Source: Candidatus Mcinerneyibacterium aminivorans (lineage in GTDB: Bacteria; Macinerneyibacteriota; Macinerneyibacteria; Macinerneyibacteriales; Macinerneyibacteriaceae). From it: 64,000 nucleotides of DNA. Within the stretch, counting starts at the first letter, position 1. Every line of letters begins with the position of its first letter. A program made the position numbers and the translations under genes. A model generated the notes under the pieces. That model searched no databases. It saw nothing but the letters and a program-made list of their open reading frames with translations, and had not been told where the DNA came from. The stretch spans positions 1-64,000 of the forward strand of contig VSIX01000003.1 of assembly GCA_008086245.1 (NCBI GenBank), written 5' to 3'. This document shows positions 1 through 64,000 of the stretch, in pieces.

Positions 1-43
1 AAACAAAAACATTGTTATTTTAAATTTTTATGATAAAGTTTAA

Positions 44-2485
44 TTGAATATGAAAAAATATTTTATAATTATAATTATTTTTTTATTAATCTGTGTATCT
101 CTTTCTTATTCGGAACCAGTTCGGTTCAAATATCAGAAAAACATTCTTCCAACAGGCAAAATAAAAATTGATAAGTTAAAAAGAAAATACTGGGGAATAG
201 CCCTAAGCGGTGGTGGAGCCAGAGGATTTGCCCATCTTGGATTTATGAAAGCACTGGAAGAAGAGGGGATAGAGCCGGATATGCTGTCGGGAACTTCAAT
301 GGGTGCAGTTGTTGGTGGTTTTTTAGCAGCCGGTTATGAAATGGAAAAAATAATAAAACTTATGAATTCAGTTGATTTTGAAGCGATTTTCTCCAATGAC
401 CCAGGCAGAGAAGATGTGATCATGCATAATAAAAATTATTATGATATGTTTATGGGAAGTGTAAATATTACCAAAAGGGGCCTGGAGCTGCCGGCTTCTA
501 TACTTTCAGGATATAAAATACAAAAGCTTTTTTTAAGATATCTATCTCCGATTACTACCATTGAAGAGTTTAATAATTTTAATAATCTGTATTATCCATG
601 TAGAATAGTTGCTGCTGATATTAAAACTGGAGGTGGTTATATCTGGGACTCGGGAGATCTGGGTATAGCGGTAAGAAGCAGCATGAATATACCGGGCGTA
701 TTTCCCCCCTTAAAAATAGGAGATTACCAGTTAGTAGATGGAGGAGTATATGAAAATCTTCCCTTATCTCAGCTCGATAATTTGGGTGCAAATTTCAAGG
801 TGGGAATAGATTTATCACAAAAACCAGCAGAATCCGTTAGTACCATGATGGATACATTTCGACAGTTAACCTCAATATTTATCTATAATCAAACTAAACA
901 AAATTACAAAAAAGCGGATAAGATTTATAATCTTCCTTTAGATAATATAAAATCCAGTGATTTTGATAAATATGATGAAATTTACCAGAAAGGATATGAA
1001 TTTGCAAAAAAACATATAAGATCTTTTAAAAGGGATTTAGAATTATCTCAGAAAAAATTCTATGTAAAAAATATAGTCTATAAGAAGCAAGATTACCCGG
1101 TGAATGATTATCTGACCGAAGAAAATATTTATAATAAAATAGAAAAAATTATTTCCAGTAAAAATCTATGGTTGTTTGAAGCAAGGCTGAATAATGAAAA
1201 TATTTATGTTAGAAAATCTGTTATTTTAAAAAACATAAAGATAAAATCACCGGATAAAACTATAAGCTTTCAGACAGAAACACTGGAAAACACAAGGAAG
1301 CTACTTGAAAAAATAAAAGAAATTGAATATAAAAAAGGGTATAGAGCTACATTAATCTGTAATTATGAAATCAGAGGGGATACTTTATTAATCAATACAA
1401 AAAATTTAAAAATAGATAGCATAGAAGTTCGAAACAATGATTATATTTCAAACAGGTTTATAAAAAAATATTTTCAAAAAAAAGGGGAGCTTTTTTTTGA
1501 TAAACACCTATTAAAATATCTTGACCGTTTGTACGGTACCGGGTTTTTTGAAATTGTACTTCCTTATTTTGAAAATAAAGACAATAAAACTGTACTGGTT
1601 ATTTATGTAAAGGAGAAAAAAAGAGCGAAGTTGAGCCTTGCAGGAAATTTCGTACTGGGAAAAGGTTTCCAGGCTTATTCACGAATAGATTATAACAATT
1701 TGTTTGGCTGGAATGAGATTTTAACCCATGAATTGAAACTGGATAAAGATAGACACAGCCGTCTTACCTATTTTTCGCCGATGCTTTTGAATCTACCGGT
1801 AAGATTTACACTTGGTGGGGGATATCAGGAAGAATCTGACTACCCCGGTGCTTCTTACACCCAGAAAAAGTTTTATGGATTTTCTGGGATAAATTTATTT
1901 AAGTATATTTCGGGCCTGGAATTTAAAATATTTTATGAGGAGTATAGTCCTTTTGAAGATGAATATTTGAAATATTTCAGAACAAATTTGGAGTTTAATA
2001 TTGATCACCTCAATTCCCAAAATCTTAAGCTTGAAGGATACAACCTGGTTGCTTCTTATGAGAAGCCAATTACAAATTTAAACTATGATAAAATTACTTT
2101 TAGCTATGAGAATTATATAAATATTGATAACACCCTGACCATCTTTGGAGATTTTTTCGGGGGTCAGATTTCAGGAGAAAATTATGTTTATAATAATTTG
2201 ATTAATTATGAAAATTTATTTGAAAATGATGACTATTCATACTATGAAAATATATATGATTTAAAAGTTGGTATGAAATATACTGGGGAAAAAAAGATAA
2301 TTGTTCCTTATGTTTTTTATGGTGCTCTTGCAGATGATAGAATTAACAATTTAAAATCTTATTTTGGAATTGGATTTGAGAGAAAAATTATTTTATTGAG
2401 ATACATAAATTGGGAACTTTGTTTTAACAGAGATATAAAGGATATTTCTTTAAGGATAGGTGTTAAAATTAAGGAAGGATATTGA
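44..2485 (+). CDS. Patatin-like phospholipase fused to a C-terminal Omp85/BamA-like outer-membrane beta-barrel (PlpD-like, type Vd autotransporter architecture)
   Basis: N-terminal signal-like hydrophobic stretch; patatin motifs G-G-G-x-R/K-G (GIALSGGGARGFAHLG) and nucleophile elbow G-T-S-M-G (GTSMGAVVGG); a DGG active-site Asp motif (LVDGGVYENLP); long C-terminal region with alternating aromatic/hydrophobic pattern typical of a beta-barrel; 813 aa. Confidence 0.65.
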   Translation: MNMKKYFIIIIIFLLICVSLSYSEPVRFKYQKNILPTGKIKIDKLKRKYWGIALSGGGARGFAHLGFMKALEEEGIEPDMLSGTSMGAVVGGFLAAGYEMEKIIKLMNSVDFEAIFSNDPGREDVIMHNKNYYDMFMGSVNITKRGLELPASILSGYKIQKLFLRYLSPITTIEEFNNFNNLYYPCRIVAADIKTGGGYIWDSGDLGIAVRSSMNIPGVFPPLKIGDYQLVDGGVYENLPLSQLDNLGANFKVGIDLSQKPAESVSTMMDTFRQLTSIFIYNQTKQNYKKADKIYNLPLDNIKSSDFDKYDEIYQKGYEFAKKHIRSFKRDLELSQKKFYVKNIVYKKQDYPVNDYLTEENIYNKIEKIISSKNLWLFEARLNNENIYVRKSVILKNIKIKSPDKTISFQTETLENTRKLLEKIKEIEYKKGYRATLICNYEIRGDTLLINTKNLKIDSIEVRNNDYISNRFIKKYFQKKGELFFDKHLLKYLDRLYGTGFFEIVLPYFENKDNKTVLVIYVKEKKRAKLSLAGNFVLGKGFQAYSRIDYNNLFGWNEILTHELKLDKDRHSRLTYFSPMLLNLPVRFTLGGGYQEESDYPGASYTQKKFYGFSGINLFKYISGLEFKIFYEEYSPFEDEYLKYFRTNLEFNIDHLNSQNLKLEGYNLVASYEKPITNLNYDKITFSYENYINIDNTLTIFGDFFGGQISGENYVYNNLINYENLFENDDYSYYENIYDLKVGMKYTGEKKIIVPYVFYGALADDRINNLKSYFGIGFERKIILLRYINWELCFNRDIKDISLRIGVKIKEGY

Positions 2486-2600
2486 AAAAATGATTTAAGA
2501 AGGTTTGAATTATGACTGATTTATCAATATGACTATATATTTGGTTTGAACATAATAACGGGGTTGTGCCCGTAAATAAAAAGAGATTGGGGCAGATATC

Positions 2601-3257
2601 ATGAAAATAGGGTTGCACCGTGCTTTTCACAGGATTTATGGGGAGAACAATTTAAACGGGTTAAAAAATATTGAACATGAAATTGATTTTGTGGAGCTTG
2701 ATTTTCAGTTAACTAAAGATAAAAAATTAATTCTGCATCATGATGAATATGATGTAGATGACAGTATAATATCCGATACAGAAAAAAATTTACTTAAGGT
2801 CGACTCTACTAAGGGAGATGTGGATGTAAATTCTGTACTGGATTATATAATGCGGGAAACTGATCTGAAAATAAATGCAGAAATTAAAGATTCTCCCCTT
2901 CTTGATAAAAAATTTTCAGTTGATGATTACATTAAAAGGTTTTTAAAATATCCTAAAGATCGAATTTTTTATTCATCTTTTAACTCCAATTTTATTTACA
3001 GCTTGAAAAGAAAGTATCCGGATATGGAAACCGGGGTTGTGTTTGAGTCAAGTTTTGATTTATTAAAATTTAGGTGGGACCTTATTGATAATTTGCATCC
3101 TCACTGGAGTGTAGTTACAGCTAAAATGATAGAAACATCTCACAGATTGGATAAAAAAATTATTACATATACGGTTGATAGTAAAAATGTTTTTAAAAAG
3201 TTAAAAGAATTAAAAGTTGACGGAGTAATTACAAATTACCCCGATAAGCTTCTTTAA
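2601..3257 (+). CDS. Glycerophosphodiester phosphodiesterase (GDPD)-family protein
   Basis: HRAFHR...ENNLNGLKN...ELDFQLTKDKKLILHHD resembles the GDPD H-R...E-x-D...HD catalytic core; 218 aa. Confidence 0.5.
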   Translation: MKIGLHRAFHRIYGENNLNGLKNIEHEIDFVELDFQLTKDKKLILHHDEYDVDDSIISDTEKNLLKVDSTKGDVDVNSVLDYIMRETDLKINAEIKDSPLLDKKFSVDDYIKRFLKYPKDRIFYSSFNSNFIYSLKRKYPDMETGVVFESSFDLLKFRWDLIDNLHPHWSVVTAKMIETSHRLDKKIITYTVDSKNVFKKLKELKVDGVITNYPDKLL

Positions 3258-3269
3258 GTTAATCTAATC

Positions 3270-4523
3270 TCATGTTTTTAAAGGTTTTTTCTTTATAGAG
3301 GGAAACAATACATTATTAAGAATCAACCGGTAGCCGGGGGAGTTTCTGTGGTATTTCAGTTTCGTTTTTGGATCTCCTATCCTGTGAACAAAATCTTCGG
3401 GGTCATGTCCTCCAAGAAAAACGAAAAATCCTTTTCCTGCTTTTCCCATAATATATTTTGCTTCATCAAATTTTTGATATCGCCCCAGTACTGTGATTCT
3501 ATCTTTGATTGTTTCCGAAGTGAAAGAAGTAGTTTGTCCCACGAAATCTTTAATAATAAATTTATGATTCTGGGTTAAAGTTGTCGGAACAACATCTATT
3601 TTTGCTGAAAATTCAAACAGTTCAAAATAGTATTGATTTTGGGTAAACCCTTTTTTATCTGCCCGAGGGGTGTCAATGGTAGAAAATTCATATTTGTAAG
3701 GGTCGGGATATATGTCAAAATTTTTAAAGGCAAGGGTTTTGGAATAATTCAATTTTTCTTTAAAATTTGAATCCACCGGATCCCCATCGTATTCTGCAGG
3801 AACAATATCGGTATTTTCAGCGGATAATGCAATATCCAGTGTGTCAGTTGCAGAACACATTGAAAATAAAAAACCGCCTTTATTTATAAAATCTCTTATT
3901 GTCATGGCAACAGATAGCTTTAATTCGGAAACTTTTTTAAATCCAAGTTTTCTTGCCTCCTTCTTATATCTTTTTTTTCGCTTCATATACCATGTAGTAT
4001 GTTTATACGCCAGAAATTTGCCGTATTGCCCTGTGAAATCTTCATGATGCAGATGAAGCCAATCATATTTGTAAATATTCCCGTTTAATATTTCTTTATC
4101 CCATATTTTATCATAGGGGATATTTGCATATTCCAGGACCAGTGTAACAGCATCATCCCATGGATTGCTATCTGGGGGTATGTAAACAGCTATTTTCGCA
4201 GTTTTTTCTAAAGGTATTTTGTTCATATTGTTGTTGTTGATTGTATGAATAATTTCCTCATAATGAGTTTTTTTTATTATTGAATAGGATATTCCGAATT
4301 CATCTGCCAGTTTTTTTATGGAATTATTAAATATAATAAAGGATCCCCCTTTATAGTTTAGGAGCCATTCGGATTTTATTCCATTTGATACAGCTTGATA
4401 AACTACGCCGTAGGCTTTTAAATGATTTTTTTGGGAATCATTCATAGGAATAAAAACGATTCCCAGACTTATTTTTACAAAAATTATAATCAAAAACAAA
4501 AGCAGGCTTAATTTTTTTAACAT
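3270..4523 (-). CDS. Secreted/lipoprotein-like hypothetical protein
   Basis: Complete 417-aa ORF with N-terminal signal/TM segment (LLLFLIIIFVKISLG); no motif I can assign confidently. Confidence 0.5.
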   Translation of the reverse strand: MLKKLSLLLFLIIIFVKISLGIVFIPMNDSQKNHLKAYGVVYQAVSNGIKSEWLLNYKGGSFIIFNNSIKKLADEFGISYSIIKKTHYEEIIHTINNNNMNKIPLEKTAKIAVYIPPDSNPWDDAVTLVLEYANIPYDKIWDKEILNGNIYKYDWLHLHHEDFTGQYGKFLAYKHTTWYMKRKKRYKKEARKLGFKKVSELKLSVAMTIRDFINKGGFLFSMCSATDTLDIALSAENTDIVPAEYDGDPVDSNFKEKLNYSKTLAFKNFDIYPDPYKYEFSTIDTPRADKKGFTQNQYYFELFEFSAKIDVVPTTLTQNHKFIIKDFVGQTTSFTSETIKDRITVLGRYQKFDEAKYIMGKAGKGFFVFLGGHDPEDFVHRIGDPKTKLKYHRNSPGYRLILNNVLFPSIKKKPLKT

Positions 4524-4527
4524 AGAC

Positions 4528-5502
4528 CTATTTTTTCTCCTCTGTTGTTTCTTTTTCAGGACCTGTCTGTGGTTCGACTGATTGTTTATTAGGGTTTAAT
4601 ATCAAGGGCATTCCAGTTCCTTCTTTTGAAGTAGGTAAAATTACAAAGGTAGTATTTTTTGATTTTGCAAGTTCTTTATAGGCCTGAATTGCTTCATGCT
4701 GTAAATATTCCGGTGTTAAATTCTTTTTTATTATACTTTGTGCTTTAGCTAGACCGTTAGCTTCTATTTCTTTTATTTCGGCTTCCTTTCTTGCTATATC
4801 TTTTTTTGCTTCCATCGCTTCTGCTTCCTGCTGTTTTTGGATTTTTATTTGAACCGATTCTTCGACTTTTGAAGGCAATTTTATGTTTCTTATTAGAACC
4901 TCTTCTATTAAAATATGTTTTTTTGCTAAAGTTTTGGTTAATCTTTCTTTTATATAATTTCCCAGTTTCTGTCTTTCAACAGAATAAAGTTCTTGAAGTG
5001 GAATTGCCGAACATTCATCTCTTATTGCTGTTCTTATTGCAGGTCTTACAACTTTGGCTTTTAGGTCATCGGTATCGCGGGCTATATTTTCATAGATATC
5101 ATAAATTTTATTTTTGTCTATTTTCCACCAGATGGTTGAATCTATTTTTACCTCAAGTCCATCAAAAGATCTAACGGTTATACTGTCATCTCCAACTTTT
5201 TCACCTTCTACTTCTCTGGCACTCATTGTATATTCCCTCAATCTTGTAGGATATTTAACAACTTCTACCATAGGGATTTTAAAGTTAGGTCCCGATTGCA
5301 GGGGTCTTTTTATTACCTTCCCAAATAATATCTGAACACCGACTTCTCCTGCATCAATAATCACCACGGATTGAGCTGCAAAAACAACAGCCATAATGAT
5401 AATAAAAAGTAAAATTAAATATTTTGATATATTTAATTTTGAAGAAAATGGAAAAATTATAACTCCTATTAAAATTAAAAATAAAGAAATAAGTGCTAAC
5501 AT
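4528..5502 (-). CDS. SPFH/band-7 (prohibitin/HflC-like) membrane protein
   Basis: N-terminal TM helix followed by an SPFH-like core (VVIIDAGEVGVQILFGKV...) and a charged coiled-coil C-terminus rich in E/K/A. Confidence 0.7.
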   Translation of the reverse strand: MLALISLFLILIGVIIFPFSSKLNISKYLILLFIIIMAVVFAAQSVVIIDAGEVGVQILFGKVIKRPLQSGPNFKIPMVEVVKYPTRLREYTMSAREVEGEKVGDDSITVRSFDGLEVKIDSTIWWKIDKNKIYDIYENIARDTDDLKAKVVRPAIRTAIRDECSAIPLQELYSVERQKLGNYIKERLTKTLAKKHILIEEVLIRNIKLPSKVEESVQIKIQKQQEAEAMEAKKDIARKEAEIKEIEANGLAKAQSIIKKNLTPEYLQHEAIQAYKELAKSKNTTFVILPTSKEGTGMPLILNPNKQSVEPQTGPEKETTEEKK

Positions 5503-5540
5503 ATGTATATGCCCCCTTTCAAAAAATTCTTAATTAATAT

Positions 5541-5568
5541 TTGACAAAATCAAAGACTTCCATATAAT
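5541..5568 (+). promoter_or_regulatory. Near-consensus sigma70-type promoter for the gcv operon (TTGACA-16 nt-TATAAT)
   Basis: TTGACA at 5541-5546 and TATAAT at 5563-5568, about 75 bp upstream of the gcvH start with a GGAGG RBS. Confidence 0.45.
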
Positions 5569-5642
5569 CCAAATATATAGAAAGTTTTCTATTTTAGCAA
5601 TGAAAAATTTAATAAAAATGGTTTTTATCGAAAGGAGGAACC

Positions 5643-6023
5643 ATGGCAAGAGAAGGTTTAATGTATACAGATTCGGATGAGTGGGTTCAAAAAAAGGATA
5701 ATAATATCCTGAGAGTAGGAATTACTGATCATGCACAATCGGAATTGGGAGACATTGTTTATGTTGATTTACCGGAAATAGGTGAAGAATATGACAAAGG
5801 CGATGATGTTAATGAAATAGAATCGGTAAAGGCAGTAGCTGAAGTTAAAGCTCCTGTTAGCGGCAAAATTGTTGCAATCAATGATCAGCTTGAAGATGAT
5901 CCAGCACTTCTAAATGAAGAACCTTTTGATAATGGTTGGATTTTTGAAATTGAAATGACAGATCCTGATCAGCTTGAAAATTTGATGGATCTTGAAGAAT
6001 ATGAAAGCAAATTAGAGGAGTAA
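5643..6023 (+). CDS. gcvH: Glycine cleavage system H protein (lipoyl carrier)
   Basis: Lipoyl-attachment motif E-S-V-K-A (EIESVKAVAEV) and C-terminal GWIFEIE-type motif; 126 aa. Confidence 0.9.
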   Translation: MAREGLMYTDSDEWVQKKDNNILRVGITDHAQSELGDIVYVDLPEIGEEYDKGDDVNEIESVKAVAEVKAPVSGKIVAINDQLEDDPALLNEEPFDNGWIFEIEMTDPDQLENLMDLEEYESKLEE

Positions 6024-6042
6024 ACATTTAAAGGAGGTACAT

Positions 6043-7392
6043 ATGGCATATTATCCTCATACTTCTGAAGAGATAGAGGAGATGCTTTCCTCCTTGGGTT
6101 ATGAATCCATAGAGGAATTATTCGAGGATATACCTAAAGAGGCGCGTTTTAATGATGAAAGTCTTCTCAATGAAGGAACTTCTGAACTGGAAGTTTCAAA
6201 GTTGATGAAAGAATTGTCTGAAAAAAATAAAACTGTTGATGATTACATATGTTTTATGGGTGGAGGAGCCTATGATAGATATATACCTTCAACGGTAGAT
6301 CATGTAATTTCTAGACCGGAATTTTATACTGCATACACTCCTTATCAACCCGAAGTAAGCCAGGGGACACTTCAGCATATTTATGAATATCAAACAATGA
6401 TTTGTAGATTAACTGGAATGGATGTAGCAAATGCTTCTATGTATGATGGGGCAAGTGCTCTAGCAGAAGCAGTTATTATGGCTATGAATGTTTCAAGGAA
6501 AAACAAAATAGTAGTTCCTAAAAGCTTAAATCCATACTGGTTAAGGGTTGTAAAAACATACCTGCTGGGTTCTGATGCAGAATTTGTAATGGTAGAGGAA
6601 AAAAATGGAGAAATAGATTACTGTGATCTGGAGGATAAAATCGATGATGATGTAGCTGCTGTTTTAACGCAGTACCCAAATAGTTTTGGTATTGTAGAAA
6701 ACTTAAAAGAGATTAAGGATAAGTTTACTTCAAAGAAAACAATGTTTGTTGTTATGGCAGATCCAATAGCCTTAGGATTATTGAAGAAACCGGGAGACCT
6801 TGGGGCTGATATAGTTGTCGGAGAGGGGCAGCAGCTTGGAATTCCACTTTCTTTTGGAGGTCCTTATCTGGGATATTTTGCTTTTAGAAAAAAATATGTA
6901 AGAAAATCTCCAGGTCGTATTATAGGGAAAACCGAGGATAAAGAAGGTAAAAGAGGTTTTGTTATGACCTACCAGACAAGAGAGCAGCATATAAGAAGAG
7001 AGAAGGCAACTTCAAATATATGTACCAATCAGGGATTAATGACTGTTGCCGCATCTGTTTATATGTCAACTCTGGGAAAACAGGGGTTAAGAGAGGTAGC
7101 AGAGCAATCATATAAAAAAGCTCATTATTTATTTAATGAATTAACCCGAATAGATGGCATTAAAAAAGCTTATCCTGATAAACCTTTCTTTGATGAATTT
7201 GTTATAGAAGTAAATACTGATTTAAATAAACTAAAATATAAAATGAAAAAGGAAGGATATCTACCCGGAATTATTCTAAAACATCAGTATCCTGAGAAAG
7301 ACAATCAGTTGTTAATTGCCGTTACTGAAAAAAGGACAAAAGAAGAAATGGATAGCTTTGTAAGTAAAATAAAAACAATATTGAAAGGTTAG
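6043..7392 (+). CDS. gcvPA: Glycine dehydrogenase (decarboxylating) subunit 1, P-protein N-terminal half
   Basis: 449 aa with YTPYQPE and GEGQQLGIPLSFGGPYLG motifs typical of GcvPA; immediately follows gcvH. Confidence 0.9.
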   Translation: MAYYPHTSEEIEEMLSSLGYESIEELFEDIPKEARFNDESLLNEGTSELEVSKLMKELSEKNKTVDDYICFMGGGAYDRYIPSTVDHVISRPEFYTAYTPYQPEVSQGTLQHIYEYQTMICRLTGMDVANASMYDGASALAEAVIMAMNVSRKNKIVVPKSLNPYWLRVVKTYLLGSDAEFVMVEEKNGEIDYCDLEDKIDDDVAAVLTQYPNSFGIVENLKEIKDKFTSKKTMFVVMADPIALGLLKKPGDLGADIVVGEGQQLGIPLSFGGPYLGYFAFRKKYVRKSPGRIIGKTEDKEGKRGFVMTYQTREQHIRREKATSNICTNQGLMTVAASVYMSTLGKQGLREVAEQSYKKAHYLFNELTRIDGIKKAYPDKPFFDEFVIEVNTDLNKLKYKMKKEGYLPGIILKHQYPEKDNQLLIAVTEKRTKEEMDSFVSKIKTILKG

Positions 7393-7401
7393 GTGGGGAT
7401 T

Positions 7402-8850
7402 ATGACTGAATTGATATTTGAATTAACCTCTCCAGGTAGAAAGGCTTATACCTTACCTGATTGTGATGTTGATGTTGATTATGATGATAAAATAAAAGAT
7501 TTTATAGATGAAGAACCTGTTAATCTTCCGGAGGTTTCCGAGCAGGACCTTATGAGGCATTATGTTGAACTGTCAACTTTAAATTTCCATGTTGATAAGG
7601 GAATGTATCCTTTAGGTTCATGTACCATGAAATATAATCCAAAGATTAATGAAGATATTGCAAGATTGGATGGTTTTAGCGATATTCATCCATACAGTGC
7701 AGATGAAGATATTCAGGGATTACTGGAAATGCTGTTTGATTTTGAAAAAGATTTGAAAATATTAACGGGAATGGACAAATTTACATTCCAGCCTGCTGCT
7801 GGGGCACATGGAGAGCTAACAGGTATAAAAATATTCAGAAAATATTTTGACAACAAGGGAGAGGACCGCGATAAAATAATAGTTCCTGATTCAGCACACG
7901 GGACCAATCCTGCAACAGCTTCCATGGGAGGTTTTGAAGTTATAACCATAAAATCAAATGATAAAGGCTGTGTTGATCTGGATGCTTTAAGAGATGCCAT
8001 GGATGAAACCGTTGCCGGATTATATTTGACAAATCCAAATACCCTCGGAATATTTGAAGAAGATATTTTAGAAATAGCGAAAATAGTTCATGATGAAGGT
8101 GGCCTGCTGTATTATGATGGGGCTAATTTAAATGCAACAATGGGTATATCAAGACCCGGAGATATGGGATTTGATATAGTTCATTTAAATTTGCATAAAA
8201 CTTTTTCTGCTCCACACGGTGGGGGAGGCCCGGGTTCAGGTCCAATTGGAGTGAAGGATTTTTTAACTCAATATTTACCGGTGCCGGTTGTAAAAAAAGA
8301 TGATAACGGGAATAAATATAAACTGGATTATTCTTTAGAAAATACTATAGGGAAAATACACGGGTTTTTTGGTAATGTCGGTGTTGTTGTGAAAGCATAT
8401 GCTTATACAAAACTTTTAGGGTTAAAAGGGCTGAAAAAAGTATCTGAAATGGCGTGTTTAAATGCTAATTACCTGAAGGATAACCTGAAAAAAGATTACT
8501 ATCTAAAATTTAATAGGTTGTGCAAGCATGAATTTGTATTATCCGGAAAAAATCAGAAAGCAGAAAATAGTGTTAAAACTCTTGATATTGCTAAAAGGAT
8601 GCTTGATTTTGGAGTTCATCCACCTACTGTTTATTTTCCTCAAATAGTTGATGAGGCATTGATGATTGAACCGACTGAAACCGAGAGCAAACAGTCGCTT
8701 GATAATTTTATCAGGATAATGAAAAAAATTGCTTCTGAGGCTAAAAATAATCCGGAAACGGTTAAAAAAGCTCCTCATACTACTCCAGTTAAAAGACTAA
8801 ATGAAGCTAAAGCTATGAGAAATCCTGATTTGAAATATGAAAATGAATAG
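7402..8850 (+). CDS. gcvPB: Glycine dehydrogenase (decarboxylating) subunit 2, P-protein C-terminal half, PLP-binding
   Basis: PLP-lysine context HLNLHKTFSAPHGGGGPG; ATG at 7402 preceded by AGGTGGGG RBS (the ORF track extends to a GTG at 7393). Confidence 0.9.
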   Translation: MTELIFELTSPGRKAYTLPDCDVDVDYDDKIKDFIDEEPVNLPEVSEQDLMRHYVELSTLNFHVDKGMYPLGSCTMKYNPKINEDIARLDGFSDIHPYSADEDIQGLLEMLFDFEKDLKILTGMDKFTFQPAAGAHGELTGIKIFRKYFDNKGEDRDKIIVPDSAHGTNPATASMGGFEVITIKSNDKGCVDLDALRDAMDETVAGLYLTNPNTLGIFEEDILEIAKIVHDEGGLLYYDGANLNATMGISRPGDMGFDIVHLNLHKTFSAPHGGGGPGSGPIGVKDFLTQYLPVPVVKKDDNGNKYKLDYSLENTIGKIHGFFGNVGVVVKAYAYTKLLGLKGLKKVSEMACLNANYLKDNLKKDYYLKFNRLCKHEFVLSGKNQKAENSVKTLDIAKRMLDFGVHPPTVYFPQIVDEALMIEPTETESKQSLDNFIRIMKKIASEAKNNPETVKKAPHTTPVKRLNEAKAMRNPDLKYENE

Positions 8851-8857
8851 ATAAAGC

Positions 8858-8892
8858 AATAAAGGATGAGGTGTTCATCCTCATCCTTTATT
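8858..8892. terminator. Bidirectional intrinsic terminator between convergent gcvPB and hsp20
   Basis: AAAGGATGAGG - TGTTCAT - CCTCATCCTTT, an 11-bp perfect stem flanked by A-rich (5') and T-rich (3') sequence; overlaps the hsp20 stop codon. Confidence 0.6.
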
Positions 8893-9366
8893 TATGTCTA
8901 TCTTTTTAACTTCCTTGCTTTCCTCTGTTTTGGGAAGATCAATTTTGAGAATACCATCTTTTAAATCCGCTTTTATGTTTTCCTTGTCAATATTATCAGG
9001 TAATCTAAATCTTCTTTCAAATCTGCCGCTTCTTATTTCTCTTCTGTAGTAGTTTTTATCTTCTTCTTCATTTTCTTCCTCTTTTTCAGCGGAAATTGTT
9101 AGAATATCCCTTTCAAGTTTAACTTCCAGATCATCTTCATTAATTCCTGGAAGCTCCGCTTCCACGATAAAACTATCATCTTTTTCACTGATGTCGACTG
9201 AAAATCTTCTTGTTCCGGTAGATGGAGTATCGATTAAACTGTCTCCCCAAAAGTCTTCAAACAATTTTTCCATTTCATCAAAGAAACTGCCAAAGAAATC
9301 GTCTCTACGGCTCAAGCTTTTATCCTCTTCATTCTTTCTTTTTAAAAATCTTTTCATAATTAACAC
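8881..9366 (-). CDS. Hsp20/alpha-crystallin family small heat-shock protein
   Basis: Alpha-crystallin domain (FSVDISEKDDSFIVEAELPGINEDDLEVKLERDILTISAE...GRFERRFRLPDNIDKENIKADLKDGILKIDLPK); 161 aa. Confidence 0.85.
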   Translation of the reverse strand: MLIMKRFLKRKNEEDKSLSRRDDFFGSFFDEMEKLFEDFWGDSLIDTPSTGTRRFSVDISEKDDSFIVEAELPGINEDDLEVKLERDILTISAEKEEENEEEDKNYYRREIRSGRFERRFRLPDNIDKENIKADLKDGILKIDLPKTEESKEVKKIDINKG

Positions 9367-9680
9367 CTCCTTGATTTTTTTATCCTAATTTCCATTTACT
9401 TTTCACTTATTAATAAAGCAATGATTGTGCCAAACTGAATAAAATAAATAAGAATATCTGTAACCTGTTGAAATATTTCAAATTACAGCTATAAAAAATT
9501 ATATAAATAATTTTAATAATTTGGAATGTATATAAAACCCCCTTTAAGTGTGTAATAATTATACAATCTGTGTATATGCGGATGCATAAATATTATCCAT
9601 TATAAATTTCACTTCTTGAATGCTATTTTATAATATGGTATAAATAAGTAGGGATAGAAAAATAATAAAAGGAGAAAAAA

Positions 9681-11138
9681 ATGTGTGGAATAGTTGGAAT
9701 TATAGGTGAAAATAATGTTCAGTACGATCTTTCTATAGCTTTGCAGACGATCCAACACAGGGGACAGGATTCATGTGGTATTGCAACGAAAAAAAAGAAA
9801 AAGTTTTATCTGGAAAAAGATGATGGAATGGTGAAGGATGTTTTTACAGAGAAAAAATTAAAAGAATTCAAGGGAAATATGGGAATAGGGCATGTAAGAT
9901 ATCCCACTATGGGGAGTGCTGGAAAAGTTAATGCCCAGCCTTTTTTTGCAAATCAGCCGGGTATATTCATGGCCCATAATGGAAATATCATTAATTATCA
10001 TAAACTAAGGAAAAAGCTGCTGGAAAAATCACTCTATTTAACTTCTAACTGTGATATAGAGCCTGTACTATATATATTATCTGAAGAATTATTAAAAATA
10101 AAAAAGAAAAATTTTAAAACAAATGATTTAATTCTAGCTTTAAAGAAAACATATAAAAGAGTAAGAGGAGCTTTTACAATAGTGGGAAATATTTATCTTG
10201 ATGGGGAAGAAGCAATGTTTGCCTGCCGGGATCCTTACGGTATTAGACCGGGCGTGTGGGGTAAAAAAGATGGTAACTACATGGTTTCTTCCGAATCAGT
10301 GGGGCTGGAAATACTGGGATATGAACTTAAAGGAGATATCCCCAACGGGGAACTGATGGTTTTTAAGAAAAACAAACCTCCCAAATTTTATGAAATTGAT
10401 AAGAAAGAACATACTCCCTGTATTTTTGAATATATATATTTTGCGAGACCGGATTCGAAAATATCCAATTACACCCCGTATAATATTAGGCTTGAGTTGG
10501 GTAAAAAACTTGCGAAAAAGTTAAGAAAAAAAGGAATAGATATAGATGTGGTTATTCCAGTGCCGGATACTGCAAGACCTGCTGCAACAGCTATTGCAGA
10601 TGAATTAGAAATTCCAGCAAGAGAGGGATTTATCAAGAATAGATACAGCGCAAGAACTTTTATTATGAAATCTCAGGAAGACCGTGAGTTTGAAATGAGA
10701 CTAAAGCATAATATTATTGAAGATGAATTTAAAAACAAAAAAGTATTGATTGTTGATGATAGTATCGTTAGAGGTACTACAACAAAATATATTGTTAAGC
10801 TGGTAAAGAATGCTAGTCCCAAAGAACTTCATATAGGCATATTTTCTCCTCCGGTCAATTATCCATGTTATTACGGGATTGATATTTCCAGAAAAAATGA
10901 ATTGATAGCAAGAAAATTTCAGAAATATTATAAAAAAGGATTAAAGGAATTAGAAAACAAAATGGCGGAATATACAGATGCAGACACATTGACCTATCTT
11001 GATACTGATGATTTAAAAAATATTACAGAATATAAAACATGTTCTGCATGTTTTGACGGTAAATATCCTCTTAAATTAAAAAAAGAAGAAATAGAAAATA
11101 TAGAAAAGGATAGAGGAGAAAACAAACATGGAGATTAA
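9681..11138 (+). CDS. purF: Amidophosphoribosyltransferase (glutamine PRPP amidotransferase)
   Basis: N-terminal MCGIVGI Ntn-Cys nucleophile; PRTase motif VLIVDDSIVRGTT; C-terminal Cys residues consistent with a Fe-S type PurF. Confidence 0.85.
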   Translation: MCGIVGIIGENNVQYDLSIALQTIQHRGQDSCGIATKKKKKFYLEKDDGMVKDVFTEKKLKEFKGNMGIGHVRYPTMGSAGKVNAQPFFANQPGIFMAHNGNIINYHKLRKKLLEKSLYLTSNCDIEPVLYILSEELLKIKKKNFKTNDLILALKKTYKRVRGAFTIVGNIYLDGEEAMFACRDPYGIRPGVWGKKDGNYMVSSESVGLEILGYELKGDIPNGELMVFKKNKPPKFYEIDKKEHTPCIFEYIYFARPDSKISNYTPYNIRLELGKKLAKKLRKKGIDIDVVIPVPDTARPAATAIADELEIPAREGFIKNRYSARTFIMKSQEDREFEMRLKHNIIEDEFKNKKVLIVDDSIVRGTTTKYIVKLVKNASPKELHIGIFSPPVNYPCYYGIDISRKNELIARKFQKYYKKGLKELENKMAEYTDADTLTYLDTDDLKNITEYKTCSACFDGKYPLKLKKEEIENIEKDRGENKHGD

Positions 11139-11907
11139 TTACAGAAACAACTCTAAAAATCTAATACTGATGGTACATGGTTTTTCCGGGTATCCTGGAA
11201 ACCTTGAATATTTAGCTGAAAAATTAAATGAAGCTCTATCATATGATATTTTAGTTCCCCAGCTTCCCGGACATACTGATAAATTGGAGGATTTAAAACA
11301 AAGTAACCATAAAAGATGGATTGAAAAAATAGATAGTATAGTAGAAAAGAAAAAGGATAATTATGAAAATATTTATATGATCGGTTTTTCAATGGGTACC
11401 CTGATAGCAACTATTGTGGCAAATAGATATAAAGAAGTAGAAAAAATGATACTTATAGCTCCCCCTTTTGCTTTTCCGCTAAAAAAGGAGATTTTACTAT
11501 TTTTAGCACCGGGATTAAAATTATTCAAAAAATATCATTATAAGGAAGTTGAAGGAAACAAGTTAAATAAAAATTTATACGATGAAGAAATGAGGAAGAA
11601 ATACCCGGTCAAATTTGAAAAGGAACCGCTTGAATCGGTGATTGAATTCAACAAACTCCGTAAAGAGGGAAGAAAGAGTTACAAAAATAATAAAACTCCT
11701 TTTCTTGTAATTCAATCCACCGGGGATAGGGTGGCTGCCTATAATGAAAATCAAGAATTTTTAAGAAAAAATATTGGGTCAACATTTGGTCGGTTTGTTT
11801 CAGTGGATGATTCCGGACACATGATTCCTCTGGATTATGATAGAGATAAAGTGGTAGCTGAGACAATAAAATTTATTGAGGAGGACCTGTCATGGATAAA
11901 AATATAG
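11128..11907 (+). CDS. Alpha/beta-hydrolase fold carboxylesterase
   Basis: HGFSG oxyanion region and G-F-S-M-G nucleophile elbow (MIGFSMGTLIA); C-terminal D...GH; 259 aa; 11-nt overlap with purF. Confidence 0.7.
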   Translation: MEINYRNNSKNLILMVHGFSGYPGNLEYLAEKLNEALSYDILVPQLPGHTDKLEDLKQSNHKRWIEKIDSIVEKKKDNYENIYMIGFSMGTLIATIVANRYKEVEKMILIAPPFAFPLKKEILLFLAPGLKLFKKYHYKEVEGNKLNKNLYDEEMRKKYPVKFEKEPLESVIEFNKLRKEGRKSYKNNKTPFLVIQSTGDRVAAYNENQEFLRKNIGSTFGRFVSVDDSGHMIPLDYDRDKVVAETIKFIEEDLSWIKI

Positions 11908-12332
11908 ATAAAGAAGAAGCCCAGAGATTAATTGAAGAAGAAGATATGAATGAAAAGGAAGTCGAGGATTTGATAGAAGAAATAGAGCATTTTAAGAAAG
12001 AAAAAGAAAGAGTAAGATCTATTGTCGGGAATATAGGGGGGATGCCCAGCTTTAACAGCAGGGCCTTTAATATTATTTTTTCAATTATAGTTATAGGTCT
12101 TCTGGTCGCATCTTTTATAGTTGTAAATGAGAGGATACATTTTATTTTGAGTGATATTGCAATTGCTGCAATATCTGTAAAAATTATCTATCTGATCTAT
12201 AAGCAGGGCAGGGTAAATCATTTTAAACTCTGGATACTTTCTTCGCTTGAATGGAAGGTTAATGAAATTTCCAAAAAAGTAAAAACACTGGAAAAAAAGG
12301 TTGAAGATGAAGAAAAGGAAAGTAAAAAATAA
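11892..12332 (+). CDS. Small membrane protein with two TM helices flanked by E/K-rich coiled coils (hypothetical)
   Basis: Complete 146-aa ORF overlapping the esterase 3' end by 16 nt and ending 1 nt before nfo; central hydrophobic segments IIFSIIVIGLLVASFIVV and IAIAAISVKIIYLI. Confidence 0.45.
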   Translation: MDKNIDKEEAQRLIEEEDMNEKEVEDLIEEIEHFKKEKERVRSIVGNIGGMPSFNSRAFNIIFSIIVIGLLVASFIVVNERIHFILSDIAIAAISVKIIYLIYKQGRVNHFKLWILSSLEWKVNEISKKVKTLEKKVEDEEKESKK

Positions 12333-13192
12333 TGAAATATATAGGTGCTCATGTAAGCATATCCGGTGGGGTATATAATGCTCCCCTCAATGCTCAAAAA
12401 ATCAATGCCAGGGCCTTTGGCATGTTTACAAAAAATCAGCTAAGGTGGAATGCAAAAGAAATTAAACGGGAAGATATCAAAAAATTTCACAGGAATTTAA
12501 ATAAGGCGGGAATATCCAGCCAACATGTTCTTGTACATGATACCTATCTTATAAATTTGGCTAATCCGGTTTCTGAAAAATACAATAAATCTCTCAATGC
12601 CTTTATCGATGGAGCTAAAAGAGTGGAAAAGCTGGGACTAAAATATTTTAATTTTCATCCTGGGAGCACCCTTGGAAAAATATCGGATGAAAAAGGACTG
12701 GAACTGATATCCGATGCAGTGAATAAAACTCTTGAAGTTACAGAGGATGTTGTTCTGGTTTTAGAGACAACAGCGGGACAGGGGAATGATCTCGGATATA
12801 AGTTCGAACATCTTGCAAGCATTATAAAGAATTCTCAGGATAAAAATAGAATGGGGGTATGCATAGATACTGCACACATTTTTGGAGCTGGATATGACAT
12901 TAGAACGAGAAAATCTTATAACGGCACCATGGAAAATTTTGATAAAGTAATTGGCTTGAAATATCTGAAAGGTGTTCATTTAAATGATTCTAAAGTAGGT
13001 TTAAATAGCAGAAAGGATAGACATGCAAATGTTGGGCAAGGCATATTCGGATGGGATGTATTTGAGATGTTAATGAAAGATGAGCGATTGAATGATATTC
13101 CCCTGATAATGGAAACCAAAAATAGTTCCAGATGGAAAGATGATATTAAAAGACTTTATTCTTTTGTTCCGGATTATAAAAAATCTAAATAA
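12332..13192 (+). CDS. nfo: Endonuclease IV (AP endonuclease, TIM-barrel, Zn-dependent)
   Basis: MKYIGAHVSISGG...; FNFHPGS; CIDTAHIFGAGYD; 286 aa. Confidence 0.9.
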   Translation: MKYIGAHVSISGGVYNAPLNAQKINARAFGMFTKNQLRWNAKEIKREDIKKFHRNLNKAGISSQHVLVHDTYLINLANPVSEKYNKSLNAFIDGAKRVEKLGLKYFNFHPGSTLGKISDEKGLELISDAVNKTLEVTEDVVLVLETTAGQGNDLGYKFEHLASIIKNSQDKNRMGVCIDTAHIFGAGYDIRTRKSYNGTMENFDKVIGLKYLKGVHLNDSKVGLNSRKDRHANVGQGIFGWDVFEMLMKDERLNDIPLIMETKNSSRWKDDIKRLYSFVPDYKKSK

Positions 13193-13423
13193 ACAGGAAA
13201 TGATTTCTATCAGATAAATTATAAAAATTTGCTAAAATTTCCTTTTATTCAAAATTATTCAAAAAATTTGGCAAATTTTAAATATCAAAAGATTGTTAAG
13301 TATATTTTTTAGATAGTTCATATTATTAAAAAAACTCTTGATTTCTTGTAAAAATAATTTATTTTATAAAGAAGAGTTAGGGGTGATTTTGAAAAGTTTA
13401 TAGCTTTTTATGGGAGGAATGAA

Positions 13424-13807
13424 ATGAAGGAATTTCCAATTGAAAAATTTGATTGGGGTAAATTTGTTGTTGATGGGGTAGAACATTCCAAAAATTACGG
13501 GCTCAGAAAGGGCCAGGGAAAAGATCTCAAAATTGTGGGAAGAAATGTTGAAAGCTGGAAAGAACGAAGAGGACATATTGTAACAAAAGATATGGTAAAC
13601 AGTGTGCTGAAGGAAAAAATTGATGTTCTTGTAATAGGTACAGGTTTCGATGGAACATTAAAGGTTCCAAAAAGTGTAAAAAACTATCTGGTTGAAAATG
13701 GAGTTTCAGAAGTAATTATAAAGAAAACCCCTGATGCCTGCAATTGTTATAATAAATTGTACAGGCAACAGAGAAATGTGGGACTGCTTGTACACGGTAC
13801 CTGTTAA
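13424..13807 (+). CDS. Mth938-like (DUF498) domain protein
   Basis: 127 aa; GLRKGQG...HIV...VLVIGTGFDG resembles the Mth938/DUF498 family; own RBS GGGAGGAATGAAATG. Confidence 0.45.
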   Translation: MKEFPIEKFDWGKFVVDGVEHSKNYGLRKGQGKDLKIVGRNVESWKERRGHIVTKDMVNSVLKEKIDVLVIGTGFDGTLKVPKSVKNYLVENGVSEVIIKKTPDACNCYNKLYRQQRNVGLLVHGTC

Positions 13808-14703
13808 AATAAAAAGAATAAGGAAGCCCCGGCAATAGCGATAAGAGTTCCCATAATAGCTCTAAATGTAACTTTTTTTCTGTAGTAAAAGTGATCAACC
13901 GGTAGTAATAAAATTGGAGATGTTTGCATTAATGTGGAAACTATTCCAACGGGAGCTATTCTTACTGCATAGAGAGAAAAAATTACACCGAGTACCGGTC
14001 CAATAAATGATGCAATTGCAATTAATCCTAGGGCTTTTCGGTCTTTCATTTTTGAGAAGTCATTTCTAAATTCATTTTTAAAGTATGCATATAAAACCAG
14101 CCCGACAAATCCGGCGGCAATTCGGATAGTATTTGCTGATATTGGATGTAAATCGTAATTCATTCCCATCTTTGAAAAAACAAGTCCCACGGCCTGGCCT
14201 ACTGCTCCTCCAAGTGCCACTGCAGTTCCAATAATTTTTGCTTTTTTGTTTTTAGCCGATTTGTCTTCGGCTTCTTCCGATATAACCCATGCTATTCCGG
14301 TTATGGTAATTATTATTCCAAGAATATGAATTAGTTTCAGTGTTTCGGACAAAATTAACCAGGAAAATATTGAACCGAAAATCGGAGAAAGTGTCATTAT
14401 AAGCATGGTATCTCTTGGACCTATTTTTACAAAAGATTCAAAAATGAGCAGATCAGCTATAAAGAAACCTATTATTCCCGAAATTGAAAGATATATATAA
14501 CCATTAATATGTGCATGAAGCGGGAAAAAAGAACCTGCAAAAAAATAATGTGTTATCATTATTAATGGTAAAGCAATCCACAGCCTAATATGAGTAGTGG
14601 TTCTTGAGCTTACTCTTTTACCTGCCATGGAAAAGAAAACAGCATTTTGAGCCCAGCAGGCTGCTGTTAATATAGCAAAAATCTCTCCTATTAAATATGT
14701 CAT
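13804..14703 (-). CDS. EamA/DMT-superfamily transporter (10-TM permease)
   Basis: 299 aa, about 10 predicted TM helices with two homologous halves, as in EamA family. Confidence 0.7.
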   Translation of the reverse strand: MTYLIGEIFAILTAACWAQNAVFFSMAGKRVSSRTTTHIRLWIALPLIMITHYFFAGSFFPLHAHINGYIYLSISGIIGFFIADLLIFESFVKIGPRDTMLIMTLSPIFGSIFSWLILSETLKLIHILGIIITITGIAWVISEEAEDKSAKNKKAKIIGTAVALGGAVGQAVGLVFSKMGMNYDLHPISANTIRIAAGFVGLVLYAYFKNEFRNDFSKMKDRKALGLIAIASFIGPVLGVIFSLYAVRIAPVGIVSTLMQTSPILLLPVDHFYYRKKVTFRAIMGTLIAIAGASLFFLF

Positions 14704-14964
14704 ATTATCACCGCCTAGATATTATCTAAAATTATTAAAAAGTCAACTATTTCTTATCCCGAAACAAAAAAAGTGATTGGATTTTATAAAAAAGAGTTTT
14801 ATATATAAATAGAGATAAGGAAGAAATAATAATACAAAAAAATGTTTATAAAAAATATTAAGTAATAGTATAGAGCTAATAATAACTATTAATTAACAAA
14901 ATCGCTAAAATGCATAAAAAAATAAATGTTTTACATATTATATTATATTTGCTACTATAAATTT

Positions 14965-15852
14965 ATGAATAAACAAAGTCCTTATTATACTTTTGCACAG
15001 TATATTCGAAAAAATTTTAACACGAAAGCCTTTAGAGTATCTATTGATGCATCTTTTGGATGCAGAGAAAATTGTATTTACTGTGAAGAACACTACAGAA
15101 AACCTTCTGATGAGAGCATAAAAAAGCAAATAGATAAGTTAATACCATATTTAAAATCAAGGTATAAGGCTAAAGATTTTTATCTTTATTTTCAAAAAGG
15201 AACGAATACTGATGCAGATCCGGAGAAGTTGAAAAAAATCTATGATAGTGCTCTTTCTTACAGGGATTTTTTAGGTTTTATTGTTGGCACCCGTCCCGAT
15301 TATATGGATAAGGAAAAAGTTGAAGTTATAAACTCCTATACCGATAAGTATGATACATGGATAGAATATGGACTTCAATCAGCAAATAATAAAACTTTAA
15401 AGCTGATTAATCGAAATCACACATATGAAGATTTTCTCAAAGCTCTCCAACTAACAGAAGGTACTGATATAAAGATTACTGTTCATTTGATACTGGGATT
15501 GCCTGGAGAAAAAAGTGAAGATATGATTAATACTGTAAAGAAGATATCAAAGCTGCCAATAAAGGGAGTAAAATTCCATCATCTTTATATATTAAAAGAT
15601 ACTCCACTTTATAAAATGTATAAAAAAGGTAATTATACACCAATAGATTATGAAACATATAAAAAAGTATTAATGGAGAGTCTGCAGTATTTAGATAAAG
15701 AAGTGGTAGTTCATAGAATTATGGGTGAGGATTATTCTGACAGATTTGTAGGCCCAAAATGGAACATGTCCAAAAATTATATTATAAATGATATAAAAAA
15801 GTCAATGATTAAAAAAAATTATTATCAGGGGAAAAAGCATAATAGAAGATAG
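14965..15852 (+). CDS. Radical SAM protein, TIGR01212 (YhcC-like) family
   Basis: C-x3-C-x2-C cluster (CRENCIYC) near the N-terminus; family-like N-terminus YTFAQYIRKNFNTKAFRVSIDASFGC; start chosen at ATG 14965 (track ORF begins at 14926). Confidence 0.7.
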   Translation: MNKQSPYYTFAQYIRKNFNTKAFRVSIDASFGCRENCIYCEEHYRKPSDESIKKQIDKLIPYLKSRYKAKDFYLYFQKGTNTDADPEKLKKIYDSALSYRDFLGFIVGTRPDYMDKEKVEVINSYTDKYDTWIEYGLQSANNKTLKLINRNHTYEDFLKALQLTEGTDIKITVHLILGLPGEKSEDMINTVKKISKLPIKGVKFHHLYILKDTPLYKMYKKGNYTPIDYETYKKVLMESLQYLDKEVVVHRIMGEDYSDRFVGPKWNMSKNYIINDIKKSMIKKNYYQGKKHNRR

Positions 15853-15945
15853 TTTATATTAAAATTGTAAGGGTTTTGAATGAGTCTTAATTTTGTTGAC
15901 AAGATAAATAAAACCTTTTAGATTATATAGTAGCTGGGAGGAAAG

Positions 15946-16629
15946 ATGGAGAAAAGGATTTTTATTTTTAGTGGATATTATGGGAGTGGAAAGACCGAAG
16001 TAGCAACTAATTATGCATTAAAATTAAAAGAGAAAAATGATAAAGTAGCAATTGCTGATATGGATATAGTAAATCCGTATTTTAGAGTAAGGGATAAAAG
16101 GAAACTATTAAAGGATAATGATATAAATGTAATAGCCCCACCGGAAAATATTGATAATGTGGATCTGCCTGTAATAACTGCACAGCTTTCAGGGATACTG
16201 GATCAAAAAAACTACAAAGTGGTTCTGGATCTGGGTGGGGATGATCTTGGAACAACCCCTCTGGGCAGCATAAAAAATAAAGTTGAGAAAGAGGACAATG
16301 AACTTTATGTTGTTGTAAATATTAATCGGCCTTTTACTGAAACGATGAGGGGAATTAAAAAGATGATTAAGATGATTGAAAATGTCAGCAAACTTAAGGT
16401 TTCTTCGCTTATTTCGAATACTCATATGAAGGAAGATACCGATTATGAAATGATAGAAGAAGGAGCAAAAATAGTTAGTAAAACTGCAGAAGAATTGGAC
16501 CTGTCATTTGATATAGTTAGTATTCCGTATTTTCTGGATAATAAAGGATTTAGAGAAGAAATGATTGATAGATATGATGTGGAAATTTTGGAGTTGGAAC
16601 TGTTTTATAAAACTCCATGGGCTGTTTAG
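15946..16629 (+). CDS. P-loop NTPase of unknown function upstream of korDABC
   Basis: Walker A FSGYYGSGKTEVA after a beta-strand, Walker-B-like VAIADMD; 227 aa; no family assignable by eye. Confidence 0.45.
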   Translation: MEKRIFIFSGYYGSGKTEVATNYALKLKEKNDKVAIADMDIVNPYFRVRDKRKLLKDNDINVIAPPENIDNVDLPVITAQLSGILDQKNYKVVLDLGGDDLGTTPLGSIKNKVEKEDNELYVVVNINRPFTETMRGIKKMIKMIENVSKLKVSSLISNTHMKEDTDYEMIEEGAKIVSKTAEELDLSFDIVSIPYFLDNKGFREEMIDRYDVEILELELFYKTPWAV

Positions 16630-16654
16630 CCATTGGAAATAGGAGGTGCAATAA

Positions 16655-16870
16655 ATGGCAAAGGGTAAAGTAAAAATTGATAAAGAAAAATGTAAGGGAT
16701 GTGAATTATGTGTAGAGGCATGTCCTACAGATGTTTTGGCTATGTCTGATGATTATAACAGCATGGGATATCATTATTCTACTCCTGTTAATCCGGACAA
16801 ATGTATTGCATGTATGAGTTGTGCAAAGGTCTGTCCAGATGTAGCTATTGAAGTTTATAGAGAAGAGTAG
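16655..16870 (+). CDS. korD: 2-oxoacid:ferredoxin oxidoreductase delta subunit (2x[4Fe-4S] ferredoxin)
   Basis: Two CxxCxxCxxxCP motifs (CKGCELCVEACP, CIACMSCAKVCP); 71 aa; first gene of a D-A-B-C cluster. Confidence 0.85.
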   Translation: MAKGKVKIDKEKCKGCELCVEACPTDVLAMSDDYNSMGYHYSTPVNPDKCIACMSCAKVCPDVAIEVYREE

Positions 16871-16880
16871 GAGGTAAACT

Positions 16881-17933
16881 ATGGGAAAAAGAATTCTGAT
16901 GAAAGGTAATGAAGCAATGGGAGAAGCCGCTATTAGAGCTGGCTGTGAAGGATATTTTGGTTATCCAATTACTCCCCAAAGTGAATTAACAGCTTATATG
17001 TCCAAGAAAATGGTGGAAGAAGATAGAGTTTTTGTTCAGGCTGAAAGTGAAATTGCGGCAATAAATATGGTTTATGGAGCAGGTGCTGCAGGTAGAAGAA
17101 CCATGACATCTTCCTCATCTCCAGGAGTGAGTCTTAAACAGGAAGGAATATCCTATATCGCAGGTGCAAGAGTACCCGCAGTAATTATTAATGTACAGCG
17201 TGGTGGACCCGGACTCGGCAACATTGCTCCTGCTCAGGGTGATTACTATCAATCCACAAGAGGTGGAGGAAATGGAGATTACCGTCTGATAAGTTTGGCA
17301 CCTAATTCCGTTCAGGAAATGGCAGATTTTGTTATGGATGCATTTGAATTAGCTGATAAATATAGGGTACCTGCTATTATTGTTGCGGATGGAATGTTGG
17401 GACAGATGATGGAACCGGTTGAATTTAGAGATCCAGTTGATATCGATTCTCTACCCAAAAAAGAATGGGCTTTAACCGGAAAAAAAGGAAGAGATCAAAA
17501 TGTAGTTCATTCATTAAGTTTAGGCGGTACAGGTTTGATGGAACATAATGAAAAACTAAAAAAAGTATATAACAAAATTGAAAAAAATGAAGTTAAGTAC
17601 GAAGAAATGGAAACAGAGGATGCAGAAATTGTAATAGTTTCTTACGGTTCAGCTTCAAGAGCATGTATCGGAGCTGTAAGGCAGCTAAGAGAAGAGAATA
17701 AAAAAGTAGGACTAATCAGACCTCAAACATTATGGCCCTATCCATATGATATTATAAGAAAAAGAGCAAAAAGTGCTAAGAAAGTCCTGGTTGTCGAAAT
17801 GAGTTTAGGACAGATGATTGATGATGTGAAAATTGCTGTTGAAGGTCAAACTGAAGTGGACTTCTTAGGTAAAGCCGGTGGATGGGTACCTACTAAACGC
17901 GAAATAGTTGATAAAGTAAATGAAATTTTATAG
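16881..17933 (+). CDS. korA: 2-oxoacid (2-oxoglutarate-type):ferredoxin oxidoreductase alpha subunit
   Basis: 350 aa; GNEAMGEAAIRAGC...GYPITPQSE N-terminus typical of KorA/OorA/PorA. Confidence 0.85.
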   Translation: MGKRILMKGNEAMGEAAIRAGCEGYFGYPITPQSELTAYMSKKMVEEDRVFVQAESEIAAINMVYGAGAAGRRTMTSSSSPGVSLKQEGISYIAGARVPAVIINVQRGGPGLGNIAPAQGDYYQSTRGGGNGDYRLISLAPNSVQEMADFVMDAFELADKYRVPAIIVADGMLGQMMEPVEFRDPVDIDSLPKKEWALTGKKGRDQNVVHSLSLGGTGLMEHNEKLKKVYNKIEKNEVKYEEMETEDAEIVIVSYGSASRACIGAVRQLREENKKVGLIRPQTLWPYPYDIIRKRAKSAKKVLVVEMSLGQMIDDVKIAVEGQTEVDFLGKAGGWVPTKREIVDKVNEIL

Positions 17934-17950
17934 GAAAGAGGTGTTGATAG

Positions 17951-18694
17951 ATGGAATGTATTTTTAAAAAACCGGAATCAATGACAGAAAATAAGACTAT
18001 TTATTGTCCAGGCTGTCATCATGGGATTATTCATAGATTAGTTGCTGAAGTTATAGATGAGCTGGATATTGCAGACAAAGCAATAGGAGTTGCTCCTGTA
18101 GGGTGCTCTGTACTTGCATATGATTATATAGATGTTGATTTTGCTGAAGCTGCACATGGTAGAGCTCCGGCTATGGCTACAGGTATAAAATTGCCACAAC
18201 CGGATAAAGTTGTTTTTACCTATCAGGGTGATGGAGACCTGGCTTCAATAGGTGCAGCAGAAATATTACATCTTGCTAATCGCGGGTATAATATTACTAC
18301 AGTTTTTGTAAACAATGCTATTTATGGAATGACCGGTGGACAGATGGCTCCTACAACATTGGAAGGTCAAAAAACAGCTACTTCTCCTATGGGAAGAAGA
18401 ATTGATATACATGGATATCCAATGAGAGTTTCTGAAATATTAACCAAAACTCCGGGAGCTGCTTATATCGCACGTGGAGCAGTTTATGACCCAGCTAATG
18501 TGAATAAAACCAAGAAAATGATTAAGAAAGCTTTCCAAAATCAAATTGATGGAAAGGGTTTCTCAATGGTTGAAGTGCTTTCAATTTGCCCTACAAACTG
18601 GGGTATGTCTCCACTTGATGCTCAGGAATGGTTGAAAGAAAATATGGTACCTTATTATCCATTGGGTGTAAAAAAAGATATTGATGAAGAATAA
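17951..18694 (+). CDS. korB: 2-oxoacid:ferredoxin oxidoreductase beta subunit (TPP-binding)
   Basis: CPGCHHG, GDGD TPP-binding motif (TYQGDGDLASIG); 247 aa. Confidence 0.85.
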   Translation: MECIFKKPESMTENKTIYCPGCHHGIIHRLVAEVIDELDIADKAIGVAPVGCSVLAYDYIDVDFAEAAHGRAPAMATGIKLPQPDKVVFTYQGDGDLASIGAAEILHLANRGYNITTVFVNNAIYGMTGGQMAPTTLEGQKTATSPMGRRIDIHGYPMRVSEILTKTPGAAYIARGAVYDPANVNKTKKMIKKAFQNQIDGKGFSMVEVLSICPTNWGMSPLDAQEWLKENMVPYYPLGVKKDIDEE

Positions 18695-18713
18695 ATTAAT
18701 TTGAGGAGGAATT

Positions 18714-19247
18714 ATGGAACATAGAATTATAATGGCAGGCTTTGGTGGCCAGGGTATTATGGTAATGGGCAGTATGCTTACTTATGCAGCAATGAAGGAA
18801 GGTAAAGAAACTTCTTGGATTCCTTCTTATGGAGTTGAGCAAAGAGGTGGAACAGCAAATTGTAGTGTAGTCGTATCTGATGAAATAATAGCTGCACCAA
18901 TTGTTGACAATCCTGATATGGCCATAATAATGAATAGACCTTCACTTGATAAATTTGAACCCAGAATGGTTAAAAATGGACTGCTTCTAATAAATGATTC
19001 TATTGTAGAAAGAGAAGTAGAAAGAGATGATTTGGAAGTAATAAGAATTAAAGCGAATGATATTGCAATAGAACTGGGTAATAAAAGAATTGCTAATATG
19101 GTAATGTTAGGTGCACTTACCAAAAAGACAGGAATTGTAAAGATAGAAACCCTTAAAAATTCACTTAAGGATGTTTTATCAAAAAGAAGACATGATTTAA
19201 TCGGAATTAATCAAAAGGCTCTTGATAAAGGAGCAGATCTAGTATAA
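18714..19247 (+). CDS. korC: 2-oxoacid:ferredoxin oxidoreductase gamma subunit
   Basis: 177 aa; MAGFGGQGIMVMG N-terminus typical of the gamma subunit. Confidence 0.85.
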   Translation: MEHRIIMAGFGGQGIMVMGSMLTYAAMKEGKETSWIPSYGVEQRGGTANCSVVVSDEIIAAPIVDNPDMAIIMNRPSLDKFEPRMVKNGLLLINDSIVEREVERDDLEVIRIKANDIAIELGNKRIANMVMLGALTKKTGIVKIETLKNSLKDVLSKRRHDLIGINQKALDKGADLV

Positions 19248-19260
19248 AATATATAAAATA

Positions 19261-19286
19261 GGGAGAGGATTCTCTCCCTATTTGTT
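19261..19286 (+). terminator. Intrinsic terminator after korC
   Basis: GGGAGAG-GATT-CTCTCCC hairpin followed by TATTTGTTATATTTT. Confidence 0.6.
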
Positions 19287-19306
19287 ATATTTTGGAGGAA
19301 TATTTT

Positions 19307-21022
19307 ATGAAGATTGGTGAAATATTAATTGAAGAAGGAATAATAACTGAGAAACAGCTTAAAAAAGCACTGAAAGAACAAAAATCTACTAATGAACATC
19401 TGGGTACAATTCTTGTAAGAATGGGATATGTTTCTGAATCGGTTTTAACAAACATGCTGGGAAAACAGATGGATGTTGCTTCAGTTGATTTAACTAATTT
19501 TGAAATTGATGAAAATATCCTAAGGGAAATCCCCGAAGAAATTGCAAGAAAGTATAATGTTATTCCTCTTCATAGAATGGGACATACTATCACAGTTGCC
19601 ATGGTTGATCCAACAAATGTGATGGCCATAGATGATATTAAGTTTCATACAGGTTACAATATTGAACCTGTTGTTTCTGCTGAAGCATCGATCAAAAAAG
19701 CTATTAACAAATATTACGGGTCCTTAGAAGAGGAAACAAATGATATTGATGAGATGTCGGCTTCTTTTACTGATGTGGACCTGACAGAATTTGAAGTTGT
19801 GGATGAAGAGGAAGAAGAAAACATCAACCAGCAGGAATTGATGAATCAGGTTGAAGATGAACCTATAGTAAAGCTTGTTAGAAAGATAATTGTAAAAGCT
19901 GTTGTTCAAAATGCCAGCGATGTTCACATAGAACCTTATGAAAAATCTCTAAGGGTAAGATACAGAATTGATGGTATGTTACAAACTGTACTGGAACCTC
20001 CTAAAAAATTGCAATATGCAATATCTTCAAGAATAAAGATTCTGGCAAAGCTCGATATTGCAGAAAAAAGGATCCCTCAGGACGGTAGGGTGAAAATGAA
20101 AGTTAGCAGAAACAAGTATGTTGATTTACGTGTATCTATTCTGCCTACTGTTTTTGGTGAAAAAATTGTTATGCGGATTTTGGATAAAGATAATTTAATG
20201 CTTGATATGGCTGATTTGGGCTTTGCAGAGAATGAATTAAGAAAATTTAGAAAAGCAATTCAGGCTCCTTATGGAATTATTCTGGTAACAGGACCTACCG
20301 GGTCGGGGAAAACCACCACACTTTATTCAGCTTTACATCAGCTTAATGATGAAAGTGTGAATATTATGACTGCAGAAGATCCCGTGGAGTTTAATCTTCA
20401 GGGAATCAATCAGGTAAATGTTAAATCAGAAATTGGCTTAACTTTTGCAGCTTCTCTAAGGTCTTTTCTTAGACAGGATCCAGATATTATACTTGTTGGG
20501 GAGATGAGAGATTATGAAACTGCTGAAATAGGTATTAAAGCAGCATTAACAGGTCATTTGGTTTTATCAACACTGCATACAAATGATGCCCCATCTTCGG
20601 TTAATAGACTGGTTAATATGGGAGTGGAGCCTTTCTTAATTGCATCCTCTGTAGTTTTGATTATGGCCCAGAGGTTAATAAGAACATTGTGCGGGAATTG
20701 CAAGGAACAGTATAATCCTACAGAAGCAGAATTAAAGACTATTGGGATAGATCCATCAGAATCCGATCAGCACACATTTTTTAGGCCGAAAGGGTGCGAA
20801 AACTGTAACAATACAGGTTATAAAGGTAGAGCTGGAGTTTTTGAAGTTCTTTATATAACTGATAAAATTAGAAAAATAATATTAAATAGGGGTTCTTCTT
20901 TGGATATTAAAGAAGTTGCCAGAGAAGAAGGAATGAGAACCTTAAGAGAAAGTGCTGTAGAAAAATTTAAAAATGGATCAACAAGTTATGAGGAAGTAAT
21001 TGAAAAAACATTTGAGGATTAA
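19307..21022 (+). CDS. pilB: Type IV pilus assembly ATPase PilB (GspE family)
   Basis: GSPII-E N-terminal domain, Walker A GPTGSGKTTT, Asp/His boxes, tetracysteine CGNC...CENC; GGAGG RBS 8 nt upstream of ATG 19307. Confidence 0.85.
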   Translation: MKIGEILIEEGIITEKQLKKALKEQKSTNEHLGTILVRMGYVSESVLTNMLGKQMDVASVDLTNFEIDENILREIPEEIARKYNVIPLHRMGHTITVAMVDPTNVMAIDDIKFHTGYNIEPVVSAEASIKKAINKYYGSLEEETNDIDEMSASFTDVDLTEFEVVDEEEEENINQQELMNQVEDEPIVKLVRKIIVKAVVQNASDVHIEPYEKSLRVRYRIDGMLQTVLEPPKKLQYAISSRIKILAKLDIAEKRIPQDGRVKMKVSRNKYVDLRVSILPTVFGEKIVMRILDKDNLMLDMADLGFAENELRKFRKAIQAPYGIILVTGPTGSGKTTTLYSALHQLNDESVNIMTAEDPVEFNLQGINQVNVKSEIGLTFAASLRSFLRQDPDIILVGEMRDYETAEIGIKAALTGHLVLSTLHTNDAPSSVNRLVNMGVEPFLIASSVVLIMAQRLIRTLCGNCKEQYNPTEAELKTIGIDPSESDQHTFFRPKGCENCNNTGYKGRAGVFEVLYITDKIRKIILNRGSSLDIKEVAREEGMRTLRESAVEKFKNGSTSYEEVIEKTFED

Positions 21023-21045
21023 TATAATTAAATTGGGGTGTAAAT

Positions 21046-22206
21046 ATGGAAAATAATAGTTTTAATTCTGAAGATGACAGTTTAAATTTGAAAATTAATA
21101 AAGGTGGAAAGTTTAAAAATGAACAGGCAAAGAAAAAGAAAATTAATATAACAGAATTATTCCATTATATGAAAAAGAAAGATGCTTCTGACCTTCATAT
21201 TACGGTCGGGAAAAGACCAGTTGTTAGAGTACATGGGGAAATTGAGGAAGTACCAAATATGCCCGTATTGACACCCAAAACTGCTCATGCATTAATATAC
21301 AGTATTTTAACAGAAGCACAGAAGAAAGAATTTGAAGATACCAATGAATTAGATTTTTCATTCAGTGTGAAAGGTGTTTCAAGATTCAGGGGAAACGTAT
21401 ACAAGCAAAGGGGTACTCTTGGAATGGCTGTGAGAGCAATTCCCTATGAAATACAATCATTTAGTGATTTGGGATTACCGTCGGTTTTAAAAGACATGTG
21501 TAAAAAACCAAACGGGTTAATTTTAGTTACCGGGCCAACCGGATCCGGAAAAACCACCACACTTGCTTCAATGATTGATTACATAAATGAAAATAGGCAT
21601 GGGCATATTATTACCATTGAAGAGCCTATAGAATTTATTCATAGACATAAAAATTGTATTGTTAATCAAAGAGAGGTCGGTTCAGATACAAGTGAGTTTG
21701 CAGTAGCTCTAAAACACGTCTTACGACAGGACCCGGATTTTATTCTTATTGGTGAGCTCAGAGATTTGGAATCCATGGAAACAGCCCTTAAAATAGCAGA
21801 GACAGGTCATTTATGCCTTGCAAGTTTGCATACTAATTCGGCTGCTCAAACTATTTCAAGAATAATTGATATGTTTCCTGGTGATGAAAAACAACAGGTA
21901 AGAAGTCAACTGTCCTTTGTTATAGAGGGAATAGTTTCCCAGCAATTGATACCCTCTACGAGGGGCGGAAGGGTTTTAGCTTATGAAATTCTGGTAGCCA
22001 CCCCAGCAATACGAAATCTTATTAGGGAGGATAAACTTCAACAAATTCAATCACATATGCAAACCGGACAAAAATACGGAATGACAACATTAAATAATAT
22101 GTTATTTGATTTATATGAGAACAATAAGATTAGTTATGAAAATGCACTTAAAAGGTCACCAAATCCTGATGGGTTAATAAAGAAAATAAACAAAGCTGGA
22201 ATATAA
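21046..22206 (+). CDS. pilT: Twitching-motility (pilus retraction) ATPase PilT
   Basis: Walker A GPTGSGKTTT and PilT signature AIRNLIRE; about 33-aa N-terminal extension before the canonical INITELF start region. Confidence 0.85.
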   Translation: MENNSFNSEDDSLNLKINKGGKFKNEQAKKKKINITELFHYMKKKDASDLHITVGKRPVVRVHGEIEEVPNMPVLTPKTAHALIYSILTEAQKKEFEDTNELDFSFSVKGVSRFRGNVYKQRGTLGMAVRAIPYEIQSFSDLGLPSVLKDMCKKPNGLILVTGPTGSGKTTTLASMIDYINENRHGHIITIEEPIEFIHRHKNCIVNQREVGSDTSEFAVALKHVLRQDPDFILIGELRDLESMETALKIAETGHLCLASLHTNSAAQTISRIIDMFPGDEKQQVRSQLSFVIEGIVSQQLIPSTRGGRVLAYEILVATPAIRNLIREDKLQQIQSHMQTGQKYGMTTLNNMLFDLYENNKISYENALKRSPNPDGLIKKINKAGI

Positions 22207-22226
22207 GATAAACAGGGAGGTAAATA

Positions 22227-23423
22227 ATGCCTATTTATAAATATTCGGGTCGAATAAATAATCAAAAAACAGAAGGCGAAATTGAAGCAGAAAATGAAGA
22301 AGTTGCAAGAGATTTACTAAATAGTAAAAATATTGAAATAGAGACTCTTTTCAAGAAACCCAAAGAACTGAATTTTACTTTAGGTTCTGGTGTAAAAACA
22401 AAAGATATTGTTATTTTCACAAGACAGTTTTCTACCATGCTTGAGGCGGGTATTCCACTAGATGAATGTTTGGATATATTATCGACCCAGGTGGAAAATC
22501 AGCATCTTGCAAATATAGTAAAAGAGGTAAAAATAGATGTTGAAGGAGGTAAACCGCTGAATGAGAGTCTGGCCCAGCACCCAAAAGTTTTTAAAACTCT
22601 ATATACTTCTCTGGTTGAAGCAGGAGAAGAAGGGGGACTACTTACAAATGTATTGAATAGACTTTCAACATATATGGAAAAAAATGAAGAAACAAAAAGC
22701 AAAATTAAGTCTGCAATGATATATCCGGTTATTATTTTAATTATTGCTTTTACAGTTACATTTGGTTTGCTTTATTTTGTTATTCCAAAATTTCAGGAGA
22801 TGTTTTCTTCTTTTGATTCCGAGCTTCCCGGATTAACACAGATACTTATTGATACAAGTCAGTTTGCCCAGAAGAATTTTTTGCTTATTATTGGAGCAGT
22901 TATAGGATTTATTGTTGTTTTTATAGTGCTTAGTAAAACCGAAAAAGGCAGATGGATTATTGACAGCCTTCAGCTGAAATTACCAATTATAGGTAATTTA
23001 GCCCGAAAAGGAGCCGTTGCCAGATTTACAAGGACATTTGGGACTCTTATAGAAAGTGGTGTAGAAATATTGAGAGCCTTAGAAATCACGGCTAAGGTGG
23101 CGGGAAATGTTGTTATTGAAAAAGCAATACTTGATGCAAGACAGAGCATTTCCGGTGGGTCGGAAATATCAAAACCTTTAGCTGAATCAGGGGTTTTCCC
23201 CCCAATGGTGATACATATGATTGGAGCTGGGGAAAAATCCGGGGCGCTGGAAGAGATGCTGACCAAGATTGCCGATTTCTATGAAAAAGAGGTTGATAAT
23301 GCTCTTGAAGCGTTTACTTCTTCTTTAGAACCTATTTTAATTGTTTTTATAGGGGGAATCTTAGGTACCATTGTAATAGGTATGTTTATGCCTATCCTAA
23401 CAATGGCATCTGCAGTAGGTTAA
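22227..23423 (+). CDS. pilC: Type IV pilus platform protein PilC (GspF family)
   Basis: 398 aa, two GspF repeats, 3 TM segments. Confidence 0.85.
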   Translation: MPIYKYSGRINNQKTEGEIEAENEEVARDLLNSKNIEIETLFKKPKELNFTLGSGVKTKDIVIFTRQFSTMLEAGIPLDECLDILSTQVENQHLANIVKEVKIDVEGGKPLNESLAQHPKVFKTLYTSLVEAGEEGGLLTNVLNRLSTYMEKNEETKSKIKSAMIYPVIILIIAFTVTFGLLYFVIPKFQEMFSSFDSELPGLTQILIDTSQFAQKNFLLIIGAVIGFIVVFIVLSKTEKGRWIIDSLQLKLPIIGNLARKGAVARFTRTFGTLIESGVEILRALEITAKVAGNVVIEKAILDARQSISGGSEISKPLAESGVFPPMVIHMIGAGEKSGALEEMLTKIADFYEKEVDNALEAFTSSLEPILIVFIGGILGTIVIGMFMPILTMASAVG

Positions 23424-23504
23424 TAATAAATGATTGTCTTAATTTTCTTATTGACTTTTTGTCAGATATTGCTAATATAGTTTTAACAGATTTGGAGGTG
23501 TTTT

Positions 23505-24566
23505 ATGAATAAACAGGGAAAAAGTTATATACTATTGGATATTATTATAGTTATTTTACTGGCGGCGGTTATTATTTCTTTTATTTTACCATCTCGACAA
23601 ATAGATAAAGATTTAAAAGCTATTACAAATACAGAAAAAGCTCTTTCTGCTTTAAGTGCAGGAATTGATATGTATTATACAAGGATGGATGGTGAAATGC
23701 CTGGTGAAAAAGGAGAAGGTATTGAAGCAATTTATTCAATATTTGAAGATTTGAAAGAAGAAGAGATATGGAAAATTCTTGAGGTTAATCCAGATAAATT
23801 AAAAAATTATTTTGCAAAAGGGGTACCGGGTACAAAATATGAACCAGCTAAAGGAAGACAGGCTTATGAGATAGTGGCATTTTCAAAAGACAGAGCTCCT
23901 CATAAATTTATAATGGATGAGGAAGAGATTAAAAATATCGATCCCGAAAAAAAGTTAGTTGAAATTCTAGGTCAAATAGAGGGTTTAAATAAAGATATAA
24001 AAAATAAAATTAAGAAATTTAAACTAATTCAATCCAGAGGGGAAGATATTGAAAAGTTTATTGCTAATGCTAAAGAATATGAAAAAATTCTTGCAGAAGA
24101 TGATCTTTTTACAAATCTGGAAGAAAACCTGGAAAATGCTGAAAGTGTTGATGATGTAAATAAAAAGCTTTATAACAAAATTAGGAATACACTTAATAAT
24201 TTAAGAGTATCAATAAAAAAGGTTGAAAAGGTTAAGGAAAACTCAAAAGAAACTGTTAGAAGCATTGGAAAAATTGCCATTGATGCTGAAGATTATATGA
24301 AAGAACTTGAAGAAATTAAAAATTATGTTAAATCAGATAGATTAAAAGGAATGGCAAAAGAATTTTTGCAAAAAGCTGAGAAAACTAAAGATAGAGCTGA
24401 TGATGTTACAGATAAATTATATCCTCAGGCTGAAGAACTGGCTAAAAAAGTTGACGAAAAAAGTGATTTTCTCGAAGAATATAATGGCAAGTATCTTGAA
24501 TACAGAAATAAATTCCAGCCTTTAAACAATATGTATGCTGATATGCAAAATGAAAATGAAGAATAA
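23505..24566 (+). CDS. Bitopic membrane protein: short basic N-terminus, pilin-like hydrophobic helix, long charged coiled-coil ectodomain (pilus-associated hypothetical)
   Basis: MNKQGKSYILLDIIIVILLAAVIISFILPS resembles a degenerate class-III (prepilin-like) signal/TM; remainder is E/K-rich coiled coil; last gene of the pilBTC transcription unit before a strong terminator. Confidence 0.5.
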   Translation: MNKQGKSYILLDIIIVILLAAVIISFILPSRQIDKDLKAITNTEKALSALSAGIDMYYTRMDGEMPGEKGEGIEAIYSIFEDLKEEEIWKILEVNPDKLKNYFAKGVPGTKYEPAKGRQAYEIVAFSKDRAPHKFIMDEEEIKNIDPEKKLVEILGQIEGLNKDIKNKIKKFKLIQSRGEDIEKFIANAKEYEKILAEDDLFTNLEENLENAESVDDVNKKLYNKIRNTLNNLRVSIKKVEKVKENSKETVRSIGKIAIDAEDYMKELEEIKNYVKSDRLKGMAKEFLQKAEKTKDRADDVTDKLYPQAEELAKKVDEKSDFLEEYNGKYLEYRNKFQPLNNMYADMQNENEE

Positions 24567-24591
24567 TTAGAAGATATATATAAAAGTATTT

Positions 24592-24628
24592 CAGGGGCAG
24601 GTTTTATAACCTGCCCTTTTTTTTTTAA
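24592..24628 (+). terminator. Intrinsic terminator after the pil cluster
   Basis: GGGCAGG-TTTTATAA-CCTGCCC followed by a T10 run. Confidence 0.7.
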
Positions 24629-24981
24629 AAAAATCTGGAAAAATTATAAAAATCAGTAGTTTGTTCAATGAATAATGTCTATAAATCTAAATTTTATAAT
24701 TCTTTTTAAATAAGAATTTTGGTTTGTAAAACTTCAGAGAAAAATAATTCTAATAAGGTAATCAATGTTTAATCTACTCCGGTTTGTTTTTGAGTTTTAA
24801 TTTAATTATTTCTGTGATTTTCATCTTTTCTAATTAATATAATTTTATTATTATGATTATTTCCCAAAATAAAAACTCTTAAATAATAATTTTATATCTA
24901 TCTTAATCAAAGCATTAATGTTGAATTTATCTCTGACTTTACATCTATTATAATTTGACCTGTAAATTTTTAATAATAATC

Positions 24982-25009
24982 TTAACATATTCTTAACATT
25001 TTATTCATA
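24982..25009 (+). promoter_or_regulatory. Candidate Pho box (three direct TTAACA/TTCATA hexamers at 11-bp phasing) upstream of pstS
   Basis: TTAACA(24982-87)-N5-TTAACA(24993-98)-N5-TTCATA(25004-09), then a TATAAT-like -10 near 25032 and the GAAGGAGG RBS; matches the Gram-positive PhoP-type TT(A/C/T)A(C/T)A-N5 repeat logic. Confidence 0.4.
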
Positions 25010-25065
25010 AAACCTTAAATATTTGATTTTATAATTAAAATCGAATTAACGAAGGAGGTTAATTT

Positions 25066-25896
25066 ATGAGAAAAAAAATGAAAATAGTATTAGTTTTGAG
25101 TTTAGTTATGATGTTATCAATTATCTCAACAGTTAGTGTAAATGCTGGTTCGAGAGAAAGAGTACAGATTACAGGATCTACAACTGTTCTCCCGGTAGCC
25201 CAAAGAGCGGCTGAGGAATTTATGAACAAATATGATATTACGGTATCTGTAAGAGGTGGTGGTTCCGGGACAGGTATTTCAGCTTTAATAGATGGTAGAG
25301 CAGATATTGCAGATGCATCAAGACCTATGAAAAAAAAGGAACTCGAAATTGCTAAAAATAAAGGTGTTAATCCAAAGGAACATATTATTGCCAGAGACGG
25401 AATTGCTGTTGTAATAAACAATAATAATCCAGTTGATGAGCTTACTTTAGATGAAGTAAAAAAGATTTTTTCGGGAACAATAAAAAACTGGAAACAGGTA
25501 GGCGGTCCGGACAAAGGTATAGTTGTTGTATCCAGAGATTCTTCATCGGGCACATTTGAAGCTTTCAAAGAAATAGCTTTAGATGGTAATAAGTACAGTA
25601 AAGATGCACTAAGATTAGGATCAAATAAGGCAGTTTCATCTACAGTTGCAAGATCTCCTTATGCGATTGGATACATCGGTATGGCATATCTTTCAACTAG
25701 AGTTAAGGCTCTTGCAGTTGATGGTGTTAAACCAACTATGAAGGCAGCTGGAAGCGGAGAATATAAAATTGCAAGACCTCTATTTATGTATACTGATGGT
25801 GAACCTACAGGTAACATTAAGAAATTTATCGACTTTGTATATTCTGAAGAAGGACAAAAAATAGCTAGAGAAGTAGGTTATGTGCCGGTAAAATAA
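25066..25896 (+). CDS. pstS: Phosphate ABC transporter substrate-binding protein
   Basis: Signal peptide; ITGSTTVLPV...SRDSSSGTFEAF motifs of PstS/PBP; 276 aa. Confidence 0.9.
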   Translation: MRKKMKIVLVLSLVMMLSIISTVSVNAGSRERVQITGSTTVLPVAQRAAEEFMNKYDITVSVRGGGSGTGISALIDGRADIADASRPMKKKELEIAKNKGVNPKEHIIARDGIAVVINNNNPVDELTLDEVKKIFSGTIKNWKQVGGPDKGIVVVSRDSSSGTFEAFKEIALDGNKYSKDALRLGSNKAVSSTVARSPYAIGYIGMAYLSTRVKALAVDGVKPTMKAAGSGEYKIARPLFMYTDGEPTGNIKKFIDFVYSEEGQKIAREVGYVPVK

Positions 25897-25966
25897 TCAA
25901 AATAGAAAATGTTTTACAGGGAGATAGATTGATCTATCTCCCTCTTTATGAAAGAAGGGATAAAAG

Positions 25967-26827
25967 ATGAATCATATTAAGGAGAAAATTTTTAAGTATA
26001 CAACTCTGATAGCAGCTTTATTTTCGATAATTTTCTTATTTGGTATTATAATAAGTATTTTTACACAGGGAATTCCAGCTTTTTCAGAAATTGGTATTTT
26101 TGATTTTATATTTGGGACTGAATGGAATCCCACTCATATTGAACCGTCTTTCGGCATTGCGGGATTAATTGTAAGTTCTCTTCTGGTTACTACTATCGCG
26201 CTTGTTTTTGCTGTTCCCCTCGGGGTGGGAGCGGCTCTTTATATTTCAGAAATTGCAAATAAAAAATTCAAAGAAATTTTAAAACCGGTAATAGAATTAT
26301 TAGCAGGAATACCATCAGTTATATACGGTTTATTTGGAATGACCGTACTGGCTCCATTTGTTAGGGAGCTGTTCGGAGTTCCTATTGGACTAAATGCCTT
26401 TACTGCAGGTATAATTCTTGCCATTATGGTTATTCCGATTATTGCAAGCATATCGGAGGATGCTATTAATTCGGTTCCTAATGAATTACGAGAGGCTTCA
26501 CTTGCACTGGGGGCAAATAACTGGGAGACAATAACAAAGGTAGTTTTACCCGCTTCCAAGTCGGGGGTTATTACAAGTATAATACTTGGATTTGGCAGGG
26601 CAATTGGAGAAACGATGGTTGTTTTAATGGTTGCCGGTGGTTCAATCGGTTTTCCAGATTCAATTTTTGACCCGGTTAGACCTATGACTTCTTCTATTGC
26701 TGCAGAAATGGGCGAAGCTACGCTGGGAAGTCTTCATTTTCATTCACTTTTTGCAATAGGAATTATTCTATTTATTATAACATTTATTTCAAATTTAATA
26801 ACTCATATAATAAAGGAGAAAAAATGA
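25967..26827 (+). CDS. pstC: Phosphate ABC transporter permease
   Basis: 6 TM; permease EAS-loop signature EASLALGANNWETI. Confidence 0.9.
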   Translation: MNHIKEKIFKYTTLIAALFSIIFLFGIIISIFTQGIPAFSEIGIFDFIFGTEWNPTHIEPSFGIAGLIVSSLLVTTIALVFAVPLGVGAALYISEIANKKFKEILKPVIELLAGIPSVIYGLFGMTVLAPFVRELFGVPIGLNAFTAGIILAIMVIPIIASISEDAINSVPNELREASLALGANNWETITKVVLPASKSGVITSIILGFGRAIGETMVVLMVAGGSIGFPDSIFDPVRPMTSSIAAEMGEATLGSLHFHSLFAIGIILFIITFISNLITHIIKEKK

Positions 26828-27684
26828 AGATTTCAAAAAGAGATATTAAAAGTTTTATAGGTACAAATGTATTAAGATTTGCTACTATATTTGGATTGAT
26901 TTTTTTAGCTATATTTTTATATACAATATTTTCAAGAGGCGGAAGTGTAATATCTCTTTCTTTTTTAACTGAAGTTCCCAAAAAGGGAATGACAGAAGGG
27001 GGGATTTATCCTGCAATTATAGGTACTTTAGCATTAACTTTAACTTCCATACTAATTGCATTTCCAATAGGATTATTTGCAGCAATTTATCTTGTAGAAT
27101 ATGCCGGGAAAAACTGGTTTGTTAGAAGTATTAGAGTGGCAATAGGAACATTATCAGCAGTACCTTCAATTATTTTTGGATTATTTGGGTTGACCGTATT
27201 TGTCGTGTTTTTTGATCTGGGAGTTAGTATTTTATCAGGAGCATTAACTCTGGCTGTAATGGTTTTACCCTATATAATCAAAACAAGCGAAGAAGCTTTA
27301 AAAGCAGTACCCCAATCCTTTAGAGAGGCATCTATAGCACTGGGAGCCAACAAAAGCAGAACTATTTTAAAGGTTGTTTTGCCAACAGCTTTTCAAAGTA
27401 TTATAACAGGTATAGTTGTAAGTATAGGAAGAGTAGCAGGAGAGACAGCCCCGATATTATTTACTGCAGCTACCTTTTATACAAGGGAATTACCGTCATC
27501 ATTTATGGATGAAGTAATGGCTCTTCCATATCATATTTATGCTTTAATGACAGAGGGAACAAATCCTGTAAAACAGGAGCCAATGGCATATGGTACTGCA
27601 GTGGTTCTTCTGGCACTAGTATTAATTGTTAGTTTAGTAGCAATAATTTGGAGATACAATATTAGGAGGAAGAAAAAATGGTAA
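26824..27684 (+). CDS. pstA: Phosphate ABC transporter permease
   Basis: 6 TM; [14 protein letters not shown]. Confidence 0.9.
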
Positions 27685-28442
27685 AAAAAGAAAAAGGATT
27701 AACTATACAAAAATTTAATTTATGGTTTAGTGATAGTCATATATTAAAAGATGTGTCATTTTCAATTCCGGAAAATAAAGTTACTGCAATTATAGGCCCT
27801 TCGGGATGCGGAAAAAGCACGTTACTAAGATCAATTAATAGGATGAATGATTTAATTCCTGAAGCAAAAATAAAAGGGAAAATATTGATTGATAATGAAA
27901 ATATTTATAGAGAAAATATTGATTTAAACAATTTAAGAATGAAGGTGGGAATGGTTTTTCAAAAACCCAATCCTTTTCCCAAATCGATATATGATAATGT
28001 AGCATACGGGTTGAAGATAAAAGGAATTAGAAATAAAAATAAAGTGGATAGTATTGTTGAAAAAAGTTTAAAAGATGCCTGGCTTTGGAAAGAAGTTAAG
28101 GATCGTCTGGATGAATCCGCAATGGAGCTGTCAGGCGGTCAGCAGCAGAGATTGTGTATTGCCAGAGCCCTTGCAACAAATCCGGAAATTTTATTGCTGG
28201 ATGAGCCTACTTCTGCACTGGATCCCAAGTCTACAAAAAAAATTGAGGAACTTGTTCTTGAATTGAAGGATAATGTAACAGTTTTGCAGGTAACCCACAA
28301 TATTTCACAGGCTGCAAGAATTTCGGATTATACAGCTTTTCTTTATCTTGGAGAGTTAATTGAATACGGAAAAACGGATAAAATATTTACAGTTCCGGAG
28401 GACCAGAGAACAGAAGATTATCTTGAGGGTAAATTTGGTTGA
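27678..28442 (+). CDS. pstB: Phosphate ABC transporter ATP-binding protein
   Basis: Walker [10 protein letters not shown], signature LSGGQQQRL, Walker [12 protein letters not shown]. Confidence 0.9.
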
Positions 28443-28514
28443 TAATTTGGTTGTAGGTAGTTGTTTTTTAATATATTATATAATTAATAAAAATAAATAT
28501 TAGGAGGAAGTAGA

Positions 28515-29189
28515 ATGATTGTTGAAAAGAAATTAAATGAAATTAAGGAAAAATTGCTTTATGAGGCTAATATAACAAAAAAGATGATAAAATTTGCTCT
28601 TGAAGGAGTTTTATATAATAATAGGGAAAAGTTACATAATCAAATATTATGTAATGAAGAAAAGGTAAATGAAACAGAAATAAAGATAGATGAAAAGTCA
28701 GTATCTTTTATAGCCAGATACCAGCCTGAAGCAAGACATCTAAGAACAATTTTTACTGTTATTAAGATCAATAATGATTTGGAAAGAATAGCCGATTTGG
28801 CTGTTAATATTTCTGATAATTTTCTGAAACTTAATAGAAATGAAGATGATGATGTAATGTCCATGGTAAAAAATGTAGGAGAAAAAACACGTAAGATGCT
28901 TGAAATGAGTATAGATAGTTTTATGAACCAGGATATTGAATTAGCTGAAAAGGTTATTGAATCTGATGATGAGGTGGATGAAGGTGAAAAAGAGATTATG
29001 AAAAAACTGGTTGAGAAGCTAAAGAAAAGAAAAGATGCAACCCAGTTTGAATTCTATTATTACAGAATAGCTAAAAGTTTCGAGAGAATTGCCGACCTGT
29101 CTACTAATATTGCCGAGGATACTATTTATATGAGCCGTGGAAACATTGTAAAACATGCCAACAGAAAGGACAATAAAAACGATGAGTGA
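28515..29189 (+). CDS. phoU: Phosphate signalling complex protein PhoU
   Basis: Two PhoU repeats with conserved E/DxxxD...(R)IADL helices (LERIADLAVNI, FERIADLSTNI). Confidence 0.85.
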   Translation: MIVEKKLNEIKEKLLYEANITKKMIKFALEGVLYNNREKLHNQILCNEEKVNETEIKIDEKSVSFIARYQPEARHLRTIFTVIKINNDLERIADLAVNISDNFLKLNRNEDDDVMSMVKNVGEKTRKMLEMSIDSFMNQDIELAEKVIESDDEVDEGEKEIMKKLVEKLKKRKDATQFEFYYYRIAKSFERIADLSTNIAEDTIYMSRGNIVKHANRKDNKNDE

Positions 29190-29874
29190 TACTAAAATGA
29201 TTTATATCGTTGAAGATGAGGAAGATATTGCTGAACTTGTAAGTGTAAATCTGGAAAAATCCTCATTTAGAACTAAGAAGTTTTACGATATTTTTACTTT
29301 TAAAAACAAACTGGCGGTTGAGAAACCGGATTTAATAGTCCTTGATCTTATGCTTCCGGATGGAGACGGCCTGGATGTATGCAGGGATTTAAAGGAGAAT
29401 CCCGAATACAGGGACATACCTGTAATTATTCTAACTGCAAAATCTGAAGAGATGGACAAGGTACTGGGACTTGAACTGGGTGCAGATGATTATGTGACAA
29501 AACCTTTTTCACCAAGAGAACTTGTTGCCAGAGTTAAAAATATATTAAAAAGATTCAATAAAGTATTTGAAAATGAAAAGGAAATAATTAAAATCAGTGA
29601 TGAAATTAAAATCAATACCAAAAAACATGAAGTTGTAGTTGATAATGAGAAAATTGATTTAACAGCAACAGAATTTAAAATTCTAAAAATACTGGCAAAA
29701 AGAAAAGGCTGGGTTTTTAGCAGAGAACAGATATTAAATCGTTTATGGGGAAATGAGAAAAATGTTATAGATAGAACAGTCGATGTTCATATTAGACACC
29801 TCCGTAAAAAACTGGGAGATTCTAAAAATATTATCAAAAATGTGAGGGGTGTGGGATATAAAATAGATGTTTAA
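29182..29874 (+). CDS. phoB: OmpR-family response regulator (PhoB/PhoP-like)
   Basis: Receiver domain with DLMLPDGDG (phospho-Asp) and winged-helix C-terminus (VDVHIRHLRKKL...RGVGYK); start at ATG 29182 (track ORF starts 29155, overlapping phoU). Confidence 0.85.
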   Translation: MSDTKMIYIVEDEEDIAELVSVNLEKSSFRTKKFYDIFTFKNKLAVEKPDLIVLDLMLPDGDGLDVCRDLKENPEYRDIPVIILTAKSEEMDKVLGLELGADDYVTKPFSPRELVARVKNILKRFNKVFENEKEIIKISDEIKINTKKHEVVVDNEKIDLTATEFKILKILAKRKGWVFSREQILNRLWGNEKNVIDRTVDVHIRHLRKKLGDSKNIIKNVRGVGYKIDV

Positions 29875-31594
29875 AATTAAATCTATCTATTTAAAAATAT
29901 TTATATCTTTTCTTCTTCTTATTGCTGTAATTACAGGATTTTTTTTATATTTCAGCTATAATACAATTTATAATAATTATATCGATAGTAAAACAGAGTC
30001 ATTGAAAAAAATAAACTATTTTCTTGAATCAACTGTTTCAGAATTTATTGATAATCCCGAATCTCTTGATAAAAAGATTAAAGAACTTGGAAATAAAACA
30101 GATGTAAGAATTACAATTGTAAAAAAGAACGGTGAAGTAATAGCTGATTCATTTAATAATCCCAAAAATATGGAAAATCACAAAAACAGAATAGAACTGG
30201 TTAATTCACTGGATAAAGGATCCGGCAAAGCGGTTCGATACAGTGAGACAGAAGATAAAAGAATGCTTTATGTTGCTATAACTTATAATGAAAATGAAGA
30301 AGTTAAAGCATTTATTCGATCCAGCTTATACCTGGATGATATAAAAACTACAATTAATGAATTATTTGAAAGAATATTTGTGATTTCTATTTTAATAATT
30401 GTTTTTTCATTACTTGGGGCCTATATTTTTGCAAAAACGATATCCCATCCCATTAAAAGATTAACAGAAGCTTCCAGCGAGGTGGCAGAAGGAAATTTTG
30501 ATGTTAAAGTATATTTGAATAAAAAAGATGAATTCGGTGTTCTTGCAAATAGTTTTAATTATATGACAGAAAGAATTAATAGATTGTTTTCAGAAGTTAG
30601 GGAAAATCAAAAAAAACTGGAAGCAATAATAGAATCTATTCAGGAACTTCTTTTTGTTATAAATAACGAAGGCAAAATAAAGTTAAGTAATAATAATTTT
30701 AAAAAATATTTTAAAATTGATGATTCCGGGGATAAATCATTCTATGAAATAATCTCTGAACCTGACATGATCGAATTATTTGAAAAGATTAAGAAAAATA
30801 AAACAAATCTTGTAAAAGAAATTGAAATGGATGATAAAATATTCCTGGTAAGTCTGTCTTATGTTAGGGAATCCGAGGATATTATAGGATTGCTTCATGA
30901 TCTTACAGAATACAGAATGTTAAATAAAATAAAAAAAGATTTTGTTTATAATGTTTCCCATGAATTGAAAACTCCGTTAACTTCAATAAAAGGATTCTCC
31001 GAAACATTACTTTCAAATAAAAATTTTAACAAAAATTATATACAAATTATTAAAAAAAATACTGATAGAATGATAAAAATAGTAAAAGATTTGCTAACAT
31101 TATCCGAACTCGAGATTAATCAGAATATAAAAAAGGAAAAAGTTAATCTCGAGGATCCAATTGAAAATGCCTTTGTGATTGTAAAAGAAAAAGCTGAAAA
31201 TAAGGGCTTGAAACTTAGTAAAAAGCTCCCTGGGGACGAATTTATTATAGAAGGAGATAAATTTAAACTCGAACAGCTGTTCATAAATCTGCTGGATAAT
31301 GCTGTTAAGTACACCAATAAAGGATCTGTTAGAATATCTGCAAGAGAGCTGAATGATGATAGAGTTCAGGTGATAATAGAGGATACAGGTATCGGAATAG
31401 CCAAAAAACATCTAAATAGAATTTTTGAAAGGTTTTATGTAGTTGATAAAAGCCGCTCAAGAAAAAAAGGCGGGACCGGATTGGGTTTATCCATAGTGAA
31501 GCATATATTAAAGTTACATGATGCTGAAATGGATGTTCAATCCAAAAAAAACAAAGGGACAAAGTTTACTATTTTTTTTAACAAAAAAATATAA
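29867..31594 (+). CDS. phoR: Sensor histidine kinase (PhoR-like): TM, HAMP, PAS, HisKA, HATPase_c
   Basis: H-box FVYNVSHELKTPLTSIKGF; G-boxes DTGIGI / GGTGLGLSIVK; start overlaps the phoB stop. Confidence 0.85.
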   Translation: MFKIKSIYLKIFISFLLLIAVITGFFLYFSYNTIYNNYIDSKTESLKKINYFLESTVSEFIDNPESLDKKIKELGNKTDVRITIVKKNGEVIADSFNNPKNMENHKNRIELVNSLDKGSGKAVRYSETEDKRMLYVAITYNENEEVKAFIRSSLYLDDIKTTINELFERIFVISILIIVFSLLGAYIFAKTISHPIKRLTEASSEVAEGNFDVKVYLNKKDEFGVLANSFNYMTERINRLFSEVRENQKKLEAIIESIQELLFVINNEGKIKLSNNNFKKYFKIDDSGDKSFYEIISEPDMIELFEKIKKNKTNLVKEIEMDDKIFLVSLSYVRESEDIIGLLHDLTEYRMLNKIKKDFVYNVSHELKTPLTSIKGFSETLLSNKNFNKNYIQIIKKNTDRMIKIVKDLLTLSELEINQNIKKEKVNLEDPIENAFVIVKEKAENKGLKLSKKLPGDEFIIEGDKFKLEQLFINLLDNAVKYTNKGSVRISARELNDDRVQVIIEDTGIGIAKKHLNRIFERFYVVDKSRSRKKGGTGLGLSIVKHILKLHDAEMDVQSKKNKGTKFTIFFNKKI

Positions 31595-31793
31595 GCTTAA
31601 ATTGAAATATCTGGACATTCTATCTGAAAAATAAATATCCGAGAAATTATTTTTTTAATATAATTTAATGAATTTAAATGAGAAAATATGATTTTGAATC
31701 TCCGGACATCGACAAAGATAACTTAATTTATTTTTATATTGGTTCTTGATTTGGGGGCCTTTTTTGGTATAATATCTGTCAAGAGGTATTTCT

Positions 31794-32645
31794 ATGAAAA
31801 AATTTACTATTATAATTATTCCGCCAGGTAGTACTAAAATGAAAAAGCTTAGATTGGGGAAGATCCCTTTCTTTATGCTGGTTCTTTTTTTACTGCTTGT
31901 AATTACTTATTCAGTATGGCTTGCATTTAATTTTTCTTCCTATGTTTATCAAAAAGAAAAAAATGAACAGCTCTCGGCAAGATATGACACACTTGTTAAA
32001 GAAAGAAAAAAGGACAAACAAAAACTTAAAAAAATAAAGAAGGAACTTTCACAGCTTGAAAATATGATGGGTAAAATATCCAATATAATGGGAGTAAAAA
32101 TTGATAAAGAGGTTAACAACAAAAAGGATTATTATCAGAGTTATGAAAAAAAATGGATAGGAGAAAAGTTAAAGGAATATAACTATGTTACACGGGATAG
32201 TTATATGAATTTATCGGCACCAAAATTTATACCTGTTAGTGGATGGATATCATCCAGGTTTGGAACCAGAAAATCTCCTTATACCAGCAAAAATGAATTT
32301 CACCCGGCAGTTGATATTATTGCTCCTATGGGAAGAACCATACGCGCTGCAGCCAGTGGAAAAGTTGTAAATATTAAAGAAGACCCTACTATGGGAAAAG
32401 TTTTATATATATATAATAAGTGGGGATATTTGACCAAGTATGCTCATAATAATAAAATATTTGTAAATATAGGGGATAAAGTTGAAATTGGAGATAAAAT
32501 TGCAGAAGTTGGGGTAAGTGGTAAAACAACCGGCCCCCATCTACATTTTCAAATGGAATTATTAAGAATTCCTGTAGATCCAGAAAAATATGGCATGGAA
32601 TTAAGTGATAAAAGAATATTTGAAAAATCAGGAGGGAATGAGTAA
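31794..32645 (+). CDS. M23-family (LytM) metallo-endopeptidase with N-terminal TM anchor and coiled coil
   Basis: HPAVDI...(HxxxD) and GPHLHFQM (HxH) zinc motifs; 283 aa. Confidence 0.8.
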   Translation: MKKFTIIIIPPGSTKMKKLRLGKIPFFMLVLFLLLVITYSVWLAFNFSSYVYQKEKNEQLSARYDTLVKERKKDKQKLKKIKKELSQLENMMGKISNIMGVKIDKEVNNKKDYYQSYEKKWIGEKLKEYNYVTRDSYMNLSAPKFIPVSGWISSRFGTRKSPYTSKNEFHPAVDIIAPMGRTIRAAASGKVVNIKEDPTMGKVLYIYNKWGYLTKYAHNNKIFVNIGDKVEIGDKIAEVGVSGKTTGPHLHFQMELLRIPVDPEKYGMELSDKRIFEKSGGNE

Positions 32646-32971
32646 TGGCAAAAAATAATTATGATATGAATACTATACTTGGCGAGAATTCTAACTACGA
32701 AGGTGATATGAAAATTGAAGGAAGTATGAGAGTTGAAGGTATTTTTAAGGGAGAAATAACAGCAAGTTCTGTAGTAGTTGGAAAAAATGCCAAATTAGAG
32801 GCTAATATAAATGCTGATAGTGTTATTGTTGGTGGAGAAGTTAACGGTAATATAAATACAACCAAGGAGCTTACTCTACAAAAAACGGGAAAAATAATAG
32901 GAGATGTCGAAACTCCTACATTAGTTGTGGAAGATGGAGCGATTCTTCAGGGAAACTGCAAAATGAAATAA
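32645..32971 (+). CDS. Bactofilin (CcmA-like polymer-forming cytoskeletal protein, DUF583 beta-helix)
   Basis: 108 aa of repeated hydrophobic-x-G beta-helix windings (MKIEGSMRVEGIFKGEITASSVVVGKNAKLEANINADSVIVGGEVNGNINT...); start codon overlaps the M23 peptidase stop. Confidence 0.75.
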   Translation: MAKNNYDMNTILGENSNYEGDMKIEGSMRVEGIFKGEITASSVVVGKNAKLEANINADSVIVGGEVNGNINTTKELTLQKTGKIIGDVETPTLVVEDGAILQGNCKMK

Positions 32972-32972
32972 T

Positions 32973-33230
32973 ATGGATTTGAATGATTATTTACGATATT
33001 TCTATATCTTTTCACAGCTTGGATTTGTAGTCGTTGTATCCATTGTAATATTTATATATTTAGGAAACTATATTGATAAAAATATATGGCACACCGGTGG
33101 GGTATTTACGGTGTTAGGTATTTTTTTGGGTATTTTTTCAGCAGGATTTAATTCTTATAAAATATATAAAAAGTATATAGATGAATTGGAAAAAATTGAC
33201 AGGAACGACAGAGACAGAGACAAAAAATAA
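32973..33230 (+). CDS. Small 2-TM membrane protein, AtpZ/AtpI-family-like (putative ATP synthase accessory protein)
   Basis: 85 aa, two hydrophobic helices, positioned directly upstream of atpI-atpB. Confidence 0.45.
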   Translation: MDLNDYLRYFYIFSQLGFVVVVSIVIFIYLGNYIDKNIWHTGGVFTVLGIFLGIFSAGFNSYKIYKKYIDELEKIDRNDRDRDKK

Positions 33231-33311
33231 GCAGGTATTGACATTGTTGCTACATAAAATTTTTGTTGACAGTATATTTTTATCGTGATACCTTTCACGA
33301 AAGGATGAGTT

Positions 33312-33689
33312 ATGGAATATTCAGTAATGAAAGTACTATTAAATAAGATATTAACATTTGTTGGAATTATAATTTCTGTTATCTTGTATGCAGTAACAGA
33401 TGTAAGTATAGCTTTAGGATTTTTAGCAGGAATTATTGTTATGCTTATAAACTGGAAGCTTCTTGCATGGCAGAATGAAAAAATTGTAAAAGGTGAAAAG
33501 AAACCCAGTTATGCATATGCATTTTATTTTTTCAGGTATGCTATTATTGGTGCCGTTTTGTTTTTATCTTTTAAATTTGAAAATATAGATGGTTATGGTA
33601 CAATAGCAGGTGTTATATTTGCCTTGATTTATGCATTTATTTTTGCTCTTTTCATAAGCAAAAAAGAAAGGGGAAACCAGGATGAATGA
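33312..33689 (+). CDS. atpI: ATP synthase protein I (AtpI)-like 4-TM membrane protein
   Basis: 125 aa, four hydrophobic helices, immediately upstream of and overlapping atpB. Confidence 0.5.
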   Translation: MEYSVMKVLLNKILTFVGIIISVILYAVTDVSIALGFLAGIIVMLINWKLLAWQNEKIVKGEKKPSYAYAFYFFRYAIIGAVLFLSFKFENIDGYGTIAGVIFALIYAFIFALFISKKERGNQDE

Positions 33690-34377
33690 GGTTGGCTCAA
33701 TAGATACAACATCTTTTCAAATAGGAGATTTAAATATAGTTTTTAATCATCATACACTGATAATGATATGGATTGTAATTTTTGTTATTTGTATTACTTT
33801 ATATCTATTAACAAGAAATATGACAAAAATACCTTCAAGAGGACAAACAGTAGTGGAAATGCTTATTGATTATTTTGATCAATTAGCTAAAGAGTCCTTG
33901 GGGGAAAATCATAGGAGATATTTACCGTTTATAGTAACAATATTTTTGTTTGTTTTGGTTTCAAACTGGATTGGAATTGTACCTTTAATGGATGAACCCA
34001 CCAAGGATTTAAATACTCCTATGGGAATAGGTATTTTAGTTTTATTTGTTACTATTTATTCGGGAATTAGATATAATGGATTTTTTGGATTTGTAAAAGA
34101 GTTTTTTGAACCTGTATGGTTCTTATTTCCAATAAATGTAGTTGGTGAGATTGGAAAATTTATTTCACTAATATTCCGTTTGTTTGGAAATGTTTTTGGG
34201 GGTACTGTAATTGTATGGGTTGGTTTCACTATGTTGTTAAAAACCTGGTGGACCGGATGGGTTCTATTATTTCTTGGCCCGGCCCTTTATGGTTTTTTTG
34301 GTCTGTTCATCGGGGCAATTCAGGCTTTTGTTTTTACTATGCTTTCGATGACTTATATCTCCATAGTGAAAAATTGA
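33682..34377 (+). CDS. atpB: F0F1 ATP synthase subunit a
   Basis: Conserved stator Arg in FRLFGNVFGG; 231 aa, 5-6 TM. Confidence 0.85.
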   Translation: MNEVGSIDTTSFQIGDLNIVFNHHTLIMIWIVIFVICITLYLLTRNMTKIPSRGQTVVEMLIDYFDQLAKESLGENHRRYLPFIVTIFLFVLVSNWIGIVPLMDEPTKDLNTPMGIGILVLFVTIYSGIRYNGFFGFVKEFFEPVWFLFPINVVGEIGKFISLIFRLFGNVFGGTVIVWVGFTMLLKTWWTGWVLLFLGPALYGFFGLFIGAIQAFVFTMLSMTYISIVKN

Positions 34378-34386
34378 GGAGAATAT

Positions 34387-34869
34387 ATGGAAGTTGTAAC
34401 TGAATTAGTTATATATTTAAGTGCTGGTATAGCAATGGGATTTGGAGCAATTGGATCTGGTATAGGGGAAGGCCTTGCAGGCGGTAAAGCTGTAGAAGCA
34501 GCTGCCAGACAACCAGGTGTGCAGGGTAAAGTTATGAAAACCATGTTAATTGGACAGGCAATTTCTGAATCAGGAGGCATTTATGCTTTAGTAGTAGCCG
34601 TTTTGCTGTTGTTTACAGCCCCGCATGAAGCACTATCAGTAGGTAAAATTGCAGCTCTTCTTGGTTCTGGGATATGCATGGGATTTGGTGCATTGGGACC
34701 CGGATTAGGGATTGGATATGCTGCCAGCAAGGGAGTTGAAGGTGTTGGTAGAAGTCCTCATAATGAACCGGTGATTTTTAGAACTATGCTTATCGGCCAG
34801 GCCGTTTCAGGATCTACAAGTATTTATGCTCTGGTAGTTTCGTTACTATTGTTGTTTGTTATTAAATAA
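34387..34869 (+). CDS. atpE: F0 ATP synthase subunit c, fused tandem double-hairpin form (4 TM, one carboxylate)
   Basis: 160 aa = two c-subunit hairpins in one ORF. Hairpin 1 has GQAISESGGIYALVV (ion-binding Glu present); hairpin 2 has GQAVSGSTSIYALVV (Glu replaced by Gly). Confidence 0.8.
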   Translation: MEVVTELVIYLSAGIAMGFGAIGSGIGEGLAGGKAVEAAARQPGVQGKVMKTMLIGQAISESGGIYALVVAVLLLFTAPHEALSVGKIAALLGSGICMGFGALGPGLGIGYAASKGVEGVGRSPHNEPVIFRTMLIGQAVSGSTSIYALVVSLLLLFVIK

Positions 34870-34892
34870 AAAAGGAAGGAAGGAGATAGATT

Positions 34893-35174
34893 ATGATAAA
34901 TATTGTCGATATGTTAAAAGAGATATCAATTTCGGGTGATCAAATAGTTAGAAGTGCTGCTCTTCTTGGAGCAGGAATAGCTATGGGTGTTGGTGCTATT
35001 GGTCCTGGTATTGGAGAGGGTTTTGCTGCAGGGAAAGCCTGTGAGGGCATATCAAAAAGACCCGAGGAAAGCGGTCTTTTAACCAGAACAATGCTTGTTG
35101 GACAGGCTGTATCTGAATCAACCGGGATATATTCATTAGTTATTGCTCTACTTCTTATATTTGTTGTTGCCTAA
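34893..35174 (+). CDS. atpE: F0 ATP synthase subunit c, single-hairpin form with Na+-type binding signature
   Basis: MLVGQAVSESTGIYSLVIALLLIF is near-identical to the E65-S66-T67...Y70 Na+-binding helix of Ilyobacter/Propionigenium c subunits. Confidence 0.8.
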   Translation: MINIVDMLKEISISGDQIVRSAALLGAGIAMGVGAIGPGIGEGFAAGKACEGISKRPEESGLLTRTMLVGQAVSESTGIYSLVIALLLIFVVA

Positions 35175-35192
35175 GCTTAAAGGAGTTGAATT

Positions 35193-35690
35193 ATGAATGA
35201 TACTCTTTTAAATGCTACTACAATTTTATCTGCATTAAGCTTCATTATATTGCTGGTATTACTTAAAAAATATGTTTACAATATCGTATTGAAAGTTATT
35301 GATGAACGAAGAGAAGAAATAAAAAATAAAATCGAAACTGCAAATGAAAGAAAAGAAGAGGCTGAAGAACTAAAAAATCAGTATTCAAAACGACTTGAAG
35401 AAGCTTATACTAAAGCGGAAGAAATTAAAGATGATATTGTTGCTACAGCTGAAAATGAAAAGAAAGAAATTGTAAAACAGGCCAAAAAAGAGTCGGAAAA
35501 CATTAAAGAAAAGGCTCAAAAAGAAATTGATATGCAGGTAAGAAAAGTTAAGGAACAGTTAAGACGGGAAACTGCAGATATATCGGTTGAAATAGCTAAA
35601 ACTATTTTAGAAAAAGAAATTGATAAAAAGGAACATAAAGAATTAATCAAGGACTTTCTCGAAGGTCTGGGTGAGGAACGTGGCAAATGA
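35193..35690 (+). CDS. atpF: F0 ATP synthase subunit b
   Basis: N-terminal TM then long charged helix; 165 aa; operon position. Confidence 0.8.
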   Translation: MNDTLLNATTILSALSFIILLVLLKKYVYNIVLKVIDERREEIKNKIETANERKEEAEELKNQYSKRLEEAYTKAEEIKDDIVATAENEKKEIVKQAKKESENIKEKAQKEIDMQVRKVKEQLRRETADISVEIAKTILEKEIDKKEHKELIKDFLEGLGEERGK

Positions 35691-36228
35691 ACCAGTAGCT
35701 ATTAAATATTCCACAGCATTATTTAATGTAGCAGTTGATTCTGATATCAATGATGATGTTTTAGAACTATTAAAAGTAATGCAAAATGCTTTTGTTGAGA
35801 ATATAAAATTGTATCAAACATTTATTAATCCGGAAATTGCAAAAAAAACAAAACTAAATATTGTAAGTGAAATATTAAAAGGTAAAAAAGCCAATGAACT
35901 GGTTTTAAAATTCTTTGAACTCCTATTTGAAAAGGGAAGAATTAATATTTTTGATGAAATTGTAAAACAGTATGATCTTTTAAATAAAGAAGAGAACGGA
36001 ATATTAGATGTAAAAGTCTACAGTGCTTTTGAATTGCATAATGATACTAAAAAGTTAATTAAAGATAAATTAAAGGAATATTATCCCGGTAGTAAGGAAG
36101 TACAATTAAATATTAAGGTTGATGAGAAATTAATTGGTGGAATTAAGCTTGAAATGAGAGGTAAAATTTTCGATGGAAGCATATCCGGGTATTTAAGTAA
36201 AATGAAAAAAACATTGAGAGGTGAGTGA
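35671..36228 (+). CDS. atpH: F1 ATP synthase subunit delta (OSCP)
   Basis: 185 aa; OSCP-like; GTG start overlapping the atpF end. Confidence 0.75.
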
Positions 36229-37850
36229 TACCTGTGGCTAATATAAGGTCAGATGAAATTAAAGATATATTACAAAAACAGCTTGAGGGCTATGAAAAAG
36301 AAACAGATATTTCGCAAGTAGGAACTGTTATAGAAGTTGGAGATGGAATTGCTAACGCATACGGTTTGAAAGATGCTATGGCATCAGAGCTCGTTGAGTT
36401 CGATTCAGGATTAAATGGTTTAATTTTGAATTTGAATGAAAACAGTGTTGGAATAGTTGTTTTTGGTGAAACCAGAATGATCAAAGAAGGGGATAAAGTA
36501 AAAACTACCGGTAAAATTTTACAAACAAAGGTAGGACCCGAACTTCTTGGTAGAGTTGTTAATCCTCTTGCCGAACCGCTTGACGGTAAAGGTGAGATAA
36601 ACGCATCAGAAACTGCTAATATTGAAAAAATTGCTCCGGGAATTGTTTATAGAAAACCTGTTGAAGTTCCATTACAATCAGGGGTAAAAGCAATTGATTC
36701 AATGATTCCTATTGGTAGAGGGCAGCGTGAGTTAATTATAGGGGATAGAAAGACAGGTAAAACGGCTCTTGCTGTGGATACAATAATTAACCAAAAAGAC
36801 AATGATGTGAAGTGTATATATGTTGCTATTGGTCAAAAGAGATCAACTGTAGCAAGTCTGGTGGAAACATTTGAACAATACGGGGCGATGGAGTACACAA
36901 CAGTTGTAGCTGCTACTGCAAGTGATCCTACTCCATTACAGTATATTGCTCCTTATGCCGGTTGTGCAATAGGAGAATACTACAGAGATAATGGAGAAGA
37001 TGCTTTAATCGTTTATGATGATTTATCCAAGCATGCTGTTGCTTACAGAGAAATGTCTCTGGTATTGAGACGTCCCCCAGGTCGTGAAGCTTATCCTGGA
37101 GATATATTTTATCTTCATTCAAGACTTCTTGAAAGAGCTGCTAAACTGAATGATGATGAAGGTGGAGGAAGTTTAACTGCATTACCGATTGTTGAAACAA
37201 AAGCTGGAGATGTTTCAGCTTATATTCCAACAAATGTTATCTCTATTACGGATGGACAAATTTATTTAAAATCGGATCTTTTTTATTCCGGGGTTAGACC
37301 TGCAGTTGATGTAGGTATTTCTGTATCAAGAGTTGGTGGAAATGCACAAATTAAGGCCATGAAACAGATAGCCGGGGATTTAAGATTGGACCTGGCTCAG
37401 TATAGAGAAATGGAATCATTTGCCCAGTTTGGAGCCGAGCTTGATGAAGCTACAAAGGCACAGCTGACCAGAGGAGAAAAGCTGGTTGAATTATTAAAGC
37501 AGGGCGAACATGTGCCAATGTCTGTATATGAACAAATACTTCAGTTATTCATAGGGGTAAATGGATACCTCGATGATATTAAAACCGAAGATGTTGAAGA
37601 ATTTGTATCTGAAACTGTGGAATTTATTAAATCCAAAGGTGAAGATGCTTTGGAAAAACTTAAGGAAAAAAAGAAATTTGATGAAGAACTTGAAAAAAAG
37701 TTAAAAGATTTAATTGAAGAATTTAAAGAGGCTTATTCTGCGAAATTTGAGAAAGAAAAAGAGGAAGAAGATAATGAGGAAAAAACTGCTGATGAAATAA
37801 ATACTGAGGAAGAAAAAAAAGAAACCAAAAAAGATGAAGAAGAAAAATAA
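36225..37850 (+). CDS. atpA: F1 ATP synthase subunit alpha with acidic/lysine-rich C-terminal extension
   Basis: Walker [10 protein letters not shown]; 541 aa versus about 505 typical. The extra C-terminal ~40 aa are E/K-rich ([62 protein letters not shown]). Confidence 0.85.
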
Positions 37851-37876
37851 GTGATATAAATTAAGAGGTTGATAAA

Positions 37877-40304
<2,428 letters not shown>

Positions 40305-40322
40305 GATAATAAAGGGTTAATT

Positions 40323-40724
40323 ATGGCTGAAAAAATACATTTGAAAATATTGGTCCCTGAAGGAATAAAATATGAGGAAGATGTTTCTCAGGTTATACTT
40401 CCAGGAGAAGCTGGAGAATTCTCTGTTGTAAAAAAACATATTTCTATGATAACTCCTCTTAAAATAGGACAGATTGAAATTGTTAGTGGAGAAGAAAGTA
40501 GAAAGTTGATGGCTGCAGCAGGGGGGATTTCCAGGGTTGAACCCGAATATATCACCTTGATTTTAAGAGCTGCAGAATTTGAAGATGAAATAGACGTTAA
40601 TAGGGCTGAAGCAGCAAAAAAAAGAGCTGAAAAAAGATTAAATAGTGACAAAAAAGAAATAGATTATAATAGAGCAGAAAGAGCATTAAGAAGAGCGGTT
40701 AATCGTTTAAATGTCGCAAAATAA
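40323..40724 (+). CDS. atpC: F1 ATP synthase subunit epsilon
   Basis: 133 aa; beta-sandwich plus C-terminal helical hairpin pattern; operon position. Confidence 0.8.
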   Translation: MAEKIHLKILVPEGIKYEEDVSQVILPGEAGEFSVVKKHISMITPLKIGQIEIVSGEESRKLMAAAGGISRVEPEYITLILRAAEFEDEIDVNRAEAAKKRAEKRLNSDKKEIDYNRAERALRRAVNRLNVAK

Positions 40725-41415
40725 AGGTAATTATACGCTTGATGGGGTTGGCGATATCTATATCTACCAGCCCCAAAAGGGTTATAGATTTTCTGTAGAT
40801 TCTTTATTGTTATTTCTATATTCACCGGTGGTAAAAAAAAATAATATTCTCGATATAGGAGCAGGTACCGGTATTCTTTCATTTTTATTTGCCGATAAAT
40901 ATCCTCAAAAAAAAATAATATCCTATGAAATTCAAAAAGAATTTGTGAAATTAATGAAAAAAGGTATAAAAACTAACAAATTTAAAAATATCCAAATCAA
41001 ACAAAAGGATATAAAAAAAATTGATTTTAAAAGTATAAAAACTAAATTTGACCTTGTTGTTTGTAACCCTCCCTATAGAAAATATGGTCACGGAAGACTA
41101 AGTCCCTATCAAAATAAGAATATAGCAATTTATGACAAGTATTTAAAAATATCCGACCTTCTAGGAATTACAGAAAAACTTATGAATGTTAGCACGGTTC
41201 TTTCTATAGTTAATTTATATGAAAATAAAAAGTATATAAAAAAAATGGTAGATAAAACGGGATTAAGTATAAAAAAGGAGATTATTTTTCTAAAAAATAA
41301 TACTAATAAATTTATCATATTTCATATTAAAAATAGATATGATCAAAAAAGTGAAAAAAAATATGTTTCAGAAAATGAATGGAAATCTAAAGTTGAAAAA
41401 CTCTATAATAAATAA
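40711..41415 (+). CDS. Class I SAM-dependent N6-adenine methyltransferase (NPPY motif; tRNA m6A37 TrmN6/YfiC-like)
   Basis: Motif I DIGAGTGILS and motif IV VCNPPY; 234 aa. Confidence 0.6.
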   Translation: MSQNKGNYTLDGVGDIYIYQPQKGYRFSVDSLLLFLYSPVVKKNNILDIGAGTGILSFLFADKYPQKKIISYEIQKEFVKLMKKGIKTNKFKNIQIKQKDIKKIDFKSIKTKFDLVVCNPPYRKYGHGRLSPYQNKNIAIYDKYLKISDLLGITEKLMNVSTVLSIVNLYENKKYIKKMVDKTGLSIKKEIIFLKNNTNKFIIFHIKNRYDQKSEKKYVSENEWKSKVEKLYNK

Positions 41416-41488
41416 TATAAAAACATTGTTTAATAGAATGAGAATTCTTGACATAAACTATTAAAAATATATAATTATTTACGGAGAT

Positions 41489-41561
41489 GTGCCCGTAGCT
41501 CAATGGATAGAGCGGTAGATTCCGGATCTACAAGTTGAAGGTTCGAATCCTTTCGGGCACA
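41489..41561 (+). tRNA. tRNA-Arg (anticodon CCG)
   Basis: Cloverleaf by eye: acceptor GTGCCCG/CGGGCAC, D-arm GCTC..GAGC, anticodon stem GTAGA/TCTAC with loop TTCCGGA (CCG), T-arm GGTTCGAATCC, discriminator A; CCA not encoded. Confidence 0.85.
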
Positions 41562-41582
41562 TAATCGAGTTTTTAAAAAAGG

Positions 41583-42908
41583 ATGGTTATGAGAAAGAAG
41601 TTTATCTGGATTACCGTTATCTTTCTATCTATTATAATAGCTCTTGTGATGCTTTATAATAGCTTTAATAAACATAAATCCTATGAGTATTTCCCAGTAA
41701 ATTCCAGGGTAATAATTAAATTTGATAATTATAAAGATTTAATTAAAATTAATTCTTTTTTTTGGAATGAATTTGATCTTGAAAAAATTAAAAACAATTT
41801 TTTCCTCAGAAAATTTCCATATAAAGACTTTTATCTGGTAGTTGATGCTGAAAATTATATATATATATTTTCTGATTTTTCCTTTCTGACAGGATATTTG
41901 GATAAATACGGACAGGTAAATGAAAATATTTTCTGCTATACTAACAATGATGAATTTGAATTAAAAAAAACTAATTATAATGAAAATAATATAAAAAATC
42001 TTATTAACAAGGATAAGGACATTTCTTTTTATCTAAATCTGCAAAATAAAAGGATATTTCCTTTTATTGAAAATAAAGCAATATACGGAGATATCGTATC
42101 TATTCCCGAAAACAACCTAATTAGTTTGAATTATAGTTATGATTATGATTACAAAAATATTCATAAAGTTGAAAGAAAAATTGAACTTTCCAGAATACCA
42201 GATAGATTTGATATGTTTGTTAATATTAACATGAAGAATTTTGAAAACCATTATGCTGATTTAAGAAAATTGTTTAAAAATTCAGTCCTTTTCGAGAGAT
42301 TCTTTAAGTTTAAAAGTGTGATTTATAAAAAAACAGGTATTGATATTGAAAATGATTTATTGGGACTGGTTGATAGCGAGATAGTAGTGGGTATTAAAAA
42401 TAAAAGTGATTATTTTGCTGCAGTAGATGGAGTAGATAAGGACCAGATAGAAAGAATAGAATTTCAGGTCTCAAATAAGTTTCCTTTGAGGTTTGAAACT
42501 GAGATTTACAAAAATAATAAGTACAGAACAATAAATCTTGAAGGAGTTGTAGGTTTTCTTGCTTCCGGGTTGTTTAAAAAGGAATTTGAAAAAATGAAAA
42601 AACCTTATTATTTCATAAAAAATAAAAATTTATATCTTTTTGACAGTTTGGGATTTTTGAGAAATTATTATGATAATATTGATAAGTATAATCTAGAGAA
42701 AGATGATAACTACAGGATGTACCATAGATATTCAAAACATAGAGATGGGAATATTGAATTTTATTTAAATGAGAGATATCTTAATGAACTGTACAAAGAG
42801 AATTTGTTTGGCAAATATTTTAAAAATTATTATGGCAAAATAGATTTTGATAAAAAATCTATTAAAGGATTACTGGTTCTTAAGGCAAAAACTAATATGG
42901 AGGGATAG
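41583..42908 (+). CDS. Hypothetical N/Y/K-rich protein with N-terminal TM anchor
   Basis: 441-aa complete ORF immediately downstream of tRNA-Arg; no recognisable motifs. Confidence 0.45.
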   Translation: MVMRKKFIWITVIFLSIIIALVMLYNSFNKHKSYEYFPVNSRVIIKFDNYKDLIKINSFFWNEFDLEKIKNNFFLRKFPYKDFYLVVDAENYIYIFSDFSFLTGYLDKYGQVNENIFCYTNNDEFELKKTNYNENNIKNLINKDKDISFYLNLQNKRIFPFIENKAIYGDIVSIPENNLISLNYSYDYDYKNIHKVERKIELSRIPDRFDMFVNINMKNFENHYADLRKLFKNSVLFERFFKFKSVIYKKTGIDIENDLLGLVDSEIVVGIKNKSDYFAAVDGVDKDQIERIEFQVSNKFPLRFETEIYKNNKYRTINLEGVVGFLASGLFKKEFEKMKKPYYFIKNKNLYLFDSLGFLRNYYDNIDKYNLEKDDNYRMYHRYSKHRDGNIEFYLNERYLNELYKENLFGKYFKNYYGKIDFDKKSIKGLLVLKAKTNMEG

Positions 42909-42911
42909 AGT

Positions 42912-44111
42912 ATGAATATTTTAATAATTAATGCAGGAAGTTCATCAATAAAATTTCAGTTGATGGATGTGGATAGTGAAGAAACAAAGATAAAAGGCCT
43001 GGTACAAAGGATTAATCAGGATAATCCGGAAATTAGCTGGAAAATCAGGAAAGAAAAATCAAAGAAAAAAATAAACATCGAAGATCATAGAGGAGGATTA
43101 AAAGAGGTTCTTGATCTTTTGGTTGATAAGGAGAACGGGGTTCTGGAAAGCTATGATCAAATTGATGCTGTTGGGCACCGATATGTACATGGAGGAGAGA
43201 AGTTCCAGGATTCTACTCTTATTAAAGATGAACTGATGAAGGATTTCGAAAAGCTAAATCATTTAGCTCCACTGCACAATCCAAATAATTTAGCCGGGGT
43301 AAGAGCAATAAAAGAATTAATCCCTGAAGTTCCTAATGTTGCAGTTTTTGATACTTCTTTTCATTCAAAACTTCCGCCAAAAGCCTATGTTTATCCTTTA
43401 CCTTATGAACTGTATGAAGAAAAAGGTATAAGAAGATACGGCTTCCACGGAACCTCACATCATTATGTATCGATGGAAGCAGCAGATATGATTAATAAAC
43501 CTTATGAAGAAGCAAAAATTATTACATGTCATATGGGTAATGGAATTTCATTTAGTGCAATTGATGGTGGACATTCGGTGGATACTTCTCTTGGTTTTTC
43601 CACTGTATGCGGGATTCCAATGGGAACAAGATCTGGAGATTTTGATGTCGGACTGGTAACTCATTTAATAAAATCAGAGGGATATTCGGTAGATGAAGTT
43701 CATGAAATGATATATAAAAAAAGCGGTCTTTTAGGTGTTTCAGGCATTTCTAATGATGCAAGAGATGTTGAAAAGGCAGCATGGGAAGAGGGAAATGAAA
43801 GAGCACAGCTTGCACTGGATATTTTGCATTATAAAGCAAAGAAATATATTGGATCTTATATAGCAGCAATGAATGGATTGGATGCGCTTGTATTTACCGC
43901 TGGAATTGGAGAAAACGGCTGGGAAAGCAGAGAAGCTATATGTAAAGATATGGAATATTTAGGGATTAAGCTTGATAAAGAAAAGAATAGAGTTCGTGGT
44001 AAAAAGGCCGATGTATCAAAAAAGAATTCACCGGTAAGAATTCTTGCAATCCCCACAAATGAGGAATTAATGATTGCAAAAGAAACTAAGAGGGTAGTAA
44101 ATAACTTATAA
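42912..44111 (+). CDS. ackA: Acetate (or propionate) kinase
   Basis: MNILIINAGSSSIKFQL N-terminus and ASKHA-fold motifs; 399 aa. Confidence 0.9.
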   Translation: MNILIINAGSSSIKFQLMDVDSEETKIKGLVQRINQDNPEISWKIRKEKSKKKINIEDHRGGLKEVLDLLVDKENGVLESYDQIDAVGHRYVHGGEKFQDSTLIKDELMKDFEKLNHLAPLHNPNNLAGVRAIKELIPEVPNVAVFDTSFHSKLPPKAYVYPLPYELYEEKGIRRYGFHGTSHHYVSMEAADMINKPYEEAKIITCHMGNGISFSAIDGGHSVDTSLGFSTVCGIPMGTRSGDFDVGLVTHLIKSEGYSVDEVHEMIYKKSGLLGVSGISNDARDVEKAAWEEGNERAQLALDILHYKAKKYIGSYIAAMNGLDALVFTAGIGENGWESREAICKDMEYLGIKLDKEKNRVRGKKADVSKKNSPVRILAIPTNEELMIAKETKRVVNNL

Positions 44112-44125
44112 AGAAGGAGTGAATT

Positions 44126-45793
44126 ATGTCTGAATATGAAAAAATAAAAAAAGAAAAAAAAGAATGGGAAGAAAAAAAGTTAAATAAATTTCTGGAAAAA
44201 GCTCCTGAAAGAAAGGAAGAATTTAAAAACTCCACAGGTGAAGTAGAAAGAGTTTATACACCGCAGGAAGATATTGAGGATAAATATGTTAATGAAATAG
44301 GTTTCCCCGGACAGTATCCGTTTACCAGGGGGGTTTATCCTACAATGTACAGAGGTAGATTGTGGACAATGAGACAATATGCAGGTTTTGGTACTGCAGA
44401 AGAATCAAATAAAAGATATAAATATCTTCTGGAGCAGGGGCAAACTGGGTTATCGGTAGCTTTTGATTTACCAACACAGATTGGGTACGATTCCGATGAT
44501 GAAATGAGCATTGGAGAAGTTGGTAAGGTGGGAGTTGCTATAGACACATTGAAAGATATGGAGATATTGTTTGATGGGATTCCCCTTGAAAAAGTATCAA
44601 CTTCTATGACAATAAATGCTCCGGCTGCTGTACTTTTGGCCATGTATATAGCAGTTGCTGAAAAACAGGGAGTCAGCAAAGAAAAATTAAGAGGAACCAT
44701 TCAAAATGATATTTTAAAGGAATACATTGCAAGAGGCACATATATATATCCACCGGAATCATCAATGAGATTGATTACAGATATTTTTGAATACTGTTCG
44801 GATGAGGTTCCTAAATGGAATACAATAAGTATTTCTGGATACCATATTAGAGAGGCCGGTTCAGATGCCGTTCAGGAAGTAGCTTTTACAATTGCTGATG
44901 GAATAGAATATGTAAAAAAAGCAATTGAAGCAGGTCTTGATGTGGATAAGTTTGGAAGAAGATTGTCGTTTTTCTTTAACGCACATAATGATTTACTGGA
45001 AGAAGTTGCCAAATTCAGAGCAGCACGAAGGATTTGGGCTAAGGTTATGAAAGAAAAATTTGATGCAAAAAAGGAAAAATCAATGAGATTGAGATTCCAT
45101 ACGCAAACTGGAGGTTCTACATTAACGGCACAGCAGCCCGATAATAATATAGTTAGAGTAGCAATTCAGACACTTGCAGCTGTATTGGGAGGCACACAGA
45201 GTTTGCATACGAATTCAAGGGATGAAGCTTTATCTCTTCCAACCGAAGATTCTGTTCGAATAGCTCTCAGGACACAGCAAATAGTTGCCCATGAATCAGG
45301 TGTAACAAAAACTATTGATCCTCTAGCAGGCTCTCATTATGTTGAAAAATTAACAGATGAGATTGAAGAGCAGGTTTGGGAATATATTGATAAAATTGAG
45401 GAACTGGGTGGAATGACCAAAGCAATTGAAAAAGGTTATGTTCAAAAAGAGATTCAGGATTCAGCTTATGATTATCAAAAGGAAATTGAAAATAAAGAAA
45501 GAATAGTAGTTGGTGTTAATAAATATCAGATAGATAAAGAACCTGAAAGCGATATATTAAAGGTTAACCCAAAACTTAGGGAAGTTCAGATTGATAGAAT
45601 TGAGAAGGTAAAGAAAAAAAGAGATAGCAAAAAAGTTGAACAAAAATTAGCAGAACTGAAAAATGCAGCCGAAGGCAGCGATAATCTTATGCCTTATATT
45701 ATTGATGCAGTTAAAGAATATGCAACTCTTGGTGAAATTTGTAATACATTAAGAGATGTTTTCGGTGAATACGAAGAATCTATTGTTCTTTAA
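44126..45793 (+). CDS. mcmA: Methylmalonyl-CoA mutase, large catalytic (substrate-binding) subunit
   Basis: 555 aa with the TIM-barrel MCM motifs ([30 protein letters not shown]...); lacks the B12 domain, which is encoded by the next gene. Confidence 0.85.
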
Positions 45794-45806
45794 ATAAGGA
45801 GGAAAA

Positions 45807-46214
45807 ATGTCCGATAAAAAAATTAGAATATTAATAGGAAAACCGGGACTTGATGGTCATGACAGAGGAGCAAAATATATAGCCAGAGCATTAAAAGATG
45901 CCGGTTATGAAGTTATCTATACCGGTCTCAGACAAACACCTCAATCTATTGTAAATACTGCTATTCAGGAAGATGTGGATTTTGTAGGATTGAGTTTGCT
46001 TTCAGGAGCTCACAATTCTCTATTTCCCAAAATAGTAGAATTGCTGAAGGAAAATGATGCTGAAGATATTATTGTTTTTGGGGGAGGAGTAATTCCTGAA
46101 GATGATATTCCGAATTTGAAAAAACAGGGAGTTGAAGAGATATTTACTCCGGGAACTCCTATAAAGGATGTAGTTGATTTTATTGAATCCAAGAGAGAAA
46201 AAGTGGGAAAATAA
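45807..46214 (+). CDS. Methylmalonyl-CoA mutase small subunit, cobalamin-binding domain
   Basis: DxHxxG B12-binding motif (LDGHDRGA); 135 aa. Confidence 0.85.
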
Positions 46215-46220
46215 ACAGTC

Positions 46221-47177
46221 ATGGATATAGAAAATAAAATATTAGAAGGTAGCCCGAGGCATTTAGCCCGGGCTATTTCTATGGTTGAAAATAACAGTCC
46301 GCAAAAAGAAGAAATTATTGATGCACTCTATCCCAAAACGGGTAATGCACTTATTATAGGCGTTACAGGATCTCCCGGTTCTGGAAAAAGTACTTTGGTT
46401 GATAAAATACTCAAAAATGAGTTAAAAAAGGACCAAAAAATTGGGGTGATTGCTGTGGATCCTTCCTCCCCATTTTCAGGAGGTGCTTTATTAGGAGACA
46501 GAATCAGAATGCAGAAACATTCAGGAAACCCCAATATTTTTATAAGATCAATGGCTTCCAGGGGACATCTCGGAGGTATTTCAGCCGCCACATCTGATGT
46601 GACCAAATTGCTGGATGCAGCTGGATACAATTTAATAATAATAGAAACAATCGGGGTTGGACAAACAGAAGTTGAGATTATTGAATTAGCTGATATTATA
46701 CTGCTAACGATGGCTCCCGGCATGGGAGATGACATTCAGGCAATGAAAGCCGGAATAATGGAAATAGGAGATGTTTTTGTAGTAAATAAAAAGGATAAAG
46801 ATGGAGCAGATAAAGTTAAAAAAGAATTGGATTATGTTCTGGATATTAAATATCATGATAATCCTGAAAATAAAAATCCTATAAAAATGGTCTCTGCGTT
46901 AAATAATGAAGGTATAGAAGAATTGATGAATTCTGTTTATAATTATATAAATAAACTCAAGAAACAGGGGAAATGGGAAGATAAAAGAAAAACAAAAATA
47001 AAGAAGGAATTAAAAAAAATATTTAGCAAAAAAATACATGAACTTATGGACATTCATATAAATTATACTGAAAAATTGGATGACTGGGTTAAACTTCTTA
47101 TGAACAAAGAGGAGAAGCCCTATAGTTTGATAAATAAAGAATTAAAATCTTTTATAAAGGAGAGTGAAATATTATGA
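46221..47177 (+). CDS. meaB: Methylmalonyl-CoA mutase-associated G-protein chaperone MeaB/ArgK
   Basis: P-loop GVTGSPGSGKST, NKKD G4 motif; 318 aa. Confidence 0.85.
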   Translation: MDIENKILEGSPRHLARAISMVENNSPQKEEIIDALYPKTGNALIIGVTGSPGSGKSTLVDKILKNELKKDQKIGVIAVDPSSPFSGGALLGDRIRMQKHSGNPNIFIRSMASRGHLGGISAATSDVTKLLDAAGYNLIIIETIGVGQTEVEIIELADIILLTMAPGMGDDIQAMKAGIMEIGDVFVVNKKDKDGADKVKKELDYVLDIKYHDNPENKNPIKMVSALNNEGIEELMNSVYNYINKLKKQGKWEDKRKTKIKKELKKIFSKKIHELMDIHINYTEKLDDWVKLLMNKEEKPYSLINKELKSFIKESEIL

Positions 47178-47575
47178 TTGAAAAAATTGATCATATTGGT
47201 ATTGCTGTGAAATCACTTGAAAAGCATCTACCTTTCTATACTAAGATACTGGGACTGGAATTAATAGGAAAGGAAGAAATAGAAGATCAAAAGGTAAAAG
47301 TAGCAATGATAAAAGTAGGGAATGTTAAAATTGAATTGTTAGAACCTACAGTTGATGATAGCCCTATTGCAAAGTTTATCGATAAAAGAGGGGAAGGAAT
47401 GCACCATATAGCATATCATTCAAATGATATTAAAAAGGAAATTAAAAATTTGAAAGAAAATGATATTAGAATGATTGATAAGAAGCCAAGAGAAGGTGCC
47501 CATGGGACAAAGATTGCATTTGTTCATCCAAAATCTTCTGGAAAAGTATTAACTGAAATATGTGAAAATGAATAG
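47174..47575 (+). CDS. mce: Methylmalonyl-CoA epimerase (VOC/glyoxalase fold)
   Basis: IDHIGIAVKSLE N-terminus; 133 aa; cluster context. Confidence 0.8.
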   Translation: MIEKIDHIGIAVKSLEKHLPFYTKILGLELIGKEEIEDQKVKVAMIKVGNVKIELLEPTVDDSPIAKFIDKRGEGMHHIAYHSNDIKKEIKNLKENDIRMIDKKPREGAHGTKIAFVHPKSSGKVLTEICENE

Positions 47576-47587
47576 GAGGAAAAAAAT

Positions 47588-49138
47588 ATGACAATGGAAA
47601 GAAAAATTCTTGAACTTAAGGAAAAAATTGAACAGGCAAAGATGGGCGGTGGACAGAAAAGAATTGACAAACAACATAAAAAAGGGAAATTAACTGCCCG
47701 TGAAAGAATTCAGTATCTTCTTGATGAAGGTAGTTTCGAAGAAATTGATATGTTTAGAGAACATCAGTGTCATGAATTTGGGATGGAAAATAAAAAGATG
47801 CTTGGTGATGGAGTAGTTACTGGATATGGAACAATTGATGGAAGATTGGTTTATCTTTATGCATTTGATTTTACAGTTATTGGGGGATCTCTTTCAAAAA
47901 CTGTATCAAATAAAATTGTGAAAGTAATGGAAATGTCAGCCAAGATGGGGGCACCAATAATAGGCTTAAATGATTCCGGTGGTGCAAGAATACAGGAAGG
48001 TATAGACGCTTTAAGCGGATACGCAGCTATCTTCCAGAGAAATGTATTATATTCAGGTGTTGTTCCACAAATTACAGGAATTGTGGGTCCGTGCGCAGGC
48101 GGAGCTGTTTATTCTCCTGCTTTAACTGATTTTATTTTTATGAAGAAAGAAACATCTTTTATGTTTATTACGGGTCCGAGAGTGGTTAAAAGTGTTACAC
48201 AGGAAGATGTAACCCATGAGGAGCTCGGTGGAGCTATGGTTCACGCTACAAAAAGTGGGGTTACACATTTTACCTACGAGGATGAAAAAGAATTATTGGA
48301 TGGAATTAGAGAATTAATTACATATATACCTCAAAACAATATGGAGGAACCTCCTGAAGTTAAAACTGAAGATCCCGTTGATAGAATAGATGAAGATTTA
48401 AATTATATAGTTCCCGATAATCCAAATAAACCTTATGAAATGAAAGATATTATAACAAAAGTAGTTGATGATGGTGAATTTTTTGAGGTTCAGGAATTAT
48501 ATGCACCAAATATTATAATAGGTTTTGGTAGACTCGGCGGAAAAAGTGTTGGTATAGTTGCAAATCAGCCGAAACATCTGGCGGGAGTGCTGGATATTGA
48601 TGCTTCAGTTAAAGCTGCCAGATTTATAAGATTCTGCGATAGCTTTAATATTCCCGTAGTAACTTTTGAAGATGTTCCCGGATTCATGCCCGGAACAAAA
48701 CAGGAATATGGAGGAATAATTAGACACGGAGCTAAATTAATGTATGCCTATGCCGAAGCTACAGTTCCAAAAATAACTGTAATAACAAGAAAAGCTTACG
48801 GCGGAGCTTACTGTGTTATGAATTCAAAGGAATTAAGAGGTGACATGATTTTTGCTTGGCCATCTGCTGAAGTAGCAGTTATGGGTCCAAAAGGTGCCAG
48901 TCAAATAATATTTAGAAAAGAAATAAAAAATGCGGATGACCCTGAAAAGAAACTACAGGAAAAAATTGATGATTATAGAGAAAAATTTGCCAATCCCTAT
49001 GTTGGAGCATCTAAGGGATATATAGATGAGGTTATTGAACCCAAAGTTACAAGATATAAACTTATAAAATCTTTGAAAATGCTTGAAAACAAAAGAGATG
49101 AAAATCCAAGCAAAAAACATGGTAATATTCCCCTGTAG
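47588..49138 (+). CDS. mmdA: Methylmalonyl-CoA decarboxylase alpha subunit / propionyl-CoA carboxylase beta-type carboxyltransferase
   Basis: 516 aa; N-terminus ...[22 protein letters not shown] typical of the family; two crotonase-like carboxyltransferase halves. Confidence 0.85.
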
Positions 49139-49147
49139 GAGGAAAAA

Positions 49148-49534
49148 ATGTTATTAAAAATTGTACAAAATATTAACAGTGTTGAGCCAAACGGTTTTAA
49201 AGTTGCCCTCAATGGAATAATAACAGTATTTATAGGGTTGATTTTGATAGCTTTTTCAATTTGGCTTTTTAATGTAATTTTTAAATATTTTGGAAATAGA
49301 AAAAAAGAAGATATAAAAATACCCGGCAAAGGGATGGATGTTTCCAAAGCACAGGAAAAAATACATATAAAGAAGAAAAAGGTAGATGATGATACTCTTA
49401 TTGCAATAGCAACCGCACTGGAACTGTATCAGAGATTACATATTGAAACCCTTCAGAGTAAGATTACCTTTAAAAGTGGAAAACAGAAATCAAACTGGAA
49501 GCTGGGCTATAAAGTTGGACACAGAGATAATTAA
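49148..49534 (+). CDS. Small membrane-anchor subunit of the Na+-decarboxylase (MmdD/OadG-like)
   Basis: 128 aa; single N-terminal TM followed by a charged region, sandwiched between the carboxyltransferase and biotin-carrier genes as in Veillonella mmdADECB. Confidence 0.5.
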   Translation: MLLKIVQNINSVEPNGFKVALNGIITVFIGLILIAFSIWLFNVIFKYFGNRKKEDIKIPGKGMDVSKAQEKIHIKKKKVDDDTLIAIATALELYQRLHIETLQSKITFKSGKQKSNWKLGYKVGHRDN

Positions 49535-49543
49535 GGAGGACAA

Positions 49544-49978
49544 ATGAAAGACATAGTATTAGAAATTAATGGTAAAGAATATAAAGTAAAGATAAATTCT
49601 TTTGGATCGGAAAAAGCAAAGCTTACTGTTAACGGAGAAGAATATGAAGTAGGACTAAAAGACCTTGGTATAAGAGAGATTTCGGAAGTGGAGTCAAGAC
49701 CAAGGCCTAAACCAAAAGCAAAGAAAAATGAGCAAAAAGCAAAGAAGCCCGATTCGACACCAAGTTCCAAAAAAGTTAAAGCTCCCCTTCCAGGTCTAAT
49801 TCTTGAAATACAGGTAAAAGAAGGAGATGAAGTAAAAGCTGGACAGGATATTCTGGTTATGGAAGCAATGAAAATGGAAAATGAAATTCAATCTAATCAG
49901 AGCGGTATAGTAAAGTCTATAAAGGTAGAAGAGGGCGACAATGTTTATGAAGGTGACGTATTAATAGAACTTGAATAA
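49544..49978 (+). CDS. mmdC: Biotin carboxyl carrier subunit (biotinyl domain)
   Basis: E-A-M-K-M biotinyl-lysine motif (VMEAMKMENEI); A/P/K-rich linker; 144 aa. Confidence 0.85.
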   Translation: MKDIVLEINGKEYKVKINSFGSEKAKLTVNGEEYEVGLKDLGIREISEVESRPRPKPKAKKNEQKAKKPDSTPSSKKVKAPLPGLILEIQVKEGDEVKAGQDILVMEAMKMENEIQSNQSGIVKSIKVEEGDNVYEGDVLIELE

Positions 49979-49993
49979 TTTGGAGGGTAAATA

Positions 49994-51127
49994 ATGGATA
50001 TATTAATTAATGTAATAAATCGAACAGGCTTCGCTGAAATGCAGCTTGGTAATGTAATAATGGTGGTTATAGGCCTTATTGCTATTTATCTTGCTATTGC
50101 AAAAAAATACGAACCTTTATTGTTGCTTCCAATTGGATTTGGTATAATTTTAGGCAATATTGCATACCCCGAAGGATTACCACTTGGAGTTTATGATGAG
50201 GGTAGTGTCTTTAGTATAATTTATATGCTTGTTAGGGAGGGAGTATTACCTCCTTTGATATTTTTAGGAATTGGAGCAATTACCGATTTTTCAACTTTAA
50301 TATCAAATCCGAAATCTGTACTTCTGGGAGCAGCTGCTCAGGTTGGTATTTTTACAACTTATCTGGGAGCACTTGCACTTGGTTTTAGCGGGAAAGCTGC
50401 AGCTTCTATAGGAATTATCGGCGGTGCAGATGGCCCTACATCGATATTTTTATCTTCACAGCTTGCTCCGGAACTTCTCGGTCCGATTGCAATAGCAGCC
50501 TATTCATATATGGCTCTTGTACCCGTTATTCAGCCGCCATTTATGAAATTGTTAACAACCAAAAAAGAGCGGGTTATTAGAATGAAACCTCCAAGAAAGG
50601 TTTCTAAAATAGAAAGAATAGCATTTCCGATAATGGCAGTATTAATAGCTACATTAATTGCTCCAGGAGCATTGCCACTTGTAGGAATGCTTATGTTTGG
50701 TAATTTGCTTAAAGAATCCGGAGTAACAGATAGATTAGCTAAAACAGCAGGAAATGCATTGCTGGATATAGCAACTATTCTCCTGGGATTTGCAGTTGGG
50801 GCAAGTACTCAGGCTGATAAATTTTTAAGGGTTACTTCTTTGAAGATATTTGGTCTCGGGGTTCTGGCTTTTTCAATAGCAACAATCTGCGGACTTCTGT
50901 TTGCAAAACTCATGAATTTTTTCATGAAGGATAAAATAAATCCACTGATTGGTGCTGCTGGTGTATCTGCTGTACCGGACTCAGCGAGAGTAGTTCAGCA
51001 TTTTGCACGCAAATATGATAAGGATAATCATTTATTGATGCATGCTATGGCTCCAAATGTAAGTGGGGTTATCGGTTCTGCAATTGCTGCCGGTGTTTTC
51101 TTAACATTATTCAGAGGATTAATTTAA
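49994..51127 (+). CDS. mmdB: Na+-translocating decarboxylase beta subunit (OadB/MmdB family)
   Basis: 377 aa polytopic membrane protein; AIAKKYEPLLLLPIGFG N-terminal motif characteristic of OadB/MmdB. Confidence 0.85.
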   Translation: MDILINVINRTGFAEMQLGNVIMVVIGLIAIYLAIAKKYEPLLLLPIGFGIILGNIAYPEGLPLGVYDEGSVFSIIYMLVREGVLPPLIFLGIGAITDFSTLISNPKSVLLGAAAQVGIFTTYLGALALGFSGKAAASIGIIGGADGPTSIFLSSQLAPELLGPIAIAAYSYMALVPVIQPPFMKLLTTKKERVIRMKPPRKVSKIERIAFPIMAVLIATLIAPGALPLVGMLMFGNLLKESGVTDRLAKTAGNALLDIATILLGFAVGASTQADKFLRVTSLKIFGLGVLAFSIATICGLLFAKLMNFFMKDKINPLIGAAGVSAVPDSARVVQHFARKYDKDNHLLMHAMAPNVSGVIGSAIAAGVFLTLFRGLI

Positions 51128-51143
51128 TATAAATAAGATAAAA

Positions 51144-51172
51144 GGATGGAGAGTATTCTCCATCCTTTTTTA
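51144..51172 (+). terminator. Intrinsic terminator after mmdB
   Basis: GGATGGAGA-GTAT-TCTCCATCC followed by TTTTTTAT. Confidence 0.65.
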
Positions 51173-51284
51173 TCAAATTAAATTATATAGATTTGTTGGT
51201 TACAATTTAATTTATTAATCAAGAGTATATTCCTGGTTATCAATCAATAATATATATTATTACTTAATAAGGAGGTTTATTTCC

Positions 51285-51704
51285 ATGAAGTCTGACCGAA
51301 TTAAAATTTATGAAAAAAACATCGCGGCGGATGATTTTATAGATTTGAGAAAAGAAGTAGGCTGGAATTGTGTAGAAAAAAAATATATAAAACATGCTTT
51401 AAAAAACAATTTATTTTCTGTACATGCAAGAATTGGAAATAGAATAGTGGGTTACGGTAGGGTTATTGGGGATAATGGTTTTACCTTCTATATTCAGGAT
51501 ATGATGATTAGACCTGATTATCAGAAAAAGGGTATAGGAAGAAAACTGATGATTAGAATAATGGACTATTTGAAAAAAAACTGTCCAAAGGGAACAATGA
51601 TTTGCTTGATGGCTGCTAAAGGAAAAGAAGGGTTTTATAAAAAATTTGGGTTCAATGAAAGACCTAATGAAGATTACGGTCCAGGCATGATTAAATTACT
51701 TTAA
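51285..51704 (+). CDS. GNAT-family N-acetyltransferase
   Basis: Acetyl-CoA-binding motif QKKGIGRKLM; 139 aa. Confidence 0.7.
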   Translation: MKSDRIKIYEKNIAADDFIDLRKEVGWNCVEKKYIKHALKNNLFSVHARIGNRIVGYGRVIGDNGFTFYIQDMMIRPDYQKKGIGRKLMIRIMDYLKKNCPKGTMICLMAAKGKEGFYKKFGFNERPNEDYGPGMIKLL

Positions 51705-51943
51705 AATTTATAAACGATTTTAGAGCAGTAATAATACGATCAAAAATAAAATTAAAAAATAATATTATAATAAACAAACAAAATATTTAAATATTTTTAA
51801 AATAATGATACTAAATCAAAATTTTTATTCTTCATTTTTAATTGAAAAGTCAGCATTGCTGACTTTTCCCGGCTTGATGAATTATTTATCTTTATTATAA
51901 TGTATTATAAGTGTTTTTCTCTATAAAAACTAAAGGAGGCTTT

Positions 51944-52993
51944 ATGGACAAAAAGTTATTAGATTTATTGAAAGATGAAAAAGAGTATCTACTCGAACAT
52001 GAATGTAAAACAATTCCAAAAAAAAATTTACACCTTCCGGGACCGGATTTTATCGATCGTGTGGTAACAAATACTGATAGGAAACCGGCCGTACAGAAGA
52101 ATCTTCAAGCAATCTTTGATCATGGGAGATTAGGTGGAACCGGATATTTATCACTTCTACCTGTGGACCAGGGAATTGAACATTCAGCCGGTGCTTCTTT
52201 TGCTCCAAACCCTATTTATTTTGATCCCGAAAATATTGTTAAGCTTGCTATTGAAGGGGGCTGTAATGCTGTTGCTTCTACTCTTGGTGTGCTGGGGTCT
52301 GTATCAAAAAAATATGCTCATAAAATTCCTTTTTTGGTAAAGTTAAATCATAATGAACTTTTAAGCTATCCCAATGATTATGATCAGATACTTTTTTCCA
52401 GTGTTGACCAGGCATTCAATCTTGGAGCAGCTGCCGTAGGAGCAACAATTTACTATGGCTCAAAAGAAAGTAACAGACAGATACAGGAAATAGCAAGGGC
52501 TTTCGAATATGCACATGAGCTTGGAATGGTAACAGTGCTCTGGGCTTACTTAAGGAATATGGAGTTTAAGCGTGATAAAGACTATCATAAATCTGCTGAT
52601 TTAACCGGTCAGGCAAATCACCTAGCTGCAACTATAGAAGCAGATATTGTAAAACAGAAACAACCAGAAAACAATGGAGGATATAACGCTATAGATTTTG
52701 GTAAAACACACAGAAAGGTTTATGAGGAATTGACAAGCGATCATCCAATTGATTTGACCAGATATCAGGTTGCAAACTGCTATATGGGGAGAGTGGGTTT
52801 AATAAATTCCGGCGGTGCATCAGGAGATAACGATATGCAGCAGGTAATTAGAACTGCTATAATTAATAAGAGAGCAGGGGGAATGGGGCTTATTACCGGA
52901 AGAAAATCTTTTCAAAAGCCCATGAAAGATGGAATTAAAATTTTAAATGCAATTCAGGATGTATATAAATCTGATGAAATTACTGTAGCATAA
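51944..52993 (+). CDS. fbaB: Class I fructose-bisphosphate aldolase (FbaB/DhnA type)
   Basis: Collinear with my recollection of E. coli FbaB along its whole length ([23 protein letters not shown]..., [48 protein letters not shown]); AAAGGAGG RBS places the start at 51944, not the track's 51911. Confidence 0.8.
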
Positions 52994-52996
52994 ATA

Positions 52997-53028
52997 AAAA
53001 GCCCTGCATTTCAGGGCTTTTTATTTTT
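52997..53028 (+). terminator. Intrinsic terminator after fbaB
   Basis: GCCCTG-CATTT-CAGGGC followed by TTTTTATTTTTT. Confidence 0.65.
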
Positions 53029-53125
53029 TAAATATTGAAAAAATTATATATTTATTGAACTTAATTCTTTAAAAATATTATTATTAAATTATAATAGAAA
53101 TGGACTTTTATTTGATAGGAGAAAT

Positions 53126-54989
53126 ATGGAAATCAATAAAGTGGTAAAAGCAAGAAATTTGAAAAGCATTAGAGAGATGATTGACCAGCTTGATGATGAT
53201 AGGATGAACAAACCCGCTCTTACTATGCTTGAAAATGGTAAATATAGAAGCCTATCATATGGGGAAATGCAGAAAAAAATAAGGTTTCTGGCCAATGCTT
53301 TATTAAAAATCGGTATCAGAAAAGGGGATCATATTGGTTTAATTTCAGAAAACAGGAATAAATGGATAATAACATATCTGGCCGTTACTTATATAGGTGC
53401 TATTATTGTACCTTTTGATAAGGAGCTTCATCAGGATGAGTTAACCCATATTATAAGATCCAGTGATGTTAAGTATATGTTTTCTTCAAAATCCTATTTG
53501 AAGAAAATTAAAAAAGCATTCGAATTTAACAAAAATATAAAGAAGATAATTTTGTTTGATTTTCATGATATTCTGAATCATAAAAAAAGTATTTCGGTAA
53601 TAAAAAAAATTCTGAAAAAAGATAATTCGGTATCCATGGATTATAAAAAGGAATGGAAAAATTTAACAATGAAGGAATCAAAAAAGGATACTCCTTTCAT
53701 GGAATTTGAATATTTACATATAGATTCATTATTTTTACTTGGAAATATTATGTCAAAAAATAACGAAAATCTCTATGAAAATGTGGATGTAGATAAAGAG
53801 GAAATTGCTGCAATAATCTATACTTCAGGAACTACCGGCCTTCCTAAGGGAGTTATGCTCACGCACAGGAATCTGGTTTCTAATGGTGATGCAATACAGC
53901 AAACAACAGAAACTTATCCCGATGATAACTGGATCATTATTTTGCCTCTACATCACACATTTCCAGCTATAGCCGGAATATTCGTGCCCATTTTAACCTA
54001 TGCGAATATTACAACTGTTGCAACGATAAGATCGGATGTTATGATTAAGACTATGAGAGAAACGGAAGTATCAATTTTTCCAACAGTTCCTGTAATCGTT
54101 GAAAAAATGTATAAGAAAATTTTATCAAATGTTCGAATGGAACCTTTTTTTAAAAGAATTTTATTTCATATAATGTTTTTTATCTCTTTTTTTCTGTATA
54201 AAACATTTGATATAAGAGTAGGGAAATATTTGTTCAGTTCCATACATGATAAACTGGGAATGAATAATTTTAGATTTTTCATTGTCGGTGGCGGAAAGCA
54301 GTCCCCCGATATAATAGATAGATGGAATGGCGGCATTGGGTATAAATGTATATGAAGGATATGGACTTACAGAAACTTCCCCTGTGGTTGCTACCGGCAA
54401 TCCAGTTCATCATAAGGTAGGTTCTGTGGGATTACCTCTGGTTAATGTAGATGTAAAGATTGAAAATCCAGATGAAGAGGGAAATGGAGAAGTTCTTGTT
54501 AAAGGAGAAAGTGTAATGAAGGGTTACTACAAGTTACCTGAAAAAACAGAGGAAGTCTTGGATGATGAAGGATGGTTTCATACTGGAGATATCGGTTATA
54601 TAGATGATGAAGGATATTTATTTATTACGGGACGTTTAAAGAATGTAATAGTAAATAAGAGCGGCAAAAATATCTATCCGGAAGAAATTGAAAATAAGAT
54701 ATTAAAAAGTGAATATGTAGATGAAGTAGTTGTTATAAGCCAAAAAGATGAAGATAAAAACGAATATCCATATGCAGTTATACATCCAAACATGGAAGCA
54801 ATTTCTTCTCTGGAAACAGAAAAAAATAAAACATACAGCAATGAAGATATAAAAAATTTAATAGGAAAAGAAATGGCAAAAGCTATAGAAAAACTTCCCT
54901 ATTACAAAAAGCCTTCTGGTTTTGAAATAAGCTATGAGGAACTTTCAAAAACATCAACAAATAAAGTGAAGAGATATCTGTATGAATAA
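53126..54989 (+). pseudogene. Long-chain-fatty-acid--CoA ligase (AMP-binding enzyme) interrupted by a single-nucleotide frameshift near 54320-54330
   Basis: Track ORFs 53126..54355 (YTSGTTGLPKGVMLTHRN AMP-binding motif) and 54327..54989 (EGYGLTETSP, WFHTGDIGYIDDEGYLFITGRLKNVIVNKSGKNIYPEEIE) are two halves of one enzyme in adjacent frames; removing one A from TGGAATGG restores ...SPDIIDRWMAALGINVYEGYGLTETSP... Confidence 0.6.
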
Positions 54990-55151
54990 ATAATTATTTA
55001 TTATATCTTTTTCAGATAAAATATTTAATTTAAATTCGTAAAAAATTTTCAAAATAGGGTTGACACTTATTAAAATATACTATATATTGTAGGGGTAGGC
55101 ACAATTAAAACTATATATTGTGGTATTTGAATAAATTAAAAAGGAGGATTT

Positions 55152-57224
55152 ATGATTGAAAAAATTAAGAAAAGAAACGGGGAAGTTGTAGAATTTGAAC
55201 CTGCAAAGATTGAGGAAGCTATTTTTAAAGCTGCCAAATCGGTTGGTGGAAGTAATAGAACCCTTGCAAAATCTTTAACTGAAACAGTTGTTTCAGAATT
55301 AGAAGAGGAATTTAAAACGGAAATTCCTGATGTAGAATCAGTTCAGGATACAGTTGAAAAAGTTCTTATTGAAAACGGACATGCCAAAACTGCAAAGGCA
55401 TATATTATTTATAGAAAAGATAGAGAAGTTATCAGAGACACAAAAAAATTAATGCTTGATGTTGAGAAGACAATTGATGGCTATGTAGATATGAATGACT
55501 GGCGTGTAAATGAAAATTCTAATTCCGGTTATTCTTTTTCCGGACTTTTGATGCATACGGCTGGTTCTGTTCTAGCCAACTATTCTTTAAAAAAGGTTTA
55601 TACCGATGAAATATCTAATGCTCATCGTGAAGGAGATTTTCATATTCATGATTTAAGCATGGGTATAGCGGGATATTGTGCCGGATGGTCTTTACAGGAA
55701 CTGCTTGCTGAGGGGTTTAATGGAGTATCCGGAAAGGTAGAATCAAATCCTCCAAAACATCTTTCCACTGCTTTAATGCAGATGGTTAATTTTTTAGGAA
55801 CACTTCAAAATGAATGGGCAGGTGCACAGGCTTTTTCATCTTTTGATACCTATCTGGCTCCTTTTGTAAGAAAAGATAATCTTTCATATGATGATGTAAA
55901 GCAGGCTATTCAAATGTTTGTTTTTAATTTAAATGTTGCATCCAGGTGGGGAGGACAGACTCCTTTTACAAATATAACCCTTGACTGGACTGTTCCGGAG
56001 GATATGAAAGATAAAAATGTCGTTTTTGCCGGAAAGGCAATTGATGATAAATATGGCGATTATCAGGAAGAAATGGATATGATAAATAAAGCATTCTTAG
56101 AAGTAATGCTTGAGGGTGATGCTACCGGGAGGATTTTTACTTTTCCTATTCCAACTTATAATATTACCGAAGATTTTAACTGGGACTCCGAGAATGCAAA
56201 TCTGTTATTTGATATGACTGCTAAGTACGGGATACCATATTTTCAAAATTTTGTAAATAGCACCTTGAAACCAAGCGATGTAAGGTCAATGTGCTGTAGG
56301 CTCCAACTTGATTTAAGAGAACTTAAATCAAGAACGGGGGGACTCTTCGGCAGCGGAGAAAAGACCGGTAGTATAGGAGTTGTTACAATAAATCTTCCAA
56401 GAATTGGATATCTATCATCAACCAAAAATGAATTCTTTGGTAGGCTGGAATATCTAATGGACCTTGCAAAAGAGTCCCTGGAAACAAAGAGAAAAATTGT
56501 AAAACGAAATATGGAAAATGAATTGCTTCCTTATTCTAAAAGATATTTGGGATCGCTTGATGGTCATTTTAATACAATAGGCCTTGTGGGTATGAATGAA
56601 GCACTTCTTAATTTTATGAATGAAAATATTGGCTCAGATGAAGGAAAAGAGTTTGCCGAAGAAGTGCTAACATTTATGAGAAATAAAATAACCGATTATC
56701 AGGAAGAAACCGGACATATCTATAATCTTGAAGCCAGCCCAGCTGAAGGAACATCTTATAGACTGGCAAAAATTGATAAAGAAAAGCATCCAGATATCAT
56801 AACACAGGGAGAAGAAGAACCTTACTACACAAATTCATCACAGCTTCCTGTTCATTATACTGAGGATATCTTTGAGGTGCTGGAGAATCAGGATGATTTG
56901 CAGACAAAGTATAATGGCGGAACAGTCCTTCATATATTCCTGGGTGAGGATGGACCTGATAGAGAAGCTACAAAAAAACTTGTTAAAAAAGTTGCTCATT
57001 CATATTCACTTCCCTATTATACTATATCTCCAACATTTTCAGTTTGTGATGAACACGGATATTTTAAGGGTGAACAGGCTAAGTGTCCTGAATGTGGGAA
57101 AGCAACCGAGGTTTACAGCAGAGTAGTTGGTTATTATAGACCCGTTAAACTATGGAACAAGGGGAAAAAAGAAGAATTTAAGGAACGAAAAGAATTTAAC
57201 TTTGAAGAAACTGAGGCTAAATAG
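55152..57224 (+). CDS. nrdD: Anaerobic ribonucleoside-triphosphate reductase (class III RNR) with N-terminal ATP-cone
   Basis: C-terminal glycyl-radical motif RVVGYYRPV and Zn-ribbon Cys (CDEHGYFKGEQAKCPECG); 690 aa. Confidence 0.9.
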   Translation: MIEKIKKRNGEVVEFEPAKIEEAIFKAAKSVGGSNRTLAKSLTETVVSELEEEFKTEIPDVESVQDTVEKVLIENGHAKTAKAYIIYRKDREVIRDTKKLMLDVEKTIDGYVDMNDWRVNENSNSGYSFSGLLMHTAGSVLANYSLKKVYTDEISNAHREGDFHIHDLSMGIAGYCAGWSLQELLAEGFNGVSGKVESNPPKHLSTALMQMVNFLGTLQNEWAGAQAFSSFDTYLAPFVRKDNLSYDDVKQAIQMFVFNLNVASRWGGQTPFTNITLDWTVPEDMKDKNVVFAGKAIDDKYGDYQEEMDMINKAFLEVMLEGDATGRIFTFPIPTYNITEDFNWDSENANLLFDMTAKYGIPYFQNFVNSTLKPSDVRSMCCRLQLDLRELKSRTGGLFGSGEKTGSIGVVTINLPRIGYLSSTKNEFFGRLEYLMDLAKESLETKRKIVKRNMENELLPYSKRYLGSLDGHFNTIGLVGMNEALLNFMNENIGSDEGKEFAEEVLTFMRNKITDYQEETGHIYNLEASPAEGTSYRLAKIDKEKHPDIITQGEEEPYYTNSSQLPVHYTEDIFEVLENQDDLQTKYNGGTVLHIFLGEDGPDREATKKLVKKVAHSYSLPYYTISPTFSVCDEHGYFKGEQAKCPECGKATEVYSRVVGYYRPVKLWNKGKKEEFKERKEFNFEETEAK

Positions 57225-57257
57225 CCTCGGTTTCTTTTAATTTCTTGGAGAATTATT

Positions 57258-57944
57258 ATGATTGGAATGGTTGATTTAAAAGAGACTACACTAATTGATT
57301 TTCCGGGTAAAATTGCAGCTACTGTATTTACACAGGGTTGTAATTTTAATTGTGCATACTGTCATAATAAAATGCTTATAGGTCAAAATATTGAAGATGT
57401 AATTGATCTGGATTCATTTAGAGAGTTTATTCAAAAAAGAAAAAATTTCCTTGAAGGAATAGTTTTTACAGGAGGAGAACCTCTGTTATATAACGATCTT
57501 GGAAAAGTATTTAAAATTATTAAATCTGAGGGGTTAGATGTGAAACTGGATACAAACGGCTCTCAGCCAAAAAAATTAAAAGATTTACTTGATAAAGATC
57601 TTATAGATTATGTTGCAATGGATGTAAAGTCCGATTATAAGAATTATGAAAGTGTTATTGGCAGGGAGTTTGATCTTAGTAAAATAGAAAATTCGATAAA
57701 AATTATATCCTCTTCAAATATAGATTATGAATTTAGAACAACAGTTATCCCGGAAGTAACAACAATAAAAACAGTAAAAACTATATTAGAGGATATTCTT
57801 CCAGAAGATGTCAAAAAATATGCATTACAGAGATATCAGACGGTGGAGGGTTATATACAAATTGAACATACCAAAGAAGACTGGCAGGAATATATTGATG
57901 AATTCGGAAAATATGATTTCGTTGAGTTTCGGGGAAACTTTTAA
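57258..57944 (+). CDS. nrdG: Anaerobic RNR activating protein (radical SAM)
   Basis: CNFNCAYCHN CxxxCxxC motif; 228 aa; follows nrdD. Confidence 0.85.
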   Translation: MIGMVDLKETTLIDFPGKIAATVFTQGCNFNCAYCHNKMLIGQNIEDVIDLDSFREFIQKRKNFLEGIVFTGGEPLLYNDLGKVFKIIKSEGLDVKLDTNGSQPKKLKDLLDKDLIDYVAMDVKSDYKNYESVIGREFDLSKIENSIKIISSSNIDYEFRTTVIPEVTTIKTVKTILEDILPEDVKKYALQRYQTVEGYIQIEHTKEDWQEYIDEFGKYDFVEFRGNF

Positions 57945-57945
57945 T

Positions 57946-58007
57946 TGTAAAATCCATAAATGGATTTTACAGAATCAGAACCAGAGAAAATCTCTTTGAG
58001 ATTTTCT
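57946..58007. repeat. Two consecutive near-perfect palindromes immediately after nrdG
   Basis: TGTAAAATCCAT-AA-ATGGATTTTACA (57946-57971, 12-bp arms) and AGAAAATCTC-TTT-GAGATTTTCT (57985-58007, 10-bp arms); neither is followed by a T-run. Confidence 0.6.
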
Positions 58008-58072
58008 AGAATAAGAATAAGTCTAAGATTAAAAAAATAAATAAGGAGTAAAAGATTTAATGAATATACAAT

Positions 58073-58107
58073 AGGATTCTAATTAAAGTTAATAATTGAA
58101 TCCTTTT
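58073..58107 (+). terminator. Terminator-like hairpin with T-run upstream of the small-ORF pair
   Basis: GGATTC-(18 nt)-GAATCC followed by TTTTTGTTTT. Confidence 0.35.
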
Positions 58108-58124
58108 TGTTTTAAGGAAAATAT

Positions 58125-58394
58125 ATGAACTGGGAAATGCTTGTTGCAGCAATTGGAGCAGCAGCTTGGATCCCTAAATTCGTTGAATATTTAAAACCCT
58201 GTAGAATTAAAATTAAATTAATAAGTGAATATAAAAATTTTGCTAAGAATCCTTTTAATAATAAAAACGGTATAATATATTTATTTAAAATGGGACTTGT
58301 TTCGCTAAATAAATCCTTTTCTATTAAAGATATTGAAATAAATATTAAATATAAAAACAGGGGTAAAAAGAAATGTGAACGTATTATTTGGTGA
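58125..58394 (+). CDS. Small lysine-rich hypothetical protein (first of a tandem pair)
   Basis: 89-aa ORF with good RBS (AAGGAAAA-7 nt-ATG); protein-like composition, whereas the overlapping minus-strand ORF looks like poly-Phe antisense noise. Confidence 0.4.
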   Translation: MNWEMLVAAIGAAAWIPKFVEYLKPCRIKIKLISEYKNFAKNPFNNKNGIIYLFKMGLVSLNKSFSIKDIEINIKYKNRGKKKCERIIW

Positions 58395-58397
58395 AAT

Positions 58398-58661
58398 TTG
58401 AGCTTTATTATCGATGGTAGACAAAAAGAACTTGATATACAGATGGATAAATATTTAAGGAATACTGTTGTTTTAAATAAAAATAAACCAATTGTAAGAT
58501 ACATATCATTTTTTGTGAATCATAAAATAGATGAGAAATATGAATATATTGAATTAATATTTATAAATTTTAAAGGTAAAAAGAAAAAAATAAAAATTAA
58601 TAGTTCGGATATGGGGGAGGGTAAATATCTTTTTGATGATTGTATCTGGAAAGAAAGATAA
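58398..58661 (+). CDS. Small lysine-rich hypothetical protein (second of the pair; same frame as the first, separated only by TGA)
   Basis: 87-aa ORF starting at TTG with no convincing RBS; first internal ATG at 58443; weak internal similarity to the upstream ORF (..IEINIKYKNRGKKK.. vs ..IELIFINFKGKKKK..). Confidence 0.3.
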   Translation: MSFIIDGRQKELDIQMDKYLRNTVVLNKNKPIVRYISFFVNHKIDEKYEYIELIFINFKGKKKKIKINSSDMGEGKYLFDDCIWKER

Positions 58662-58717
58662 AGGGTATATACATTAAATATAGGAAGCTAATTTTAATAT
58701 TTAACAATTTATAAGTT

Positions 58718-59464
58718 ATGAAAATAGAAAAGTTAAATAAAAAAATATTAAAATGCAAAAAATGCAAACTTCACAAAACCAGGAATATTCCCGTTGTGGG
58801 GGAGGGTCCTGTCGATTCAAAATATATGCTTATCGCCCAGGCTCCGGGGAGAATGGAAAATATAGAAGAAAAAATGTTTGTGGGTCCCTCGGGAAAATTT
58901 TTACAAGAGATATTTGAAGGCATCGATTTAGATTTAAAAGATATTTATAAAACTAATCTTCTCAAATGCTGGATTCCCAAATCCAAAAGACCTAACCTGA
59001 AAATCATTGAAAGCTGTTTCCCCTACTTGAAGAAAGAAATTAAGGAAGTGAATCCCGACTATATTTTTGTTCTCGGTTTTTATCCTACAAGAAGAGTGTT
59101 TGACTATTTTGATATTCAGATAGGGAACAGACAGGAATATAAAGATAACTTTGCAAAGCTTTTCTGGAAAAGGGAAACAAAACTAATACCATTACCTCAT
59201 CCTGCGGCAGCTATTTATAATGGAGATTTAAAAGAGGGAATGAAAAAATTCTATAAAAAGATTAATATTGTAACTCAAAATTGCAAATGGTATGAATTAT
59301 GCCCCATGAGAAGATACTATGAGCAGGGGAAACTGAATCGTAAATGGATAGAACTTTACTGTAGGGGTGACTGGTCCATATGTAAAAGATTTGAAATGGA
59401 AGAAAAAGGAAAATACCATCCAGATAACATGCTTCCCGATGGCAGTATCGCTAAAAATTTCTAA
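58718..59464 (+). CDS. Family-4/5-type uracil-DNA glycosylase ([4Fe-4S]) with Cys-rich C-terminal extension
   Basis: Motif A GEGP (VVGEGPVDSKYMLIAQAPG), Fe-S Cys pattern CKKC...LKCWIP...ESCFPYL; an extra ~60 aa carrying C-x5-C...C-x6-C. Confidence 0.7.
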   Translation: MKIEKLNKKILKCKKCKLHKTRNIPVVGEGPVDSKYMLIAQAPGRMENIEEKMFVGPSGKFLQEIFEGIDLDLKDIYKTNLLKCWIPKSKRPNLKIIESCFPYLKKEIKEVNPDYIFVLGFYPTRRVFDYFDIQIGNRQEYKDNFAKLFWKRETKLIPLPHPAAAIYNGDLKEGMKKFYKKINIVTQNCKWYELCPMRRYYEQGKLNRKWIELYCRGDWSICKRFEMEEKGKYHPDNMLPDGSIAKNF

Positions 59465-59673
59465 TATTTGGTGCCCGGTTCTATTCTGGAAACGATTCTA
59501 AAATCTCAAAAGAGATTTTTAAAAGTTATTGCGAGCAAACAAAATAAGTACAGCAATCTCGAGTACTGCTTTGGAATTACATACAACTATTTACTATTTT
59601 TTAAGAGATTAATTCTAAAAGTATTTTGAGAAGATTCCTGAACTACGAAATGATAAAAGTAATACATATTCGT

Positions 59674-59699
59674 CAGTAATTTTCATTACTTATTTTTTG
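59674..59699 (+). terminator. AT-rich intrinsic terminator (AGTAAT-TTTC-ATTACT + T6)
   Basis: Hairpin plus TATTTTTTG. Confidence 0.35.
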
Positions 59700-59711
59700 A
59701 AATTATGCAAA

Positions 59712-59738
59712 TCCCGGCCGAAGTGCCGGAATCTTTTT
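59712..59738 (+). terminator. GC-rich intrinsic terminator (CCGGC-CGAAGT-GCCGG + T5)
   Basis: ATCCCGGCCGAAGTGCCGGAATCTTTTTGT. Confidence 0.55.
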
Positions 59739-59845
59739 GTATAACTTTTAATTTAATTTTTTTACTGGAATACATTTAAATATCTTCTTCAGAGGAATTA
59801 CTTATAAATTTTTACTTAAACTTTAGCTTTAACTTAAACTAAAAA

Positions 59846-59867
59846 CTCTCCCTGGAGATTTTTTTAT
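59846..59867 (+). terminator. Terminator-like hairpin (TCTCC-CTG-GGAGA) followed by a T8 run
   Basis: CTCTCCCTGGAGATTTTTTTAT; the 3-nt loop is tight, so this may be only the T-run of a longer structure. Confidence 0.35.
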
Positions 59868-59950
59868 GGGCCAGCTTGACTGAAATTTTTAATTGTGTTT
59901 TCTGATTCTCAATCTTAATCCTGGTCTTAGTCTAAAAACCTGGATAAAGA

Positions 59951-59987
59951 TTTTCCATTTGCAATTCGCCATTTTCCATTCGCAATT
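59951..59987 (+). repeat. Tandem 16-mer direct repeat TTTTCCATT(T/C)GCAATT x2 at 21-bp spacing, just upstream of the miaB -35
   Basis: TTTTCCATTTGCAATT (59951-66) and TTTTCCATTCGCAATT (59972-87); followed by TTGATT-N16-TAGAAT and an AGGAG RBS for miaB. Confidence 0.5.
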
Positions 59988-60053
59988 TAAAAAAAGGGTT
60001 GATTATTTTCAGCTTGATATTAGAATTTCTGTAAGCAGGAGCGTGAGAAAAAT

Positions 60054-61352
60054 ATGAAATTTTATATTGAAACATATGGATGTCAGATGAATGAGTACGA
60101 TACTGATATACTGATTTATGAATTTTTAAAAGAAGGTTATGAACAGACAGAAGATATAAAAGATGCAGATATAGTTATTTTTAATACATGTGCAGTAAGA
60201 CAGTCAGCTGAGAATAGAGTTCACGGTCAGCTTGGACATATGAAGAGAGAAAAAGAGAATAACAGTTTCATACTTGGTGTTATGGGTTGTATGGCTCAGA
60301 AGGAAGCAGAGAAATTGAAGGAAACCCATCCCCACATAGATTTTGTACTGGGCACAGATTTTCTCCACAGAGTAATCCCGGCGATTAAATATCTGGATAA
60401 AAATAGAAAAGAATCTATAGTTAAAACAGAAAATGACAAACCATTTTTGGAATTTGAAGATATCGGAAGGAAAGAACCCCAGCTTCAGGAATTTGTTTCT
60501 ATAATGAGGGGATGCGATAATTTCTGCACATACTGTATTGTTCCCTATGTGAGGGGGAGGGAGAGAAGTAGAGATTATAGTAAAATCGTGAAAGAAATTG
60601 AATATCTTGTTAAAAATGGGACCGTGGAAGTTACACTGCTGGGCCAGAATGTAAACTCATATCAGTATAAAGATGTTGATTTTTTGAAGCTGGTAAAAAA
60701 GATATCAAAAATTGAGGGGTTAAAGAGAATTCGGTTTACTACTTCCCATCCAAAAGATATGACTCCCGAAATACTGACTGAACTTATGTCTATTCCTAAA
60801 GTTTGTGATCATTATCATCTACCCCTTCAGGCTGGGTCAAATAAAATATTGAGTAAAATGAACAGAAAATATACAAAAGAACATTATAAAAAATTGGTGA
60901 AAACAATAAGAGACAACAGCCGATTTGCTTCGATTACAACCGATATGATTGTTGGGTTCACCGATGAAACAGAAGAGGATTTCCAGGAAACCCTGGAACT
61001 TGCAAAATATTCCGAATTTGATTCTGCTTTTGTTTTTAAATATAATCCCAGACCTAAAACAAAAGGTTTTGAAATGGAGGACAATGTCAGTGATGATGAG
61101 AAACAGAGAAGGCTGGAAAAACTTAACAAACTTGTCAAAAAACTTGCCAAGAAAAGAAATAAAATGTTAAAAAACGAAGCCGTAGAAATTCTTGTTACAG
61201 GTAAAGGCAGTAAAACAGAAAATCAATATAAGGGTCGCACCGAATCAAATAAGATTGTAGTTTTTGATTCCGAAAAAGATTTAATCGGTAAATTTGTAAA
61301 TGTAAAAATTTATAAAATATCGGGATGGACCCTCTATGGCAAATTGATATAA
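60054..61352 (+). CDS. miaB: MiaB-family radical-SAM methylthiotransferase (tRNA 2-methylthio-N6-isopentenyladenosine synthase-like)
   Basis: MTTase N-domain (FYIETYGCQMNEYDTD), radical SAM CDNFCTYCIVP, C-terminal TRAM domain; 432 aa. Confidence 0.75.
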   Translation: MKFYIETYGCQMNEYDTDILIYEFLKEGYEQTEDIKDADIVIFNTCAVRQSAENRVHGQLGHMKREKENNSFILGVMGCMAQKEAEKLKETHPHIDFVLGTDFLHRVIPAIKYLDKNRKESIVKTENDKPFLEFEDIGRKEPQLQEFVSIMRGCDNFCTYCIVPYVRGRERSRDYSKIVKEIEYLVKNGTVEVTLLGQNVNSYQYKDVDFLKLVKKISKIEGLKRIRFTTSHPKDMTPEILTELMSIPKVCDHYHLPLQAGSNKILSKMNRKYTKEHYKKLVKTIRDNSRFASITTDMIVGFTDETEEDFQETLELAKYSEFDSAFVFKYNPRPKTKGFEMEDNVSDDEKQRRLEKLNKLVKKLAKKRNKMLKNEAVEILVTGKGSKTENQYKGRTESNKIVVFDSEKDLIGKFVNVKIYKISGWTLYGKLI

Positions 61353-61410
61353 TAAAATTATTGAAATTGAGCTCTTAAATAATGTATATAACTTTATAAT
61401 TTGACTTTTC

Positions 61411-61439
61411 ACGCTATTACTATATAATTATTGTAATAG
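61411..61439 (+). promoter_or_regulatory. Candidate sigma70-type promoter for the T9SS cargo gene (TTGACT-16 nt-TATAAT)
   Basis: TTGACT at 61411 and TATAAT about 16 nt downstream, about 30 bp upstream of a GGGGG RBS and ATG 61468. Confidence 0.35.
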
Positions 61440-61467
61440 TTATTAATAATTTTCAAAGGGGGCGGTT

Positions 61468-64000
61468 ATGAAAAAATTTTTACTTTTAATAGGGGTTCTG
61501 ATTTTTGGAATAAGTGTGTTGTTTGCTATTCCAGATACTATGACCCTGAATTTATCCGTATTAAATAACAGTGAAACATCGGATAATGGAGCTTATTTAT
61601 ATCATTTTTCAACAAACAAAGAAGTACAACTATCTCTGGAGGTTTCAGGAGTTCCCTCCGAGGTTCAGGAATATGATGATACCAACACTGCTCAGCCAGT
61701 TCCAGATTATAATTATTGTGTTGTGCTGGTAATAGAAAAAGGATTTTATAAAAGAATTAAAGAGCTTGAAAATGCAAATATTTTTTATTTCAATGACGGC
61801 ATTCACAATCTATCACCTACCTATATGTATTACAATGAACCCGGCTGGAATATTGAATCAAATTATATAACTGCCGAGGTGACACATTCTACAAATAATT
61901 CAGGTGGGATAGGTGGAATTACTTCCTCAATACCTCACTATTTTTTCTATAATGAGGATAACGGCAACCTTGATTTCGGTAGATACAGGGTATATGCGGA
62001 AGTAAGAAAATACAAACTTAATGAAAATGGAGAAGCGGTAATAAGCGAACTTAGTGAAAAAGATGCTGTTTTTGATGATAATGGAGATTATATCTGTACA
62101 ATGCAGGAAAGAGTTTCAAATATTGAATTTTTGGATTATGGTTGGATAGAATATCCTTTCAATATTGGAAATACCCTGGAAGGGGATTACTGGGCGATTA
62201 ATGCTGATGCCCTCAGTGCGGATCCATCTTCAATGATAAAGTATACTTCTAATTCCGAAGATGCATCGACTGCAAATTTTTCCTTTAAATGGAAAAAACC
62301 TACGGGTGCATCGGATGGTTCCTCCGATGTTGAATTTACACTGGAATATGCATATCAGGAGGGTGGGGATTATCAACCTCTAAAAAAATCAGATGGGACT
62401 CTGGTTTCAATGGCTGATTTCCAGTATGATTCGGCTACGGGAACCTGGTCATTTCCAACAACACTTGAAGAGATATTTGGTGATTATTACGGATTAATGT
62501 TTTTTAGAATAATGGCTCATGATCCCGGTTGGCCCAATGAAGCTGGAATGGATGAAGATGGTGATGGAACTGCTGAGGAATGGGATGGTTATTATGAGTC
62601 CCTAAATGAGATAGTAATTGATTATCATAAACTCGGATACTCGGTACTGCAGCCGGAGAATAGATCTGTACCTTATTACCAGGGAGAATTAATAAAATTT
62701 AGATGGGCTGCACCTGCTTTTGAAGCTACTTATGCACTCCAGTATAAGATGGTAGCGGACAGTCAGGGGAATGCAGTAACGGATTCAGAATGGATGACCC
62801 ATCAGGAATTTAATAATGACACCTACAGCTATGATGCGACCCCTGAAGAAATCTTCTCCGGATTTGGTACCTATGAAATAAGGATAAAAGGAGAAAGAAC
62901 CTCAAATGGAGAAGTTTACTATTCTGATAACACAGTTGAAATTGAATATCAATCTATAAATAGTGTAATTAAAGATTTCGTTATTCAGGATAGCTATTCT
63001 TCAGCTGGAGAACAGAGACACACAGATTTTATTATGCAGAATAGTTATGGTTCCACTAGTCCGTGTCCTTTATATATCAACTGGATAGAAAATCAAACAG
63101 TATTAAATTATTATTATACAATTCAAAAAGCTTCTGATCCTTCTCCTTCTGATAGTGATTTTCAGGAGATAACGGGATCTATTAATGATGGATCTCTTTC
63201 GGGTGAAAAATATTATGATTTTAATGTAAGCACTATTGATACTATCACAGGTCCGGGGGTTTACAGCTATTATTTCAAATTTGTCACCGAAGGAGGACAT
63301 GAACATGTAATTAAGAAGAACTTTAATGTACATAAATTCATGTGGAAAGTAATTCCAAGTTTTGATGAATCTTATTTCCAGGTTTTTGCTCTGGGAGAAG
63401 GACTGACCGATCCGGAAAAAAGTTTAAGTTTACTGGTACTTTCTGACAGTCAGGGTAATTCATGGAAATTGACACCAAAGGGAACAGGTTTATATGTAAG
63501 TCCTGATAGTTTTAATACCAGGATATATGACAATACTGTTAATTTTATTCTTGAATGCACCATGAGGAAAACAAATACCGATTACTATGTTCAGGTAGGT
63601 CCTTCTGTTCAATATAATGTAATTCAAATAAATAGCGAAGCATATACAATAACAAGGGGATTGGAACTGAATACCCATGATAATAATATAAAAATGGCAT
63701 ATATGAATGTAAATTTCCCTGAATACCATGGAATAGATGCAATAGATGGAAAGATTTACTATATTTCTTCAAACAGATACAGTCATATAGATATAAATAG
63801 AAAAAATGGGTATAAAACTTATAAATGGGAAAATGGAACATGGACTGAAGTAAATTCTATAGAGGGGTCAGGATATTATTCAGTTGCTGGAAATTCGACT
63901 GTCCCAAAAGTTGAAAAAACTGCTTTAAAGGGTAATTACCCAAATCCATTTAATCCATCAACAACTATAAAATTTGATATTGAAGAACCAGGTAATGTAA
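61468..64000 (+). CDS. Large secreted protein with T9SS (Por) C-terminal sorting domain, 3'-partial (runs off the window end)
   Basis: Signal peptide MKKFLLLIGVLIFGISVLFA; more than 840 aa with no stop in frame to position 64000; the final residues GNYPNPFNPSTTIKFDIEEPGNV match the start of the T9SS C-terminal domain (TIGR04183-like); not in the ORF track because the ORF is not closed within the window. Confidence 0.75.
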   Translation, partial: MKKFLLLIGVLIFGISVLFAIPDTMTLNLSVLNNSETSDNGAYLYHFSTNKEVQLSLEVSGVPSEVQEYDDTNTAQPVPDYNYCVVLVIEKGFYKRIKELENANIFYFNDGIHNLSPTYMYYNEPGWNIESNYITAEVTHSTNNSGGIGGITSSIPHYFFYNEDNGNLDFGRYRVYAEVRKYKLNENGEAVISELSEKDAVFDDNGDYICTMQERVSNIEFLDYGWIEYPFNIGNTLEGDYWAINADALSADPSSMIKYTSNSEDASTANFSFKWKKPTGASDGSSDVEFTLEYAYQEGGDYQPLKKSDGTLVSMADFQYDSATGTWSFPTTLEEIFGDYYGLMFFRIMAHDPGWPNEAGMDEDGDGTAEEWDGYYESLNEIVIDYHKLGYSVLQPENRSVPYYQGELIKFRWAAPAFEATYALQYKMVADSQGNAVTDSEWMTHQEFNNDTYSYDATPEEIFSGFGTYEIRIKGERTSNGEVYYSDNTVEIEYQSINSVIKDFVIQDSYSSAGEQRHTDFIMQNSYGSTSPCPLYINWIENQTVLNYYYTIQKASDPSPSDSDFQEITGSINDGSLSGEKYYDFNVSTIDTITGPGVYSYYFKFVTEGGHEHVIKKNFNVHKFMWKVIPSFDESYFQVFALGEGLTDPEKSLSLLVLSDSQGNSWKLTPKGTGLYVSPDSFNTRIYDNTVNFILECTMRKTNTDYYVQVGPSVQYNVIQINSEAYTITRGLELNTHDNNIKMAYMNVNFPEYHGIDAIDGKIYYISSNRYSHIDINRKNGYKTYKWENGTWTEVNSIEGSGYYSVAGNSTVPKVEKTALKGNYPNPFNPSTTIKFDIEEPGNV

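Follow-up and report, generated by a model that had tools for sequence, protein, structure and literature searches.

How many ions a rotary ATP synthase uses per ATP is determined by how many ion sites its c ring carries, and the route proposed from an F-type synthase to a V-type pump runs through fusion of c hairpins and subsequent deletion of a site. A rotor with features of both is found in Acetobacterium woodii, where the ring is composed of nine single-hairpin subunits and one fused subunit, c1 (9:1; PMC9171764). In Clostridium aceticum, c1 carries a live Q...ET motif in hairpin 1 and has no carboxylate in hairpin 2, and the ATPase activity is stimulated by Na+ (PMC7911925). The hybrid gene arrangement was found for these two organisms only in our literature search, and a wider distribution has possibly been published outside that search; the search for Mcinerneyibacterium, heteromeric c rings and c subunits of Cloacimonas found nothing relevant. 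An ion site with two carboxylates was solved in the c11 ring of Fusobacterium nucleatum, for which both Na+ binding and Na+ drive were shown. Here Glu32 and Glu65 of one subunit bind Na+, the neighbouring subunit adds Ser66 Oγ and Val63 O to the site, Thr67 holds a bound water and Tyr70 forms a hydrogen bond with Glu65 (PMC3692424). Sites with two carboxylates also occur in enzymes with mixed Na+/H+ use, e.g., that of M. acetivorans (PMC3692424).

We compared with these systems the atp locus of Candidatus Mcinerneyibacterium aminivorans, as encoded in a stretch of 64,000 nucleotides (hereafter the window; contig VSIX01000003.1, positions 1 to 64,000). The organism represents a candidate phylum of its own, and a database protein identical to c1 is labelled ‘MAG: Candidatus Mcinerneyibacterium aminivorans’. 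The atp cluster (32973-40724, + strand) has the order atpI-B-E1-E2-F-H-A-G-D-C after an ATPase_gene1-family gene (Table 1). Judged by its gene content, it is a regular F1Fo operon that contains two distinct c genes, because the delta subunit is present and the models for alternate (N-type) enzymes and for V-type K subunits stay below their cut-offs. The N-type Na+ ATPase was rejected on the presence of delta (PF00213), the standard gene order, which is not atpDC-Q-R-B-E-F-A-G, and the scores of TIGR03322 (99.9 vs 130.85) and TIGR03306 (115 vs 302). A proteolipid of V/A type was likewise rejected (NF011483, 53 vs a cut-off of 188; NF004913, 48 vs 211), its neighbours being of F-type. The two atpE reading frames, a fused one of 160 aa and one of 93 aa, are present exactly as had been read from the sequence, with two and one PF00137 domains, respectively.

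Table 1. Features of the atp locus and of the genes for sodium-linked metabolism in the window
Feature	Coordinates	Strand	Evidence or remark
ATPase_gene1-family small membrane protein, head of atp cluster	32973..33230	+	PF09527, E 8e-12; position kept in relatives
atpI (assembly factor)	33312..33689	+	PF03899, E 8e-12
atpB, stator a subunit, conserved Arg166 in FRLFGN	33682..34377	+	PF00119, E 2e-53
atpE1, fused double-hairpin c subunit (c1, 160 aa)	34387..34869	+	two PF00137 domains, E 8e-36
c1 layout			hairpin 1, residues ~1-78; linker, 79-84; hairpin 2, residues ~85-160
c1 E28, helix-1 carboxylate of the live site of hairpin 1	34468..34470	+	
c1 E61, ion-binding carboxylate of hairpin 1	34567..34569	+	
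c1 G63, T67 position of hairpin 1	34573..34575	+	probably part of the dead site formed with hairpin 2 (covariation)
c1 I109, non-polar, helix-1 ligand position of hairpin 2	34711..34713	+	
c1 G142, carboxylate position of hairpin 2	34810..34812	+	codon GGA; dead site
c1 S143-T144-S145-I146-Y147, retained half-site	34813..34827	+	would complete the Na+ site of the next c2
atpE2, single-hairpin c subunit (c2, 93 aa)	34893..35174	+	one PF00137, E 4e-18
atpF (b)	35193-35690	+	PF00430
atpH (delta)	35671-36228	+	PF00213
atpA	36225-37850	+	ORF list and translation; Pfam families of relatives' orthologues
atpG	37877-38728	+	ORF list and translation; Pfam families of relatives' orthologues
atpD	38697-40304 (ORF)	+	true start probably an internal ATG; ORF list and translation; Pfam families of relatives' orthologues
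atpC	40323-40724	+	ORF list and translation; Pfam families of relatives' orthologues
Acetate kinase	42912-44111 (ORF)		
Methylmalonyl-CoA mutase, B12 subunit, MeaB, epimerase	44126-47575	+	
Na+-translocating methylmalonyl-CoA decarboxylase, four subunits	47588-51127	+	
Decarboxylase, carboxyltransferase	47588-49138	+	
Decarboxylase, OAD_gamma	49148-49534	+	
Decarboxylase, biotin carrier	49544-49978	+	
Decarboxylase, OAD_beta	49994-51127	+	

The two hairpins of c1, c2 and the c subunit of I. tartaricus were aligned, without gaps in the critical region; positions are given in the I. tartaricus numbering. At positions Q32, E65, S66, T67 and Y70, respectively, c2 has E42, E75, S76, T77 and Y80, hairpin 1 of c1 has E28, E61, S62, G63 and Y66, and hairpin 2 has I109, G142, S143, T144 and Y147. 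The earlier note had assigned Glu to hairpin 1 and Gly to hairpin 2, and both calls (E61, G142) are correct. It had also pointed to an acidic residue surviving in hairpin 2 after correct alignment as grounds for doubt; the aligned residue is G142, the sequence check found no Asp or Glu in the membrane segments of this hairpin, and its only acidic residues (E81, E118 and E127) all lie in the linker or loop. For the same reason a carboxylate relocated to helix 3 was rejected; the E. coli A24D/D61G mutant is an example of relocation to another helix.

The motif of c2, E42...V73-S-E75-S76-T77-G-I-Y80, is a complete two-carboxylate Na+ set, and c2 matches the c subunits of F. nucleatum (3zk1) and I. 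tartaricus (1yce) with 80 bits. As in the F. nucleatum c11 ring (3ZK1), Glu occupies positions 32 and 65 in both c2 and hairpin 1 of c1, and c2 also has the full S66/T67/Y70 set; the F. nucleatum ring differs in being homomeric and made of single hairpins, with neither a fused subunit nor a blank site. By these residues the live sites are of the F. nucleatum two-carboxylate type (E32+E65) and not of the Ilyobacter Gln type. The motif had been ascribed to Na+ enzymes of the Ilyobacter/Propionigenium type: it is a Na+ motif, but the assignment to that group does not hold, since helix 1 has Glu and not Gln (E...V-S-E-S-T-G-I-Y).

Among sequences in the PDB, c1 has its best match in A. woodii c1 (4bem_J, E 2e-29), along its entire length. 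With 11 input sequences, AlphaFold2 gave a model of four helices (pLDDT 84), in line with the four-helix bundle that had been anticipated for the 160-aa protein, and a Foldseek search with this model again placed 4bem_J at the top (TM 0.86, rmsd 2.1 A), followed by V-type proteolipids (TM ~0.76-0.80). The latter, i.e., the eukaryotic 16 kDa c and enterococcal NtpK, share with c1 the double hairpin with one carboxylate per four helices, but their identity to c1 is only 18-28% and the operon in the window is of F-type. Moreover, human V-type c carries its live carboxylate in hairpin 2 (TM4), the reverse of the situation in c1. Gly at the dead position of V-type TM2 was not established; when human V-type c is aligned with MAFFT, gaps fall in TM2.

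With A. woodii the locus shares the order atpI-atpB-atpE1(fused)-atpE2, a carboxylate in hairpin 1 of c1 only, and a single Na+-type hairpin in c2. The two differ in several respects. In the end-to-end alignment G142 stands opposite the Gln that replaces Glu in hairpin 2 of A. woodii c1, the dead hairpin keeps its helix-1 ligand there (Gln) and has lost it here (Ile), position 32 of the live site is Gln there and Glu here, two identical copies of the single-hairpin gene there face one atpE2 here, and the cores of the c1 hairpins are only 41-51% identical between the two organisms. Gly, in contrast to the Gln of A. woodii, brings no side chain that could occupy the site or get past the stator Arg, which counts against the hybrid reading. 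Clostridium aceticum resembles the locus in having one fused c1 without a carboxylate in hairpin 2 and a single c2 gene (PMC7911925), but it is an acetogenic Firmicute with a Gln-type motif, whereas the window comes from a different (candidate) phylum and contains no Wood-Ljungdahl context. At the level of genes, operon, fusion, single carboxylate and Na+ motif all agree with the A. woodii-type F/V hybrid class, to which these four characters would assign the locus. The alignment with A. woodii and I. tartaricus proposed in the earlier note bore out its expectation for c1, which matches 4bem_J end to end, but not the Ilyobacter type of motif in c2. Similarly, the ‘A. woodii solution’ that it had recognised, a one-carboxylate four-helix c beside a Na+-type c, stands in sequence, predicted fold and operon, though as an analogue of A. 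woodii c1 and apparently not an orthologue.

A hybrid rotor like that of A. woodii is the best-supported reading of c1 and c2, and in our judgement a probable one. The membrane rotor would be built from two gene products, the fused c1 and c2 with its complete F. nucleatum-type Na+ site, co-assembling in one ring in which c1 would be sub-stoichiometric. Ion sites lie at interfaces between hairpins, one of which provides the Glu32/Glu65 pair and its neighbour Val63 O, Ser66, Thr67 and Tyr70. In c1, E28 and E61 of hairpin 1 would thus share a live site with the hairpin before them, no ion would be bound between hairpins 1 and 2 (G63, I109, G142), and S143, T144 and Y147 of hairpin 2 would still furnish their half of the site in the c2 that comes next. 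Every c1 would then leave exactly one blank in the ring, and the Na+/ATP ratio would be the hairpin count less the number of c1 copies, divided by three; for a ring of 11 hairpins with a single c1, as found in A. woodii, this would come to 10/3 = 3.3 Na+ per ATP, the ring size being assumed here. Ring size is not predictable from the sequence, and helix 1 has a one-residue insertion compared with 11-mer formers.

The proposed sharing of sites was examined by covariation among 153 fused c subunits with 81 distinct patterns of key residues; these patterns share ancestry, and p-values therefore overstate the support. Ser or Thr occupies position 67 of hairpin n in 78% of cases if hairpin n+1 has a carboxylate and in 16% if not (p 4e-14; 81 related patterns), and position 70 is Tyr in 42% vs 1% on the same division (p 2e-11; 81 related patterns), while the association of both positions with the carboxylate of hairpin n-1 has the opposite direction. 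The last hairpins carry [ST]67 together with Y70 in 77 of the 81 patterns, including 38 of the 42 in which they have no carboxylate of their own. Hairpin n appears, from this pattern, to donate S66/T67/Y70 to the site that takes its Glu from hairpin n+1.

A conserved c1 could also have little or no part in the working ring, which would then be close to a c2 homo-oligomer, and serve in an accessory, conditional or assembly role. A. woodii rings of c2/c3 alone do work in heterologous systems. The single atpE2 gene has an open, strong ribosome-binding site, and in the Gly clade the Shine-Dalgarno sequence of atpE1 should, by prediction, be tied up in a small hairpin (mean P(unpaired), 0.27 and 0.38 for atpE1, 0.73 and 0.65 for atpE2), although the same prediction would fit a sub-stoichiometric c1, of which it is a weak hint. 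We consider this explanation improbable in view of the selection acting on c1. Between the window and its relative L006, separated by a dS of ~0.6, hairpins 1 and 2 have dN/dS values of 0.057 and 0.039, respectively (i.e., 0.04-0.06 for both), and c2 has 0.008; given the value of 0.039 at this divergence, the codon comparison shows that strong purifying selection has acted on the carboxylate-less hairpin 2 since the two lineages split at the species level. Furthermore, the c1-c2 gene pair is kept in every relative examined, the half-site residues, which are relevant only inside a ring, are retained, and c1 of A. woodii is a true ring member (PMC9171764).

The origin of the fusion was addressed with a neighbour-joining tree of hairpin cores with bootstrap, which at 69 columns has limited resolution and unresolved deep branches. 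Hairpin 1, hairpin 2 and c2 of the window each group with their own orthologues from relatives. Hairpins 1 and 2 of A. woodii c1, each of them 71% identical to A. woodii c2, cluster with this c2 (83% bootstrap) apart from the window clade, and their cluster joins the c subunits of F. nucleatum and I. tartaricus (91%). Grouping of hairpin 1 with hairpin 1 and of hairpin 2 with hairpin 2 across A. woodii and the window was not found in this 69-column tree. Orthology of the window c1 with A. woodii AtpE1 was rejected on this tree, as both hairpins of A. woodii fall with the c2 of that organism instead; the fusion in the window looks independent of that in A. woodii.

Relatives with 62-75% identity share the neighbourhood (M23 peptidase, bactofilin, gene1, atpI, atpB, fused c, single c, atpFHAGDC and methyltransferase), and all of them have Glu at the carboxylate position of hairpin 2. 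Positions 32 and 65 of this hairpin read E32+E65 in L002, L009 and L019, I32+E65 in L001 and L004, K32+E65 in L090, and I32+G65 in the window. Since relatives keep Glu in both hairpins, the fusion is, on this comparison, older than the site loss, which is recent and confined to a Mcinerneyibacterium-level clade; it also follows that the fusion itself did not evolve to lower the ion ratio. Tentatively, and with slightly less than even confidence, we suggest that the Mcinerneyibacterium lineage may be a natural stepwise series of post-fusion ion-site loss, at the tip of a largely unrecognised, repeatedly evolved trait.

Drift would be another account of the last step: the hybrid ring would form, but the exchange of Glu for Gly would be a neutral or slightly deleterious change in one genus, with no adaptation of the ratio. 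One GAA-to-GGA transition suffices for it, a single blank per ~11 positions shifts the ratio by only ~9%, and all the sister lineages just listed keep Glu in hairpin 2 within the same operon. However, the loss is fixed without reversal in two lineages at a dS of ~0.6, the change of helix-1 Glu to Ile came earlier, in relatives, and together with the exchange of T67 for Gly in hairpin 1 it resembles a coordinated dismantling of one site, and fused c subunits have lost sites repeatedly in many phyla. Drift is thus, to our mind, an unlikely explanation, but the adaptive reading is not proven, because relatives manage with both sites intact.

With regard to the coupling ion, the alignment of the atpB product with chloroplast and Bacillus a subunits confirmed the conserved Arg166. 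We know of no validated Na+ signature in the a subunit. From the c subunits we infer that Na+ is the coupling ion of this enzyme. Proton coupling or promiscuity, for which the mixed Na+/H+ use of some two-carboxylate enzymes (e.g., M. acetivorans; PMC3692424) provides a precedent, seems very unlikely, as c2 carries the whole E32/V63/E65/S66/T67/Y70 set of the F. nucleatum Na+ ring and a Na+-pumping decarboxylase is encoded nearby.

This enzyme, a Na+-pumping methylmalonyl-CoA decarboxylase that the earlier note had already recorded in the window, is encoded 9 kb downstream (Table 1) and could plausibly supply the sodium-motive force. The window also encodes a 2-oxoacid:ferredoxin oxidoreductase. 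As far as genes can tell, the set agrees with a fermenting organism that runs a Na+ cycle. With fewer Na+ per ATP, each Na+ pumped yields more ATP, and the sodium-motive force has to be larger or the phosphorylation potential lower; in the direction of hydrolysis a steeper Na+ gradient becomes possible. The suggestion that such a rotor fits life near the thermodynamic limit is thus not straightforward: fewer ions per ATP need more sodium-motive force, and the design would suit ATP-driven Na+ extrusion equally well.

An artefact of assembly or sequencing, of the kind that a metagenome-assembled genome and a single-base GAA-to-GGA transition could bring to mind and that had been named as a possible refutation, is practically negligible: the 90% identity cluster holds three further distinct full-length sequences (94-99% identical), all with Gly, so that error is ruled out by four distinct Gly sequences and three independent assemblies, the GGA codon recurring in the unbroken frame of the sister lineage in NCBI, ENA and JGI assemblies (L006-L008), and the fused frame is continuous in all relatives, which excludes a missed stop codon.

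The arrangement of a fused c beside a single-hairpin c is not confined to a few acetogens, outside of which the earlier note was aware of no description. A homology search for c1 returned mostly proteins of 220-257 aa with three fused hairpins, and an exhaustive search of representatives gave 69 clusters (50% identity) at E <= 1e-30. Scanning for fused c subunits of two to six hairpins revealed at least 78 loci in GTDB genomes, at least 76 of them with a single-hairpin c gene alongside, and 79 loci in metagenomes, of which 76 have an adjoining single-hairpin c gene. Taken together, at least 157 fused-c loci are spread over many phyla, mostly with dead hairpins, and at least 152 of them have an adjacent single-hairpin c gene. 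The Mcinerneyibacterium genome itself is not among the GTDB matches listed, and the only contig of the Gly clade in the metagenome scan is L008. The taxa include Cloacimonadota, Desulfobacterales, other Desulfobacterota, Latescibacterota, Planctomycetota and Verrucomicrobiota. In the GTDB set, a gene for the a subunit upstream and one for b or delta downstream accompany 71 of the 78 loci listed. Among the loci listed, nearly all of the neighbouring single-hairpin c subunits are of the EVSESTGY type, and about half of the hairpins of the fused subunits have no carboxylate, the usual replacement being Gln; Gly at this position is rare (one hairpin in the GTDB matches listed, two in the metagenome set). 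To judge from this pattern, hybrid rotors may be a common design in anaerobes that depend on Na+.

Altogether, the locus represents an apparently independent case of a hybrid rotor, in a candidate phylum, with two-carboxylate chemistry and with Gly as the dead residue. Its main added value lies in the close relatives that have both sites, which make ancestral-like and derived enzymes directly comparable. Of the side results, the most interesting is that multi-hairpin F-type c subunits seem to have a wide and varied distribution. If site loss after fusion is indeed stepwise and repeatedly evolved, the genes of anaerobes would set Na+/ATP gear ratios over a wide range, and if hybrid rotors are common in Na+-dependent anaerobes, the ATP yields used in metabolic models would need revision.

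Compared with the c subunits of Ilyobacter tartaricus, Fusobacterium nucleatum and Acetobacterium woodii, all of which form 11-mers, the helix-1 glycine motif carries a one-residue insertion in all three hairpins of the window (AMGxGAIG against AM-IAGIG), which might alter ring size. At its N-terminus the single-hairpin c2, the product of atpE2, is extended by about 20 residues (MINIVDMLKEISISGDQIV); in alignment, these residues line up with the N-terminal extension found in A. woodii c1 (NIVDFVIQF...) rather than with A. woodii c2.

For atpE1, encoding the fused double-hairpin c1, both the Shine-Dalgarno sequence and the start codon are predicted to be base-paired to the end of atpB (UCUCC...GGAGA), whereas the ribosome-binding site of atpE2 is predicted to be open. 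This pairing, which may lower c1 translation, is predicted for the window and for L006, a relative also carrying Gly at c1 position 142, and is absent in relatives with both Glu in c1.

Locus L090 (protein P0029) is the closest outgroup to the Gly clade (the window and L006-L008). In its hairpin 2, Glu65 is retained and Lys occupies the helix-1 ligand position, equivalent to Q32 (pattern KVAESTSY); the tethered cation beside the carboxylate might represent another way of silencing or altering an ion site.

Among the surveyed loci L009-L168, F-type atp operons encode c subunits with three, four, five and even six fused hairpins (P0002-P0119), in Cloacimonadota, Desulfobacterales, Latescibacterota, Planctomycetota, Verrucomicrobiota and others. 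Most of their hairpins have the carboxylate replaced by Gln, rarely by G, S, T or H, and some of these fused subunits hold only one live site in 8-12 helices. A single-hairpin c gene with the EVSESTGY motif adjoins the multi-hairpin genes.

Low-complexity Lys/Glu-rich tails terminate both alpha (about 50 residues) and beta (about 70 residues). Beta length differs among relatives: L006 has a beta of 435 aa and a separate ORF of 49 aa, and the beta subunits of L001, L002 and L004 measure 465-499 aa. The listed atpD ORF begins with TTG, overlapping the end of atpG; the true start is probably an internal ATG (MKKGSVFRV...). Directly 5' of the atp cluster lie M23 peptidase and bactofilin genes, a pair kept in all relatives examined (L002-L006), with a membrane pyrophosphatase (PF03030) a few kb farther 5' in L002 and L003.

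Coordinates of the features described
Feature	Locus	Positions
Glycine cleavage H and P proteins, three-subunit 2-oxoacid:ferredoxin oxidoreductase	window	5643-8850, 16881-19247
M23 peptidase, bactofilin	window	31794-32971
atpE1 start region, predicted pairing	window	34350-34392
Helix-1 Gly-motif insertions	window	34430-34450, 34670-34690, 34975-34995
c2 N-terminal extension	window	34893-34950
Alpha C-terminal tail	window	37700-37850
atpG end/atpD start	window	38697-38760
Beta C-terminal tail	window	40065-40304
Acetate kinase, methylmalonyl-CoA pathway	window	42912-51127
Multi-hairpin c gene	L016	2482-3237
Multi-hairpin c gene	L033	2233-3207
Multi-hairpin c gene	L058	1990-3207
Outgroup fused c gene	L090	2480-2974

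The window also encodes glycine cleavage proteins, a 2-oxoacid:ferredoxin oxidoreductase, acetate kinase and the methylmalonyl-CoA pathway, a gene set consistent with amino-acid fermentation to propionate and acetate.
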